The position numbers and the translations under genes were made by a program. Under the pieces are notes generated by a model. The model did not search any database and was not told the DNA's origin. It was given only the letters and a program-made list of their open reading frames with translations. A stretch of 64,000 nucleotides of DNA from Eledone cirrhosa (Eukaryota), in contig OZ024742.1 in assembly GCA_964016885.1 (NCBI GenBank), positions 156,488,001 to 156,552,000 on the forward strand. The letters are read 5' to 3'. This document shows positions 1 through 64,000 of the stretch, in pieces; within the stretch, counting starts at the first letter, position 1; every line of letters begins with the position of its first letter.

Positions 1-164
1 AACAGGTGAAAATCTTAATGGCCTGTACTATTTCTTTATTTCATAAGTATCTATAGACAAAATAACGTTTGATTGAATGACACTTGTTTAATAACATGCT
101 GACACGTTGATATACATAACATAATATTATTAACTTTGATCCATACCGTTATTTCTCTACCTTT

Positions 165-444
165 ATTTTTCTATCTATGTTTTAAATATAGTTCAAATAT
201 CCAACCTGTAAATTTTTAAGGAACTGATTTCAAACTGGGAATAATTCATGCGTTTAGACTCCTTTATTTATATATATGTATGTATTCAACATTTGCATGT
301 ATTTAAATACACCTACATTTATTTTTCTATCTATGTTTTAAATATAGTTCAAATATCTAACCTGTAAATTATTACGGACCTTATTTTGAACTGTGAATCA
401 TTCATGCGTTTACACTCTTTTATATATATATGTATGTATTTAAC
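165..444. repeat. Diverged tandem duplication, about 156-bp period
   Basis: atttttctatctatgttttaaatatagttcaaatat...tcatgcgttta...tatgtatgtatt occurs at ~165-290 and ~321-444. Confidence 0.8.
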
Positions 445-1299
445 TTTCCCTTGTTTGAATCTACTATATAAGATTATAATCGTTATCATTCACCAAAAGT
501 ATGCTGTCTCATTAATACTTAGTATATCTCTCTATACCATTTTTTTTTGCAGTTATGTTTAATCATATTGTTAGTCACGTATATCTCAGCTTTTGTTTTT
601 TTTTTGCATCTATATCTATAGTGTACAATAACTCAATCATTATTACCGTTTCGGTTTAACGCTATATATAGTTTGTGCAAATATAGATATATTATACAAT
701 AACACATTTATTGTTAAGAGTTCTTTCCTCCCATGAAGGTAGAATTAATATAGTGATTTCATATAATATAATAAATATTAACGATAATTGTACACATATA
801 TATGTATATATATATGGCTGAAAACTATGGGTTAATCATTAAACTTTAAACACTGTATCTACTTGTAAATACATTTTTCGATATTTCTAACTTTAAGTAC
901 TTCATAATCTTTACATACCGAAAAAGTTGTCTCTCTTACAGGTAATGTTTGTTAAAGATTACATTTTATGGGAATATTGAACAGTGTAAATTTTCCTTTC
1001 GCGGGCCAAGTAAATCCTTTAAATATGTTTTCATTAAATTCAGAATTTTAAAAATGTAACACATTTAAAAGAATTTTATTAAATTTATAAAATTAATAAT
1101 TATAAATAACCATCAACTTTTAAAAACTCAATATTTTGATTCTTCGCCCTTAAATAATATAAATTAAATATTTCGAAACTTAACCGTTTAGTCCTTAAGG
1201 GGAAACATTTTTTTCTGCATAAATTACTCTCTTTTATCTCTCCCTCTCTTTAAGCATCTATCAGTTGCCTTCATAAACTGTAATACAATTATAATTCCA

Positions 1300-1500
1300 G
1301 AGATGTCTTCCTCGATAACCATAATTTGAAGTATCCCACATTTTAAAATATCTATAACTGTTATATTAAGCAACGTTTTTCTTACTCATACATTCTCTAT
1401 TGAATTTATTACGCTTTCGCATTTTCTCATTATTAGGGTATAAATATAAAGTTTTCTCATAGGTTAATCACTACCTTGATTAAATCTTAACCATTTAACA
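1300..1500 (-). pseudogene. Possible highly decayed C-terminus of a Penelope-like GIY-YIG ORF
   Basis: Minus-strand translation gives a Cys/EK segment resembling the relic at 24840-25250; an HHR relic is adjacent. Confidence 0.25.
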
Positions 1501-1521
1501 TCTCAGGGTATGTCATGTATC

Positions 1522-1579
1522 ATTTTATTTTTTCTGATGAGGACGTACTGTTTTACATCTGAAGTATGTATAATAAAAT
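1522..1579 (+). ncRNA. Decayed minimal type I hammerhead ribozyme
   Basis: ttttatt..CTGATGA-ggacgta ctgttt tacatct-GAAg-tatg-TA-taataaaa; stem II has 1 mismatch and GAAA is mutated to GAAG. Confidence 0.5.
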
Positions 1580-1687
1580 TTAATTGATCAAAAGAACATA
1601 TATTTTATTAATATTTGTATTTTAATATTAATATCTCTCGAAAATATTTTTCAAGTAGAGTGCTTCCAATCTACTGTAAAACTCATT

Positions 1688-1737
<50 letters not shown>

Positions 1738-1849
1738 TAAGAGGAATTCTAACTTTGTCTGATTTACTCGTTTTATTTACAATCCTTTAACATTTATAAT
1801 GGTATTATAATGAAATAGTATGATAGAATATTAAATTCTAAGTGTTAAT

Positions 1850-1888
1850 TGAACAAGTACTTTCATGCTTTCGCAATCTTCAGGTTCA
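1850..1888 (-). ncRNA. Minimal type I hammerhead ribozyme (family C), intact core
   Basis: Reverse complement: tgaac CTGAAGA t-tgc gaaa gca-t GAAA gtac TT gttca; stem I tgaac/gttca, GAAA-tetraloop stem II, palindromic gtac stem III. Confidence 0.8.
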
Positions 1889-1961
1889 TAATATGTGGTG
1901 ACAGTCAAGTTTGCAATTTTCAACAGTTGAAAATTGCAAACTTGACTATCACGACATATTA

Positions 1962-2000
1962 TGAACTTGAAGATTGCGAAAGCATGAAAGTACTTGTTCA
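1962..2000 (+). ncRNA. Hammerhead (family C), mirror copy with C3U core mutation
   Basis: tgaac TTGAAGA ttgcgaaagcat GAAA gtac TT gttca. Confidence 0.7.
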
Positions 2001-2150
2001 ATTAACACTTAGAATTTAATATTCTATCATACTATTTCATTATAATACCATTATAAATTATAACGGATTGTAAATAAAACGAGTAAATCAGACAAAGTTG
2101 GAATTCCTCTTATTAATATAATCTTCTATACACAATCATACACACCCGTG

Positions 2151-2538
<388 letters not shown>

Positions 2539-2568
2539 AGATCAAAAGATGGTTAAAAGAGTTCCATG

Positions 2569-2639
2569 TATTTTATTATGCGCATTTCAAAAACAAATAT
2601 CATCATGCAATAACATTTCTGTTTTCATCAGATAAAATA
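2569..2639 (-). ncRNA. Type I hammerhead ribozyme (family E), minus-strand copy
   Basis: Near reverse complement of 2883-2953; CTGATGA and GAAA-tgcgca-TA intact. Confidence 0.85.
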
Positions 2640-2882
2640 GGAAGACATGATATGAAGGTTAAAAAACACATGTGAATAGTGCAGTTTTAAATAAAAATAT
2701 GTAAAAGATATGTTGATTTAAAAATAACATTTGTGTTTTCATCAGATAAAATAGGAAGACATGATATGAAGGTTAAAAAACACTTGTGAATAGTGTAGTT
2801 TTAAATCAACATATATATAAAATATGTTGATTTAAAACTGCACTATTCACAAGTGTTTTTTAACCTTCATATTATGTCTTCC

Positions 2883-2953
2883 TATTTTATCTGATGAAAA
2901 CACAAATGTTATTGCATGATGAGATTTGTTTTTGAAATGCGCATAATAAAATA
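2883..2953 (+). ncRNA. Type I hammerhead ribozyme (family E)
   Basis: tattttat CTGATGA aaacacaaat...atttgttttt GAAA tgcgca TA ataaaata; perfect 8-bp stem I, long stem II, palindromic stem III. Confidence 0.88.
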
Positions 2954-3091
2954 TATGGAACTCTTTTAACCATCTTTTGATCTTATATATTATGTATACT
3001 CCAGTCCTTCAAACTGTAGAGTGCTTCTTATCCGATATCTGCATTGCTTTATTGTACTACAATAAAACTCACCTCCTATATATATATATAC

Positions 3092-3197
<106 letters not shown>

Positions 3198-3617
3198 TCA
3201 TATATTTATTTATATATATATATCAATGCATGCATTGGAAATAAATGTGCGAGTGGATGAACATCTATCTATTTAAGCGTATAGGTATATCTTATTCATA
3301 ATAACCTTTTACATTCACTTTCTAGTCTATTATGGTGTTATGATTGACTATTTAGATATTGATTCCGTCACGTAATTTCTCAAGATTTGATTCTTCTCTC
3401 ATCAGACGTCTTACCGTTGCCGAATATTCCAGGAAATGTAAAACGATCGGTATATCATAATTATGAGAAAAAGATACAATCGAAGATATTGAAGATGAAC
3501 TGAAATTATGCATTACTCACACTGTCACAAACACACACAAACACAAACACATACACACAGACACACATACACACACACACACACTCACACACATACACAC
3601 ATACATATATATATATA

Positions 3618-3706
<89 letters not shown>

Positions 3707-4202
3707 TTATATACATGTATATATATATATACATGTATATATAAATATATATATACATTTTTATAATGTGTTATAATGTTACATACGTACAAACACAGAC
3801 GCACATACAGTCATACACACACACTTACACACACACACACATACACATATATATATGTTATATTATTATATGTTATTCGTTCCAAGATATAAATGCAGAG
3901 ATTTGAGAAAAAATTATATCACATAGAAATTGCCTGAAGCAATAAATTTCCCCATCAACAATCATTTGTGAGGATATACAAATCGCTCCTAGAATTATTC
4001 TTTCAGTCTTCGTTATCCACACATTGAGTCTTCCTCTCACTCTTTCACTCTCTCTCACGTTCCCTCTCTCCGTCTTTCTCTCACACATATTACCTCACTG
4101 ATGTAAATATATATATATATATATATTTTCGTGGCTGTGTATTTGTGTGTAAGCTGAACATATTTTAAATTATACCACATATTATCTATTTATATATATA
4201 TA

Positions 4203-4273
<71 letters not shown>

Positions 4274-4287
4274 ATGTGTGTGTGTGT

Positions 4288-4325
<38 letters not shown>

Positions 4326-4434
4326 GTGTGTGTGAGTGTGGTGTGTATCTCTCTGTGTGTATGTATATGTATTATATATATATGTATATATATATGATAA
4401 AGAACACAAGAGCGTCTACACCATCAAAATATTT

Positions 4435-4490
4435 TTATTGGCTTACAATGTTTCTTTCTTACGTAACCGTAGGATTCGTCAGAGCTATAA
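4435..4490 (-). ncRNA. Slightly decayed minimal hammerhead ribozyme (further family)
   Basis: Reverse complement: ttatagct CTGACGA a-tcctacg gtta cgtaaga-a GAAA cattg TA agccaataa; lies ~40 nt from a (TA)n tract. Confidence 0.65.
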
Positions 4491-5313
4491 AAGGGCTTTG
4501 ATTGGTGTTATGGACTCTACCAACCAAACATTCAAGAACAATGAGTAAAGAGAGTAAATAACAAAAGCAGGAGACGATAAGTCTAATTTTGGTGCGGGAG
4601 GGTGGGGTGTGGGTCTTGTTTACTAGCTGTGGTCATATTCATTCCCGGGAGTCGAGTGGTTAGTTGAGCCATAGATGGGGTGGCGTCGATAGTAGGGTGC
4701 AAAGGGTGTGCAGAGGCTACACACACACAAAGTGCATACAATATATATATAACGGAGGAGAAAGTACATGAGGTAATTAGAAATGGAAAAAGAGTAATAA
4801 TAATAATCTATAATTAATAATGTATAAGGCATGGGGAAGATTACACTATAATAAGGTATAAAAGTAAGAATAAGGTAAGATATGAAGGAGGATAGAAGTG
4901 AAAATAAGAATAAAGATAAAAAAATATATATATATAAATTAAAAAATATATAGAGAATATAGAAAGCTATATAAGCAAGTATTAGAAAGGGAAAAACACA
5001 ATGTAAAAAAAACGATTTTTTCAAATAAAAACATTATAAATATATAGGGGAGAAAACGGGATAGAGAAATATAATCAAACGTGATTAGTTGAGAGAATAT
5101 ACGATGATAATAGTTATGTCAAGTTTATATATCTTAATAATAAATTATCTGTATATCAGAGTTACACATACAATACCTAACTCCTATTAACCTAAGTATA
5201 TATATATATATAAGTACGTATATATATATATAGTACATATACATACATATATATATATATAATACATATACATGGGAAATGAAATTTCTTTCATTTTTTT
5301 CCGTTTATATATA

Positions 5314-6351
<1,038 letters not shown>

Positions 6352-6638
6352 AAAACAAATAACGAAACGAAATTAAAATTCGTTTCGCTTCTAACTCACT
6401 TTTGTATGACTGACGCTTAAACAATTAAGTTAAAGTGTACATCTACATATGTATACGGAAGTACTAGTATGCATATAAATACACATATGTATACATATGT
6501 ACATGTACCGAGCTTTTCACTAGACACTTTACAGTGAGTGTCCAGCTAGTCTGTATGTAAACACACAGACGAACCGGGTTTTAAAGTCATACGGGTTTTC
6601 AAGGAAACACACTTCCTCTATTCTCCAGAGAGCCAGAC

Positions 6639-6691
6639 AGGAATATTGGACTAGTTGCGATGTTATTACATCTCATCAGCAATATATACCT
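6639..6691 (-). ncRNA. Hammerhead (family A) with GAAA mutated to GCAA
   Basis: Reverse complement: aggtatatattg CTGATGA gatgt aata acatc GCAA ctag TC caatattcct. Confidence 0.8.
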
Positions 6692-7223
6692 ATCTTCTGG
6701 CTTCTCCGGAGAATTGTAAAAGCACATATCGTTATATGCTTTTTCAATGAAAATCAGTAGTGGGCAGACTAATTTGCATAGAACGTGAGTCATTGTACGC
6801 GCCGGTTCAGCGGAAACGATAAAAACAAATAACGAAACGAAATTAAATTTCGTTTCGCTTCTAACTCACTTTTGTATGCTGACGCTTAAACAATTAAGTT
6901 AAAGTGTACATCTACATATGTATACGGAAGTACTAGTATGCATATAACTACACATATGTATACATATGTACATGTACCGAGCTTTTCACTAGACACTTTA
7001 CAGTGAGTGTCCAGCTAGTCTGTATGTAAACACACAGACGAACCGGGTTTTAAAGTCAAACGGGTTTTCAAGGAAACACACGTCCTCTATTCTCCAGAGA
7101 GCCAGACAGGAATATTGGACTAGTTTCGATGTTCTATGCAAATTAGTCTGCCCACTACTGATTTTCATAGAAAAAGCATATAACGATATGTGCTTTTACA
7201 ATTCTCCGGAGAAGCCAGAAGAT

Positions 7224-7276
7224 AGGTATATATTGCTGATGAGATGTAATAACATCGAAACTAGTCCAATATTCCT
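7224..7276 (+). ncRNA. Intact minimal type I hammerhead (family A), predicted GUC cleavage after 7266
   Basis: aggtatatattg CTGATGA gatgt aata acatc GAAA ctag TC caatattcct. Confidence 0.92.
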
Positions 7277-7605
7277 GTCTGGCTCTCTGGGGAATAGAGG
7301 AAGTGTGTTTCCTTGAAAACCCGTATGACTTTAAAACCCGGTTCGTCTGTGTGTTTACATACAGACTAGCTGGACACTCACTGTAAAGTGTCTAGTGAAA
7401 AGCTCGGTACATGTACATATGTATACATATGTGTATTTATATGCATACTAGTACTTCCGTATACATATGTAGATGTACACATTAACTTAATTGTTTAAGC
7501 GTCAGTCATACAAAAGTGAGTTAGAAGCGAAACGAAATTTAATTTCGTTTCGTTATTTGTTTTTATCGTTTCCGCTGAACCGGCGCGTACAATGACTCAC
7601 GCTCT

Positions 7606-7613
7606 ATGCAAAT
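7606..7613 (+). promoter_or_regulatory. Octamer motif ATGCAAAT conserved in family A/B units (candidate snRNA-type distal element)
   Basis: Also at 7136, 9257, 22485, 22630, 23039, 40100 (+) and 6772, 39657, 62275 (-). Confidence 0.5.
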
Positions 7614-7693
7614 TAGTCTGCCCACTACTGATTTTCATTGAAAAAGCATATATCGATATGTGCTTTTACAATTCTCCGGAGAAGCCAGAAGAT

Positions 7694-7746
7694 AGGTATA
7701 TATTGCTGATGAGATGTAATAACATCGAAACTAGTCCAATATTCCT
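7694..7746 (+). ncRNA. Intact minimal type I hammerhead (family A), predicted cleavage after 7736
   Basis: Identical motif exactly 470 nt downstream of the 7224 copy. Confidence 0.92.
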
Positions 7747-7962
7747 GTCTGGCACTCTGGAGAATAGAGGAAGTGTGTTTCCTTGAAAACCCGTATGACT
7801 TTAAAACCCGGTTCGTCTGTGTGTTTACATACAGACTAGCTGGACACTCACTGTAAAGTGTCTAGTGATAAGCTCGGTACATGTACATATGTATACATAT
7901 GTGTATTTATATGCATACTAGTACTTCCGTATACATATGTAGATGTACACTTTAACTTAATT

Positions 7963-8033
<71 letters not shown>

Positions 8034-8769
8034 CGTGTGTGTGTGTGTTTGTGTATATGTTGGTGAGTGGGGAAGATGGCAGTGCTGAACTACTTTCCAA
8101 TACTTCTACTGAAAGAACGACAGTGATCCTGTTCGAACATTATTATAAGGACTTTCCATACTTACTCATTAACATTTTATGCTTAGCTACGTACCCTAGG
8201 CTTAATAGAGTGTTGCTCAGTTCTTTGAACATATTTGCATGCTATTAGTAGGCGGCGCATAAGTCCTAATATAAGAGTATTATTTAATGCATAAACTGCA
8301 AGTATAATCATGTGTATACTCTTCGCATATCTACTTAATAATTCAGCCATTAACAGAGATGATTGCTCAAGTACAAGTTCTGAAATATTGATATGCCTGA
8401 ATCAGATGATCTTCATTTACTTTTGCTGAACTTCAGAGATTCTATAGTTTTGTAGAAGCGTTGATTTAATTTCGTCTCGAATAACCACTAAACCTATTAG
8501 TCCAAACTTCTCAGAGCTTTTGAGTATGAAAGCCTTATGTTTGCTGTGACGTGCTTAGGTGTTGTTTGGGTCATGGTGGCATGTTGAGACTGGTCGGATT
8601 CATGTTGCTTGGCCTTCTATCCAGATCTTCACAACCCTTTCAAACCCAGCTTGTTGTAAGACCCGGGGAAAGAACTGAAGAAACATGGATCCCCTTGTGA
8701 CTCAGGATCCTCAGAATTACCATAATTACCGGATATGCTATGCTGGTGACAGTGAAAATGGTGGTGACG

Positions 8770-9687
<918 letters not shown>

Positions 9688-9688
9688 T

Positions 9689-10117
9689 AGACCTGAAAAA
9701 TGGTCAAGCTCAAAGGAGCCACTAACTGTTATAATAAACCTTCAAAAGTGTGGGACTAGAGATGTTGCTCAAAAATATTGTAATCCTTATCTATCGCACA
9801 CTCCGTGGCATCCTTTTATAAAAATGAGACTCATAACGAACTAAAGACGACACGATAATTAGTTAAGCCAGTGTTCAATATCTCATATTAGATGTTTAGT
9901 AATGATTAATACGAAATGCACTTAAACCGAATTCTATATTATAAAAAATGTTCGTGTCGTCTTCAGTCGTTATGAGTCTTTTTTATAAAAGGATGCCACA
10001 GAGTGTACGATAGATAATGATTATAATATTTTTGAGCAACAACTCTAGTCCCACACTTCTGAAGGTTTATAATAACATTCTGTGGTTCTTTTGAAATTGC
10101 ACATTCGTGAGGTTTAG
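9689..10117. mobile_element. MITE-like inverted repeat: ~165-bp arms, ~100-bp spacer
   Basis: aaaccttcaaaagtgtgggactagag...cgacacga mirrored by tcgtgtcg...ctctagtcccacacttctgaaggttt. Confidence 0.7.
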
Positions 10118-10633
10118 ATTAAACATGTTTTAAGGTAACGCTTGACATAACTCTAGTTAAACATGATATATATTAATAATAAATTATCGTTGTAAGGTAA
10201 TTAGATTATATAATTGTTATTTTATAAATGATCTTATGCTAAATGATCTCATGCTAAATGATCTTATGCTAAATAGTTTTAAATGTCGGATTTTTCCAGC
10301 CCATATTCCCAGAGAGAAGTGTTATTTGTGGGTCCTTTCATGCATATTGCAAAATTCATTGCCACAGTATTCTTATTGTGTAAGATGCCATTCATTACAT
10401 TGGCGGTAACGCTAGAAATTCTCCTGGGTGAATTGAAGCTTGCACAAATTAAATAGCTGCAATAGATTCGTGGTCAATTTGCATATATATTACAAATATA
10501 TATACATACACAAAATGGTTACAGACACACATATACAGACATACACACACTATCACTCTCTCTCTCCCTCTCTCGCACACACAAATATGCATAAGGAAAG
10601 TATATACTTTCAGACGTTCAATCATCTGGCAGG

Positions 10634-10688
10634 AAGGAATACGGTGCTGACGATAGCTAATAAGCTTGAAACTCGTACATCATTCCTT
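10634..10688 (+). ncRNA. Hammerhead (family B) within B copy 10585-10963
   Basis: aaggaat acggtg CTGACGA tagct aata agctt GAAA ctcg TA catcattcctt. Confidence 0.78.
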
Positions 10689-10802
10689 TGTCAGTGTTGA
10701 ACAAAAAGGTCAACGATGGTTGATAAACAAAGTACGGCTTAATTCGGGATGTTTGTTTACAAACAAACCCAGCATTACAATAAATGTTCGGTAAATCCAT
10801 AC

Positions 10803-10889
<87 letters not shown>

Positions 10890-12789
10890 CATGTATGTAT
10901 ATATATACATACTACTATATGCCTGTATACATATATGTATGTATGTACATATACTTATATATACGTGTTTGCGTTTTAATTGGGTGCATATGCAGTGGAA
11001 TGCTTTGATATAATGAAGAACATAGGAGATGATCAAACTATTAGAGGAACTACCCAAAATTAGTCTTCCTTATACCTTGGACCCAGCCACTCACCGCTAC
11101 CTATGGGCCGGATTATGATCCAACGAACCCTCTGGATTATTTTTTCGCTGTTCGGCTTTATGGAACTTTTATGGAACTTTTCGTCTACTCTCTTATCTAC
11201 ACCAATACCTTTTTTTCCGTTTATACATTTCTGTTTACTTATATTTTTTATTTGAACCCTTTTTCATTATTTGTTGCATTTATTCTTTCTTATTTTTTTC
11301 TGATATTGTCTTATCTCTTCATATTCTATTTTACACCCCCATTATATAAAATACTTCTATATATTTTCGTCATGTTATTATTACTTTCTTACTTTTCTGT
11401 ATCCCATCTAATGGCAATTGATTGAAATATGTATATTGTACTACACCTAATAGTACATTCCATATATAATATATTATATATTATTCAATATCTCCTAGAT
11501 TCAGTAATAACCCCTGTTTTAATTTAATTTTATTTTTACTTTAATGTTACTTAGTTTGATTTAATTTTATCAAAAATCAGAAATAACTTCAAAAGGCAGA
11601 AATAACTTCAGCTAAGCATAACCTTTTCCTGACTATGGTTTCTAGCAAAGTTTGATATTGTGCCCACCTCTCTCTCAGAATGTATAACGCCGTAGACGTA
11701 ACCAAGAATATGTAATTTTCTGTATATATGTTTACCTTCATACTATATTCGTCGATATGTGGGCATTGGTCAGGTAATCCGTGGCCATTTAAATAACATG
11801 TTGTTAAGACTAACTTTCGCTATGAACTTGAGGGCTTGGAATTGTATGAATTAATTAATCAATTTCCCGTCCCTTGATTTTTTAAATATACTCAATCATT
11901 TGAAAACTATTTAATTACGACTTTACACTCGAATACGGGACTGGTTGAGGATAAAGCACACCAATTTAACCCTAAACGCAAAAACGCATATATACACACG
12001 AATAAACCTTGTAAAATATGAGCCATCGGAGATATCAAAAATAAAATAACTACCAATATTTAACAAATTATAGCAAACATTATTGTATACGATTAACCTT
12101 GTTATTGATGCAACATTACTACATTATATATTGTTAGTATATTTTTTCTATCTTGTCTCAGCTCCTATTTTGAGCTAGACCTATTATTATAGCTATGCTC
12201 CCCTTTAAGTACTGTCACGGTAGAGTGACTTTTCTGAAAAGCGACTGATAGATTTGAATGTTTATATATGCATAGCAGCGTAGCCAACATTCTGTTGGGA
12301 GAATATGTGTGTCAGGAATTGACCGCCCTACCCCCTGTACCGCATGGAGTGGCATTCGTGAGACGGCCTCATACCAAAAACATAACAGCTTTTTCTTTGC
12401 AGGCAGTCCCTTAGAGTTTTGTGTCACATTTGCTACAATTAGTAGAAACTATTTTACTGTTTTATGATATATTTTCCCCTTTCAAGCGATAAGGCGTCAC
12501 CCGTTTGGTTTTCCGTTGTGAATTTCATTTAGCCGTTCGTTGTAGATGAAGCCTGTGGGTAGTCTATGAATAATAGCTGTGTTAGATTGGTTTCTAATCG
12601 ACTGTTAAATGTATATCTCTTTAGACAGCCAGAACAATGAGAATGCTGGCATTTGTTTTAACGAATCTTTGATACACCTGACTGATATCGAATGCATTTA
12701 AATTCCAGTCGGTTACATCGATACCACCGTAAATATGCAATAAAACCAAGGAGAAATAATGGTCAAAAGTATACACAACGTATCATAAT

Positions 12790-12987
12790 TGTTTCTACTT
12801 TAGGCACAAGGCCAGCAATTATCCAGTACATTATTACTGGTACATTATTTTATCGACCCCGTAAGGATGATATCCCGCCGAGGTTAAAAGTTAACCTCGG
12901 CGGGATTTGAACTCAGACTGTAAATGGACGTAACTATGCTAGAAAGCATGGCGTCCAACCCTCTACCGATACTGCCAATTCACCGAC
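12790..12987 (-). mobile_element. tRNA-derived SINE (Meta-type central domain), 14-bp TSD
   Basis: A box tggcagtatcgg, B box gagttcaaatcc; TSD caacgtatcataat at 12776-12789 and 12988-13001. Confidence 0.9.
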
Positions 12988-13599
12988 CAACGTATCATAA
13001 TGTTTTGTAAATGTTGTCGCATGAAACAAAATGAATCAATAAGTCAATACTCCATTCGTTTGAAAACATTTAAAGTTTGCATGCATTAGACAGGATAAAT
13101 AAACATATATTATTTTTAATTGACATTTTTATCGGCTTTATATGTTCATGGCTGGATTGTTGGTAACACAAATATCATCATTGCACATGTATTAATATAA
13201 CAAAATATTGGTTAACTAACGTTAATAATCTATATTTATTAAAAACGTTCAAATACAAGATGTGAATATTTTGTTTGTCTTTGCTGGCGATTAAAGAAAT
13301 TGCGTTAACCATCCAGTATTCTATATCAACGACAGAGGATTTGGTATATATGTATGTATAATAGAAATTATATTTATTTGTGTGTTTGAGTTTGTGTATG
13401 TGTATGTATTTATGTGACTGTGTAAGAGTATGTGTGTGTTGTTGTCGTGCAATGTGCAAAGTTGAAATAAATATGAGCCAATTAGGTGGGACGTCTGAAT
13501 TGTTCATAATGTGATTATTAAGGAGTGATGCTAGATCGGTCAAAACTTGCACGCATGAATTTCATCCTATTGACTCTGTAAACATTACTGCGGAAGCTC

Positions 13600-14420
13600 G
13601 AGCTGTTGCAAGTGATAGTGGTGGTCGGTAATTTCTAAGAGGAGTATGAAATGTTGACGGGAGCAAAGATCAACCTGGAGATGCAAAGATCAGCACTTAG
13701 AGTTTTAAATGATTGCTGGTCAACGCTGGACAGACGAACAGGAGACCTTGCTCGAGTAAAACACCAAGATCGATAAGAATTAACTGCGCGGAGGTAATAA
13801 ACAGCGTAGACACATTTACACAGAAAGGGACGGAGAGCAATATATCCCCGAAACGTGGGAGAGAGGCGGTGAACGCGTACATCTTGCCCGTCATTTATTA
13901 CCACCTGATTATTCTCACCTCACTGCATAGGAAAACCTGCTCTTCAACTTCTTGTTGAAGGGACAGGGTCTAATGATTATGTGATCTATTCTGCCAACAT
14001 CCTCTACGCAGAAGATTGGGCATGCCGTGCCTGAAGATGCGTAAACATAAGCTTGGTCTACGGCATCTTCAGATATTCTAAAACGGTGAACGGGTAAGTT
14101 CGACGTTTGACAGAAATGTTTTTCTACAGCTCATCTCTTTGATTGGGGTTCACTCATGTATCAAGTGGAAAGCGTGACTAGGCGGCCTCTACAAGCGAGG
14201 CAAATCGGTCAATTGAATTTCCAGTCTAGAGTTATGTAGAACACTAATGCTGGGCAATAGTGACGACATTTTCGAAGAGACTCTGGGCCTCGACGAAAAT
14301 GAACGTACTAGTCTGATCTGGAGACGTTTGACTATGCATAAATTCCAGAAATTCCTGTCTTGGCATTGCTATCGGGGGGAATGCGCGCAGAGCAACGAAA
14401 CCGTTCTGCACAGTTTCAAC
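13600..14420 (+). pseudogene. Tx1/L1-clade non-LTR retrotransposon ORF2 relic (RT C-terminus to Cys/His knuckle)
   Basis: Fragments YEMLTGAKIN, GREAVNAYILPVIYY, LFNFLLKG, CQHPL..LGMP, FQKFLSWHCYRG, CAQSNETVLH; frameshifts and stops. Confidence 0.75.
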
Positions 14421-14464
14421 ATATCTTCAATTTCTCTGTTGTATAATTATTTATCAATTATATA

Positions 14465-14650
14465 TTGGATTGGCAGTATCGGTAGAGGATCGGACGCCAT
14501 GCGTTGACGCATAGAGTTACGGCCTTTGCCATTATGAGTTCAAATCCCGCCGAGGTTAACTTTGCCTTTCATCCTTACGGGGTCGATAAAATAACGTACC
14601 AGTAATGCACGGGGTAATTGCTGGCTTTGTGCCAAACGTAGAAACAATTA
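14465..14650 (+). mobile_element. tRNA-derived SINE
   Basis: ggattggcagtatcggtagagg...gagttcaaatcccgccgagg...gcctttcatccttacggggtcgataaaa...gtagaaacaatt. Confidence 0.9.
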
Positions 14651-17554
14651 TATATTTTCTGAGATAGTTCGATAGCGAACCTCTCACCTAACAAAGATCA
14701 TCGATTGTATCACTGTTGACTAAATGAATATTATAATGAATATTGGAATACAACTATTCGTTTGTACGTGTATCTATCAATTTAGGCGCAGGTGCATTGG
14801 CGAAATCGTAGCGTCCTCTCAAGGCCAAGCTCGCTTTTCCCCCTTTGATGGTTTGATAAATTAAAGTACTAGTCAAATACTCGCTTGATATAATTGACAT
14901 TCACACCAACAATATTCTTCGGTTTATGAGAAAATTAGGAAAGATACAGTTGCTATCGATCTGAAACACGCTAATGAGATACTTGCAGGTCTCTACTCAT
15001 GTTATATCTCAAAGTAACGACTCAAGGTGAAAGAAAATAATGATATTTCATTACATTATACCATGGAATCCGATATTTTACTCCCATCGTAATTTTTAAG
15101 ATGTCCAGTAACGAGAGAGTGAACCATCTACATCTATACACAATTTATTAAAATACAGAGACTCGACACTACACAGTAGTAATTAACATGTTCGAATAAT
15201 GCTTTACAGGTATTGAGTCAAATACGACATTATAAAACTACGACTTTTATAAACCACCATCAACATATATTTTTAATATCTGCAAGGTATATACCATAGG
15301 TGTATGAAAAGTATTTTTGTAAACACATTTCTCTCAAAGGAAGACATTTTAATATTTGTGGATAAGATTTAGAATGAAAGGAATATCGACCAGAATTGAT
15401 CTTTTTCCTATAAATTAAAATCAAGAAAGAACACTTCTACATCATCCACAGCTATGATTTTATAACCAAACAGAACGATGTTGTATTATGTTCAGCAAGT
15501 GAGTGAGTAGTGATGCTGAAAGAAATACATTTGCATATCTACTCTCATTGCCATAGAATGAACTTATCATTTCCTCAAGAATAGAAGTCCTAGCTGGACA
15601 ATGTTATAAGGGTAGATTTTGTAAATATTATGTATAATATATACACAATTTATTCGGAACAAACATATACAAGACTATCATGGACATTTGTCTTCTAATG
15701 TTTGTAAAGTTTGTTTGACAGCCAGATGCAGAAATGTGTGTTACAATTAATAGGAAGAATGAAACCTCTATCTTATAAATGATGCAACTAACAAAGGCAG
15801 CGAAACCAAGGCATATCATACCAGAATGTACATACGTGAATATAAAGCCAGGAGACTCAAAAAGAATATATTGCCCAATGTATTTGCAAGGACAATGCTG
15901 TTACAAACATTAGGGATAATAGAATTGATTTTAAATAAATTCACTACATATATGTTAATCCCAAGAAGATGATGACATTAAATATAGGTTTACATATAAT
16001 TTGTCAAAATAAAACAGTGGAGAAACAACTTCAGATAAGGCCATGTATCCTATGAATGTAATTTCGTAAAATTCAGGTAACATCCTTTTAACAACACCGG
16101 TACATATAAGTATGTAACCTAACTGCTAAGGTTTGGTGGGCAGTCAACTACATAAGAAATAATCCCTTCTTGATAACTTTCCGTTGCATCAGACAATCTA
16201 GTTTAACGTATGACAAAAAAAGGATACCAATAAATCAATCTGCACATGGTCGAAATTCATGGCCATATGTATAATTCCTAAATTGAAGAAAAGCGGGTAT
16301 ATGAACATGAAGTATAGCTTTCGTAGGAGTCTTGACTGTTGTGTCACTTAACATTTCAAAGGTTATGCGTTTGCAATCTAATATCAGGTGAGAGCATTAA
16401 AATAGATAATAAGCAAAATACGTATGTCATTATTCAACTATATTTTATTCAAATAAAACTATTTCATCCGATTTAGTTTGGAAGAATTTCGACATTCGAT
16501 CATATGGTGATCAATAGTTACGTAACAATTCTCTTTTTCCCAGGCATACTATAATGCGAAAAATATCGAAAATATATTTTTAATAAATACGCATAAATCA
16601 AGAAAAATATTATGTATTGAAAAATCCCATTTAAAAATGGTGTCAAATACATACAGTTAACCTGGATAACGTTAGGTGGAAAGGAAACTGATGTACACAC
16701 TTAGAGATCAGTTGTCTGGACTATTGTTCTGAATATTTTGTTTTAAATTAATGAGGTATAGTTATGGATACAGCTTTAAAAGTTACAGATTATATACAGA
16801 GATTATTAATTTACATTTATTTAATATAAATATAAGTTTCGTGTTTAGTAAATATCTAAGCTGCACGCTGGAATATGATTATCTAACAACCACTGTCCTC
16901 AGTAAATTATCCTCCAATCATTTAATGTATTGTTTATTTTATAATGTAATTTATTTACATACCTTAACTGCCAGTGAAAGTATTTGATTATTATATTCTG
17001 TGTAACGTTATTATAATATTTAATTGTCTCACGCGTTTTAAATTACATGATTTATTGTTCATTGATCGTATTACAACTCTGTAATTACATTCAACATTGA
17101 TTTGTTGATCTATTCCGTTGTTCGAAAGTCATTTGGAGAAATACTCGAAATGTGAATGTGAAAACATATTTTTTTTACACAAATTAAAAAAGAAAGAACA
17201 ATTAAAATATTCTTTTTAGAATATTTGTCATGTGTTCCACAGGCTAAAAAATATTCTCTTACTATTAAAAGAATTAATATTTTACGCATGATTCGTCTAA
17301 ATCTGTTTTTATCTCATTTGCGACACACACAACGTAATATATTTTATGTGAAATGTTGACAATGCAACATAATATATAGCATAACGAAAATATTTGATTG
17401 ATTATCCACAGTGTTGTTTTCTGATGAGAGAGATTGTTTGGAAGCAAACGTTATATATCGACAGTCGATAGAATTTTGTCAAATTGGAACGAGGAAACAG
17501 TGTTTCCATGGGTCTTTCCAATTATTAATACTATCTGTCAGTCGTAACTCCAGG

Positions 17555-17675
17555 TAGAAGGAACAAGGTGATATAAAGTCTTGTTCAATGACATAACGCA
17601 TCACCAGGTCTGGGAATCGAAATTACAACCTCACGATTGCGAATCCAAATCTCTAACCAGTCAGCCACACGCCTT
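17555..17675 (-). mobile_element. Second SINE family fragment (tRNA head plus CORE-like domain); related copy at 35930-36043
   Basis: Reverse complement aaggcgtgtggctgactggttagaga...gatttcgattcccag...tgtcattgaacaagacttta. Confidence 0.6.
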
Positions 17676-17784
17676 ATATATATATAAATTAGGCAGTAGC
17701 AACTTCTTCCGCCGTATTTGGCTACATAGAATTAGTTTGATAGTTGGGATCTTTTAAAAAAATCACTCTGAATGGAAAAAAAAG

Positions 17785-17862
17785 TATTGACGTAAATGGG
17801 TCAAGAACTTACATCTTCAGTTTGACAGCCTAATGTGTTACCACTAGACCAAAACACCACCT
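17785..17862 (-). pseudogene. tRNA-like head (GTC loop), probably SINE-derived; related sequence at 23530-23610 (+)
   Basis: tggtctagtggtaacac..aggctgtcaaactg..gtaagttcttgaccc; both copies end in tacgtcaatact. Confidence 0.35.
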
Positions 17863-18057
17863 CTGCTTTCTTTAATTGATTTTGAAGCTATATAAAGATA
17901 CCAGGTATATATATATATGTATATAAGTAGAGTAGACAAATACGGCGTAGGCACATGTTACTACCTACTTTTCAAATTCGCTAGCATGTTTGTAAACAAT
18001 GCCTGCTTTGTGTCTTCCGATTTATACACACACACACACACATATACACACACCCGA

Positions 18058-18106
<49 letters not shown>

Positions 18107-18137
18107 TATATACAGTATATTGTTATATTTTAGGAGG

Positions 18138-18245
<108 letters not shown>

Positions 18246-18284
18246 ATATTTATATATATATTTATATATATAAATATATATATA

Positions 18285-18353
<69 letters not shown>

Positions 18354-18892
18354 AAATGAAAAGTATAGAAATTGTTGTAGCGAGAAGCTAACAGTATTCC
18401 ATAACATATATGCGACCATAGCGTCAAAATGGGAAAATAGTTAACATAAGATATGGGAAAAATAATTCAGACTCAATTCAAAAGGAATCAGGATATAGAT
18501 TTATCCAACAGAATTTAGAGAAATCAAGGGAAAAATCAATAGAGCCTTAACTCATGATATAACAAAGTTTAAAGTACTCAACCTTCAATTTGGGACAACT
18601 TCAAATGCTCTGTATAGTCACGAAAACCTTCAGTGGAGATGGTCACGGTTGGATTTCGTTCATCAGCAGAGCTCAACATGGTAACCAAGGTCTCACTGGT
18701 AATATGCCAAAAAGGGAATTTAAAAGCAGGCTAGTTTAACATCATGCGTGGTTATTAAAATAAACGCACATGTGTAAAAACAGGGCTGGTGACGGTAGAA
18801 TGAGACAAATGTTTGTTTACATGAAACAACAGTCAAAAACATTCCGAAAGAAAACTCTACAAAAGGAGTTCAGCAAAAAGCAATATCATAGC

Positions 18893-19058
18893 GAGTGATA
18901 AATGAAATTTCGTTTCATATTTTCCGTTTATATATATATATATATATAAACGGAAAAATGAAACGAAATTTCATTTCTCACTCTTAGTACGGCTGTGACT
19001 TAAATATAAGTATGTATACGTACATATATATATGTATACAAACGTACAGTAATATGCT

Positions 19059-19092
<34 letters not shown>

Positions 19093-19319
19093 TATATATA
19101 TATATGTACGTATGGATTCACCGAACATATATTTTTATGCTCAGTGTGTTTGTAAACAAACATCCCGAATTTTTAAACAAACAACATGAACAAATGAGTA
19201 ACGATGATTGCTAGACACTGTACGGCTTAATTCGGGATGTTTGTTTACAAACATACCAAGCATTATAATAAATGTTCGGTGAATGCATACGTACATATAT
19301 ATATATGTGTGCATGTATG

Positions 19320-19394
<75 letters not shown>

Positions 19395-19440
19395 CTATTG
19401 TACGTCTTTACACATATATGTATGTATGTATACAAACTTA

Positions 19441-19479
<39 letters not shown>

Positions 19480-19485
19480 TATATT
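18893..19485. mobile_element. Family B fragments with inversions; hairpin 3' ends abut (TA)n at ~18930-18948
   Basis: aaatttcgtttcatattttccgttta(TA)n aacggaaaaatgaaacgaaatttc; second inversion ~19170. Confidence 0.75.
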
Positions 19486-19486
19486 G

Positions 19487-20169
19487 TTATAGTTTGGGAG
19501 CGTCATGTTGCCAATAAGAAACACAAGCACCAGATGATTCACTCTAATTGATTATGAGTTAAAAAAATGGTTCAAAACATTTTTTTTTAAAATCATTTAT
19601 AAGATCACGTTGGAGCCTCAAAAAGAACAACAACAAAAACTAATAGAAAACCTGATTGGAATAGCAACATCACAACTTACAATTAAGGACAAAATGAAAA
19701 CACACGCACATAGCACAAACAACCAACCAGTAACATGTAAATAAACAAATAAATAAACACCAAAAACACACACATACACCCGGATGTAACACATGCGCAA
19801 ACTAAACACACAACACACACAAAAACAAGATGGCGAAGGACAGAAAAATGGTGAGGCACAAAACAAAGAAAATAATCCCCAGTCACTGAAGAGGTCACAG
19901 AATGTGTGGGCAAAAGAACTTTGACAATATATGAACAACCGTCCGGTTGTGGAACCAACCAACCAACCAACCGGAAATATATAAATAAAAAAAAATAATG
20001 TTTTGTTTCTTTTTTTTTTTGGAAATATTTTTTCAATTGATAATAAGTTGGATTGAAAGCAACTGGTGCGTGTTTTCTCATTGGCAACATGACCCTCCCA
20101 AAGTATAACAATATCGCTTTCAACGTACGCTTTCAAGATAAAGAATCTTGCTAAACAAATTCAGAAACG

Positions 20170-20253
<84 letters not shown>

Positions 20254-20550
20254 TACTTCGTCTTTTAATGTTCTACAATATTTCTTATCTGAGAACGGGT
20301 GTTGAAATTTGGGAGGGCCATGTTGCCAGCAACAAACACACGTTGGTTTTCACTTCAATTTATTACAAATTTGCGGTTGGCTGGTTGGTTCGATGACTGG
20401 ATGGTTGTTTATATAATGCCAACACTCTTTCGCCACACATTATGTGACCTGCTCAACGACTAGGATTTAATTGTCTGTCCCTACTTTATTCCCTACTACA
20501 CCATCCTGTTTGTGTATGTTGTGTGTTGTGTGCTTAGTTTGCGCATCCGT
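19487..20550. repeat. Family D repeat, three partial copies in alternating orientation; more copies at 38640-38900 and 55090-55352
   Basis: tttgggagNgNcatgttgccaN at ~19494 (+), ~20083-20103 (-), ~20308 (+); attggcaatatgactctc at 38872. Confidence 0.7.
19882..19925 (+). ncRNA. Decayed hammerhead (family D); complementary relic at 20418-20460 (-)
   Basis: gtca CTGAAGA ggtcaca gaatg tgtgggc aAAA gaac TT tgac; the other copy keeps GAAA but has lost CTGANGA. Confidence 0.55.
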
Positions 20551-20644
20551 TAAATATTTGGTCTAGGATTCTTTTATATTTGATATATATTTATCATTAT
20601 CGAGACCTCTTTGGATTTTAGTCTTCACATTTATTATTATTACT

Positions 20645-21910
20645 AACCCACGTGTTTATTATTTTCTTTTCTCGTGAATCGTGGTTGTCTCCCTTTCCCG
20701 CTTAGTGACGCTATGATACTTCCTCAGTCAAAAGACTGCTGGAATTTCAAATTTGCGGTCATTCGATGCGTGAAGGAGCAGCTTAGCAGACACGATTTTT
20801 AACTGCGGTAATCATTTTTTTCTTATATCAAAGTTTAATGGGCTTCCGCTGAAGATTTATAAGTGCCCACCTAAATATATTCTTACATGAATATATGTTA
20901 GGTTTCTACATAAACTGGAATCATTATCTCAATTTGTAGAAAACTTATAATGAAACAATTGTTTGGAAAGAGAGATATATTTTAACTTTAATTATATCTC
21001 ATAAAATAATACAACTGGCTTTCCACAAAATACATATAGTTAGCACCCCAAACACTTCAATTGGGTTTATACTAACATATAACCGAATGTTTGTTGAGTG
21101 AGATGGTTACCAGTCGGAGTTTAGCTTTAAGCTATCTCTGTTATTGTATTAAATATTTTACACTTGATTTGGCCAGAGGTATTTATTTCCAGGTACCTTA
21201 TGAACATGACTTTCCGTATTTATTTCTGTTATGAGATATGGAGGTTTTTTGGTTGTCATTTCTCTGTTTTTAGCCTAAGAAAAAATATATATGCATGTGT
21301 ATATAATTACATGCATACATTTATTTTTTAAATTAATTAAGTTCTTAACACGTGAAATTGATATTAGTTTTGAAATAACTAATTAACCCGCATGTATTAA
21401 ATATTTTACTCTTAGTTTGGCCAGAAATTTACATTCCCAATCGCCTTTTAAAGCATAACTTTCTGTATTTGCTACGGTTTGAGATGCGGCACGTTATTGG
21501 GCTATCACTTCTGTTTATAGCCTAAGAAAATATCTATATGCGTGTGTAATTAATACACGCATACATTTATTTTTTTTAATTTCAATTGAGTTCTTAACAC
21601 GTTGGATTGATAATGTTTTTGAAAAAACTAATTAACCCACATGTTTATTATTTTATTTTCTCGTGAATCGTGGTTGTCTCCCTTTCCCGCTTAGTGACGT
21701 TATGATACTTCCTCAGTCAAAAGACTGCTGAAATTTCAAATTTGGCGGTCATTCGATACGTGAAGGAGCAGCTTAGCAGACACGATTTTTAACTGCGGTA
21801 ATAATTTTTTCCTATATCAACATTTAATGGGCTTCCACTGAAGATTTATAAGTGCCCACCTAAATATATTCTTGCATGAATATATGTTAGGCTTCTACAT
21901 AAACTGGAAA
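20645..21910. repeat. ~275-bp direct repeats 988 bp apart, enclosing a ~245-bp tandem duplication (21146-21640)
   Basis: ctcgtgaatcgtggttgtctccctttcccgcttagtgacg...acataaactggaa at 20671 and 21660. Confidence 0.85.
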
Positions 21911-22053
21911 CATAAGTATGTATGTATACGTACATACATATATGTATACAGACGTACAGTAGCATGTATATATATATATATACATACAGGCACATATATA
22001 TATGTACGTATCAGTTTAGCGAATATTTATTATAACGTTCAACCATCTGGCAG

Positions 22054-22108
22054 AAGGGTATACGGTGCTGACGATAGCTAACAAGCTTGAAACTAGTACA
22101 TCGTTCCT
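22054..22108 (+). ncRNA. Hammerhead (family B), GUA cleavage
   Basis: acggtg CTGACGA tagct aaca agctt GAAA ctag TA catcgt. Confidence 0.85.
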
Positions 22109-22259
22109 GTGTCAGTGTTGAACAAAAAGGTGACGTGGTTGCCTTAACACCTTACGGCATAAATCAGGCTGTCCGTTTGTTTACAAACGAACAAAGCGAA
22201 TGTTATAATAAATATTCGCTAAACTGATACGTACATATATATATATGTGTGCCTTTATG

Positions 22260-22315
<56 letters not shown>

Positions 22316-22696
22316 CATATATATATATACATGCTACTGTACGTCTGTATACATATATGTATGTACGTATACATACATACTTACATTTAAGTAAGTGCCG
22401 TACTAAGAGTGAGAAATGAAATTTCGTTTCATTCTATTCCAACTTATCATTTTCGGTGCGCCTGGTCGACTGAACTCACTCGATATGCAAATTAGGCTGT
22501 ACACATATATGTATGTACGTGTACATACTTATATTTAAGTAACAGCCGTACTAAGAGTGGGAAATGAAATTTTGTTTCATTTTTTCCGTTTATTGTTTTC
22601 GGTGCACCCGGCCGATTAACCCACTCGATATGCAAATTGAGCTACTCAGCCGTTAATATACATAAGGTAGGAATATACGTTCAACAATCTGGCAGG

Positions 22697-22751
22697 AAGG
22701 TATACGTTGCTGAGGATAGCTAATAAGCTTGAAACTATTACAGCGTTCCTT
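22697..22751 (+). ncRNA. Hammerhead (family B), stem III point mutation
   Basis: acgttg CTGAGGA tagct aata agctt GAAA ctat TA cagcgt. Confidence 0.75.
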
Positions 22752-23133
22752 TGTCAGTGTTGAACAAACGAGAAAGGATGGTTGCTAGACACTAGGGATG
22801 TTTGTTTACACACACACCGAGCATTATAATAAATGTTCCATGAATCCATACGTGCATATATATGTGTGCATGTATGTATATATATATATACATACTATTG
22901 TACGTCTGTACACATATATGTATGTACGTGTGCATACTTATATTTAAGTAACAGCCGTACTAAGAGTGGGAAATAAAATTTCGTTTCATTTTTTCCGTTT
23001 ATCGTTTTCGGTGCACCCGGCCGATTAACCCACTCGATATGCAAATCCGGCTACGTATATACTTACCTGATGCATATTAACGGCTGACATTAATATGCAT
23101 AAGGTAAGTATATACGTTCAACAATCTGGCAGG

Positions 23134-23188
23134 AAGGTATACGTTGCTGACGATAGCTAATAAGCTTGAAACTAGTACAGCGTTCCTT
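23134..23188 (+). ncRNA. Hammerhead (family B), intact
   Basis: aaggtat acgttg CTGACGA tagct aata agctt GAAA ctag TA cagcgt tcctt. Confidence 0.87.
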
Positions 23189-24369
23189 TGTCAGTGTTGA
23201 ACAGACGAGCAATGATGGTTGCTAGATACTACGGCTTAATACGGGGTGTTTGTTTACAAACACCCCGAGCATTATAATACATGTTCGGTGAATCCCTACG
23301 TGCATATATATATATGTGTGCATGTATGTATATATATATATACATACTAGTGTACGTCTGTACACATATATGTATGTACGTGTACATACATGTATATATA
23401 TATAAGTATGTACACGTACATACATATAAGTGTACAGACGTATAGTACTCAGCTCGCTGTTTCGAAAATATTCTTACTTGACATTAGAGTCGCTAAGTTT
23501 ATAGCTTCTAATTTGAATGGAAAAATAGGGGTGATCTGTTGTTGTAGATGTAGCACACTGGTCCGGATAACCAAAGATGTGGGTTCGACTGTCATGTACG
23601 TCAATACTCATCTATTTCCATTTTTCCGAGGGTTCTTAACCCCCTATCAGCCTAAATAATTTCTTTATTTTCTTTAGTCAAAATACGGCGATAGCTAACA
23701 TTTCTAATAATTTCAAATCACCTCGCTGTTTCGAAAATATTCTTACATATATATATATTTTATATCGATTGATTTGTATCTTGTTAACCTGTTTGTTTTT
23801 TCGTTACTTTGGTATTGTGTGTTAGGTTTTTCCTACCACAATGTTCAATTTGTCTAGCTATTTAAACGTATATATATATGTATATATATATATATATATT
23901 TGTTTTTCTCTCCCTCTCAATATGTTTTCCCTCTCCTTTTTACATCTCCTTTCTTCCAACAGTTTAACTTAAATAAACCGTTGTTTTTTTTATTTTCTGA
24001 CACTCATTTGCATACTCACTCATAACTTTGTATCACCCTCAATGAAATATTATCTCCACTATCCAGGGAACTTCAACCGTTAAGGCTGTCCTTTTTTCCG
24101 GGTATGTCAGTATTTATTCATAAAACAAATCATTATTTTATGTAATGAAAGTGCACTATAATTTGCCTTGTTTGCCTTTGAAATATATATAATAAAATAA
24201 TCATGGTTTCATAAATATTGTTTCCATTATTGAATATTTACTCCACTAATCTGTTGAATGCTTTATATCAGTTATAACAATTTTTAAGCTTGTTGTATCC
24301 CAACAAATTAAATATAACCTCTGCATAGATTTAGCTCCTTTATTGTTGAGCACTTTAAATTGTAACTGA

Positions 24370-24700
24370 TAAAAATGGAATTCTTTAAGATCTCTTCTTC
24401 TCTAAATGACATACATTTAACTAGGAATAAGGACTTCTTAAACAACTTATTGAGAAATTGGACTCGTTTATAAGGAGACTTAGATGGCGTGCTTTTCATT
24501 TTGATAAAAAGTCAGATGGAAAAGAAAATATATCCAACTTTGATAGGATCTTCAACTCCAAGAAATATCCACCTACCAAAAAATTATTAATGGAATTTGA
24601 AAATGAGATGATTTCAATCATACAAAACATTACATTTAAGAAAAAACATTTTGAAGGCCAGGATTACCTCAAGGGTCTTAAAAATAATATCCAGATTTTG
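24370..24700 (+). pseudogene. N-terminal relic of a Penelope-like ORF
   Basis: SFIRRLRWRAFHF...FNSKKYPP...LLMEFENEMISIIQNITF resembles PLE N-termini. Confidence 0.6.
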
Positions 24701-24839
24701 CAACGTATCCGTCGAAGAGATATTCGTTATACTAGAAAGTAAGAACTCGATGAATTTGCGTAATAATTTATTTAGTTCTTGTAAACATCGTTTAAATTCA
24801 ACTTTTATATTTATATATATATAATGTAATATATGGTCA

Positions 24840-25250
24840 ATCTTCCTTACATGACGTTTTCTATATCCAAACACCTATAAACTCATCCCTCGGGTTATAT
24901 CTATATATGATTAAATAATTTAATACGTTTCTAACCTTATTAACTTCCAAAATATATAAAATACACTTATTACATTTTAATTTACTCCTTAAAACCTTCT
25001 AATATTTCTAGTTCATAAATATACTTATATATCCTACCTCCAAAAAATATATCATAACATTTTTTATATGACTACTTGAAATTCTTTTAAAAAAGGGTTT
25101 AGAGAATCCTAAAATATTAATTTTGAAAGATTTTCTGAAAATTTTTGAAAAACTTTTGGTAACATTTTGGAAAGATCCTTTTGAAAGATACGGAAAAACC
25201 ATTATGTTCATATCTTCCAATATTTTAAACATTTTTAATATTTATGTATT
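24840..25250 (-). pseudogene. Decayed GIY-YIG C-terminus of a Penelope-like element
   Basis: ILGFSKPFFKRISS.H, KCNKC.L..LE, terminal RDEF...RKRH. Confidence 0.45.
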
Positions 25251-25367
25251 TTCATTTATATTATTTATATATATGTGGAATAATGTATGTGTTATGTTTT
25301 AATTATATGTTAATTATATAGTTGAATTTTTATAACTTTTTATAACTTTTTATAATTTCTTCCGTTG

Positions 25368-26131
25368 TTTACCATCCGATTAATTGGTGAAATATATTTC
25401 TTTAATGGAGTATATACAGGGAAGATTAATCATATTATAAGGTATCTATTTTTGAAGTTCTGGTCAACTATATTTAGATACCTACCTAGCTATGTGTGGT
25501 TACACACTTGTAAAAATTATCTCCTGTGATTATTCATGTTTATTTATATGTTAATCAATTTCTAGTCATTATAAAATGCTCGGACGAACTCGTTAGAATC
25601 TTAGAGCTTATTTTACGGGTGATATGGCGGATGTCTTTCTGGCATGACACACATAATTTTGATTTAGATTAAATTCATTTGATTTATCTTAATTTTGGAT
25701 ATAGATATATAAATACAGCTCCTTAATTGTAGAGCTAACTCTGTTGAAATGACACGACTGCTGTTTCTAGTTGTCGATAACCCTATTCACGCCACTGGGA
25801 CGAAGCTAGTATGATGTGTGTATTTCTAGTAAATACAACACGTGCTGGCCAATCGCTGATTTGAACTTGAAGTGTAAACACGGATTGCTGGAACTTCTTC
25901 CTTGTTGAAAATCCAAGTATCCACTTCTGTAGTTTACCATCTGATTAATTTGTGAAATATATTTCTTTAATGGAATATATACAGGGAAGATTAATCATAT
26001 TATAAGGTATCTATTTTTGAAGTTCTGGTCAACTTTATTTAGTTACCTACCTAGCTATGTGTGGTTACACACTTGTAAAACATATCTCCTGTGATTATTC
26101 ATGTTTATTTATATGTTAATCAATCTCTAGT

Positions 26132-26136
<5 letters not shown>
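25368..26136. repeat. ~205-bp direct repeats, 565-bp period, ending in (TA)n
   Basis: tttaccatcNgattaatt...cctgtgattattcatgtttatttatatgttaatcaat at 25368 and 25933. Confidence 0.88.
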
Positions 26137-26165
<29 letters not shown>

Positions 26166-27032
26166 ATAATTTTAGGTGAGGGATATTTAACCGTCGCAGA
26201 TTTTTCGTTGCAAAGTTTTATTTCAAACACAGAAGTATTCAACAGTAATCATCATGGTAATATTAATTGTAATAATTATAATAACAGAAACAAGAGGAAC
26301 ATCTGAATACAGATTACGTTAGTGTGGTTTCAGACATGTATATTTCTTCAGAATATTACAGGGAATGGAAACATCTGATTTTAGCGACTACATTTCCACA
26401 GTATAGCTTGAATGTTAATCACAACTTCTCTTCACGTAACTCTATCCTTATATATCATTGTTATATATATATATATAGTAATAATAATAATTGTGAAGTC
26501 TAAAATCCAAAGAGGGCTCGATAAGGATAAATATGTATCAAATATATAAGAATACTAGACGAAATATTTATTAAAATAACAGATTAAAGTTTAAGCAAAG
26601 AGTCGATGATTTCAGCCTTAACGGGATTTTCTGAAACTAAAAAAATCAATCTGTGAACGCAGAATTAAATATTTCGAAAAACGTTCAACCGAAGGAAAAC
26701 AGGAAAACGATACTTTGGTTCGTGAAGACGTTCCCTGGCTATGAATGTAAAAAAAAAAGCGATGATAATACGTCGCTATGCGGAGAGCTGAGAACAAATA
26801 CACGCAAAGGCAAAACCACTTTTATGGTATAAATGGAGTCATTAGACTAAGATTCTATTTAGGAAACCGAATGATTATGGGCTTCGGAGTTAAGAATAAT
26901 GTAGATAATATTGTTCTCTTTATGGTGAACTAACTGCAGTGTTACAACTTCTAACAAACTCGTCCCATGGACTGAGTGCTCTACCACTACGGATATTACC
27001 TTCCACTGTTCTACTTCTCGCTCTCTCTCTCT

Positions 27033-27081
<49 letters not shown>

Positions 27082-27332
27082 AAATAAAATAAAAGAAGTA
27101 AGTCAAATATGTAAAATGTTGCTTCGTTTATTATAAATTATAAATGTATTGCTCTATATATTTCAGTGACAGCCATTATTAACTGTGACCGAATTGGTGT
27201 AGAAAAGAAGGGTACCCATGTTGTTGAAGCGTGTTTCACTCTGTCAATACATTGACATGTCTAGCTCCTGGCCTGGGTGTGTTGACAGTCCTCCGGGGAA
27301 CTGGAATCTTATCAATATATATATATAAATAA

Positions 27333-27395
<63 letters not shown>

Positions 27396-28180
27396 CTTTT
27401 ACCTCTCTTTTACCTGTTTCAGCCATCCGGCTGAGGCCATGCTATATATATATGTGTGTAGGTGTGTGTACATGCGTGCCTATGAACATTTCTTGAGATT
27501 AATAAATATGTAGAAATACATATTTATTAATCTCAAGAAATGTTCATATTTCTTAGTGCTCTTATTAAAACTTGAAATGTATTCTAAGAGTAGTATTTCC
27601 ATATTCTCAATTAACCCAATCCCACAAACCTTCCTGCAATTGGGGTAACATGTATAGATGCACATTTAATATAAATGTTTCTCATCTGCTTACTTGTTAG
27701 GGGATTGTAATCTACAACTTTCGTCTCCGTAATCAGTCATAATGACAATTCATTCAGAGTAACAGAATTGGCTGTATGTACTCTCATCTTATGGTGAAAT
27801 TCGATAATTATTTTGAAGTTTTATGTAAAAAAGATATAATTAAACATATCTATTTATGTTTACGATACATTGTTAATGATATTCACGTTAATATTGCTGA
27901 CAAATTCTTAACTGCCTCAAAGTTCTATGGAGATTTCCGACATTTATAATGCGTCATGTTTTAATTCATACTGTAAATTTAGAATAGACCCGAATTTTAT
28001 TGGAATTAATGTATATACTCTGATGCCACACAAATTATATTTTGCCACTACATAGCTATTCGTTAAACTTGCTAGAATACAAGTAGTTATGTAAGTACAA
28101 GACTATATATTTAAAGCTAGAAAAAAGGCAAATTCATATATATATATAGAAAAGAAAAGTGAAATTTGATTTAAACTAAA

Positions 28181-28553
28181 ATAATTGTTTCTACTTTTGG
28201 CACAAGGCCAGCAATTACCCAGTGTATTATTGGTACTTTATTTTATCGATCCCATAAGGACATAACCTCGACGGGATTTGAACTCAGACCGTAAAGGGAC
28301 ATAACTAAGCTGGAAAGCATGACGTCCGATACTTCCAATTCACCGCCTTACGTTTAAACTAAAATAATTGTTTCTACTTTAGGCACAAGGCCAGCAAATT
28401 CACCAGTGCATTACTGGTACTTTATTTTATCGACCCCGTAAGGATGAAAGGCAAAGTCAACCTTGGCGGGATTTGAACTCAGATCGTAAAGGGGCGTAAC
28501 TATGCTGGAAAGCATGGCGTCCGACCCTCTACCGATACTGCCAATCCACCGCC
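28181..28553 (-). mobile_element. Two tandem tRNA-derived SINEs (28181-28348, 28363-28553)
   Basis: Both have A/B boxes; tttaaactaaaataat is duplicated around the first copy. Confidence 0.88.
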
Positions 28554-28778
28554 TGTATTCCAATTAATGACAGAAGATAAGTAACGACTGCATTGCATAA
28601 TAAAGAGAATATTTTGTAAAGTATGTGAATCAGGTGAAGTATTAGAAATGCAATATTTATGAATTGAAAGAATCAAACACTTCTAGAAAGTCAAGTGAAT
28701 GATGGCGGAAAAGTATTGTTGAATAGTTTAAGATATATTCAAGAGGGAAGAGAACAAACTCTATATTGAAAGAGTTTC

Positions 28779-31700
28779 ATCATCATCATCATCCTCACCG
28801 TTTTACGTCCGTTCTTCCACGCTAGCATGGGTTAGACGGGTTGTCCTGTTGTGGGCAGCGTCTGGTCGGCTGACCATGCCTTGCTCATACAGGAACTGAT
28901 TTGGCTTGATTTCTACAGCTGGATGCCCTTCCTAACACCAACCTCTTTTACAGTGAGTGCTGGGTGCTTTTTCGTGGCGCCTACACGTCCACTTTACAGT
29001 GTGGGCTGGGTGCTTTTTTGCCGTGGCACCTCCACGACCACCTTGCAGAGTGGGGTGTGGGGGTGGGTGTGGGTGTGGGTGTGTGGGGGTGGGGGACATA
29101 TTGTCTATATGCTTCAGCTTGTACCCATGGGAGGTCGGGTACTCTGTATTACTGCGTGACGCCAGAGGTCACGGTCGTGTGTCATTGCCTTTGAGAGGTG
29201 TAATTGAGTAAGGTCGGCTTTTATCACCTCATCCCAGGTCATATTGGGTCTCCCCACTCCGCGGTTTCCATCGACTTCTAGTGCTCTGCACCTTTTTATG
29301 CAGCTGTCATCCTTCATACGCATCACATGTCCATACCAGCGCAACCGCCTCTCTTACACACAGCATTTGATTGCTCTTATGCTCAGTCTCTCTCTCAATT
29401 CATTTATGCTTTGTCGTTCACGTATATTACTGTTACACATCCATCGGAGCATGCAGGCTTCGTTTCTCTCTAATCTACGTAAGTCTTCCACCTTCTGCGC
29501 CCAGGTCTCACTATCATGCAACATCGCTGTTCGGATACACGCATCATACAGTCTGCCTTTCATACTGAGGGAGAAGCCTTTTGCAGCTAGCAGTGGTAGT
29601 AGTTCCCTAAATTTCTTCCATCCCGTTCTTACCCTAGTTATTGTACTTTCTGAACACCCACCTCCGCTGCTAATTCGGTCTCCTAGGTAGCAGAAGCTGT
29701 CTACTGTTTCTACAGAGCCCTCCCAGAGATTGGTGGTAATTGTTTCCTGTGGCTGTTTGCTGCTTGCTGTCCCAGCACAGCTGATGCATGTGAAGTCTAC
29801 AGTCTTAATTAAGCTTCCTGAGATCCCTGCTACATCTCTTGTGTACCCATTGTTTGCATTTGGGGCAGAGAATGGAGTTCCTACCTACACCTTTCCTACA
29901 TACTGAGCAAGGCCATTTCCCTGAGGCGATCTGGGTTCTGTTTTCTCGTCTACTTACAAGGACCTTAGTCTTTGTCATGTTGACTTTGAGACCCTTTGTT
30001 TCTAGTCCCTGCTTCCAAGTTTGGAATTTATTCTCTAGTTCTACCATATATTCAGCTATAAATGCGAGGTCATCAGCATACAGGAGTTCCCATGGGCGTC
30101 CGGTCTTAAACTCCTCCGTTATTGCCTGCAGGACTATGATGAACAGGAGGGGGCTAAGAACAGAGCCCTGGTGGGCCCCAACCTGTACGCTAAATTCCTC
30201 GCTATACTCATTGCTAATCCTAACTTTGCTGACTGCTCCCATATACATGGCTTGTACCACTTTCACAACCCATTTATCTACTCCTAGTTTTCTAAGAGCC
30301 TACCAGATTACAGCACGTGGAACTCTGTCAAAGGCTTTCTCAAGGTCGACAAATGCCAGGTAGAGTGGCTTACTTTTAGCTAGGTACTTTTCCTGTAACT
30401 GCCTCACAAGGAAGAGGGCATCAGTGGTGCCTCTTCCTGGTACAAACCCAAATTGCATCTCGTCTAGTTTCACCCGGTCCCTAATCAACTGTGCTATAAC
30501 TCTTTCTGTTACTTTCATGACCTGGTCCATCAGCTTTATACCTCTATAGATTCCTCTATCAAGTGCATCACCTTTACCTTTGTAGCAGTTGACAATGATG
30601 CTACTGCACCAATCTTTTGGTATGACACCTTCTAGTATTACCTGGTTAACAATACGTGTGGTTATAGTGTGACCTACAGACCCGGATGCCTTCAGCATCT
30701 CGGCAGCTATACCCGATGGACCGGTTGCCTTCCCCATCTTCATATTTTTGATTGCCTTACTTACTACGTTGCTGCTGACTTGAACTGCTGGCCCCTCTAT
30801 AGGGTCTTCTTGGGGGTAGGGTCTCTTCTTCCCATGCATTCTCCTCATTTAGTAATCTATCATAATGACTCTTCCATGCATCTTTCTTCTCAGCACTTGT
30901 GAGGGCAAGCTCACCTTTATCATTCCGGATACACTTCTCTCCAATGACATCACAACTCTCTCTGACACACTGCCTCGCAATCTTGACCACCTCCTGTTTC
31001 TGGTCCTCACGTTGCAAAACATGCTTGAATTGTCTATCCTCTGCTTCCTCCTAGCTAAGTATACTTGTCGCCTAGCTTCCCTCTTGATCTCTATGTAATG
31101 TACCCTGCTCCCCCCGTTCTTCCATTCTTTCCATGCCTGTCTCTTGGCCTTAACTGCCTCATCTACCTTATTGTTCCACCACCAAGTCACTCTCCTCCTG
31201 CTTGAGGTCTTACTCCAGCCACATACCTCAGCCGTCGCCTCTAGTAAGTTATTTTTTAGGAACTCCCTGTTCTCTTCTACATTGAATGTCTGTATCTGTT
31301 CTTCTTTACTATCGTAGGCGTTGAGTAAAATATCTTTAAATCTGTTACTGGTTGAGGGGTCTTTCAGCTTCTCCTGGTTGGCCTCTGTTTCCAGGTTCGT
31401 CCAGTTCTGACTGTGAGATCGCTGACAACTAAGCTATGTTGGGATGTACATTCCTCACTAGGGAAGGCTTTTGTGTTTACGACCGTCCATCTGTCACGTC
31501 CTCTGATCAGGATAAAATCTATCTGACTAGAGTGCTCCCCTGATCTATAGGTGATCAGGTGGTTGTCGGGTTTTTTAAAGTTTGTGTTACATATCGACAT
31601 GTCATTGGCGTCAAAGAATTCTAGAAGTCTGAATCCTTCCTCATTTCTTGTGCCAACCCCATGGCCTCCATGTACTCTATTGAAAAGCCGTCGCAGTGTT

Positions 31701-33804
31701 TACCTACGTTTCCGTTAAAATCTCCTGCGATGATTAGGAAGTCATTGTCGTCTGTTAGAGCAGTAGTGTGCATTAGGGACTCGTAAAACCTATCCTTAAG
31801 TTCGTCTGGCAGCCCCAATTGTGGTGCCTAAGCTGATATTATTGTGGTAATTGTTTTATTCAGGACTAGTCTGAGTTTAATGATTCTTGCATTTACCCTG
31901 TACACTGAGATTACTTTATCTACCCACTTGTCAGCTAGTAGTATACCTACACCACCCATCCCATCGTCATTTCCCACCCAGAAAAAATTGTAGCACCGAC
32001 TTTTTCCTACAAGGATCTCTAGCAGACTCTCCTCACCATATAGTCTCTTGCACACAGCATACATCAATTTCCTTTCGCTCTAGCATTTCTACGATTTCTC
32101 CTGCTCTTCCTTTCATTGAGCCTACATTGATGGTACCAACTCGGAGTTTTGGGCATTTGTCGACACTCGCAGGGAAGGGTCTCTGGATTGGCGCTTCACA
32201 TGGATGCTTGGTAGCTCGCAGATTCATATTTCATCTATTAATTCAGAGTTGCTCAAATTTATTCTCAGCTCATCCATCCATAACGGTAGGAAAATTGAGG
32301 GCTAGAAGAACAGTGGTGGTGGGATAATGGCAGGGTGTGTTGGGCTGAGACAGGGGAGGAGAGAGTTAGTTAGGTAGTAGTAGCAGAATAAATGGCATGC
32401 TGAGGTTTGATTGGTCGAATAGGCTATGGTGGTGTGAGGGGGTGGGTGTGAGGGAGCCATGGTGGTGTGATATATGGTGGTGTGAGGGGATGGGTGGGAT
32501 GGAAATTGTGAGGTAGGGAGAGAGGGTCGCCGTCAAGATGGATGACTGGAACAAAGCAAAATCAACTCTAGCGATTCATTTTAGCCTTTCAGAATAGAGT
32601 GTCTTATCTCTTCAATAGCTTCAAGATGAGTGAGGTGGAATGGGCAAAGAGGGAACGGGAGGTAATGGGTGGCTTAGAGATAGATAGAGAGAGAGATAGA
32701 GAGGGGGTAGCCATCATAGAGAGAGAGGGTCGCCGCATGGCAAAGTAGCCGATAGAATACATCAACAATAATATTAATAATTGTTTCTACTTTTTGGCAC
32801 AAGGCCAGCAATTATCCCAGTACATTACTGGTACTTTATTTTATCGACCCCGTAAGGATGAAAGGCAAAGTTAACCTCGGCGGGAATTGAACTCAGATCG
32901 TAAAGGGACGTAACTATGCTGGAAAGCATAATCCAACCCTCTACCGCTACTGCCAATTCACCGCCCTAACAATAATATTAATAATAATAGCCAGTCATGG
33001 CCTGAAGCCTTTGATGGGAAAATAGACAGAGACGAGGAAAAATAGGGAGAGTCAGCATGATACGAGAATAACAAAGTGGATGTGAAGTAAGGAGCTAAGT
33101 ACCTTCATAAAATTTGTATGGATGGATGACTGGAACGAAGCCAAATCAACTCTAGTGATTCATTTTAGCCTTTCAGAATAGAGTGTCGTATCTCTTCAAT
33201 AGCTTCAAGATGAGTGAGGTGGAATGGGCGAAGAGGGAACGGGAGGTAATGGGTGGCTTAGAGATAGATAGATAGAGGGTAGCCATCATATAGAGAGATA
33301 TAGAGAGGGGTGTAGCCATCATAGAGAGAGAGGGTCGCCGCATGGCAAAGTAGCCGATAGAATACATCAACATAATATTAATAATTGTTTCTACTTTAGA
33401 CACAAGGCCAGCAATTACCCAGTGCATTACTGGTACTTTATTTTATAAGGATGAAGAGCAAAGTCAACCTCGGCGGGATTTGAACTCAGATCGTAAAGGG
33501 ACGTAACTATGCTGGAAAGCATGGCGTCCGACCCTCCACTGATACTGCCAATCCACCGTTTAATATAATATTAATAATAATAGCCAGTCATGGCCTGAAG
33601 CCTTTGATGGGAAAATAGACAGAGAAGAGGTAAAATAGGCAGAGTCAGCATGATACGAGAATAACAAAGTGGATGCGATGTAGGGAGCTAAATACCTTCG
33701 TAAAATTTGTATGGATGGATGACTGGAACGAAGCCAAATCAACAGTAGTGATTCATTTTAGCCTTTCAGAATAGAGTGTCTTATCTCTTCAATAGCTTCA
33801 AGAT
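28779..33804 (-). mobile_element. RTE-clade LINE, near full length, (GAT)n tail; 5' boundary tentative
   Basis: 3' end catcatcatcatc..gttttacgtccg..gcatgggttagacgg; APE and RT ORF; possible 7-bp TSD gagtttc at 28772 and 33805. Confidence 0.8.
29114..32227 (-). pseudogene. RTE ORF (APE endonuclease, RT, Cys-rich finger), frameshifted
   Basis: VGTINVGSM, VCCVQET, AGDFNG, SQIDFIL, YRGIKL, QFGFVPGRGTTDA, FVDLEKAFD, HQGSVLSP, YADD, RWYGHVMRM. Confidence 0.92.
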
Positions 33805-33808
33805 GAGT
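32539..33808. repeat. Tandem ~590-bp units (2.2 copies), each full unit carrying a SINE (32782-32967, 33383-33558)
   Basis: ggatgactggaac..aaatcaac..gcctttcagaatagagtgtc recurs at 32540, 33124, 33717; SINE TSD aacaataatattaataat. Confidence 0.88.
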
Positions 33809-34305
33809 TTCTATTTTATATTGTGTAATTGGTTGAATATATCCCTCTTTTCATTAATGAATTTTAGTATGATTTTCGATTTTATTTATTTTTCATTAGG
33901 GCCGGTTTTTGAATTGCTGTCATATTTTGTTTTGCTTCTACATAAATGTATCTGTAGTGCATTCAATGTCCTTTGAGAGCTGGGCAGTCAAATCCACAGA
34001 TAGCATCATCAACGCATCATTAACTACACTAATAATCAATAAAAACCGCATTGCGCCCAATTTAACTACACAGTTATTCCACTGAACTTATCTACACATC
34101 ATTAGAAACATTATCACAGCAACTAAGACATCAAGATCAGCTGAATATACTGCATCACCACTATCATATGTGAGACACTATTAAATTATCACTTAATGAA
34201 TCTATCACCACCAAGTAGCATTCACTTTGCCACTTCATGGCTTCAAATCTCTAGTAATATTTCCTAAATACGATAATGTACACGAACCATTATTTCACAT
34301 CAACA

Positions 34306-34490
34306 AAGGGCGGTGAATTGGCAGTATCGGTAGAGGGTCGGATTATGCTTTCCAGCATAGTTACGTCCCTTTACGATCTGAGTTCAAATCCCGCCGAGGT
34401 TAACTTTGCCTTTCATCCTTACGAGGTCGATAAATTAAAGTACCAGTAATGTACTGGATAGGTGCTGGCCTTGTGCCAAAAGTAGAAACA
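34306..34490 (+). mobile_element. tRNA-derived SINE, 17-bp TSD
   Basis: TSD attatttcacatcaaca at 34289 and 34491. Confidence 0.92.
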
Positions 34491-37400
34491 ATTATTTCAC
34501 ATCAACATGTTTTTAAAGATTTTAAATGATTTTTGTGCATATATGAGAAGGATATATATTCAGTGTTTTTGTATTCGAAATAAATGTCCACGATAATTTA
34601 AATAGGACAAAAATAGTTATGGAAAAGGTTGAAAGGCTTATTGAATAAATAAAACAAAGTCATTCACATGCTGTACATATTAAAAATTAAAGCTGGAAAA
34701 TAATTTGCTAATGTAATATAGATATTTATGTTTACTTGTGCAAATGGATTTGACTAAATCATGTTTTTCAATAAATTTCATTTCTATTTTATTAACCATA
34801 TTTTTGTCATAGATCTCCATCAATTTGCCATCTTGGGTTATGGATCGTATTCATTGGTTTGAGCTCCATTGAACATTAAATCAAATAATTTAATTCCTTA
34901 GTTGTTCTTAAATTCAATACTAATATGATCAGTATTACAAATTTTAACCAGACAAGATATATCTTCTAATCACAAAGAGTATTAGCTCAATAAATACATG
35001 TCTGTCTCTGAAACATTTATGTGCATATGTAAATAATTCGGTTCCTGGTGATAGTGATGTACGAAATATTGTATGTTAAGATATACGTAAAAATCTGAAA
35101 GTCGTACATTATAAAATGTGGCATTGATATATCGATTATTATGTAACTAGTGATAATTTCAATGCAGGTGAGTATTGAGTCTTCTTAAGTAAGAAAATAT
35201 GCATGGAATATTGTTAGTGGTTCATTGAATATGAACATAGATTCAAACGATAATGCTGTTTATACGTACTTTTCTTACTTCATCTTTATGCCTTATATTG
35301 TTCATAAGCGAAGATTAACTAGTTCCAGGATTTCCCATGATCCGTCATTTTTATATATATTCTCCAGTTGCTCATATGATGTATACTGCTTATATTTGAA
35401 TAAATTAAAGTATTATGTAACTAAAATTTGTAATATGAATAATTACTTTTATAAATGATTAACAAGGAATTGCACGAGTATGTATTAATTTTGTTTCATA
35501 ACATTGCTTAGAATAAGAATAGGATGGGTTTAGGTTTTTCTAAGAAACTTTAATTAAAAATGGGCGTCAAATTCAATCGATACTTATTCGATATATATTA
35601 AAAATCAAATATTTCAGTCCGCTTGATTTTGCTTTTATTGAGGTTGTTATAGGCCGAACGTCAAACATAACATATTTCTTATATCGAAAAATCTTCCGTA
35701 TGATGTGGATTTATCTTCACTGAAGAGACCAAATAAGACAAAAACATAAATTGCTTTTCTCACAATGCACAGATTTGCTCATAGGCCTTCGGATAGCGTC
35801 TGATATATTTATACCTAATTAATTAAAATGCTGTCACTTATGCTTTCTTCTTCTTTGTCGATCGATGTTCGTCTAATCGAACCGGGGAACAATTGGTATT
35901 TCCAATTGCTAATACTATCTATCGGTCGCAAACCCAGATAGAAGGAGCAACGTGAAATAAAATGTCTAGCTCAAGGACATAGCACATCGCACGACCCGGA
36001 AATTGAACTCACAACCTCAGAATTTTGAATCCACACGCCTTCACTGCTTATGCGGTGTAGACTATAAATATATGAAGTTTTGGTTATGCTTTCTTCAACA
36101 ATGTATCGGACTTTAATTCATCCATTATGTTTCAAGCCGCCATTCATTAAATACATACGTTGGCGGTGGATTCTGATTACTTCTTGGAAAATAGGGTAGA
36201 TAGACATGTCTACGTAATATACAGTAATAGAAAAAGAAATTGCAATTTCCAATAATCACAAACATCGTTTATTATGAAGAAATGATTTAGAAACCCGTAG
36301 GTTAATTCAATTATCATTAGCCTTACTTTAAGTAGACATAGTAGACCACTATCATAAGTGCTGAATCTATTTTATTTAACAACTTCAGATATAGAGCAAT
36401 CAATGTGGGGAAACCATATTATGAGTGTCCGGCGATCAGTATATTTCATGAAATATCTGCGAAACCTACATTATTGCATGAAGGAAAATTTGTCAAATGT
36501 GATTTTAAATATACTGCCCCATAATACTATATGACTTACAATAATTATTTAACTAAACTAAATTTCGTTGAAACACAGTTCAGATAATATTAATTTCAAT
36601 ACTGACTTCAATTAATATTCCTCAACCAAACCCACACATTTGAAATGATATCAAAAGAATTCTGTTGATGGATCTACTATTCTTACAAACCTAATTAATA
36701 TTACATTTTAAGTACATGTCTTAAATTAAAACCTATATTTCTGAAATGGAAGATACATGAGGACTTTAAAAATAAGTAAAAAGTTATTTCATATAGGTAT
36801 CATAAAATATAGTTGAAGAGTTGGCAAATCCGTTATAATACCGGATGGAATGCTTTGCGCTACGAGATGGAATACCCTCAAAACGAACATTCACTTTCGT
36901 CATTTTAGTGCCGATAAAATAAAGCATGACCAGTGCACGAATGGATTGTTTCTCTCCCTCCTCTATCTCTTTTTCTATTGCTCTCTCGTCACTCACTTTC
37001 TCTCTGCTTCTCCGGTAGAAATCAGTTGTGTTCTGTCCTAGAATGTAAATGGCTCCTCCAGTTTTAAATTCTCCAAATCAATTCGTAAAATATATTTACC
37101 TTCTACATGGGAAGAATTTTGAGTAAACTCATATTATCTTCTTTATTTCATATATGTCCGTCGAATCAAAGGATCTAAATTTACAAACGTGTCCAGCGAT
37201 ACTTGTCAGTTTTCATGCAGCGATTTATTTCATCTTTAAAATTAATTTCTCACCAATGATCAGAAAGACAACTCGCTGCATACCTTGTCGATGACCATAT
37301 GATTCAGACTCAAGATATGATTATATCAAATATATGTCAAGCATGCAATGCGAAATAATGCAGTACTTCACTTTAATTCATATTGAGATGTTCGGAACAG

Positions 37401-37839
37401 TTAAGCTCATCACTTTTCGGACATAGTCAGCTTATGTGGAATGTTTGTCTAAAGATGCTTCAGTAAGCATTCAAATAATCTTATAACTATCTGGGAAGAT
37501 GTCTCAACTGAAATGAAATATATTTGAATCAATAAATATATAAGGGTGATGTTCAATTGCAACGTACAGGAAAACTGATTAGCTTTGAATTGTATAACGT
37601 GTTGAAAGACGTTACATCCCAGCAAATTTAAGTGTCCTAAATATTCTATTAAGACATGTAAACATAAATATCTATGGTAAATCTTTGTAAAATGTATGAG
37701 GTTAAAAACAGTTTGCGCAATATATAAACACATTAAACACTCCACCATTTACAAATACTTGTTTCTTAACATCCTATATGTCCGCGTTTTGCTGATTTCT
37801 GTCTATTTGATTGCATCTTTCTAAAACCAACAATGATAC

Positions 37840-38510
37840 AGGCCTAGATAATATACTACCAGAAGTATATTACTGTTTGCATGAACGATGAGCTGCTTGA
37901 AATCTTCCAAAATACCGTGAAAGTAGATGTAACGGAAACCTGAAGAAAATAAGAAATATTGCCTATTTCCAAGAAGGGTGACCTGGGATATACAGCAATC
38001 TACGGAGGAATTACTTTGTCTGTTATTGAAGGTACAACCTACAAAATAATGCTACTAAAAAGAATAAGACCCGAACTAAACACGAAATTCAAAATCAATC
38101 AAAATTGGTTCAAATAGAATAGTTCGACTGGTTCACAAATATTGATACTGCGAAAGCAACTACAGGTAACCGAAAGCTATGCTAGCGCTCGTCGAGTTCA
38201 AAAGCCTTTTGACTCCATCCATAGAGGAAAGCTTATGTTCACCCTATTTGCATATTGCATATCTAATGCCATAATTTCTGTTGTAAACAGGGCAGCTCAA
38301 GTGATAGTGGTCCCGAGTATTTTGAAATCCTAGAGGGCGTCTCTCAAGGTGACATATAGGCACCATATTACATTAATGGTGGCCCTAGATAATAACATGA
38401 GAGAAGCCATTGTTAATAAACAAGATCTCAACTTTACATTGACAGAAAGGAGAACTAAGCGAAACTCACGAACATGATACACGATTTTCTGATGACACAT
38501 ATTTATTTAA
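37840..38510 (+). pseudogene. Old RTE-like RT relic
   Basis: ILPISKKGDLG, GITL, QILILR, KPFDSIHRGKL, GVSQGD. Confidence 0.75.
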
Positions 38511-39339
38511 AAACGACAGAAAGCCGGAAAGAAAATATTCTTACCATTTTTCTTTTTAGTTGCAAAACTGTATAGGTAATTCAGTGCACTAGTTACATTA
38601 TCTACACTGAGGTTTTTGCCTAACATTAAGTGTTTTAACTAGACACACACAGATAGAAGAAGCAACCAACTAGTGATAGGTAAATAAAGATGTAAATAAA
38701 TAAAAACACAAACACATGAATGTAATGAATGCGCAGCAGACGTAAACAACACCAAGCTCACAGCTCAGAAAAACAAGATGGTGTAGGTCAGATAAATGGA
38801 AAGACACAAAATAAATAAATCTCTGAGGAGCTCTCGTAATGAAACGAAAACCAACAGGTGGGTGTGTTCTTATTGGCAATATGACTCTCGTAAAATATAA
38901 TAATTACTACATTATTTATTGGATTTACATGTTTCATTCCACTCCAAATGATGATATTATGAATACCTTTGTTGAGAAATCATCGGAATCAATTATATAT
39001 AACACATAAAAGAGAGTAAAATACATATATATTATATATAACTGATTCTGAGGATATCTTTACAAAGGTTTTGAAAATAACATCCTTTACTGAAGAATGG
39101 AACATATGTAAATCAAATAAGTAATATATTAATGTTGAAACCTTGGTGACATTTTCGTTTGTGTTATGTATGGTATGTGGTTTACAACAAATCCACGATG
39201 ACCGGACGTGAATGTACTTTGCACAACGATTCATTAATCTAGATATTGAAAACAAATCACATCAGAGCTTTGAATATCTGAATACCTTATATTGTTGTAT
39301 TATCACCTCACATAATTTACCTATATATATATATACATT

Positions 39340-40199
39340 AATATAAGTATGTATGTATACGTACATACATATATGTATACAGACGTACAGTAGCATGTAT
39401 ATATATATACATACAGGCACACATATATATATGCACGTATCAGTTTACCTAACATTTATTATAAACAAACAAACAGCCTCAATTACGCCGTACAGTGTTT
39501 AGGCAACCACGTCACCTTTTGTTCAACACTGACACAGGAACGATGTACTAGTTTCAAGCTTATTAGCTATCGTCAGCACCGTATACCTTTCTGCCAGATG
39601 GTTGAACGTCCGAAAGTATATACTTTCCTTATGAAAATTAACGGCTGAGCAGCCTAATTTGCATATCGAGAGAGTTCAGTCGGCCAGGCGCACCGAAAAC
39701 GATAAATGGAATAGAATGAAACAAAATTTCATTTCTCACTCTTAGTACAGCACTTACTTAAATGTAAGTATGTATGTATACGTACATACATATATGTATA
39801 CAGACGTACAATAGCATGTATATATATACATACAGGCACACATACATATATGCACGTATCAGTTTACCGAACATTTATTATAATGCTCGGTTTGTTTGTT
39901 TGTAAACAAACAAACGGCCTGAATTACGCCGTACAGTGTTTAGGCAACCACGTCACCTTTTTGTTCAACACTGACACAGTACGTATACATACATACTTAC
40001 ATTTAAGTAAGTGCCGTACTAAGAGTGTGAAATGAAATTTCGTTTCATTCTATTCCATTTATCGTTTTCGGTGCGCCTGGCCGACTGAACTCACTCGATA
40101 TGCAAATTAGGCTGCTCAGCCGTTGATTTTCATAAGGAAAGTATATACTTTCGGACGTTCAACCATCTGACAGAAAGGTATACGGTATAAGGTAAAGGT

Positions 40200-40261
<62 letters not shown>

Positions 40262-40364
40262 TACTGTACGTCTGTATACATATATGTATGTACGTATATA
40301 TACATACTTACATTTAAGTAAGTGCCGTACTAAGAGTGAGAAATGAAATTTCATTTCATTCTAT

Positions 40365-40367
<3 letters not shown>
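39340..40367. mobile_element. Family B array: minus arm 39340-39977, then plus arm(s)
   Basis: Same blocks as 21912-23447; ends at aatttcatttcattctatta(TA)n. Confidence 0.85.
39536..39589 (-). ncRNA. Intact hammerhead (family B)
   Basis: Reverse complement aaggtat acggtg CTGACGA tagct aata agctt GAAA ctag TA catcgt tcct. Confidence 0.88.
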
Positions 40368-40400
<33 letters not shown>

Positions 40401-40477
40401 AATGTATATATATATATGCATATAGAGTCTTATGAAAATGGAGTCTTATTTAAAAAAAATATATATATTTATTTGGT

Positions 40478-40517
40478 TCCTTTCCCGGTTTCGCAGTTCT
40501 TTTGCTTTTCAAAAGGA
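40478..40517 (-). ncRNA. U3-A8 variant hammerhead in PLE pLTR; sister copies 40917-40957 and 47976-48015 (+)
   Basis: Consensus of three copies: cctt TTGAAAA gcag aagaa ctgc GAAA ccgg TA aagg. Confidence 0.65.
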
Positions 40518-43500
40518 GAGTTCAGATGGAGGGTCTGTGGTTTTTTCTCGCATCTGGTTGGTCCTTGAATGCTACTTGTTTTATATGGAAAAAAGTGGCT
40601 CGAAACGCCAGGTTTTTAGAGAAGCAATTTGATTGGTTTGTTAATAAGTATAATACATTTCGCGCCAGTTCACGTTACAAAGTTCTTCGAGTGACTGCAT
40701 CAACCAAGGAAACTTCACTCATATATGAAAAAAAACAACCTGAGCCTTGTTTGAAGAACTTTGTAACGCGAACTGTCGGGAAATTTATTGTTGACCAACC
40801 AATCAAATTACTTCTCTAAACACCTGGCGTTTCGAGCCACTTTTTTACATATAAAACAAGTAACATTCAATGACCAACAATATGTGAGAAAAACCACATA
40901 CCCTCAATCTCAACTCTACTTTTGAAAAGCAGAAGAACCAAGAAACCGGTAAAGGTACCAAATAAATATATATATATTTTAGAAAAAAAGACTTCAGTTG
41001 CATTTTCTATTTCATCTTTTTTTCTTTATACAGTCACTCGTCTAGGACACCTTGGTTAATTTTCATTTTGTAAAAAAACCTCACTTGCTAATACATACCC
41101 ACCACACGAAGACCGAAAATGCCAGTAAAGTCTCAACAAAGCAACAACTCACTGAACCAGGACATCTTAAATGAACGTAAAGAGATTACCTGTAATCTTT
41201 CAATTTTGACCAGCAAAGTGGATCAAATACATATCTATAAAAAGGGACCCCACTAAGAAACAGAAAATACCCAAGAGACGAATATTACTCCAACATTAAC
41301 TAAACTAATCGAAACCATTGAAACAGCAATGCTCCAAAAACTGGGAGATGTCCACTCACTAAAAAACACCCTAATCGTTATATGGACTCAAAAGCTCACA
41401 GCCCGCAAATTCGCCTTTTAGAATCTCATAAAAATAATTACAAGGCAAACATATATGAAAAGTGGCTAAATTCTACCCCAATCATCCTCCCCCAAAAATT
41501 CCAAATAAAACCCATCCCGAATGAACCAGAAAACCAACAAAGTTTTAGGGAAAATATGGCGTTAGAAAAAAAAAATAGAAATAGAAATGTTGCGATTAAG
41601 AGCCAACTCCAACAAAGAAATATTCAAATCAATCGACCAACAGATGAAAACAGAAATCTCAAGGCACTCTGAAGGCCTACTGTATGAACAAACCTGAAAA
41701 CATTGGAAAGAAAATTGTGAGGAAGAAAATCCAACATCCCTCCAGCGATGCTAAAAAAACGCCACCTGGTTCAACAACTACGAATTGGATTTCGAAAATG
41801 AAGAACATACAGGTAACCCATTTTTAAAAGGAACTAAAACTCACACACCACATGCACAACAAATAACCAAAAAAAGTAACAAAACGTCCAACATACCCCC
41901 AGCAAAACTATGACGATAATCCCAGAACCCATAGACAAAACTATAACCCTACTAACAAAAACCGAAGATCCCCCAACACAAGACAGGACCCGATTCGCAG
42001 ATCACAACCCACACAAAACCTATTCCAAAACCGTAGATCCAAAACCTGTTCCACAATCTTAGATCCCAACCCACACAAAGGAACAACATCTACAACCCAG
42101 ACTATCAACAAACCGAACCTCAATACGTCGGAAACTTCTATACAAGACTACACAACAACAGTGGAAATGCCATTAGATATAATAATACCATTGAAAAAAC
42201 ATTCCAGAAAAATCATTTTTTGGACCAAGGCACCCGGTGGCACAAACTGCTTTTGAAAAACCGAAAATAATCAACCTTTCCAATACAAACCTCTCAGCCC
42301 AACAAGTTAAAATTCTCTCCAAAGGACTGAAATGCACACCAACACCTCAATGACATAAATGACGATATCTCACACTTCTGTAGAAAATTACGTCTCACAG
42401 AGGAATTCTTTGACAAGGAGAATAACGACCAATCAATTGTACGGAATAAAAGCAGCTTCAACCCAACAAAAGGTAGAAACAGAGTTTTGGACAAATGTTG
42501 TGACCACATAGCTACTTTCCCATACAATGAACTACCGCAACCTAAACCCAAACCCAACACGATTCGAAGGAAATAGGATATTATCCATGTACTAAAAAAC
42601 AATACGGACATTTTAATTAAGGAAGCGGACAAGGGAAGTACTGTTGTCATTATGGATGCTGAAAAATATAAACATGATATGTTCTCTCTCTTACAAAATA
42701 CTAATTACTATGAAAGAGTAAAACACTACAAGCAATCAAACACAATGACCAGATTAAACACACTGCTTTGTTGATAGCAGGAAGACTTAACTAAAAAGGA
42801 ACGCGATTATTTACACATTTTGCATAAAACCAGCAAACACTACGGTCTTCCAAAAATCCACAAGTGTAAAATAATTAACGATGCCTGTAAACAATCCGCT
42901 TCAGCCTGCGTGAATACACAATAACCCACATACCTTAAATTAAGACCAATTGTAGCGGGCCCACAATGAAACACACAGATTGAACAACTTTATAGACATA
43001 CTACTAAAACCAATTCTCAAACACTTACCAAGCTTTGTAAGAGACGATCTGGACCTCTTAAACCACCTCCCCAAACATGTCAACAACGACACTATTATTG
43101 TGTATTTTGATGTAGTGAATCTCTACACAACGATCCCACACCAATAGAGACTAGACGCAATGAGATAGCTGGCGGATAAGAAAAAAGCTTCATCACCGAG
43201 GGATTACAATTTATCTTACAGAACAACTTTTTTGATTTCGATGGCAGTACTTACAAGCAAATATCGAGGACTGCGATGATTACAAAAGCCGCTCCAACTA
43301 ATGCCAACTTAGTCATGCCATACTTAGAAGTCCAGATATATGTACAGTCCAAATCAAAATAAGGATTGAACTTCTTCAAATACTTATCAGAGAATTGGAA
43401 ACGCAACTTGGATGATTGCCTCATTCTTTGGTCCCACACACTCGACCAAATGAATGATTTGAAACATTTAATTAACGGCATTAATAACCACATTCAATTC

Positions 43501-43564
43501 ACTATGGAATACAACCAAGATCAACACCCATTGCTGAACATCTTAATCTTAAAAAAAAGACATA

Positions 43565-46047
43565 CAGTGGGTCCTCGATATACGGTAGTTCTTTATCCGG
43601 TAAATTCACAGATACGGTTTTGGGTAATTACTACCATCAATTCTATTTACGGTAAAAAAAATTCACAGTAACGGTTTTTGGTCATGTTTTGTTTATATTG
43701 TACCGTAGAGCCACCTGTAGTAGCAATACATTCCCCCTTGAATTCGTGAAACTGACTGCTATTCGAATTCTAGGAAAATTGTGTTACTACTGCTATCATA
43801 CTAATTGACCTTACCGAGAAACTGGCCAATAACGAGCGAGTTCAGATATCGGTCGATGACGTCATAACTCTTAACTGATCACTTCAGTTCGGCAAACTAG
43901 CGCGTCCTCTCAGTGAGAGAATGTTTGCCGAACTGAAGTGATCAGTTAAGAGTTATGACGTCATTCAAAGTAAGATAAAACCTGAAGGCGTGTTTTTGGA
44001 GCATAATTATTGCGCCATATCTTATAACCCCATATCTCATGGCCCCAAACCATCCTGCGAATAATGCTGATGCAGATGGAAAGGTCAAACGTATGAGGAA
44101 GAGCCTGACTTTGGAGATAAAGCTTGACATTTTGAAAAGGAAGGAACAGGGACAAGGTACGTGCACCATAAGTTGTAACTTAGGCCTAGCCCAGTCTACA
44201 ATCTAGACTGTTTTAAAAAATAGTGAAGCTGTCAAAAAAGCTGAGGAGAATGCTACGAGTCTACATAGTAAATTGTTGACCAAAAATCGTGTGCCGATTA
44301 TGGATAGGATGGAAAGGTTGCTCAAAATTTGGATCGACGACCAAAAACGTCAAAATATGTCTCTGTCTTTAAATGTAATCAGTCAGAAAGCATTGTCCCT
44401 TATTGACAGGCTCAAGACTGACATGGGGGGGGGGGGAATACTTTGTATTCAAGGCAAGCAAAGGCTGGTTTGATAAGTTCAAACGACGTTCGAGTCTTCA
44501 CAAAATAAATGTTACAGGTGCCGCTGCCAGTTCCTACAAAGAGAGTGCTGAAATATTCAAAGCAGAGTTAGAGAAATGCATTGCACAGAAAGGGGTACAG
44601 CAAAATACAGGTTATTAAGTATGATAAAACAGGATTTTATTGGAAAAAGTTGACCACTAATACTTATATTGACAAGGAGAAGAAAAGTGAGAAGGGGTTC
44701 AAAGTCTCAAAGGACCGTGTTACTCTGTTACTAGGAGAGAATGCAGAAGGAGATTTAAAGCTAAAGCCACTCATTATCTACCATTCTGAAAACTCAAGAA
44801 CACTTAAGCAATACCTACCAGTGATATGGAAGTCTAATAAGAAAGCATGGCTGATCACTTCAATTCACCAGGACTTTTTCACCTCATCTCTGTCACCAAC
44901 CTTTAAGGAATATTCATTAGCTAACAACATAGCCAACCGTTTTCTGCTATTAGTGGACAACGCCCCCAGCCACCCACGGGCAATGGAAGACTGGTCAGAA
45001 ATTATCGAGGTTTTGTTTCTTCCCCCAAACACCACAGCTCTAATTCAGCCGATGGATCAAACAATCATCAAAACATTTAAGGCATACTACCAGCGGAGAA
45101 CCATGAAGCAGCTGATAAGGGACACAGATGTGCTTGACAAGACCACGATCAGGGAATGGGGGAAATTGTACAACATCAAGCACGGGTTAGACAACATCAA
45201 GGCATGTTGGGAAGAAGTGAAGCAGTCTACCATGAACATGGCCTGGAAGCAATTATGGCCAGCATGTGTGAATGACTTCCAAGGTTTTGCTGAGGACATT
45301 GGTGCGATAAAAAAAGATATTGTAAATCTCTGCCATAGAGCTGGCTTCGATGGTGTTAATGATGATGATGTGCAAGACCTTTTGGAAAGCCACGCTGAAC
45401 CTAATCCAATGATGAACTCATAGAACTAGACAAGGCGATAGAGGAGACAGAAAAAGAAGAAGAGTAGGAAGAAGAATCTGTGCGTGGCTTGGACATAAAA
45501 ACTCTAAGAGAATGTCTCGGGAGTATCGAAACAATCTTAGAATCCCCGAAAGAGCGTGACCCCAACCCTGCTAGGAGCAGCAAATTGGCTCAAGATGTCG
45601 ATAAAGAGCTCAAGATTTACCAAAAATGTATGAAGTCAATAGAAGCACCGCCAAACAGTCCTCCATCTACTCTTTCTTCAAGTCAGTCACACCTGCCAAC
45701 CATGCTACAGCTGGCCCTTCAGAATCCACTGCAGTCAACGAGTTTGTTGGTTTTGAGCCTTCCACATCACCCTCATTCTCCCCTGCCATCTCGGCCCAAG
45801 ATGAGTAAGGGCTGTACCCCACACTGTCCTTTAGCCTCGGAAGGGACACATGAAGAGGCACATCATCTGATGGAATACGCGGCATGTGTAAGGTATAGTA
45901 AATAAAAAAGAAAACATTATTTCTTTTCTATAGGGATGAATTTGTTGATGTGCTGGAACGCATCCCTATCTATTTCATGTTATAATGGGTTCTTTATACG
46001 GTAAGGGTTTCAGGAACGCATATATACCGTATATCGAGGACTCACTG
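43565..46047 (+). mobile_element. Tigger/pogo DNA transposon, 23-bp TIRs, TA TSD
   Basis: cagtgggtcctcgatatacggta ... taccgtatatcgaggactcactg, flanked by TA; removing it rejoins the PLE RT. Confidence 0.95.
44039..45808 (+). pseudogene. Tigger transposase (CENP-B HTH plus DDE_1), with stops and frameshifts
   Basis: RKSLTLEIKLDIL, MERLLKIWIDD, FKASKGWFDKFKRR, DKTGFYWK, LLVDNAPSHP, FLPPNTTALIQPMDQ. Confidence 0.93.
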
Positions 46048-47343
46048 TATATATTGAAACTGACATACACTACAAAACAAATAGATTCCAAACAATACCT
46101 GCTATTCACCTCCAACCATCCAAAGTACACGAAGACGAACATTCCTTTTAACTTGCAAGAACGATTTGCACAATTGTCTCCAATTATGAAACGCGAAATA
46201 AAAGACTTTAAGAATTAAAGGAAATTCTACTTGAGAGAGAGTACCCACTATTACTAATAAATAATGGAATAGAAAGGGCTAAAGCAATAGGCATTGATGA
46301 ATTACGAAAACAGAAACAAATTCAAGGTACGTCCAATATTCTATCATATATCTCAACACACAGCCCAAGAAATGCGGAAACTTACAAAACTATTTACAAG
46401 AACATCCCACTATTGAAACAAGACCCAAGAATGAAAAAAAGCCCTTGAAACACATAAAATAATCAAAAGCAAAAGACAACCGAATTCACTGAAAACATTA
46501 CACACCGATACCAAATTACTACCACAAACCCACAACCAACTGTCAAAAAATTGTGGAACATGCACTCACCTCATTGAAGGCAACACGTATACATTTCAAT
46601 CAGGACAACATTTTGCTGTAAAAAATCACTTCACATGCTCATCAAAAAATCTAATTTAAGCCATTAAATGTAAAGGATGCTATGAAGATTATATAGGACA
46701 AACTAAGCTCACACTCAGAAACAGAATGACAGTTCATCGCCAACAATTACGAGATCCAACCTCGAGACAGATATAACTAAGCGCACATCTAGACATATGC
46801 GCAAGTAATAAGACACCCAAATTCAAAGTCTTTCCGTTTCATCTTTGCGCTGACAATACAACAGAACATATACGAATAAATAAGGAACATATGTTCATTC
46901 AAAAATATTTCTACTAACGGAATCATCCCCCCCCCAACAAAAATACACAAAATATATATTCTCTTCATCTTAACATGCTAACCATACTCCCACACACACA
47001 CAACATCCATGCACACACACAATACACCTCCCACCACAACTCCCTCCCCATTTCTACTAATAGAATCAGTTTCCTACACACATACACACACAAAATATAT
47101 ATATTCTCTCCATCTTAACATACTCCCCCACACACACACAACTCCCTCCCTCATTTCTACTAATAGAATCATCTTCATATACACACACACACACGCACAA
47201 GCACACAAATAAACATACATATCTCTACTTTCTTTATTTTAATAGAAAGTCTGAATTCGGAGACCCCAGCGAACCAGCCATATTGACTGAACCAAAACAA
47301 TTCTCCCATCCCATTTCTCTTGACCATTATATTTTGTTTGTCA

Positions 47344-47523
47344 GGTGGATTGGCAGTATCGGTAGAGGGTCGGACGTCATGCTTTCCAGCATAGTTACGT
47401 CCCTTTACGATCTGAGTTCAAGTCCAGCCGAGGTTAACTTTGCCTTTCATCCTTACGGGTCGATAAAATAAAGTACCAGTAATGCACTGGGTAATTGCTG
47501 GCCTTGTGCCTAAAGTAGAAACA
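47344..47523 (+). mobile_element. tRNA-derived SINE inserted in the PLE 3' region, 18-bp TSD
   Basis: TSD attatattttgtttgtca at 47326 and 47524. Confidence 0.92.
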
Positions 47524-48687
47524 ATTATATTTTGTTTGTCATAAAATTCTCTAAAAGATTACAAAATAAATTCCCAAATACGGGCGCGGACTTTAATGAA
47601 CTTGTTCACATGACAGCCATACTTTCATTTATAACCAATCAAATTACATTTATAAAAAAAGCCTTCGTAAGCCCCTTTTTTAGGTAAAAAGAAATTCAAA
47701 CAAACTGGCGCGAAAGCTGATGTGCTTATTCACGTGACTGCATCAACCAACCAAACTTCACTCATATATGAAAAAACAACCTGACTCCCCCCCCCCCCTT
47801 GTTTGAAGAACTTTGTAACGCGAACTGACGCGAAATTTATTATACTTATTGACCAACCAATCAAATTACTTCTCTAAAAAACCTGGCGTTTCTAGCCACT
47901 CTTTTCCATATAAAACAAGTAACATTCAAAGACCAACCATATGTGAGAAAAACCACAGACCCTCCATCTCAACTATACTTTTGAAAAGCAGAAGAACTGC
48001 GAAACAACTAAAGGAACTAAATAAATATATATATTTTTTAAAAAATATGACTCCAGTTGGATTTTCGATTTCGTCTTGTATTCTTTATACTTTCACTCGT
48101 GTAGGACACCTCCGTTATTTTTCATTTTGTAAAGAAACCTCATTTTCTAATATATATATATATATACATACTGATATATACACACAGGAAGTCACGCACA
48201 TACAAACATAACAATTCATTATTTTAAAATTGTGATTCAGTTTCTCCACTGTCATCTCGCATAGTATTTGATTAGTTAATATAGATTAATATTTATCAAA
48301 ATATCATTCAATGTGTATAGAGAGATAAAATAATTATTTTTGCTGCAAATGGAAAATTCTCTAAACATTTGAAAACCTTCAATCTACGTCTGGAGATACT
48401 AACTCACTTAGGATGAATAGATTTTAAGATATTCCTTCGCTAGCAGCTGCAGATTTTTTGTAGATTCTCCATTAATGCACATATTATCATGGAAACAAGC
48501 GATGTAAGAGGAATAATTGTGAAAAGAAAATAAGTGTCATGTTTTCTACGTCTCTCTTACAATTACGTAAGTTCCTGAAGGCATACATTCATTATATTAT
48601 CGCAATAAGAAAAATGTTATAACATAACCATGATTTAAAAAACAAATTAAATACTAGATACGTCAACCACCACGATGATAATAAGAA

Positions 48688-48745
<58 letters not shown>

Positions 48746-48969
48746 TATTACAAATATTGTCATTAATAGACGTGAAGTTGTTATATAGGAAATCAGTTGA
48801 TATATATATATATATAAAATATATAATATAGCATCAGCTTTTCGAGTCATCAGCTGCAATCTATAATTTGAACTATAAAAATATTATCTGAGTTGGGCAC
48901 ACAAGTCCACGGAGATGAAGTAATTCAGTGCATCATACTACAGAAACTACACACACACACACCCCTCCC

Positions 48970-49078
<109 letters not shown>

Positions 49079-49250
49079 AAATTTCGCTCTACATGGCTGT
49101 AATCTGAGTTTTTCGAATATTAATAATAACAAGATCAAGTATGAAGTGTCTAATCTCCTGACATGCACATATATATATACATATGTTTCAGAAGATCCCG
49201 TTAAGGGTGAAAGCAGTGATTCTTTGCTTAAACTGTAATCTGTTATTTTG

Positions 49251-49372
<122 letters not shown>

Positions 49373-49379
49373 TGAAAAA

Positions 49380-49587
49380 TAAATTAGACACCCAAAGAAA
49401 ATATTTTACGCCAAATATTGAGTGTACACAAATAATTCCTGATATTTTTCTTCGCTCTGCCAACTAAACGAAATAATCACAAAAAAAGGATAAACATTGT
49501 ATTATAAAGGAAGCCGGCAAAGGAGGTACTGTCGTCATCATTATTGTTACAAAATGATACACAAACCTTGTGCCGAATATGCTAAAG
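49380..49587 (+). pseudogene. PLE RT fragment ending at the hAT left TIR
   Basis: IIKEAGKGGTVVI...YTNLVPNMLK. Confidence 0.7.
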
Positions 49588-51985
49588 CATGCATGTCAAA
49601 CTGAGGATCCCTCAAGGACCGCATGGTTCACATATGTCTTGCCTGAGGGCCACATACAACAACTAACTGTGCACATTACAACCAATTAAAGTCATTTAAT
49701 GAAATTTATTGCCGAAAAATTTGTGATTTAAATTTAGAAACATACAATGTACATTCATTTTTTTTAGCAGCATTCACGAATACAAAGTAATGAAATGATT
49801 TGAGAAAAAAATAAAATATTAAATGGCAACATATACTTGCAGCTTGCAACAGCAACAAATACATTATACAAACATTACAACAGTTCAAACCTGAACATTT
49901 ATTTGCAACTATTCAACCATTTAATCCTGGGGCTTGACACCTCTTTTTGTTGAAAATCTTTGGTATGGCTGGCTGAAATATCTGTACAGTTCTGACTTTG
50001 ATCAGGGATGACATGTGTTGATAAGTCAGCCTTATTCTCTGAGAGGCTTTTGTTAATTTCATGAAGGAAAATAACTGTTCACAAACAGGTAGAACCAAAC
50101 ATTGCTATAATCTTTGTGGTAAACTTTCTCAAGTGTTTTAACTTTTCAGGAAGTGATGGAAAGAAACCAGGTATCCTCATTTCAAGATACTTTGTTCTTA
50201 GTGTAGAATTTGACTTCATTTCCAATACTTCCATCTGCAGGCTTTCTCCTGCCTTGGCAACATCAAAGGTAATAGTGCTGAGAATAATGCAAACTAACGT
50301 TCAAAAGATGAGAAATCACAAAATCGTACCTGAAATTCCTTTGATAACAGTTCCAGGTGACTGTCATACTTAGCACAGCTAAGTACAGAATCAGTATTGA
50401 CAGTGCTTTTCAGCTCTTTCCACTTAGGAAAATGAACTAAATTTTCATTTGACAACTGTGACTTCCATAAACTTAGTTATCTAATGAAGCACTTGATGTC
50501 ATCATACAACTGAGTGATGAGTTTGTATTTACCATGTAATTTCAAATTTAGATCAGTTAATTGTGCAATAATATCCCCATCAAAATTCAGATCTTGGAGC
50601 CAACTTTCCTCTTTTATTTCATTTGTGTGTTGACCTTTTATCTTCAAAAATATAATTATTTCCTGTCTCAACCAGTAGAACATTTTCAGCACTTTATGAC
50701 ATGACAACCAACAGACTTCTGTGTATTATTGTCATCAGTGAACTGATTATCCATATTTTCCAACAACTGGCTGGACTGACGGCGGTTGAGAGCACGGCCT
50801 CTGATATAGTTCACTGTCTTTGAGACCAAGCTAAGCACAGGATGCAATTTAAAACATTTGAACACAAATGTTGCTGATGAATAATACAATGGAAATGTAC
50901 AATTGATGAATCTCGATAAGAGTTTTCTATTTTTCTTCGTAACTTGGCAGTAACACCATTATAGCTGCCACCCATATTCGCATCTCCATCAGGAGATGAG
51001 CATGCAAGTTTACTCAAATCAAAGCCATAATCATGCTGAAGCTGCTCGACTTTCTCAAAGATGTCCTGGTGTGTTGTAGTGTTATGCATGGGGAGCAGTT
51101 CAATCAATTCTTCATAAATATTAAATTCACTGTAACATGCCCTTATTAAAACTACCAGCTCTGATATTCCAGTGATGTCAACGGTCTCATCAATAGCAGT
51201 ATAAACATGTTCAAACTTTGATGATATAGCCTTCATCTGTTGTTTCAGATCACCTGCCATTTCATCAATCCGTTCAGCAAAAGTGTTCCTGGTTAATGAA
51301 CTGTCTTTGAATAACTGTGATTTATCTGGACATACAATTTCAGCTGTTTTTACAAGGCATTGCATTAAAAATCTCCTTCAATGTAAGATTTCTCAACCAT
51401 GACAATCATTCAGCTGAGTTCATAGCTTGCAGTAATCGAAGCAACATTCTCTTCCTGAATTTACATGTTGCTGTGTCAAGTTAGCCTTCAATTCCTTGTG
51501 TCTTCAAACACGCTTTGGGCCTTCATATTTATCTTAAGATCGATGCTTCGTTTTATAATGCCTTTTCACATTGTACACTTTTGGCGTGGCGATGCAGCTG
51601 TTGCAAATTAAACAGTGTATATTTCCGTTCCCTATTGTGCAAAAATACTGCAATTCCTACTTTTCTTGAAACACTCGGCCTTCTTCGTTCAATTTTCTTT
51701 TTCACTTAGCTGGAGGAGCACTAACCATTTTAAAACAAAAAAAAATTGAAATTTTAAAAGAATGTTTTCTGTTTACAACTTTTAATGAGCTGCGCGTGAT
51801 TCGTCGGAAGGGTAAAGTGATTGACAAAAATCGCACAAAAAAAAATCGTATCGAAAACATTTTTTACTATATAGTACGAAGATAAAAAATGTTCGAGCTA
51901 TAAAAATCTATGTGTGGGCCGCAGGTGTGCTTGGAAAGGGCCAAATGCGGTCCAAAACGAGCGTGTAATTTATGGACACCCAAGT
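49588..51985 (-). mobile_element. hAT transposon (SPIN/GTF2IRD2-like), decayed
   Basis: Degenerate TIRs catgcatgtcaaac and tatggacaccc; transposase relic between them. Confidence 0.85.
49913..51728 (-). pseudogene. hAT transposase (GTF2IRD2/SPIN-like)
   Basis: EGRVFQEK, LTRNTFAERIDEM, AIDETVDITG, HFHCIIHQQ, LNLKLHG, CEQLFSFMK. Confidence 0.9.
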
Positions 51986-52784
51986 GGTTTAGAAGTCGAC
52001 CTTAATTAGGAGCAATAACATTAAGAAAGACATGAAGATCGTTTTGTATTGAATATTTTGAAAGTAGGCTTATAAGTATGAATTTTCAGTAGGGTTCCGT
52101 AGCTGTCTCAGTGACCTAACGGTAGGTACTAAAGACGGTGGATATCCTGGTCTTGGGTTCAGTCCTAGTCAAGAGGTACATGTAACCGTTTTCAGTTTTT
52201 ATTTTACAACCCATGGACAAAAGCTGAGAAGGCTTCCCTGGAACCCTACATACGGCGAGGATCGAACTTCAAACCAGGATCAAAACCGTGTATGATTCCT
52301 TCAACTAGCCCACCGAAACAGCTAGAAAAGTAGAATGAAAATTAATAATGATAAACCTACTTTCAAAATCAAAATTAAAAAGATGTGGTGTTGTTCATGG
52401 CATTCCTAGAGATATTAGTCATATTTACATTTGAGATCTCAATCTTCTGGCACTTTATTAACAAGTTTATTATTCCTATGTGTGTTTAACTGTTGAATTA
52501 ATTAAATTATTCTAACAACTAACACACCAGACAACAATATTACGTTAAAATATACAACATAGAAAATTAAAATAATATCTACACATTGAAATGACCCAGC
52601 AGGTAGTCGAATCAAAGAGGCAAGCGAAATAGAGCTTAGAAGGACAAAGCCCTAACAGAAAAATTTAATGTAATAACAACAACACTCAAACAAACAATAC
52701 TGACTTAAGACAAATATAAATAAATAAATAAATAAATAAATAAATATATAAATATAACCACAATATAAATATATAAATATATAA

Positions 52785-53881
52785 ACCAGATGGAAAAATG
52801 CGTACAGCAAAAACAGTAATATTGTTGGAATATAAACCTTTTAAAAATACAGGACAAGAAACTAAAATAAAACTTTAAAAGAATAGGACAAGAAACTAAG
52901 ATAAAACTTTAAAAGAATAGGACAAGAAACTAAGATATAACTTTAAAGAATTGGACAATAAATAAAAAAATATTACAATAATATTAGTGGCAAAATTTTT
53001 ATTGGTAAAAAATCGAGTTCCACATTCATAGGCTCTGGGTTCCACATTCAGAGGTCGTCGTCAGACCGGGGGATCATTTGATCCTGGTTTGAACACCAAT
53101 TGGGCCATAACCATACCCCTATTTCATCATTCGGCGACACGCCTCATGTGTCATGCATAATGTAAATGGACCCATGGGCCCATGAGCACAGATCTTGAGC
53201 AGCAGCGACCGGTCTTGTCGTCCCGCTCATCCTTGATCTTGACAAACCCGTCCATCTTCTCCTTGCATCTTGTACTTGAGTTCATGTCCGGTAGTCCACA
53301 TGAATGCGTGCCACAGCTTTCTGGTACAGGGAGGGGGAGCAGGAGGACTGGAGGGATGACGGGACAGAGGGAGGGAGGACCGGTGGTTGAGGGAGGTGCC
53401 GTAGTCGGTGGTCAGAGTCGACATCTTGTCCCGGTCGTCTTCTCCATCTTCGTCTGGTGTTTCGGGACCAGAAGTGCATTCTTGGAGGAGACCTGCAGCT
53501 GCATCGGCCAATTCTTCTTGCAATGGTCATTCTGACGGAGCAGAACTGCTCAGCCAACCAACCCCAACCAGAACCAATCGCTCAGGGGCAACGCACAATG
53601 AGAGCATGACAATTATTATGCACCAATCAAGAAGATACTGGGGCATAGCACAGGAAACGAATAAAAAAATGTTGTCACTAATATTATTGTAACATTTTTC
53701 TTATTTCTTGTCCAATTCTTTAAAGTTTTATCTTAGTTTCTTGTCCTATTCTTTTAACGTTTTATCTTAGTTTCTTGTCCTATTCTTTTACAGTTTCATT
53801 TTAGTTTCTTGTCCTGTATTTTTAAAGGTTTATTTTCCAACAATATTACTTTTTTTTGCTGTACGCATTTTTCTATCTGGT
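52785..53881. mobile_element. Foldback-like element: ~220-bp inverted arms with ~31-bp subrepeats enclosing a GC-rich core
   Basis: Arms 52785-53003 and 53660-53881; subrepeat aggacaagaaactaagataaaactttaaaagaat. Confidence 0.75.
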
Positions 53882-55297
53882 CTACTATTTTTTAAGGCAA
53901 TGCAAGCAACAACTATCTAATAATTAAATGATCATAGTTTATTACTGACAAGTGATTGACATTTTAAAGTTCTTTTGAGTATAATTGCAATCTAGTTGTG
54001 GCAACTGGCTTAATGACAAAGCTAGTAATTCATGAATGCATTTGAGATGATTAGTGCATAATAGTGAATTGGTGAAACTTGTGCATTTCAATGGTGTTAC
54101 AACAATAGATGTAAGTTATATAGTAGTAATACTTTATCATTTTAACTTTTTAGAATGGACAAAAAACCATGCAAAGAAATGACTTTGACTGCAGTGATTC
54201 TCTTCAATTTACTTACAAAGCAAAACGTGGTCAAATACCTTAATTCCTCATAAAATGCACCTATGAATCGGAAGCCATCACATATATCTATGGATATAGA
54301 GAGTTGTTCACACTGGAAGACCATCACTTCATTTGTGACTTCATCAGTTATCTCCACAATTATCTCAGACACCCAATGCCATTGATGAGAGGTGATCCAA
54401 TGTGTGAACATGTAACTAATCTTATAGAAGTTGTTATCGACCACCTGTCTTTTAGTGACATTTGACTGATTTGACTGGTAATGATGTATTTTTAAAACGT
54501 ATGTCTACATTCTTGTTACTATTTTAAGGCAATGCAAGCAACAACTATTTAATAAAATTTAAATTTAAAAATGATCATTGTGCATTACTAGTATGATGAC
54601 ATTTTATTAACTCACAAAATTAGTCAGTCAGCCATAGAACAAGGATCAGGTGGCAAAAATATTGTCAAAAAGTTGTGTCAATTTAAGATTTCCAACATTG
54701 TTCAAATGAATCATATCTGGTTTGAAGTCAGATTTGTCAAATTTTGACCAATTTTCAATGTTGTGAAGATTGGGCAAGTTCAACTTTTGAATCATTTCTT
54801 TCATGCAGTAATTAAACTTTTCCAAACGTCGTCATTTCTGGATCACCTCCCCTAGCGTCACGCTTACTACTCACTCACTTGAACACAAGATTTATCAGCA
54901 AACTTTGATTATAAACTTTTTCCCGCTGGACCAAATTTCTAGATGTTTACGCCAAAAGATACGTAATGATCTACTGTTCATGCTCATATAAGTTCTATCT
55001 CAGTTAAATAAAGTAGAGCCGCGCTGTACTGTCGTAAACAGACGATTGCCAACGAAAACACGACCACAACAATATTACTAAACGGACTACGTCCGTTTAG
55101 GATATAACCACATTAACAAAAAACACTAGTAAACTAAGATAGAATACAATAACCAAAACGCAGTCACCCAAACGCGAACACACACCAAACACTATACACA
55201 CGCAAAAGCATGCGCAGAGAAGAAGACACAAATAAATAAATAAATAAACAGATAAAATAGAAATGGCGTTGACATCAAATACAACAGGAGGAACATA

Positions 55298-55351
55298 ATA
55301 GTACCACTGATGATGTTGAAGATGTTCAACGAAATAACTTTGTTAGACTAT
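55298..55351 (+). ncRNA. Decayed hammerhead (family D-like context)
   Basis: tacca CTGATGA t gttgaa gatg ttcaac GAAA taac TT tgtta; perfect 6-bp stem II. Confidence 0.55.
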
Positions 55352-55595
55352 ATATATGAGTTTATATATATATATATTATGTCAGAATGTTTGACCGTTG
55401 GTCAGTCAATGTTAAACATTGAGTACCAAATGAATTAACTGTGTTAATATAAAAGATACAGAACCGAAAAGCAACGAAAGAGTGTGTAGGTTCTGTTATT
55501 ATTTCTGGTAATATTATTACAACAATATGACCCACCCCAAATATAACAATATTTGTTTGGACACACGATTTCATAACAAAAACTTCACAAAACAA

Positions 55596-55651
<56 letters not shown>

Positions 55652-55653
55652 AT

Positions 55654-55683
55654 ACTAGTCGAATTACCCGCGCCTTGCTGCGT
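55654..55683 (-). mobile_element. Possible Helitron 3' terminus
   Basis: Reverse complement cgcagcaaggcgcg (bulged hairpin), then ~11 nt, then CTAG|T. Confidence 0.35.
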
Positions 55684-55787
55684 TTCACACGTTTATTTTT
55701 TGTAAGAAAAGTGATGATTGATTTAAAATCAATGATAACAATATATATATTGTTGAAAATTGCAAACTTGATTGACAGCACTGAATA

Positions 55788-55826
55788 TGTACCTGAAGAT
55801 TCCGAAGGCCCGAAAGTACTTGTGCA
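55788..55826 (+). ncRNA. Hammerhead (family C) in diverged copy 55751-55975
   Basis: tgtac CTGAAGA ttccgaaggccc GAAA gtac TT gtgca. Confidence 0.65.
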
Positions 55827-56629
55827 ATTAACACTTAACAGTTAACATTCTACCATACTATTTCATTATAATATTATAATTTTAAAGGATTGTAAATAAA
55901 CCGAGTAAATTACCCAAAGCTGGAATTCCTTTTATTAATATAATCTTATATACACAATCATACACACCCGTGTATATTTATATATCTATATCTATATATA
56001 TATATATGATATTTATAGATATACACGTGCCGACACGCACACATGTATTGCACATTGATGGGTGCATACATACTTGTACACAAGTATCCCATACGGCAGG
56101 GCCTAATGGATTCACCTTGCAGTACGTACAATCTGGAATCATACACGCTTTGTTGTTATGACAATACTATACATCATTTCACCTCTTTTATTATTGATGT
56201 TATTGATGTTCTTTTGAGAGAATCGTTTTTGCAAATGACTTGAAATATCGGTTAATGTACGCCATTTTTACCAGTAAAACAAAAATACTGGTCCATACAA
56301 ACACACACACACACAAACACACACACACATACACACACACGCATGTATACGCGTACACTAACATACAAACATATACACACACACACGCGCGCCTCTCCGT
56401 ATAAGACAAGAGCTGAAAAATATGTTTCAACATGTTAAAATCACCACCCCTACACACACACGTACACACACTTTCCTACTGACCGATTCATGTCGATTAT
56501 CACAACAATGAACCACTTTGCTACACACACACACACACACATATTTGTCGTAATAGAAACCTGTACTGTTGACCTCTCAACATGACTGCAACTGAATCAA
56601 GCGGAAAAGGACACTCTTCGATAAACCTG

Positions 56630-56950
56630 CATTTTGCGCGAATCCAGTTCACGCTAAAATCAATTTAAACCTTCACGTGACTTCTACCGACCAATCAAAA
56701 TTGTTTTGACTACAATCATTTTTACAACACGAATTGGCGCGAAATTTATAGTGCTTATCACATGATAATCAACAACCAACCAAATCTTAATACCTCCAAA
56801 GCCACTGTTTTCACATAAATCAGGTAGAATTTCCAAAACTGATCCGATTAGAGAAAAAATCACGAGCATTCTATCTCAAAATTATTTTTGAAAAGCATAA
56901 GAATCGCGCAACCGGTAAAAACTTAAAATTAAACTAAATACTAACTAATA
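56630..56950 (+). repeat. Diverged PLE pLTR-like segment
   Basis: accaatcaaa, ggcgcgaaattta and ttttgaaaagca..ccggta shared with 47630-48015. Confidence 0.6.
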
Positions 56951-57067
56951 GTTATTACTAATTTATAATTATTCCCAATTAAACTATTTTTCACTGGGAA
57001 AAATTTGTCGGCATATTTTTCATTTTAACTAATATATCACAACTCGTGTGTCACGTCTCTATCTTTT

Positions 57068-57152
<85 letters not shown>

Positions 57153-57339
57153 CCAATCATTATAAGTTTAAATCTGACATACAGAAACATACATATATAT
57201 GAGTAAGGTAAGCCCAAAGATAAAGAGGGAGAGAGAGAGAGACGGGGAGGGGGAAGACAGAGAGAGAGAGGGGAGAGAGGGGGAGAAATGAGGTGCAACA
57301 GAAATGAACATTGATTACAGGTTAAGATATAGTCTAGAT

Positions 57340-57539
57340 TAGGCATGTTTAACAGAAGGTCCCCCGAGTGCCATATGTGTCACATATGTGTTGTCTGATG
57401 GCCAGACATGACAACTAATTGCACACATTACAACTCATTTTTTAGATTTTATATTATGAAGTTAAAACTTGTTCGCACTTTAAAACGTTTGTGCGAGGCT
57501 CGGGTGTGCTTGTAAAGAGCTGCATGTTTGGCACGCCTT
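57340..57539. mobile_element. Non-autonomous hAT deletion derivative (MITE) related to 49588-51985
   Basis: Left end taggcatgtttaac..cacatatg..caactaattgcacacattacaac; right end ggtgtgcttg..gtttggcacgcct. Confidence 0.7.
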
Positions 57540-57547
57540 TTGTAAAG

Positions 57548-59340
57548 GACACTTCATACTATGAAAACGCCAAATTATACAACATGTTTAATGTGATGAA
57601 ACAATGCACTGATGTACTGCGCCCATTACAAAACTGTCTAACCGATTTGGATCTCACCTAGTTCAGAAGTAAAACAAGTAATATCTATGGATACTGAATT
57701 TGCACAATAATGAACTGATTGATGAAACAAGAAACATATGAAAACCGATTCTATAAAACCCGCTCAAGTTAACTGAAATCTAAGGCCGATCATAGCAAAC
57801 GCAATTTGTGATACACATCATCTAAGAAACTTCTATACATCGTGCTAGAACCACACCTCAAATACATCCGAAGCTTCATACGCGATGATCTAGATATATT
57901 CAACCGTCTACTAAATTAAATAACCTGAAGTACCTATATGGTTACATTAGTTAGCGTGAACTTCAATAGTAAGATGTCCCACTACTACAGAATCGTGCCA
58001 ATCAAATACTGCCTGGACTCATATTCCTATGCGCTAGCAAACCGCATTGGCAGATATGTCATCAATTTATTCAAAGTAAATAGCTACTTTATATTCAACC
58101 AAGATGCCTAGCAACAACATCCATATGATTACAATTTGTACCGTAACTAAGTCTTTGTAAATAATGGATTATACATCTAGAAACAAACTTTGCAGATTTA
58201 TCTGAATAACTTCAGACAACGAGAAAAGATACCTCGTTGAAATGTTCATACTGAGGAGGGGAAATCCTAAAGAGATAAATATATTCCAAACGCTCACTAA
58301 AGAACCCTAACATCCAATCTACTTCGGATATCAGCAACGAAAGGCTACTTTACACATACTACTGAAAATATAAAACAATAAGCTAGAGACTGATATATGT
58401 TCCAAACAGACCGACTCTCGAAAATATCTCTTTTTAGGTTTTCTTATCCAACACACACCCGCGCCAATATTCCACTTAACTTAAGCTAAGCAAATATGCA
58501 CACTAGTCTCAACTCAGGACAAAATACCAGAGACTAGAAGAGGTGAAACAAACATTCATAAGAAGAAAAATACCCGCAGAATCTAATCTATAATAGTATT
58601 CAAAAAGCAAAAATAAATTAATACCCAAGCACCCCCCCCCCAAAAAAAAAGGAAGGGAGACCATATATGACACTTGTCACAAATTTAAGAGTGGTGTTAT
58701 TTTATTTAAAGGTTTATGAGATGTGCATGAAATTACAATTTATTACTTTCAAAATAGGACCATGAGGAGTCACACCGTGGTTTCCACGTTTCTCCCTACA
58801 TTTACACATTGATAGTCAAAGAGCCAGTAATCTGCGCACACACATATCTAAAGCTATCTGTCCATTTAAAGAATTAAAAACCACTTACAAAAATACACAA
58901 TTATGAAAAGTAAATATGACAGCCTAAGTCACTGAAAACGTATTAACATATGTAAACTGTAAACGGGAAAGTTAGCACTTCAAGTGAAAAAATTCCAGCC
59001 ACTTATTAGAAGGGCAAGAATTCCATTTCAAAAGGATTCCATTTTAAAAACTAAAAATAACTTTTCATGCAATTCAGAGAATAGAATAGGTATTATAACA
59101 TGTAAGTGTTGCCTTGAAATCTACATTGGGCAAAGAGGATTAACACTCGAATTATGAATGACAGTTAACTGCGGTTTTCATCTCGATACAACAACATATA
59201 GAGGAACGTGGAAAGCACATTTTGCCGAGTGTCCATGTCTTCTCATTGTACAAATATTGACAGTCAATGTCAACAGAAAAGCGCATTGGCAAAGAAAAGT
59301 TATATTTAGTAAAATTTAGGCCAAAGCTGAACTCTTTGCA
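57548..59340 (+). pseudogene. Old PLE RT and GIY-YIG relic, continuing the fragment at 49380-49587
   Basis: DTSYYE, LRPIIA, SFIRDDLD, LETDICSKQTDSRKYL, TCKCCLEIYIGQ; U3-A8 HHR relic at ~59494-59530. Confidence 0.8.
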
Positions 59341-59794
59341 CTCACAACTTTTATACCTTCTCAGACCAGAAACACATCCCTAGTTAAGGATTGTGTTTTC
59401 TTCGACATGACGGGCAAAGGTAGAAACAGTTGCATCCCTATTTTAATAAACATAACTTTACAAATGTAAACTTACAACACTAGAGATGAAAACATATTTG
59501 AAAAATTGCTTAAGCGAAACCGGTCAATTTCAAAAGACATTCGGTTTGATGTGAATATGATTTTTTCGTTGTCTCCTATACACATAACATCAATTTATGA
59601 TACCTACACATTGGGTGTTCTTTTGTCAAATCTGTATTATTATTTTCCTATATAATCCGATTTGTAAAGAAATCATTAATCTTCGAACATTTTCATTTTT
59701 TTCTGTCTGTCTCTTTTTTCTCCATTCCCTGCCCTTTTCCTCCTCTCTCCGTCCCACTCTCCCCCTTTAAATATGTACACACACACACACACAT

Positions 59795-59908
<114 letters not shown>

Positions 59909-60248
59909 ATATATATATATATATATATACGTAGAATGATATAACGCCACACGGTTCCTTTTGATAAACTACTTTGATTTATACATGCGTGACACTAGCT
60001 TATTCTTCATTCTATTAGTTGGTTCCTCACCACCTAGTTCTTTTGTTTATCGTTCGTTCTCTCATTCCAGCGTACACCGCCCATTCTCCCTTCACTTCTA
60101 CCACCCTTCCTTCTTTATTTCAAACCTTAGATTAAATAGAAAGTAGACAATCCTTGGGCAAAAGTCGACATTTTGTCGTTCATTATTTGTTGGCATATTT
60201 CTCCCATGTCTGTAAACAACAGAGTGATTCCTCAATTTGTTGCGAAAA

Positions 60249-60386
<138 letters not shown>

Positions 60387-60407
60387 TATATATATATACA
60401 CACGCAC

Positions 60408-60469
<62 letters not shown>

Positions 60470-60549
60470 CAATTAGTAATTTTTATTTTTTATTTTAAGC
60501 GTACATTGAAATTTATTCGTTAAAAACTTGTATTTTATATATGTGTCAC

Positions 60550-61150
60550 TCTCAAAGATTTATGCTTCGATGCACATGCTACAAATGCTATTATATTTTT
60601 TTGAAACGTCAAAGAGAACCCCTGCAAAATATCTGTTTGAAAATTTGGCTCCATTGGACATATGTCATTCTGTTGTTTGAAAAGTCGCTAGTCATTCCGT
60701 CAGATCTCCACTCTTTCGAATTTTTCCTCAACTTTCAATGAGTAGAATTTTAATAGAGCTTGCAATATGAATGAGTAAGTAGCTTGGCCATGCCTAGAGT
60801 GACCTAACCCCCTTTAAGTATACAGAAAGAGAGGCAGATAGACGATTGTCTGGGTAGTTGGAATCAACTCAATATAATGATTTGCTGATGATGGGCGATG
60901 TGCTTACTTTTTCCTTAACAGGCTTTGGTTACGTGTTAAGCATCGTTGAATATATATGTCTCGACGAAAATCGAAATCACTAGTTTGGGCCTATTTAACA
61001 CCCATCTATAATGAAAATCTGAATTGTAAGATATACCTGAATGAAACACCCTCATAAAAAACCACGCATTAGAAAATACTTTGTAGTGTAGAAATCCAGA
61101 TTCTGAAGTAGATTTCACTAGACGTTCTTTCCGTCGGTTAAGACAAACAT
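60550..61150 (+). pseudogene. Very decayed PLE RT relic
   Basis: YE*VSSLAM, FADDG and YRKP-like remnants in the expected order. Confidence 0.4.
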
Positions 61151-61850
61151 TTATATATGAGAGTTTCTAAAATATACATTGGTTATATCATGATTGTATT
61201 ATATTTATTTTTTATGTGCTTACTTCCTGTATTCCAAAAGTTTGAAATATATAATGGCAGTATATATTTTCCTGTATTAAAACGGTGTTTTGTGAATAAG
61301 TATATTTGTCATAGCCATTGTTTAAATATTGATTTTTACTTCAACAATATCTTATACTCCATCATCAATATATCGTACTATATATTTCCATACATTAAGA
61401 TATCATAAATTTTAATCGCCTTCAGCCGAGGGGGAACTGAAGTATGTTACAAATAAATCGAGACATACTTCTACTATATATTCATCCTATAGCAGAATTT
61501 GATTTTCAGCGAAGGAAATTCATCAACTCAGCAAAAAGTTTCCCAAAACTTGGAATCTTGTATCTTAAAAGACCTGATATGTGTATACTCACAAAACAAA
61601 GATACTAAATACAGAACACGATAAAGACATTTCAAAATATATGAATGTAAAAATACACACACACACACACATACACACATATATATATATGTTTCGGTTA
61701 TTTGTCGGAGATTTCTTCATAGAAGCCTCATTCTTATAGCCTGGTCTATTCGATTTTTTATATGGTTAATTATGCTAATTGGGAGAGGAAATAGTATATA
61801 TTTTATCTTGTGATTCTATAGACATGTTTTATGATATATATATATATATA

Positions 61851-62403
61851 TAAAAACAAATAACGAAACGAAATTAAATTTCGTTTCGTTTGTAACTCAC
61901 TTTTGTATGACTGACGCTTAAACAATTAAGTTAAAAATGTACATCCATATATGTATACTGAAATACTAGTATGCATATGAATACACACACGTATACATAT
62001 GTAGATGTACCAAGTCTTTCACTGGTTACTTTACTGTGAGTATCCAGCTATTCTGTATGTAAACACACAGACAAACCGGTTTTTAGATTCATACTGGTTT
62101 TTGAGGAAACACCTTTCCTCTATTCTCCAGAAAGCCAGACAAGGAATATTGAACTAGTTTCGTTGTTGTTACAACTCATCAGCAATATTTACCTATCTAC
62201 CGGCCTTTCTGGAGAATCGTAAAAACACATATCGTTATATGCTTTTTCTATGAAAATTAGTAGTGGGCAGACTAATTTGCATAGAGTGTGAGTACGTACC
62301 GGTTCAACGGAGACGATAAAAACAAATAACGAAACGAAATTAAATTTCGTTTCGTTTGTAACTCACGTGGTAACAACAACGAAACTAGTTCAATATTCCT
62401 TGT
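61851..62403 (-). mobile_element. Diverged family A copy (1.1 units) with a short terminal fold-back (62369-62403)
   Basis: Starts after (TA)n at the same nucleotide as 6351 (aaaaacaaataacgaaacg). Confidence 0.88.
62142..62194 (-). ncRNA. Intact hammerhead (family A variant) with compensatory stem II change
   Basis: Reverse complement aggtaaatattg CTGATGA gttgt aaca acaac GAAA ctag TT caatattcct. Confidence 0.9.
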
Positions 62404-62844
62404 ATGATCTTTATTCGCCGAAAAATACTTAACGTCATTTATAATCCAAAATATGAAACACTCAAAGCTCTTTCATATGAAATATGAAAATCTAATATGA
62501 TAATATGATTTAGATAAAATGACATTTTCTCCTAGAGATCTCTAAGATAAATATCATGGTAGCAGACACAATTTCCAGAAAGCATATATCAACGAAATAT
62601 ACTTCAAATGATTACACGGAAAAAATGAGTCACACCATCAAATTAAGCGTTCAGCTTGTAATTCTCACCGAGCATGGAAACCCAATAGCAAAACCCAGTC
62701 ACCATCAATGAATTTAAAACATATTACTGTTTAAAATTAACACACTTTTAATTAACTGCTTATTGCAGGTTTATGCAAACAGAAATACCCTTGCACATGG
62801 TTATAGGACTGCATATGGACACACACGCACACACAAACACACAT

Positions 62845-62877
<33 letters not shown>

Positions 62878-63947
62878 AGCATCTGTATGTAAATAAATAC
62901 ATATATATATATATATGGATATTTATTGTTTTATTTACACTGTTGATCTTATTTTTTAAAAGTATCTCGATTGTGTCATTTCAGATTGATAATTGAGGTT
63001 ATACTACCCCACTTCTTCAAATAACTAAGTATATACGGTTGTCTCATTCTTCGGAAGCTTTGGACATTAGTATAGAAAAATCAATAATATCCATAAAATA
63101 TTTGCATCACTTTATTGCACCGAGTTTGCGAGAATCATTCTAATGCTTATGTCAAACGTGTTACTTTAGTTTTCAAGTCCGATAGATCTATCTAATTGAA
63201 GTAGTTGGCTATACGATATGATATAAATATAGATATGAATGCACATTTCGATGTTACTAAAACTGCATTCAATTTTAGCTGAGCTATGCAATTCTAAAAT
63301 ATTGATTGCCTACACATATGGAGGTTTAGATAAAATGGCTCTGTTAGAAATAGACTATTTATAAGCATCGAATTAACTATGACACAATGAAAATCAAATA
63401 TACATAGAGACAGTGAGAAACACAAACACATACCCGCACAATCACAGTGAGGTAAATAGGAACATATATATATATATATGAAATCCGATCTGTGTGTTTC
63501 CTTGTGTCCGTGCTTTATTGTATTAGCATGCCTACTATACTTTGCAGAAGTACATAATATTTTTCGAATTTGGCTATTTTGAATATGAAAGTTGCCGGTA
63601 TACTGTCATATTCATCCTGCAATTTATTCACTGATGTGCAATACGTTTATATTACAACATCAAAATCACGAACAAGACTGTTTTTTTTGTTGAAACCCAG
63701 GACCTTCTTACTTTAACAGAAAAATGAACAATGTATTTTGCACAGGTCCAGTCCGTCATTATGGAACGTAGTCTACACTTCCAAACATTTAACTAGGGAT
63801 TTGATGATATTTTGCTCATTATGCATGCATTTCAAGTGACTAAGTTTCGTACAATTGTTTTCTTTTCAGTTAATCTAATAAACTTGAAATTTTCCCTCTT
63901 ACTTTTAGCGTTAAATGTCAATCACTCCGCTCTTTAATAAGGATTTC

Positions 63948-64000
63948 TGATTGGGGCACAAGGTCAATATATTTTGGGAGGGCAAAGTCGATTAAATCGA
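63948..64000 (-). mobile_element. 3' end of a SINE running off the window
   Basis: Reverse complement tcgatttaatcgactttgccctccc..gaccttgtgcc resembles the SINE tail (ccttgtgcc shared with the full copies). Confidence 0.5.

Follow-up and report, generated by a model that had tools for sequence, protein, structure and literature searches.

The return of animal retrozymes to the genome has been ascribed, in the earlier proposals available to us, to the enzymes of Penelope-like elements (PLEs) and to circular templates, on arguments from co-occurrence and homology. PLEs are named as candidate drivers of metazoan non-LTR retrozymes by Cervera and de la Pena (2020; PMC7229834). PLE insertions themselves have a recognizable signature: they are truncated at the 5′ side, carry an inverted 5′ arm and have a tail at just one of their two ends (10.1101/2021.04.23.441226; PMC3846280). 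The tail has been explained by two internal reverse transcriptase (RT) start sites, both strands of an AT-rich target being cut and extended (PMC11167929). At the RNA level, a short palindromic helix III that allows a dimer fold is the canonical metazoan type I hammerhead layout (PMC4209133). In the axolotl motif HHR_Amex2, helix II has a U.U mismatch at its base, and axolotl motifs with this mismatch cleave weakly as monomers (PMC7229834). A squid genome paper gives only a count of 235 Rfam hammerheads.

The window analysed here is a 64,000-nucleotide stretch of Eledone cirrhosa DNA (contig positions 156488001–156552000), and the genome, of 3.0 Gb, is AT-rich and microsatellite-rich. Two repeat families, termed A and B, have copies in the window. 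Family B is a protein-free repeat carrying a type I hammerhead motif, and PLE RT/GIY-YIG proteins acting in trans probably copy it into (TA)n. PLE enzymes are its likely movers because the copies end at two fixed sites in TA repeats, often as back-to-back pairs.

Two related families and their hammerhead motifs

Six B-type cores (CUGAnGA) are present in the window, with starts at 9345, 10647, 22068, 22710 and 23147 on the forward strand and at 39576 on the reverse strand. A preliminary description had listed the same six motifs, which are real, at numbers that fall ∼13 nt upstream of the cores, or on the 3′ side for the minus copy. It had also spoken of five loci; the six motifs lie at four, and a fifth B locus (18893–19446) exists but has no motif. 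The variation noted at that time is present as described: stem I is acggtg/catcgt or acgttg/cagcgt, N7 is U, C or G, and the cleavage base varies (UA/UU). A-type cores are found at 7236 and 7706 (+) and at 62182 (−), with a damaged inverted A copy near 6658.

Cuts are predicted after 22098, 22740 and 23177, with spacings of 642 and 437 nt. The second spacing agrees with the preliminary figure. This interval is longer than usual because a 35-nt inverted duplication (23053–23087) lies inside it; array units elsewhere in the genome measure 416–430 nt, and those of one subfamily, the second, 484–502 nt.

By alignment, A and B descend from one unit. They are identical in 289 of 408 columns with a global z of 15.7, and none of 500 dinucleotide shuffles reaches the score; the reverse complement gives z −1.5. 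Outside the ribozyme and the microsatellite, the A/B segment still stands at z 8–12 with a score of 66, whereas the best of 500 natural segments from the window scores 36. Similarity is lower after the cut, where 1 and 6 of 500 controls reach the score of the segment. The blocks that the preliminary description had found common to both families are thus collinear beyond chance, and the homology, which it had proposed to check against shuffled sequence, extends along the whole unit. Predicted circular folds of A and B place hairpins in similar order. Both families are abundant: exact pattern matches genome-wide number 37,614 for A and B together under the strict pattern and 25,117 for B only, and controls give 0. 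The homology, the 37,614 matches and the fit to the description of non-LTR retrozymes support the earlier suggestion that A and B are diverged subfamilies of one abundant retrozyme lineage.

The B unit is ∼420 nt long and non-coding, with a GC content of 0.36–0.37 and a longest ATG frame of 48–51 amino acids. It has no open reading frame and no LTR structure, and its GC content lies below the 45–50% limit (PBS and PPT motifs were outside the search). The units occur in tandem with one hammerhead each and are dispersed at high copy. The predicted circular fold is highly self-paired (z −6.5 to −8.1 against 60 shuffles), the microsatellite hairpin contributing part of this. Elsewhere in the genome (C1:5738324–5752446), 31 A-type motifs form an array on one strand with a spacing of ∼466 nt, and the next motif lies on the opposite strand. 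B pieces are also carried by contigs of two runs from other organisms (X5 and X6), and in X6 the site-2 (AT)n end described below is found in two contigs.

The type I hammerhead core of B has the CUGAnGA, GAAA and UH elements and stems I–III. Stem I has 6 bp and a bulged extension. Stem II has 4 bp above a U.U mismatch, at a place where family A has G-C. This 10.1–11.1 mismatch is found in all six window motifs, as U.U except for C.A at 9345, and the G10.1-C11.1 closing pair is unpaired in 51 of 61 distinct rows, these being of B; the G-C pair is present in the eight A rows. Stem III has 1–2 bp and is palindromic, so that two copies can be drawn as a 6-bp dimer duplex with a predicted −6.8 kcal/mol. 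At 22710 and 10647 the palindrome is lost and the predicted values are +1.8 and −0.3 kcal/mol.

Among 61 distinct copies of A and B, 92% of 976 cells are paired. The covariation score is 0.219 against 0.087 for shuffled rows, none of 500 shuffles reaching it, and 0.065 at most when the alignment is slid. Pairs changed on both sides number seven, a count that 62 of 500 shuffles also reach. Stems I and II therefore covary between A and B, the score beating the shuffles, although most of the changes come from the single A/B split and few are independent events. Within B, one stem I pair appears in U.G, G.U and A-U forms. The compensatory changes in stems I and II, together with the palindrome that both families have retained, imply that the fold has been under selection. 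Core conservation (5/505 versus 2.4% elsewhere) is biased by the choice of loci and was set aside as evidence.

An Rfam scan at the gathering cut-off gave no matches, and no hammerhead match for B was present among 149 rows with E up to 5. Family A is matched by HH9 at 34–35 bits (E 5e-7 to 9e-7), below the cut-off of 52. Thus, on account of one mismatch, ∼25,000 ribozyme-like motifs can escape Rfam. Motif searches with looser stem II spacers returned mostly background and damaged A/B copies.

Insertion ends and the locus at 21912–23447

B copies have variable 5′ ends; they do not stop at the ribozyme cut but run across it. The 3′ ends, on the other hand, are at two fixed sites ∼64 nt apart (64–69 nt): site 1 at unit position ∼210 and site 2 at ∼275. 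(TA)n comes directly after almost every end that lies on a site, and an end would fall on a site by chance in ∼8% of cases. End classes were assigned by eye, and all sets were selected for an intact ribozyme. The first set comprised the 30 best matches to a B segment, including the locus 21912–23447 itself (L001). With that locus and three open arrays (L006–L008) left aside, L002–L030 show 14 ends at site 1, 11 at site 2 and one elsewhere, that is, 25 of 26 forward 3′ ends on site. The second set, the first 30 pattern matches on C1 (L081–L110), gave 22 distinct insertions after overlaps were merged, 15 of B and seven of A; 10 end at site 1, 10 at site 2 and two elsewhere (20/22 on site). The third set, 40 further C1 stretches with 44 chains, one duplicate merged, contains 43 consecutive insertions. 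Its 27 one-armed copies have 10 ends at site 1, 13 at site 2 and four elsewhere; with the 16 two-armed copies included, 50 of 59 outer ends are on site, seven are off and two are unresolved. All seven window loci end on site 1 or 2.

The two sites are used in a nearly fixed combination. Among two-armed, head-to-head copies with both ends on site, 30 of 32 have one end at each site and none has two ends at site 2 (p 1e-7 at 0.5). The rule holds in 27 of 27 copies outside the window and in three of five inside; the exceptions, each with two site-1 ends, are 21912–23447 and the 9-kb locus (8769–9680). In another eight two-armed copies, an end lies off the sites or could not be assigned. Loose (AT)n ends at site 2 are also seen in contigs of runs X1, X4 and X6, the first two of which possibly come from the source sample. 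Target-site duplications, expected to be >4 bp for non-LTR retrozymes when present, are unreadable because the flanks are mostly (TA)n.

Five of the 19 one-armed copies in the first set (L002, L010, L014, L021 and L024) begin at an octamer-like word at unit position ∼310. Transcription may start there, or the word may offer microhomology to the TA flanks. An snRNA-type promoter, for which newt satellite 2 is cited as a precedent, was considered on account of an octamer kept in A and B. It is not supported: an exact octamer is missing from the 330 nt upstream of U2 genes at four loci, and the similarity of the U2 proximal region to A/B is confined to AT-rich sequence.

The locus 21912–23447 had been presented as a tandem. 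It does contain repeated B segments, but these come from two subfamilies and are interrupted by three inversions, so that the locus is composite rather than a plain tandem. It begins with an inverted, B2-like arm (21912–22036, −), whose outer end is at site 1 and which equals 22202–22383 outside the TA run. A forward B2-type segment follows (22034–22499, stem I acggtg/catcgt) with a hammerhead core at 22068–22098 that has the U.U stem II base and a palindromic stem III. Three shared bases join it to a forward B1-type segment (22497–23050, stem I acgttg/cagcgt), whose core at 22710–22740 has a damaged stem III. Beyond the 35-nt inverted duplication (23053–23087, −) lies another forward B1 segment (23090–23392) with an intact B1-type core at 23147–23177; it ends at site 1 and is followed by a short TA run. 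Across that run is a ∼50-nt mirror copy of the site-1 end, placed tail-to-tail (23397–23447, −). The composite could have arisen by template switching or by serial insertion.

Such tail-to-tail mirror copies of the element end are found across TA runs at 18893–18946 and 23350–23447, with the same end site as the facing arm, and snap-back synthesis is possible. To the right of the element, a 26-nt direct repeat is present at 23452–23477 and 23723–23747. A stretch at 23547–23600 looks by eye like tRNA A and B boxes; ARAGORN found no tRNA.

The window holds further insertions. At 8769–9680 (+) a B insertion with a short inverted arm carries the core at 9345–9375, with C.A at the stem II base, and has both outer ends near site 1. 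A one-armed, 5′-truncated copy at 10584–10960 (+, core 10647–10677) ends at site 1. The head-to-head insertion without a ribozyme at 18893–19446 has outer ends at site 2 (18946) and site 1 (19446) and a mirror piece at 18893–18931. The two-armed insertion at 39330–40360 (−, core 39576–39546) has one end at each site and lies inside the TA run in which a PLE pseudo-LTR (40432–40688) ends. Family A is represented by a two-armed insertion at 6349–7967, whose arms end within (TA)n at unit positions 300 and 231, and by a copy with a stem II variant at 61850–62410 (−), which ends at site 2.

Penelope-like elements as probable movers, and the template

The two fixed 3′ ends and the inverted 5′ arm with a tail on one end only are what would be expected of PLE-type inserts, and by this insertion anatomy PLE-type mobilisation of B is well supported. 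Against it, the B tail is ∼64 nt long, compared with the 30–40 nt described. Potential drivers are resident in the same genome, which has long RT+GIY-YIG open reading frames and 10,596 GIY-YIG candidates, with many matches among the 150 that were scored. Copies of these resident PLEs also end at two alternative sites before (TA)n, and B copies lie inside TA runs at PLE ends in L055, in L069 and at 39–40 kb in the window.

The following sequence of events may be envisaged. B units would be transcribed as multimers, in which two adjacent ribozymes would pair via the palindromic stem III and then cut. The monomers would probably be ligated to circles. A PLE dimer would cut both strands of a TA run, and each DNA end would prime reverse transcription at one of the two internal sites, each just 3′ of a predicted hairpin. 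The two cDNAs would then join head-to-head. Tentatively, and with somewhat less confidence than doubt, each B insertion may thus document an event in which a PLE dimer primed from the two ends of a TA break, used two different internal sites of a single small RNA circle made by the ribozyme, and rolled round that circle. Both families would have kept a cis architecture of two hairpin-adjacent start sites and a dimer ribozyme, with no detectable homology to any driver. If this is true, a minimal substrate is at hand for testing circle-templated retrotransposition.

Evidence on the template comes from the cut site and from the arms. Among ∼25,000 copies, junction-type matches to the cut site number 98, and two control positions give 84 and 69; 22 of 30 inspected cut-site junctions are true and eight are small indels, and rough per-position rates show no excess. 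Cut linear monomers are therefore rejected as the main template, and circles or uncut multimers are likely, since 5′ junctions are not enriched at the cut. In three of 30 inspected copies (L183, L185 and L192) the single base missing is the one just 5′ of where the cut is predicted, which may be a scar of ligation or an ordinary indel. The arms of one insertion share variants at 0.55 versus 0.05 between loci, mostly at the subfamily level. One insertion (L139) has nine units 0.4% apart, and two others (L152 and L170) have private changes common to both arms; in an older set the sharing is weak, at 5 of ∼35. One template per insertion fits these observations, and a circle and an uncut multimer would fit equally. 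In B1, a bias from A-to-I editing is not seen (A>G 41 versus T>C 31 in the older set, 28 versus 28 in the later set).

Perhaps, then, PLE proteins move B from uncut multimeric or read-through transcripts, with the ribozyme incidental to mobility and no circle formed. This is a possibility of some substance, if short of probable. Ribozyme mutants of the anole PLE insert normally, unprocessed RNA being the main substrate (PMC11167929), and eight of nine frog dimers are described as showing no cleavage (10.64898/2026.07.22.740005). The weakened stem II of B points the same way, and the lack of a junction excess fits such transcripts equally well. What such a role leaves unexplained is the selection on the fold implied by the compensatory changes and the kept palindrome, and near-identical, multi-unit two-armed copies such as L139 fit rolling round one molecule. 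The circle is slightly favoured over the uncut multimer as template, as the fold appears to be maintained by compensatory change while the copies span the cut.

A second question is whether B could be the pseudo-LTR of an unsampled autonomous PLE, the copies being its 5′-truncated ends and tandem solo repeats. The end anatomy of B is the same as that of PLEs, frog retrozymes are homologous to pseudo-LTRs (10.64898/2026.07.22.740005), and the GIY-YIG candidates scored were 150 of 10,596. Yet no pseudo-LTR homologous to A or B was found at 62 PLE loci (50 GIY-YIG loci and 12 of an eighth family, the eight families being grouped by eye), and A or B matches inside the sampled loci are separate insertions. 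B units abut with no open reading frame between them, and the autonomous-PLE structure, an RT+GIY-YIG frame between pseudo-LTRs, is absent from the unit. Moreover, 5′ flanks differ between loci, and the first 100 rows of the looser-spacer searches brought up no further abundant family sharing this stem III palindrome. A pseudo-LTR origin is accordingly unlikely.

That B is a DNA-level element (a MITE, a Helitron-type element or a satellite) with the hammerhead as a relic is very improbable: its two-armed copies resemble terminal inverted repeats, long arrays exist, and a hairpin followed by CTAG resembles Helitron ends, but 27 of 43 insertions have a single arm and their 5′ ends vary, arm lengths vary, a fixed tail distinguishes one outer end from the other, and B does not end at CTAG.

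Remains of PLEs and other elements are scattered through the window. An inverted pair of resident-PLE pseudo-LTR ends at 1730–2153 contains a minimal hammerhead (core 1883, −), in which stem II again rests on U.U and stem III is palindromic. Three different PLE ends are clustered in TA runs at 55250–57072: a hammerhead at 55307, whose PLE family has a GIY-YIG frame upstream in L126, L127 and L134, and stretches at 55752–55980 (core 55793) and 56007–57072. Pieces of another PLE family are at 40432–40688 (−), 40746–41096 (+) and 46645–48155 (+). Three resident PLE families appear by eye to have U3-A8 core-variant hammerheads with a palindromic stem III; this core variant has been published for schistosome PLEs. 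Other remains are a fragmented LINE with RT and a PHD-like finger (29208–31433, −), a DDE_1 transposase fragment (44572–45905) and a stretch that looks by eye like a hAT-type transposase fragment (50811–51377), which has no Pfam match.

Comparison with described retrozymes and PLEs

Family B appears to work like the non-LTR retrozymes and belongs there on all points that can be tested by sequence except the G10.1-C11.1 pair. Like the metazoan elements described by Cervera and de la Pena (2020; PMC7229834), it has tandem, non-coding, low-GC units with one type I hammerhead each. As in the axolotl, two sister families are found in one genome, one of them with U.U at the base of helix II (HHR_Amex2 in that species; PMC7229834). 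The B unit is slightly longer than those retrozymes, 416–502 versus ∼170–400 nt, and has a long microsatellite hairpin. The available text of PMC7229834 has no description of fixed ends at two sites, of arms joined head-to-head or of targeting to (TA)n, all of which B shows. A literature search found no paper on tail-type ends for retrozymes or on family B itself; subscription papers, repeat databases or supplements may hold one.

Like EN+ PLEs, B shows 5′ truncation and partial tandems, has an inverted 5′ arm, is tailed at one end only, uses AT-rich or microsatellite targets and holds a hammerhead in the repeat (PMC11167929; 10.1101/2021.04.23.441226; PMC3846280). It differs from them in having no open reading frame and a tail of ∼64–69 nt. 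B RNA reads UUAU or UUUAU at its two start sites and could pair with nicked TA DNA; the start of the anole element is non-homologous.

The vertebrate non-LTR retrozymes (Li, Clavereau and Pollet, 2026; 10.64898/2026.07.22.740005) are likewise non-autonomous, co-occur with EN+ PLEs, and are found as monomers, dimers and arrays. In the available account, the vertebrate case is argued from co-occurrence and pseudo-LTR homology, whereas the case for B, for which no homologous pseudo-LTR was found, is argued from insertion anatomy. The insertion ends of B carry the PLE signature with a near-strict rule of one end at each site, and they name two RNA sites and a DNA target for an in vitro test.

Follow-up and report, generated by a model that had tools for sequence, protein, structure and literature searches.

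A two-transposon block that splits a Penelope-like element in Eledone cirrhosa and resembles hAT macrotransposons of maize

Macrotransposons of the maize Ac/Ds system (Huang and Dooner 2008, as cited in PMC3260210) are described as having an autonomous and a non-autonomous hAT element in direct orientation at their two ends, with intervening DNA made mostly of repeats and an 8-bp duplication outside, and Ds-Ac moves of up to 100 kb have been reported (PMC3260210). Composite Insertions (PMC4270019; bioRxiv 10.1101/2020.08.10.245175), which are flanked by duplications of an 8-bp target site (TSDs) and are given as 14-24 kb long, follow the order TSD, element, flanking DNA, second element, TSD, and are presented as having an internal junction and being copied from a linked donor. 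Animal Pack-TIRs, including Pack-hAT-N8_XT, hold extra DNA within terminal inverted repeat (TIR) ends and appear to be single-copy, the sequence captured from the host being enclosed by a single pair of ends (PMC8277862). Within the Buster branch of the hATs, elements and MITEs such as Mar (PMC3517528), Buster1/2 (PMC4298943) and AnBT (PMC12637253) are described as having a short TIR of CAGG type, an 8-bp target of the form nnnTAnnn (the rule given in PMC3517528), a length of ~2.4 kb with a transposase of ~610 aa, cognate MITEs and a tendency to horizontal transfer, and one Buster element is reported to mobilise 8.5 kb still, at ~10% efficiency (PMC12637253).

In the window, the whole 64-kb stretch of Eledone cirrhosa DNA that we analysed, two related dead cut-and-paste transposons and ~5 kb of repeat-rich DNA lie inside an older retrotransposon (Table 1). 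The block measures 7,952 bp and consists of a decayed Buster-type hAT (E1), a 5,353-bp spacer and a 200-bp MITE (E2) of the same family, the two elements being in direct orientation. The original prediction of a hAT, a spacer and a cognate MITE splitting a Penelope-like element (PLE) was confirmed by direct reading of the sequence, except that the spacer begins at 51987 and not at 51986. The layout is that of the maize macrotransposons as described, with an autonomous and a non-autonomous hAT in direct orientation, mostly repetitive DNA between them and an 8-bp duplication outside; unlike the selected genetic event in maize, it belongs to the Buster rather than the Ac branch, sits in an animal host and is an ancient fossil inferred from structure. 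It also shares the order of parts of the Composite Insertions and is of comparable order of size, whereas neither a linked donor nor an internal junction of the kind described for them was found in the window. With the Pack-TIRs as described it has in common that TIR ends surround additional DNA in an animal genome, apparently in single copy. It differs from them in having four ends and no host gene in the spacer, and we rejected classification as a Pack-TIR since complete inner ends delimit the spacer, which has no Pfam match. Nothing marks the block as an amplified or gene-carrying composite element.

Table 1. Positions in the window of the block, its parts and the retroelement that it splits
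Feature	Position	Strand	Basis
PLE1 5' piece, N-terminal region with KEAxKG motif, 5'-truncated	49480..49587	+	PLE profile positions 105-141, E 4.8e-8; 69-71% DNA identity to PLE2 42591-42667
Outer target duplication, left copy TGCTAAAG	49580..49587	+	Direct reading; in-frame join once one copy is removed
E1, full-length dead Buster-type hAT, 2,399 bp	49588..51986	-	Outer end 13/14 bases of family end; inner end degenerate (51984 or 51986)
Broken transposase gene of E1	49916..51728	-	tblastn with P0001/P0004; residue table
Spacer ('cargo'), 5,353 bp, pieced together from repeats and microsatellites	51987..57339	.	Self-alignments
Inner flank of E1 GTTTAGAA	51987..51994	+	Fits nTYTARAn
Old palindromic repeat, arms 61-69% alike	52055..52369	.	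Self-alignment
Foldback element, 229-bp arms 93% alike	52775..53892	.	Self-alignment
Dispersed repeat, also at 1687-2216 (78-84%)	55751..56023	.	Self-alignment
Decayed piece like PLE2 terminal repeats (64-72%)	56721..56959	+	Self-alignment
Inner flank of MITE E2 GTCTAGAT	57332..57339	+	Fits nTYTARAn
E2, 200-bp MITE, same family and orientation as E1	57340..57539	-	Paralogous contigs cross internal joint
Outer target duplication, right copy TTGTAAAG	57540..57547	+	Direct reading; junction bridged by near-identical contigs, runs X3 and X4 (one sample)
PLE1 3' piece: remaining N-terminal region, RT, GIY-YIG, heavily decayed	57548..59335	+	Profile positions 137-735; tblastn; reference domains

As predicted, the PLE reading frame breaks at the block, with its last base at 49587 and its resumption at 57548. 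Against a profile built from 21 full-length PLE proteins, 49480-49593 matched positions 105-141 and the sequence from 57539 onward positions 137-735, the two pieces together spanning positions 105-735 of 736; the same profile found no PLE coding piece in the spacer. When 49588-57547 was excised in silico, which removes one 8-mer, 25 of 120 PLE proteins aligned in frame across the join, as opposed to a single one of the 120 when both 8-mers were kept, and 57548 scored highest among 91 resume points tested (81.2; runner-up 73.0). These reference proteins were the best 120 of 130 matches in a search with the better-kept PLE2 protein, which served as query because the decayed 3' piece of PLE1 had matched nothing (0 of 46 candidates). 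An in-frame join of this kind is far beyond chance: one PLE copy has been split at a single site, and all four junctions are element ends. The outer ends are accompanied by one target duplication whose removal restores the target, a conclusion carried by the join rather than by the 6/8 match of the flanks, and the alignment counts, the best of 91 registers and the passage of the profile from position 141 to 137 all support use of the outer ends.

The insertion had been placed in the PLE reverse transcriptase (RT); the open reading frame is indeed that of a PLE, but the site, near residue 160 of the reference protein P0014, lies ~100 codons N-terminal to the RVT_1 match (262-445) and so outside the RT core. 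Among the reference proteins RVT_1 was found in 3/3 and GIY-YIG in 2/3, giving the RT-then-GIY-YIG order in one open reading frame. On the two points that the original prediction had named as decisive, the PLE pieces join colinearly and gave no sign of different subfamilies, the latter comparison being weak because the 5' piece has only ~36 codons (rho 0.33 over 114 references).

Contig evidence covers part of the locus. Near-identical contigs from runs X3 and X4 bridge the junction of the MITE with the PLE, the only one of the four element junctions bridged by the contigs listed, while cover in runs X1 and X2 was scattered (7 and 8 of 30 bins), left the junction outside and was uninformative on the orthologous site. 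Neither a joint nor a loose end for an empty PLE appeared among the rows listed, beyond which lay a further 684 loose-end rows and 4,252 pieces. That only this one junction is bridged, by contigs possibly from the source sample, would suit an assembly artefact; we consider this extremely improbable, given that E1 and E2, with only ~74% identity over ~180 bp, offer no exact repeat to mis-join, and that an artefact would not rebuild a reading frame to the codon.

The flanking 8-mers were examined as evidence for target duplication. As the original prediction had counted, the outer pair match at 6 of 8 positions and so do the inner pair, yet their weight as TSD evidence proved much lower than had been supposed. 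Loose ends of contigs indicate that the hAT family prefers the target nTYTARAn, and TA occupies positions 4-5 in all four flanks as in the family loose-end consensus. The probability of at least 6/8 matches is 0.0075 for random 8-mers, rising to 0.066 given the central TA and to 0.34 given nTnTAnAn. A 6/8 match to the inner-left flank is likewise reached by each outer flank when reverse-complemented. Because of this target preference, and because unrelated flanks here reach the same count, the 6/8 matches are weak alone, and we rejected them as proof of a TSD. Each outer copy has one mismatch to nTYTARAn, at a different position in each, which is what decay of a single duplicated target would be expected to leave. 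The inner flanks both agree with the family target at its six constrained positions, as two ordinary earlier insertions would predict.

The inner flanks agree with the outer 8-mers at only 3-4 of 8 positions, which largely refutes a tandem double insertion at one target followed by growth of the spacer. Such an origin, or else a rearrangement joining two PLE copies, would be compatible with a spacer that is mostly repeats, some of them younger than the block, and with the shortness of the PLE1 5' piece, which is tied to the 3' piece by register more than by subfamily. However, both ends of the spacer adjoin element ends at target-like 8-mers, and independent hits on one codon of two PLE copies would be unlikely given the best of 91 registers, which leaves this pair of explanations very improbable.

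E1 itself is long dead. The end that had been labelled its left TIR is in fact the 3' end of the gene, because the transposase lies on the minus strand. We counted six stops in 491 aligned codons as well as several frameshifts, and the D, D, CxxH, W and E positions are still present, which we take to be the D-D-E, CxxH and W residues of the hAT motifs. Relatives carry the Spin-doc zinc finger (PF18658 above the cut-off, DUF4371 below it), and the named matches are SPIN-DOC-like and GTF2IRD2-like. The family end derived from contigs, CAGGCATGTCAAAC, begins with CAG, as do the short TIRs of Buster elements. With a target of the form nnnTAnnn, CAG TIRs and a transposase combining a zinc finger with D-D-E, CxxH and W, E1 would belong to the Buster branch of the hATs; the family end is absent from the TIRs given in Table 1 of PMC4298943. 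Three of the four ends in the block differ from the family end at 1-3 of 14 bases and the inner end of E1 at 6-7 of 14. The outer ends are nearer to it than the inner ends (4/28 against 9/28 differences), a difference that is not significant (p 0.20). Placing the inner end of E1 at 51986 requires a 2-nt insertion in the TIR and at 51984 two substitutions, and only 51986 yields a target-like flank. A reading of E1 as an independent insertion with its end at 51984 was rejected, since the flank there matches at 5/8, lacks a central TA and is followed by no PLE. The hAT may be horizontally transferred; no usable copy of its family's ends was found in 39 metagenome loci, and the 1.5 kb upstream of one of them (L004) is unlike them.

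E2 is a separate member of a multicopy MITE family. It aligns with the left end of E1 over 95 bp (70/95 identical), and the rest with the right end (64/87 identical). Of the 16 pieces listed from runs X3 and X4, eight are paralogues that cross the internal joint of the MITE, some being one contig present in both runs. Because of this family structure E2 is not a deleted or decayed duplicate of E1. In the left segment E1 has the family letter at all ten listed E2 differences, so that shared private changes number 0/10; in the right segment our script marked 3 of 6 differences as common to both elements, but inspection by eye placed two of these at the internal joint and next to an alignment gap, respectively, and left a single one, at 57472, which is chance level. 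A self-duplicating cointegrate, with two copies of one element, was rejected on the membership of E2 in the MITE family and on the absence of shared private changes.

The spacer, one stretch of which looks coding, contained no Pfam family in any of its six frames, and the 13 Rfam matches in 48-60 kb were all under the gathering score; repeat-finder output was swamped by microsatellites. From its arm identity (93%, as compared with 74% between E1 and E2), the foldback element appears younger than the block, and the spacer was therefore probably enlarged after the event. Neither the spacer nor E1/E2 was found a second time within the window. The absence of a parental copy there counts against gap repair with template copying, in which a break in a family member carried by the PLE would be mended by copying a hAT-spacer-MITE donor end to end, with the donor persisting and the block never transposed. 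Synthesis would moreover have to pass E1's own right end, and the breakpoints of Pack-TIRs are described as biased to the element interior, whereas two complete inner ends delimit this spacer; we regard gap repair as improbable.

The block most likely entered one PLE copy as a unit, via the outer ends of two direct-oriented members of the hAT family. Of the two routes in the original prediction, movement by the outer ends thus stands as the most likely. Probably a transposase acted on the pair of outer ends, in the manner of a maize macrotransposon or a Composite Insertion. While the family was active, a donor site would have held full-length E1 and the MITE E2, directly oriented, a few kilobases from each other and each within an 8-mer of its own. 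Transposase would then have paired the outer end of E1 with that of E2, skipping the inner ends, and the unit would have inserted into a preferred target 8-mer of an already decaying PLE, duplicating it; later insertions would have enlarged the spacer, and all parts would have decayed by roughly 8-14%. Of this course, the layout at the donor, the action of the transposase and the succession of steps are inferred.

Cut-and-paste macrotransposition has about an even chance of being the route, and two same-family elements in direct orientation do enclose the segment as in a macrotransposon, whereas a reversed-ends composite insertion with re-replication seems unlikely; both predict one identical final layout. 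The latter is weakened by the lack of a second spacer or element copy in the window, and neither a parental copy nor the internal junction of a composite insertion was found in these 64 kb, which reach only ~5 kb downstream of the PLE. Against macrotransposition, the outer end of E2 lacks ~19 bp relative to E1 and has a terminal base unlike that of the family end, which therefore requires decay after use. The inner flanks also match at 6/8 like the outer ones, where simple macrotransposition predicts no inner duplication.

Recombination with a circle is in our judgement a minority possibility, kept in view by inner flanks that may represent a true duplication. A lone family member would have sat in the PLE between the outer 8-mers, and the other member would have inserted, with its own duplication, into circular DNA; exchange through ~100 bp of shared end sequence would then join the two in a cointegrate-like manner. 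Both 8-mer pairs would be true duplications and the spacer circularly permuted. In simulation the 6/8 match of the inner flanks favoured a true duplication with a likelihood ratio of 1.5-7. However, these flanks fit the family target regardless, the alignment of one paralogous contig runs on through the very inner-right flank (X3 record 17, X4 record 25), the inner-left flank rests on a post hoc end call, and the scheme needs both a circle and recombination across ~100 bp. On the pattern of maize, the same inner duplication would result if macrotransposition were followed by a second transposase step in which the inner ends re-inserted into the spacer. If both 8-mer pairs were true duplications, the block would be of cointegrate type, an animal hAT having fused circular DNA into a chromosome, which we hold to be quite unlikely.

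In this block we see a natural, now dead instance of a mechanism known from maize. With E1 and E2 both dead and no recognised gene in the spacer, the locus has no evident function, and a specialist may find it neat but not surprising. Paired-end hAT moves are well shown in maize, but natural fossils of them are rarely recognised in animals, because one does not usually know the empty site. A literature search found no natural Buster macrotransposon in an animal, which is not a claim of absence, as most subscription papers lay outside its scope. Here the empty site can be gauged from the split retroelement, so that the case is unusually clean, and searching the genome for old elements interrupted by two-ended blocks suggests itself as a simple screen. 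If the cointegrate reading is true and two-ended fossils of this sort occur commonly, a Buster family acquired by horizontal transfer would have shuffled kilobase segments of this genome routinely through paired-end moves. This would, if true, supply a countable candidate mechanism for coleoid genome rearrangement, the driver of which is called unclear in PMC8967140.

The block that splits one Penelope-like element (PLE1) consists, in order, of an outer target, a dead Buster-type hAT element (E1), its own flank, a spacer, a further own flank, a MITE (E2) and the second outer target. The surrounding window is AT-rich (34% GC) with abundant microsatellites, and the nearest named PLE proteins, among the best 120 of 130 matches in a protein search, are from Argonauta hians (52%) and Octopus sinensis (48%), which hints at an octopod host. 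E2 comprises both ends of E1, oriented as in E1, with an identity of 70/95 bases for the left end and 64/87 for the right.

Features of the block and of the interrupted PLE (window coordinates)
Feature	Position	Strand	Remark
PLE1 5' fragment	49480-49587	+	
hAT element E1	49588-51986		transposase on minus strand, broken
E1 transposase gene	51728 to ~49916	-	broken
Spacer between E1 and E2			5,353 bp
Old palindrome in spacer	52055-52369		
Foldback in spacer	52775-53892		arms 93% alike
MITE E2	57340-57539		200 bp
Rest of PLE1	57548-59335	+	

The original prediction held that the block breaks a PLE frame that is otherwise colinear, and excision bore this out. With 49588-57547 removed by script, 25 of 120 PLE proteins aligned across the junction with 15 or more codons to either side of it, versus one of 120 when both 8-mers were kept, and the junction was gap-free in the six printed spanning alignments. 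Against 25 reference segments (those of the top 30 PLE matches having the motif), the resume point 57548 ranked first of 91 tested, and in a two-dimensional scan the optimal cuts shifted solely inside the duplicated 8-mer. A profile of 21 full-length PLE proteins mapped the 5' piece to positions 105-141 and the 3' piece to 137-735, and matched nothing PLE-coding within the spacer. The insertion site lies about 100 codons ahead of the reverse transcriptase match. The join is real. Reference rankings by the two pieces agreed weakly (rho 0.33, p 3e-4, n=114), as expected because the 5' piece has 36 codons; a tandem insertion, or two PLE copies, is very improbable. The MITE/PLE junction is spanned by near-identical contigs from X3 and X4, which are a single sample that may be the source sample itself: record 21 of X3 differs once in 1,235, and record 32 of X4 differs twice in 2,145 and has one gap. 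No such piece bridged the inner MITE junction among the matches listed, and the stretch compared excluded E1's junctions; even so, an assembly artefact is barely credible. These and the following grades are judgements, not computed posteriors.

The 8-bp flanks say less. Loose ends of family copies gave flank consensuses ATTTAGAG (41 contigs), CTTTAAAG (45) and CTCTAAAG (22) ahead of the end CAGGCATGTCAAACTGAG, with agreement of 0.46-0.67, and we read the putative family preference as nTYTARAn. The TA that marks the centre of Buster targets (PMC3517528) is present in each of the four flanks. Random window 8-mers match at six or more of eight positions with probability 0.0075, rising to 0.066 given TA and 0.34 given nTnTAnAn, and either outer flank, reverse-complemented, is also 6/8 alike to the inner-left flank. 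In simulations with assumed target strictness, independent targets reached at least six matches in 5-25% and true duplications exactly six in 28-31%, giving a likelihood ratio of 1.5-7 for duplication of the inner pair, whose match depends on setting E1's degenerate inner end at 51986, not 51984. The 6/8 matches proposed as target duplications are thus weak evidence, and the outer pair is accepted because of the PLE join; the inner pair may be a duplication or a chance likeness. Recombination of a circle with a family member in the PLE would make both pairs true duplications, and we consider this course of events unlikely.

E2 belongs to a MITE family of its own, which excludes a self-duplicating cointegrate. 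Its internal joint near 57435 is crossed, with at least 31 letters per side, by eight of the 16 X3/X4 pieces listed, all paralogues (certain contigs recur in both runs, and a ninth piece falls just short with 30 letters), and more than 100 contigs cover its left part. In the left segment E1 has the majority letter at 10 of 10 listed positions where E2 departs from it; in the right, a script flagged three of six E2 differences as common to E1, one of which was left after inspection by eye. The crossing paralogues and unshared left-segment differences rule out E2 as a deleted duplicate of E1. Joints at 57404-57504 vary in length and have short sides (23-26 letters); they suggest that several MITE subfamilies exist, each with its own internal deletion.

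The longest open stretch of the E1 transposase is 57-71% identical to 10 protein matches, among them Trichuris suis (71%), and both full-length relatives have a Spin-doc zinc finger. In a residue table the broken gene retains D, D, CxxH, W and E, which we take to be the transposase motif positions. Stops occupy 6 of its 491 codons, and 72 of 474 amino-acid positions carry changes private to this copy; we infer that the gene has decayed by about 8-10% and the ends by rather more. The outer ends differ from the 14-base family end at 4 of 28 positions versus 9 of 28 for the inner ends, which is not significant (p 0.20).

A transposase using the outer ends of E1 and E2 would give the layout in one step, and with the PLE join this favours the proposal that two direct-oriented elements moved the block together; we think it probably arose so, as a macrotransposon or a reversed-ends composite insertion. 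The literature offers precedents for the former (PMC3260210) and the latter (PMC4270019; bioRxiv 2020.08.10.245175; PMC3744419), and a Buster element loaded to 8.5 kb still moved, with efficiency down to roughly one tenth (PMC12637253). Against outer-end use stand the 6/8 likeness of the inner flanks, a lesion in the outer end of E2 and the fact that no donor is seen in the 64-kb window. Gap repair from a two-element donor, a process proposed for single-copy Pack-TIRs (PMC8277862), is improbable.

The moved unit may have been smaller than the present block: the two arms of the spacer's foldback resemble each other far more closely than E1 resembles E2, so growth of the spacer probably followed the move. 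The spacer also holds a repeat common to 1687-2216, a PLE-end-like piece and microsatellites, and gave no Pfam family in six frames and no Rfam match at threshold. A coding-looking stretch at 54154-54459 (one stop in about 102 codons, downstream of a possible AG splice acceptor; no Pfam match) could be a transposon remnant or host exon. The interior of this young foldback (53000-53665) is GC-richer and has no Pfam match; the arms carry 33-bp tandem units. A direct repeat (53883-53966/54517-54606; 76% overall, core 33/34) adjoins the right arm. Within the old palindrome, 52092-52330 resembles by eye the box A and box B pattern of SINEs derived from tRNA, with no Rfam tRNA match there.

Elsewhere in the window, a second, better-preserved element, PLE2 (~40400-48200), has 85% similar terminal repeats (40683-41097, 47726-48156) and a palindrome (40432-41003); a DDE_1 transposon with TA flanks (~43566-46049), presumably Tigger/pogo, interrupts its frame, which picks up colinearly. 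Broken minus-strand frames at 29200-31700 look by eye like LINE endonuclease and reverse transcriptase. An array at 6349-7967 of direct and inverted 250-460-bp repeats (98-99% identical), with a relative at 61834-62366 (86-89%), is either a foldback of recent origin or an error of the assembly at this place.

The metagenome contig L004 carries a transposase gene whose DNA is 85.5% identical to the coding region of E1 over 1,795 bases (49960-51734 versus 1495-3273). Mismatches are spread almost evenly over the codon positions (64, 61 and 73, each out of 504; 12.7, 12.1 and 14.5%; p 0.51) and both copies are broken, so their active ancestors were almost identical. DNA upstream on L004 resembles nothing in the window. 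The sequences suggest that the hAT may have been transferred horizontally, as reported for Buster elements (PMC4298943, PMC12637253).

Neither a cointegrate of one element nor a Pack-TIR fits the block, which works like the maize macrotransposon and shows two of its three defining features, the third being a prior donor arrangement. Literature searches of partial coverage brought up no naturally occurring Buster example from animals. With no evident function, the block is a real, clean fossil of an already known kind.
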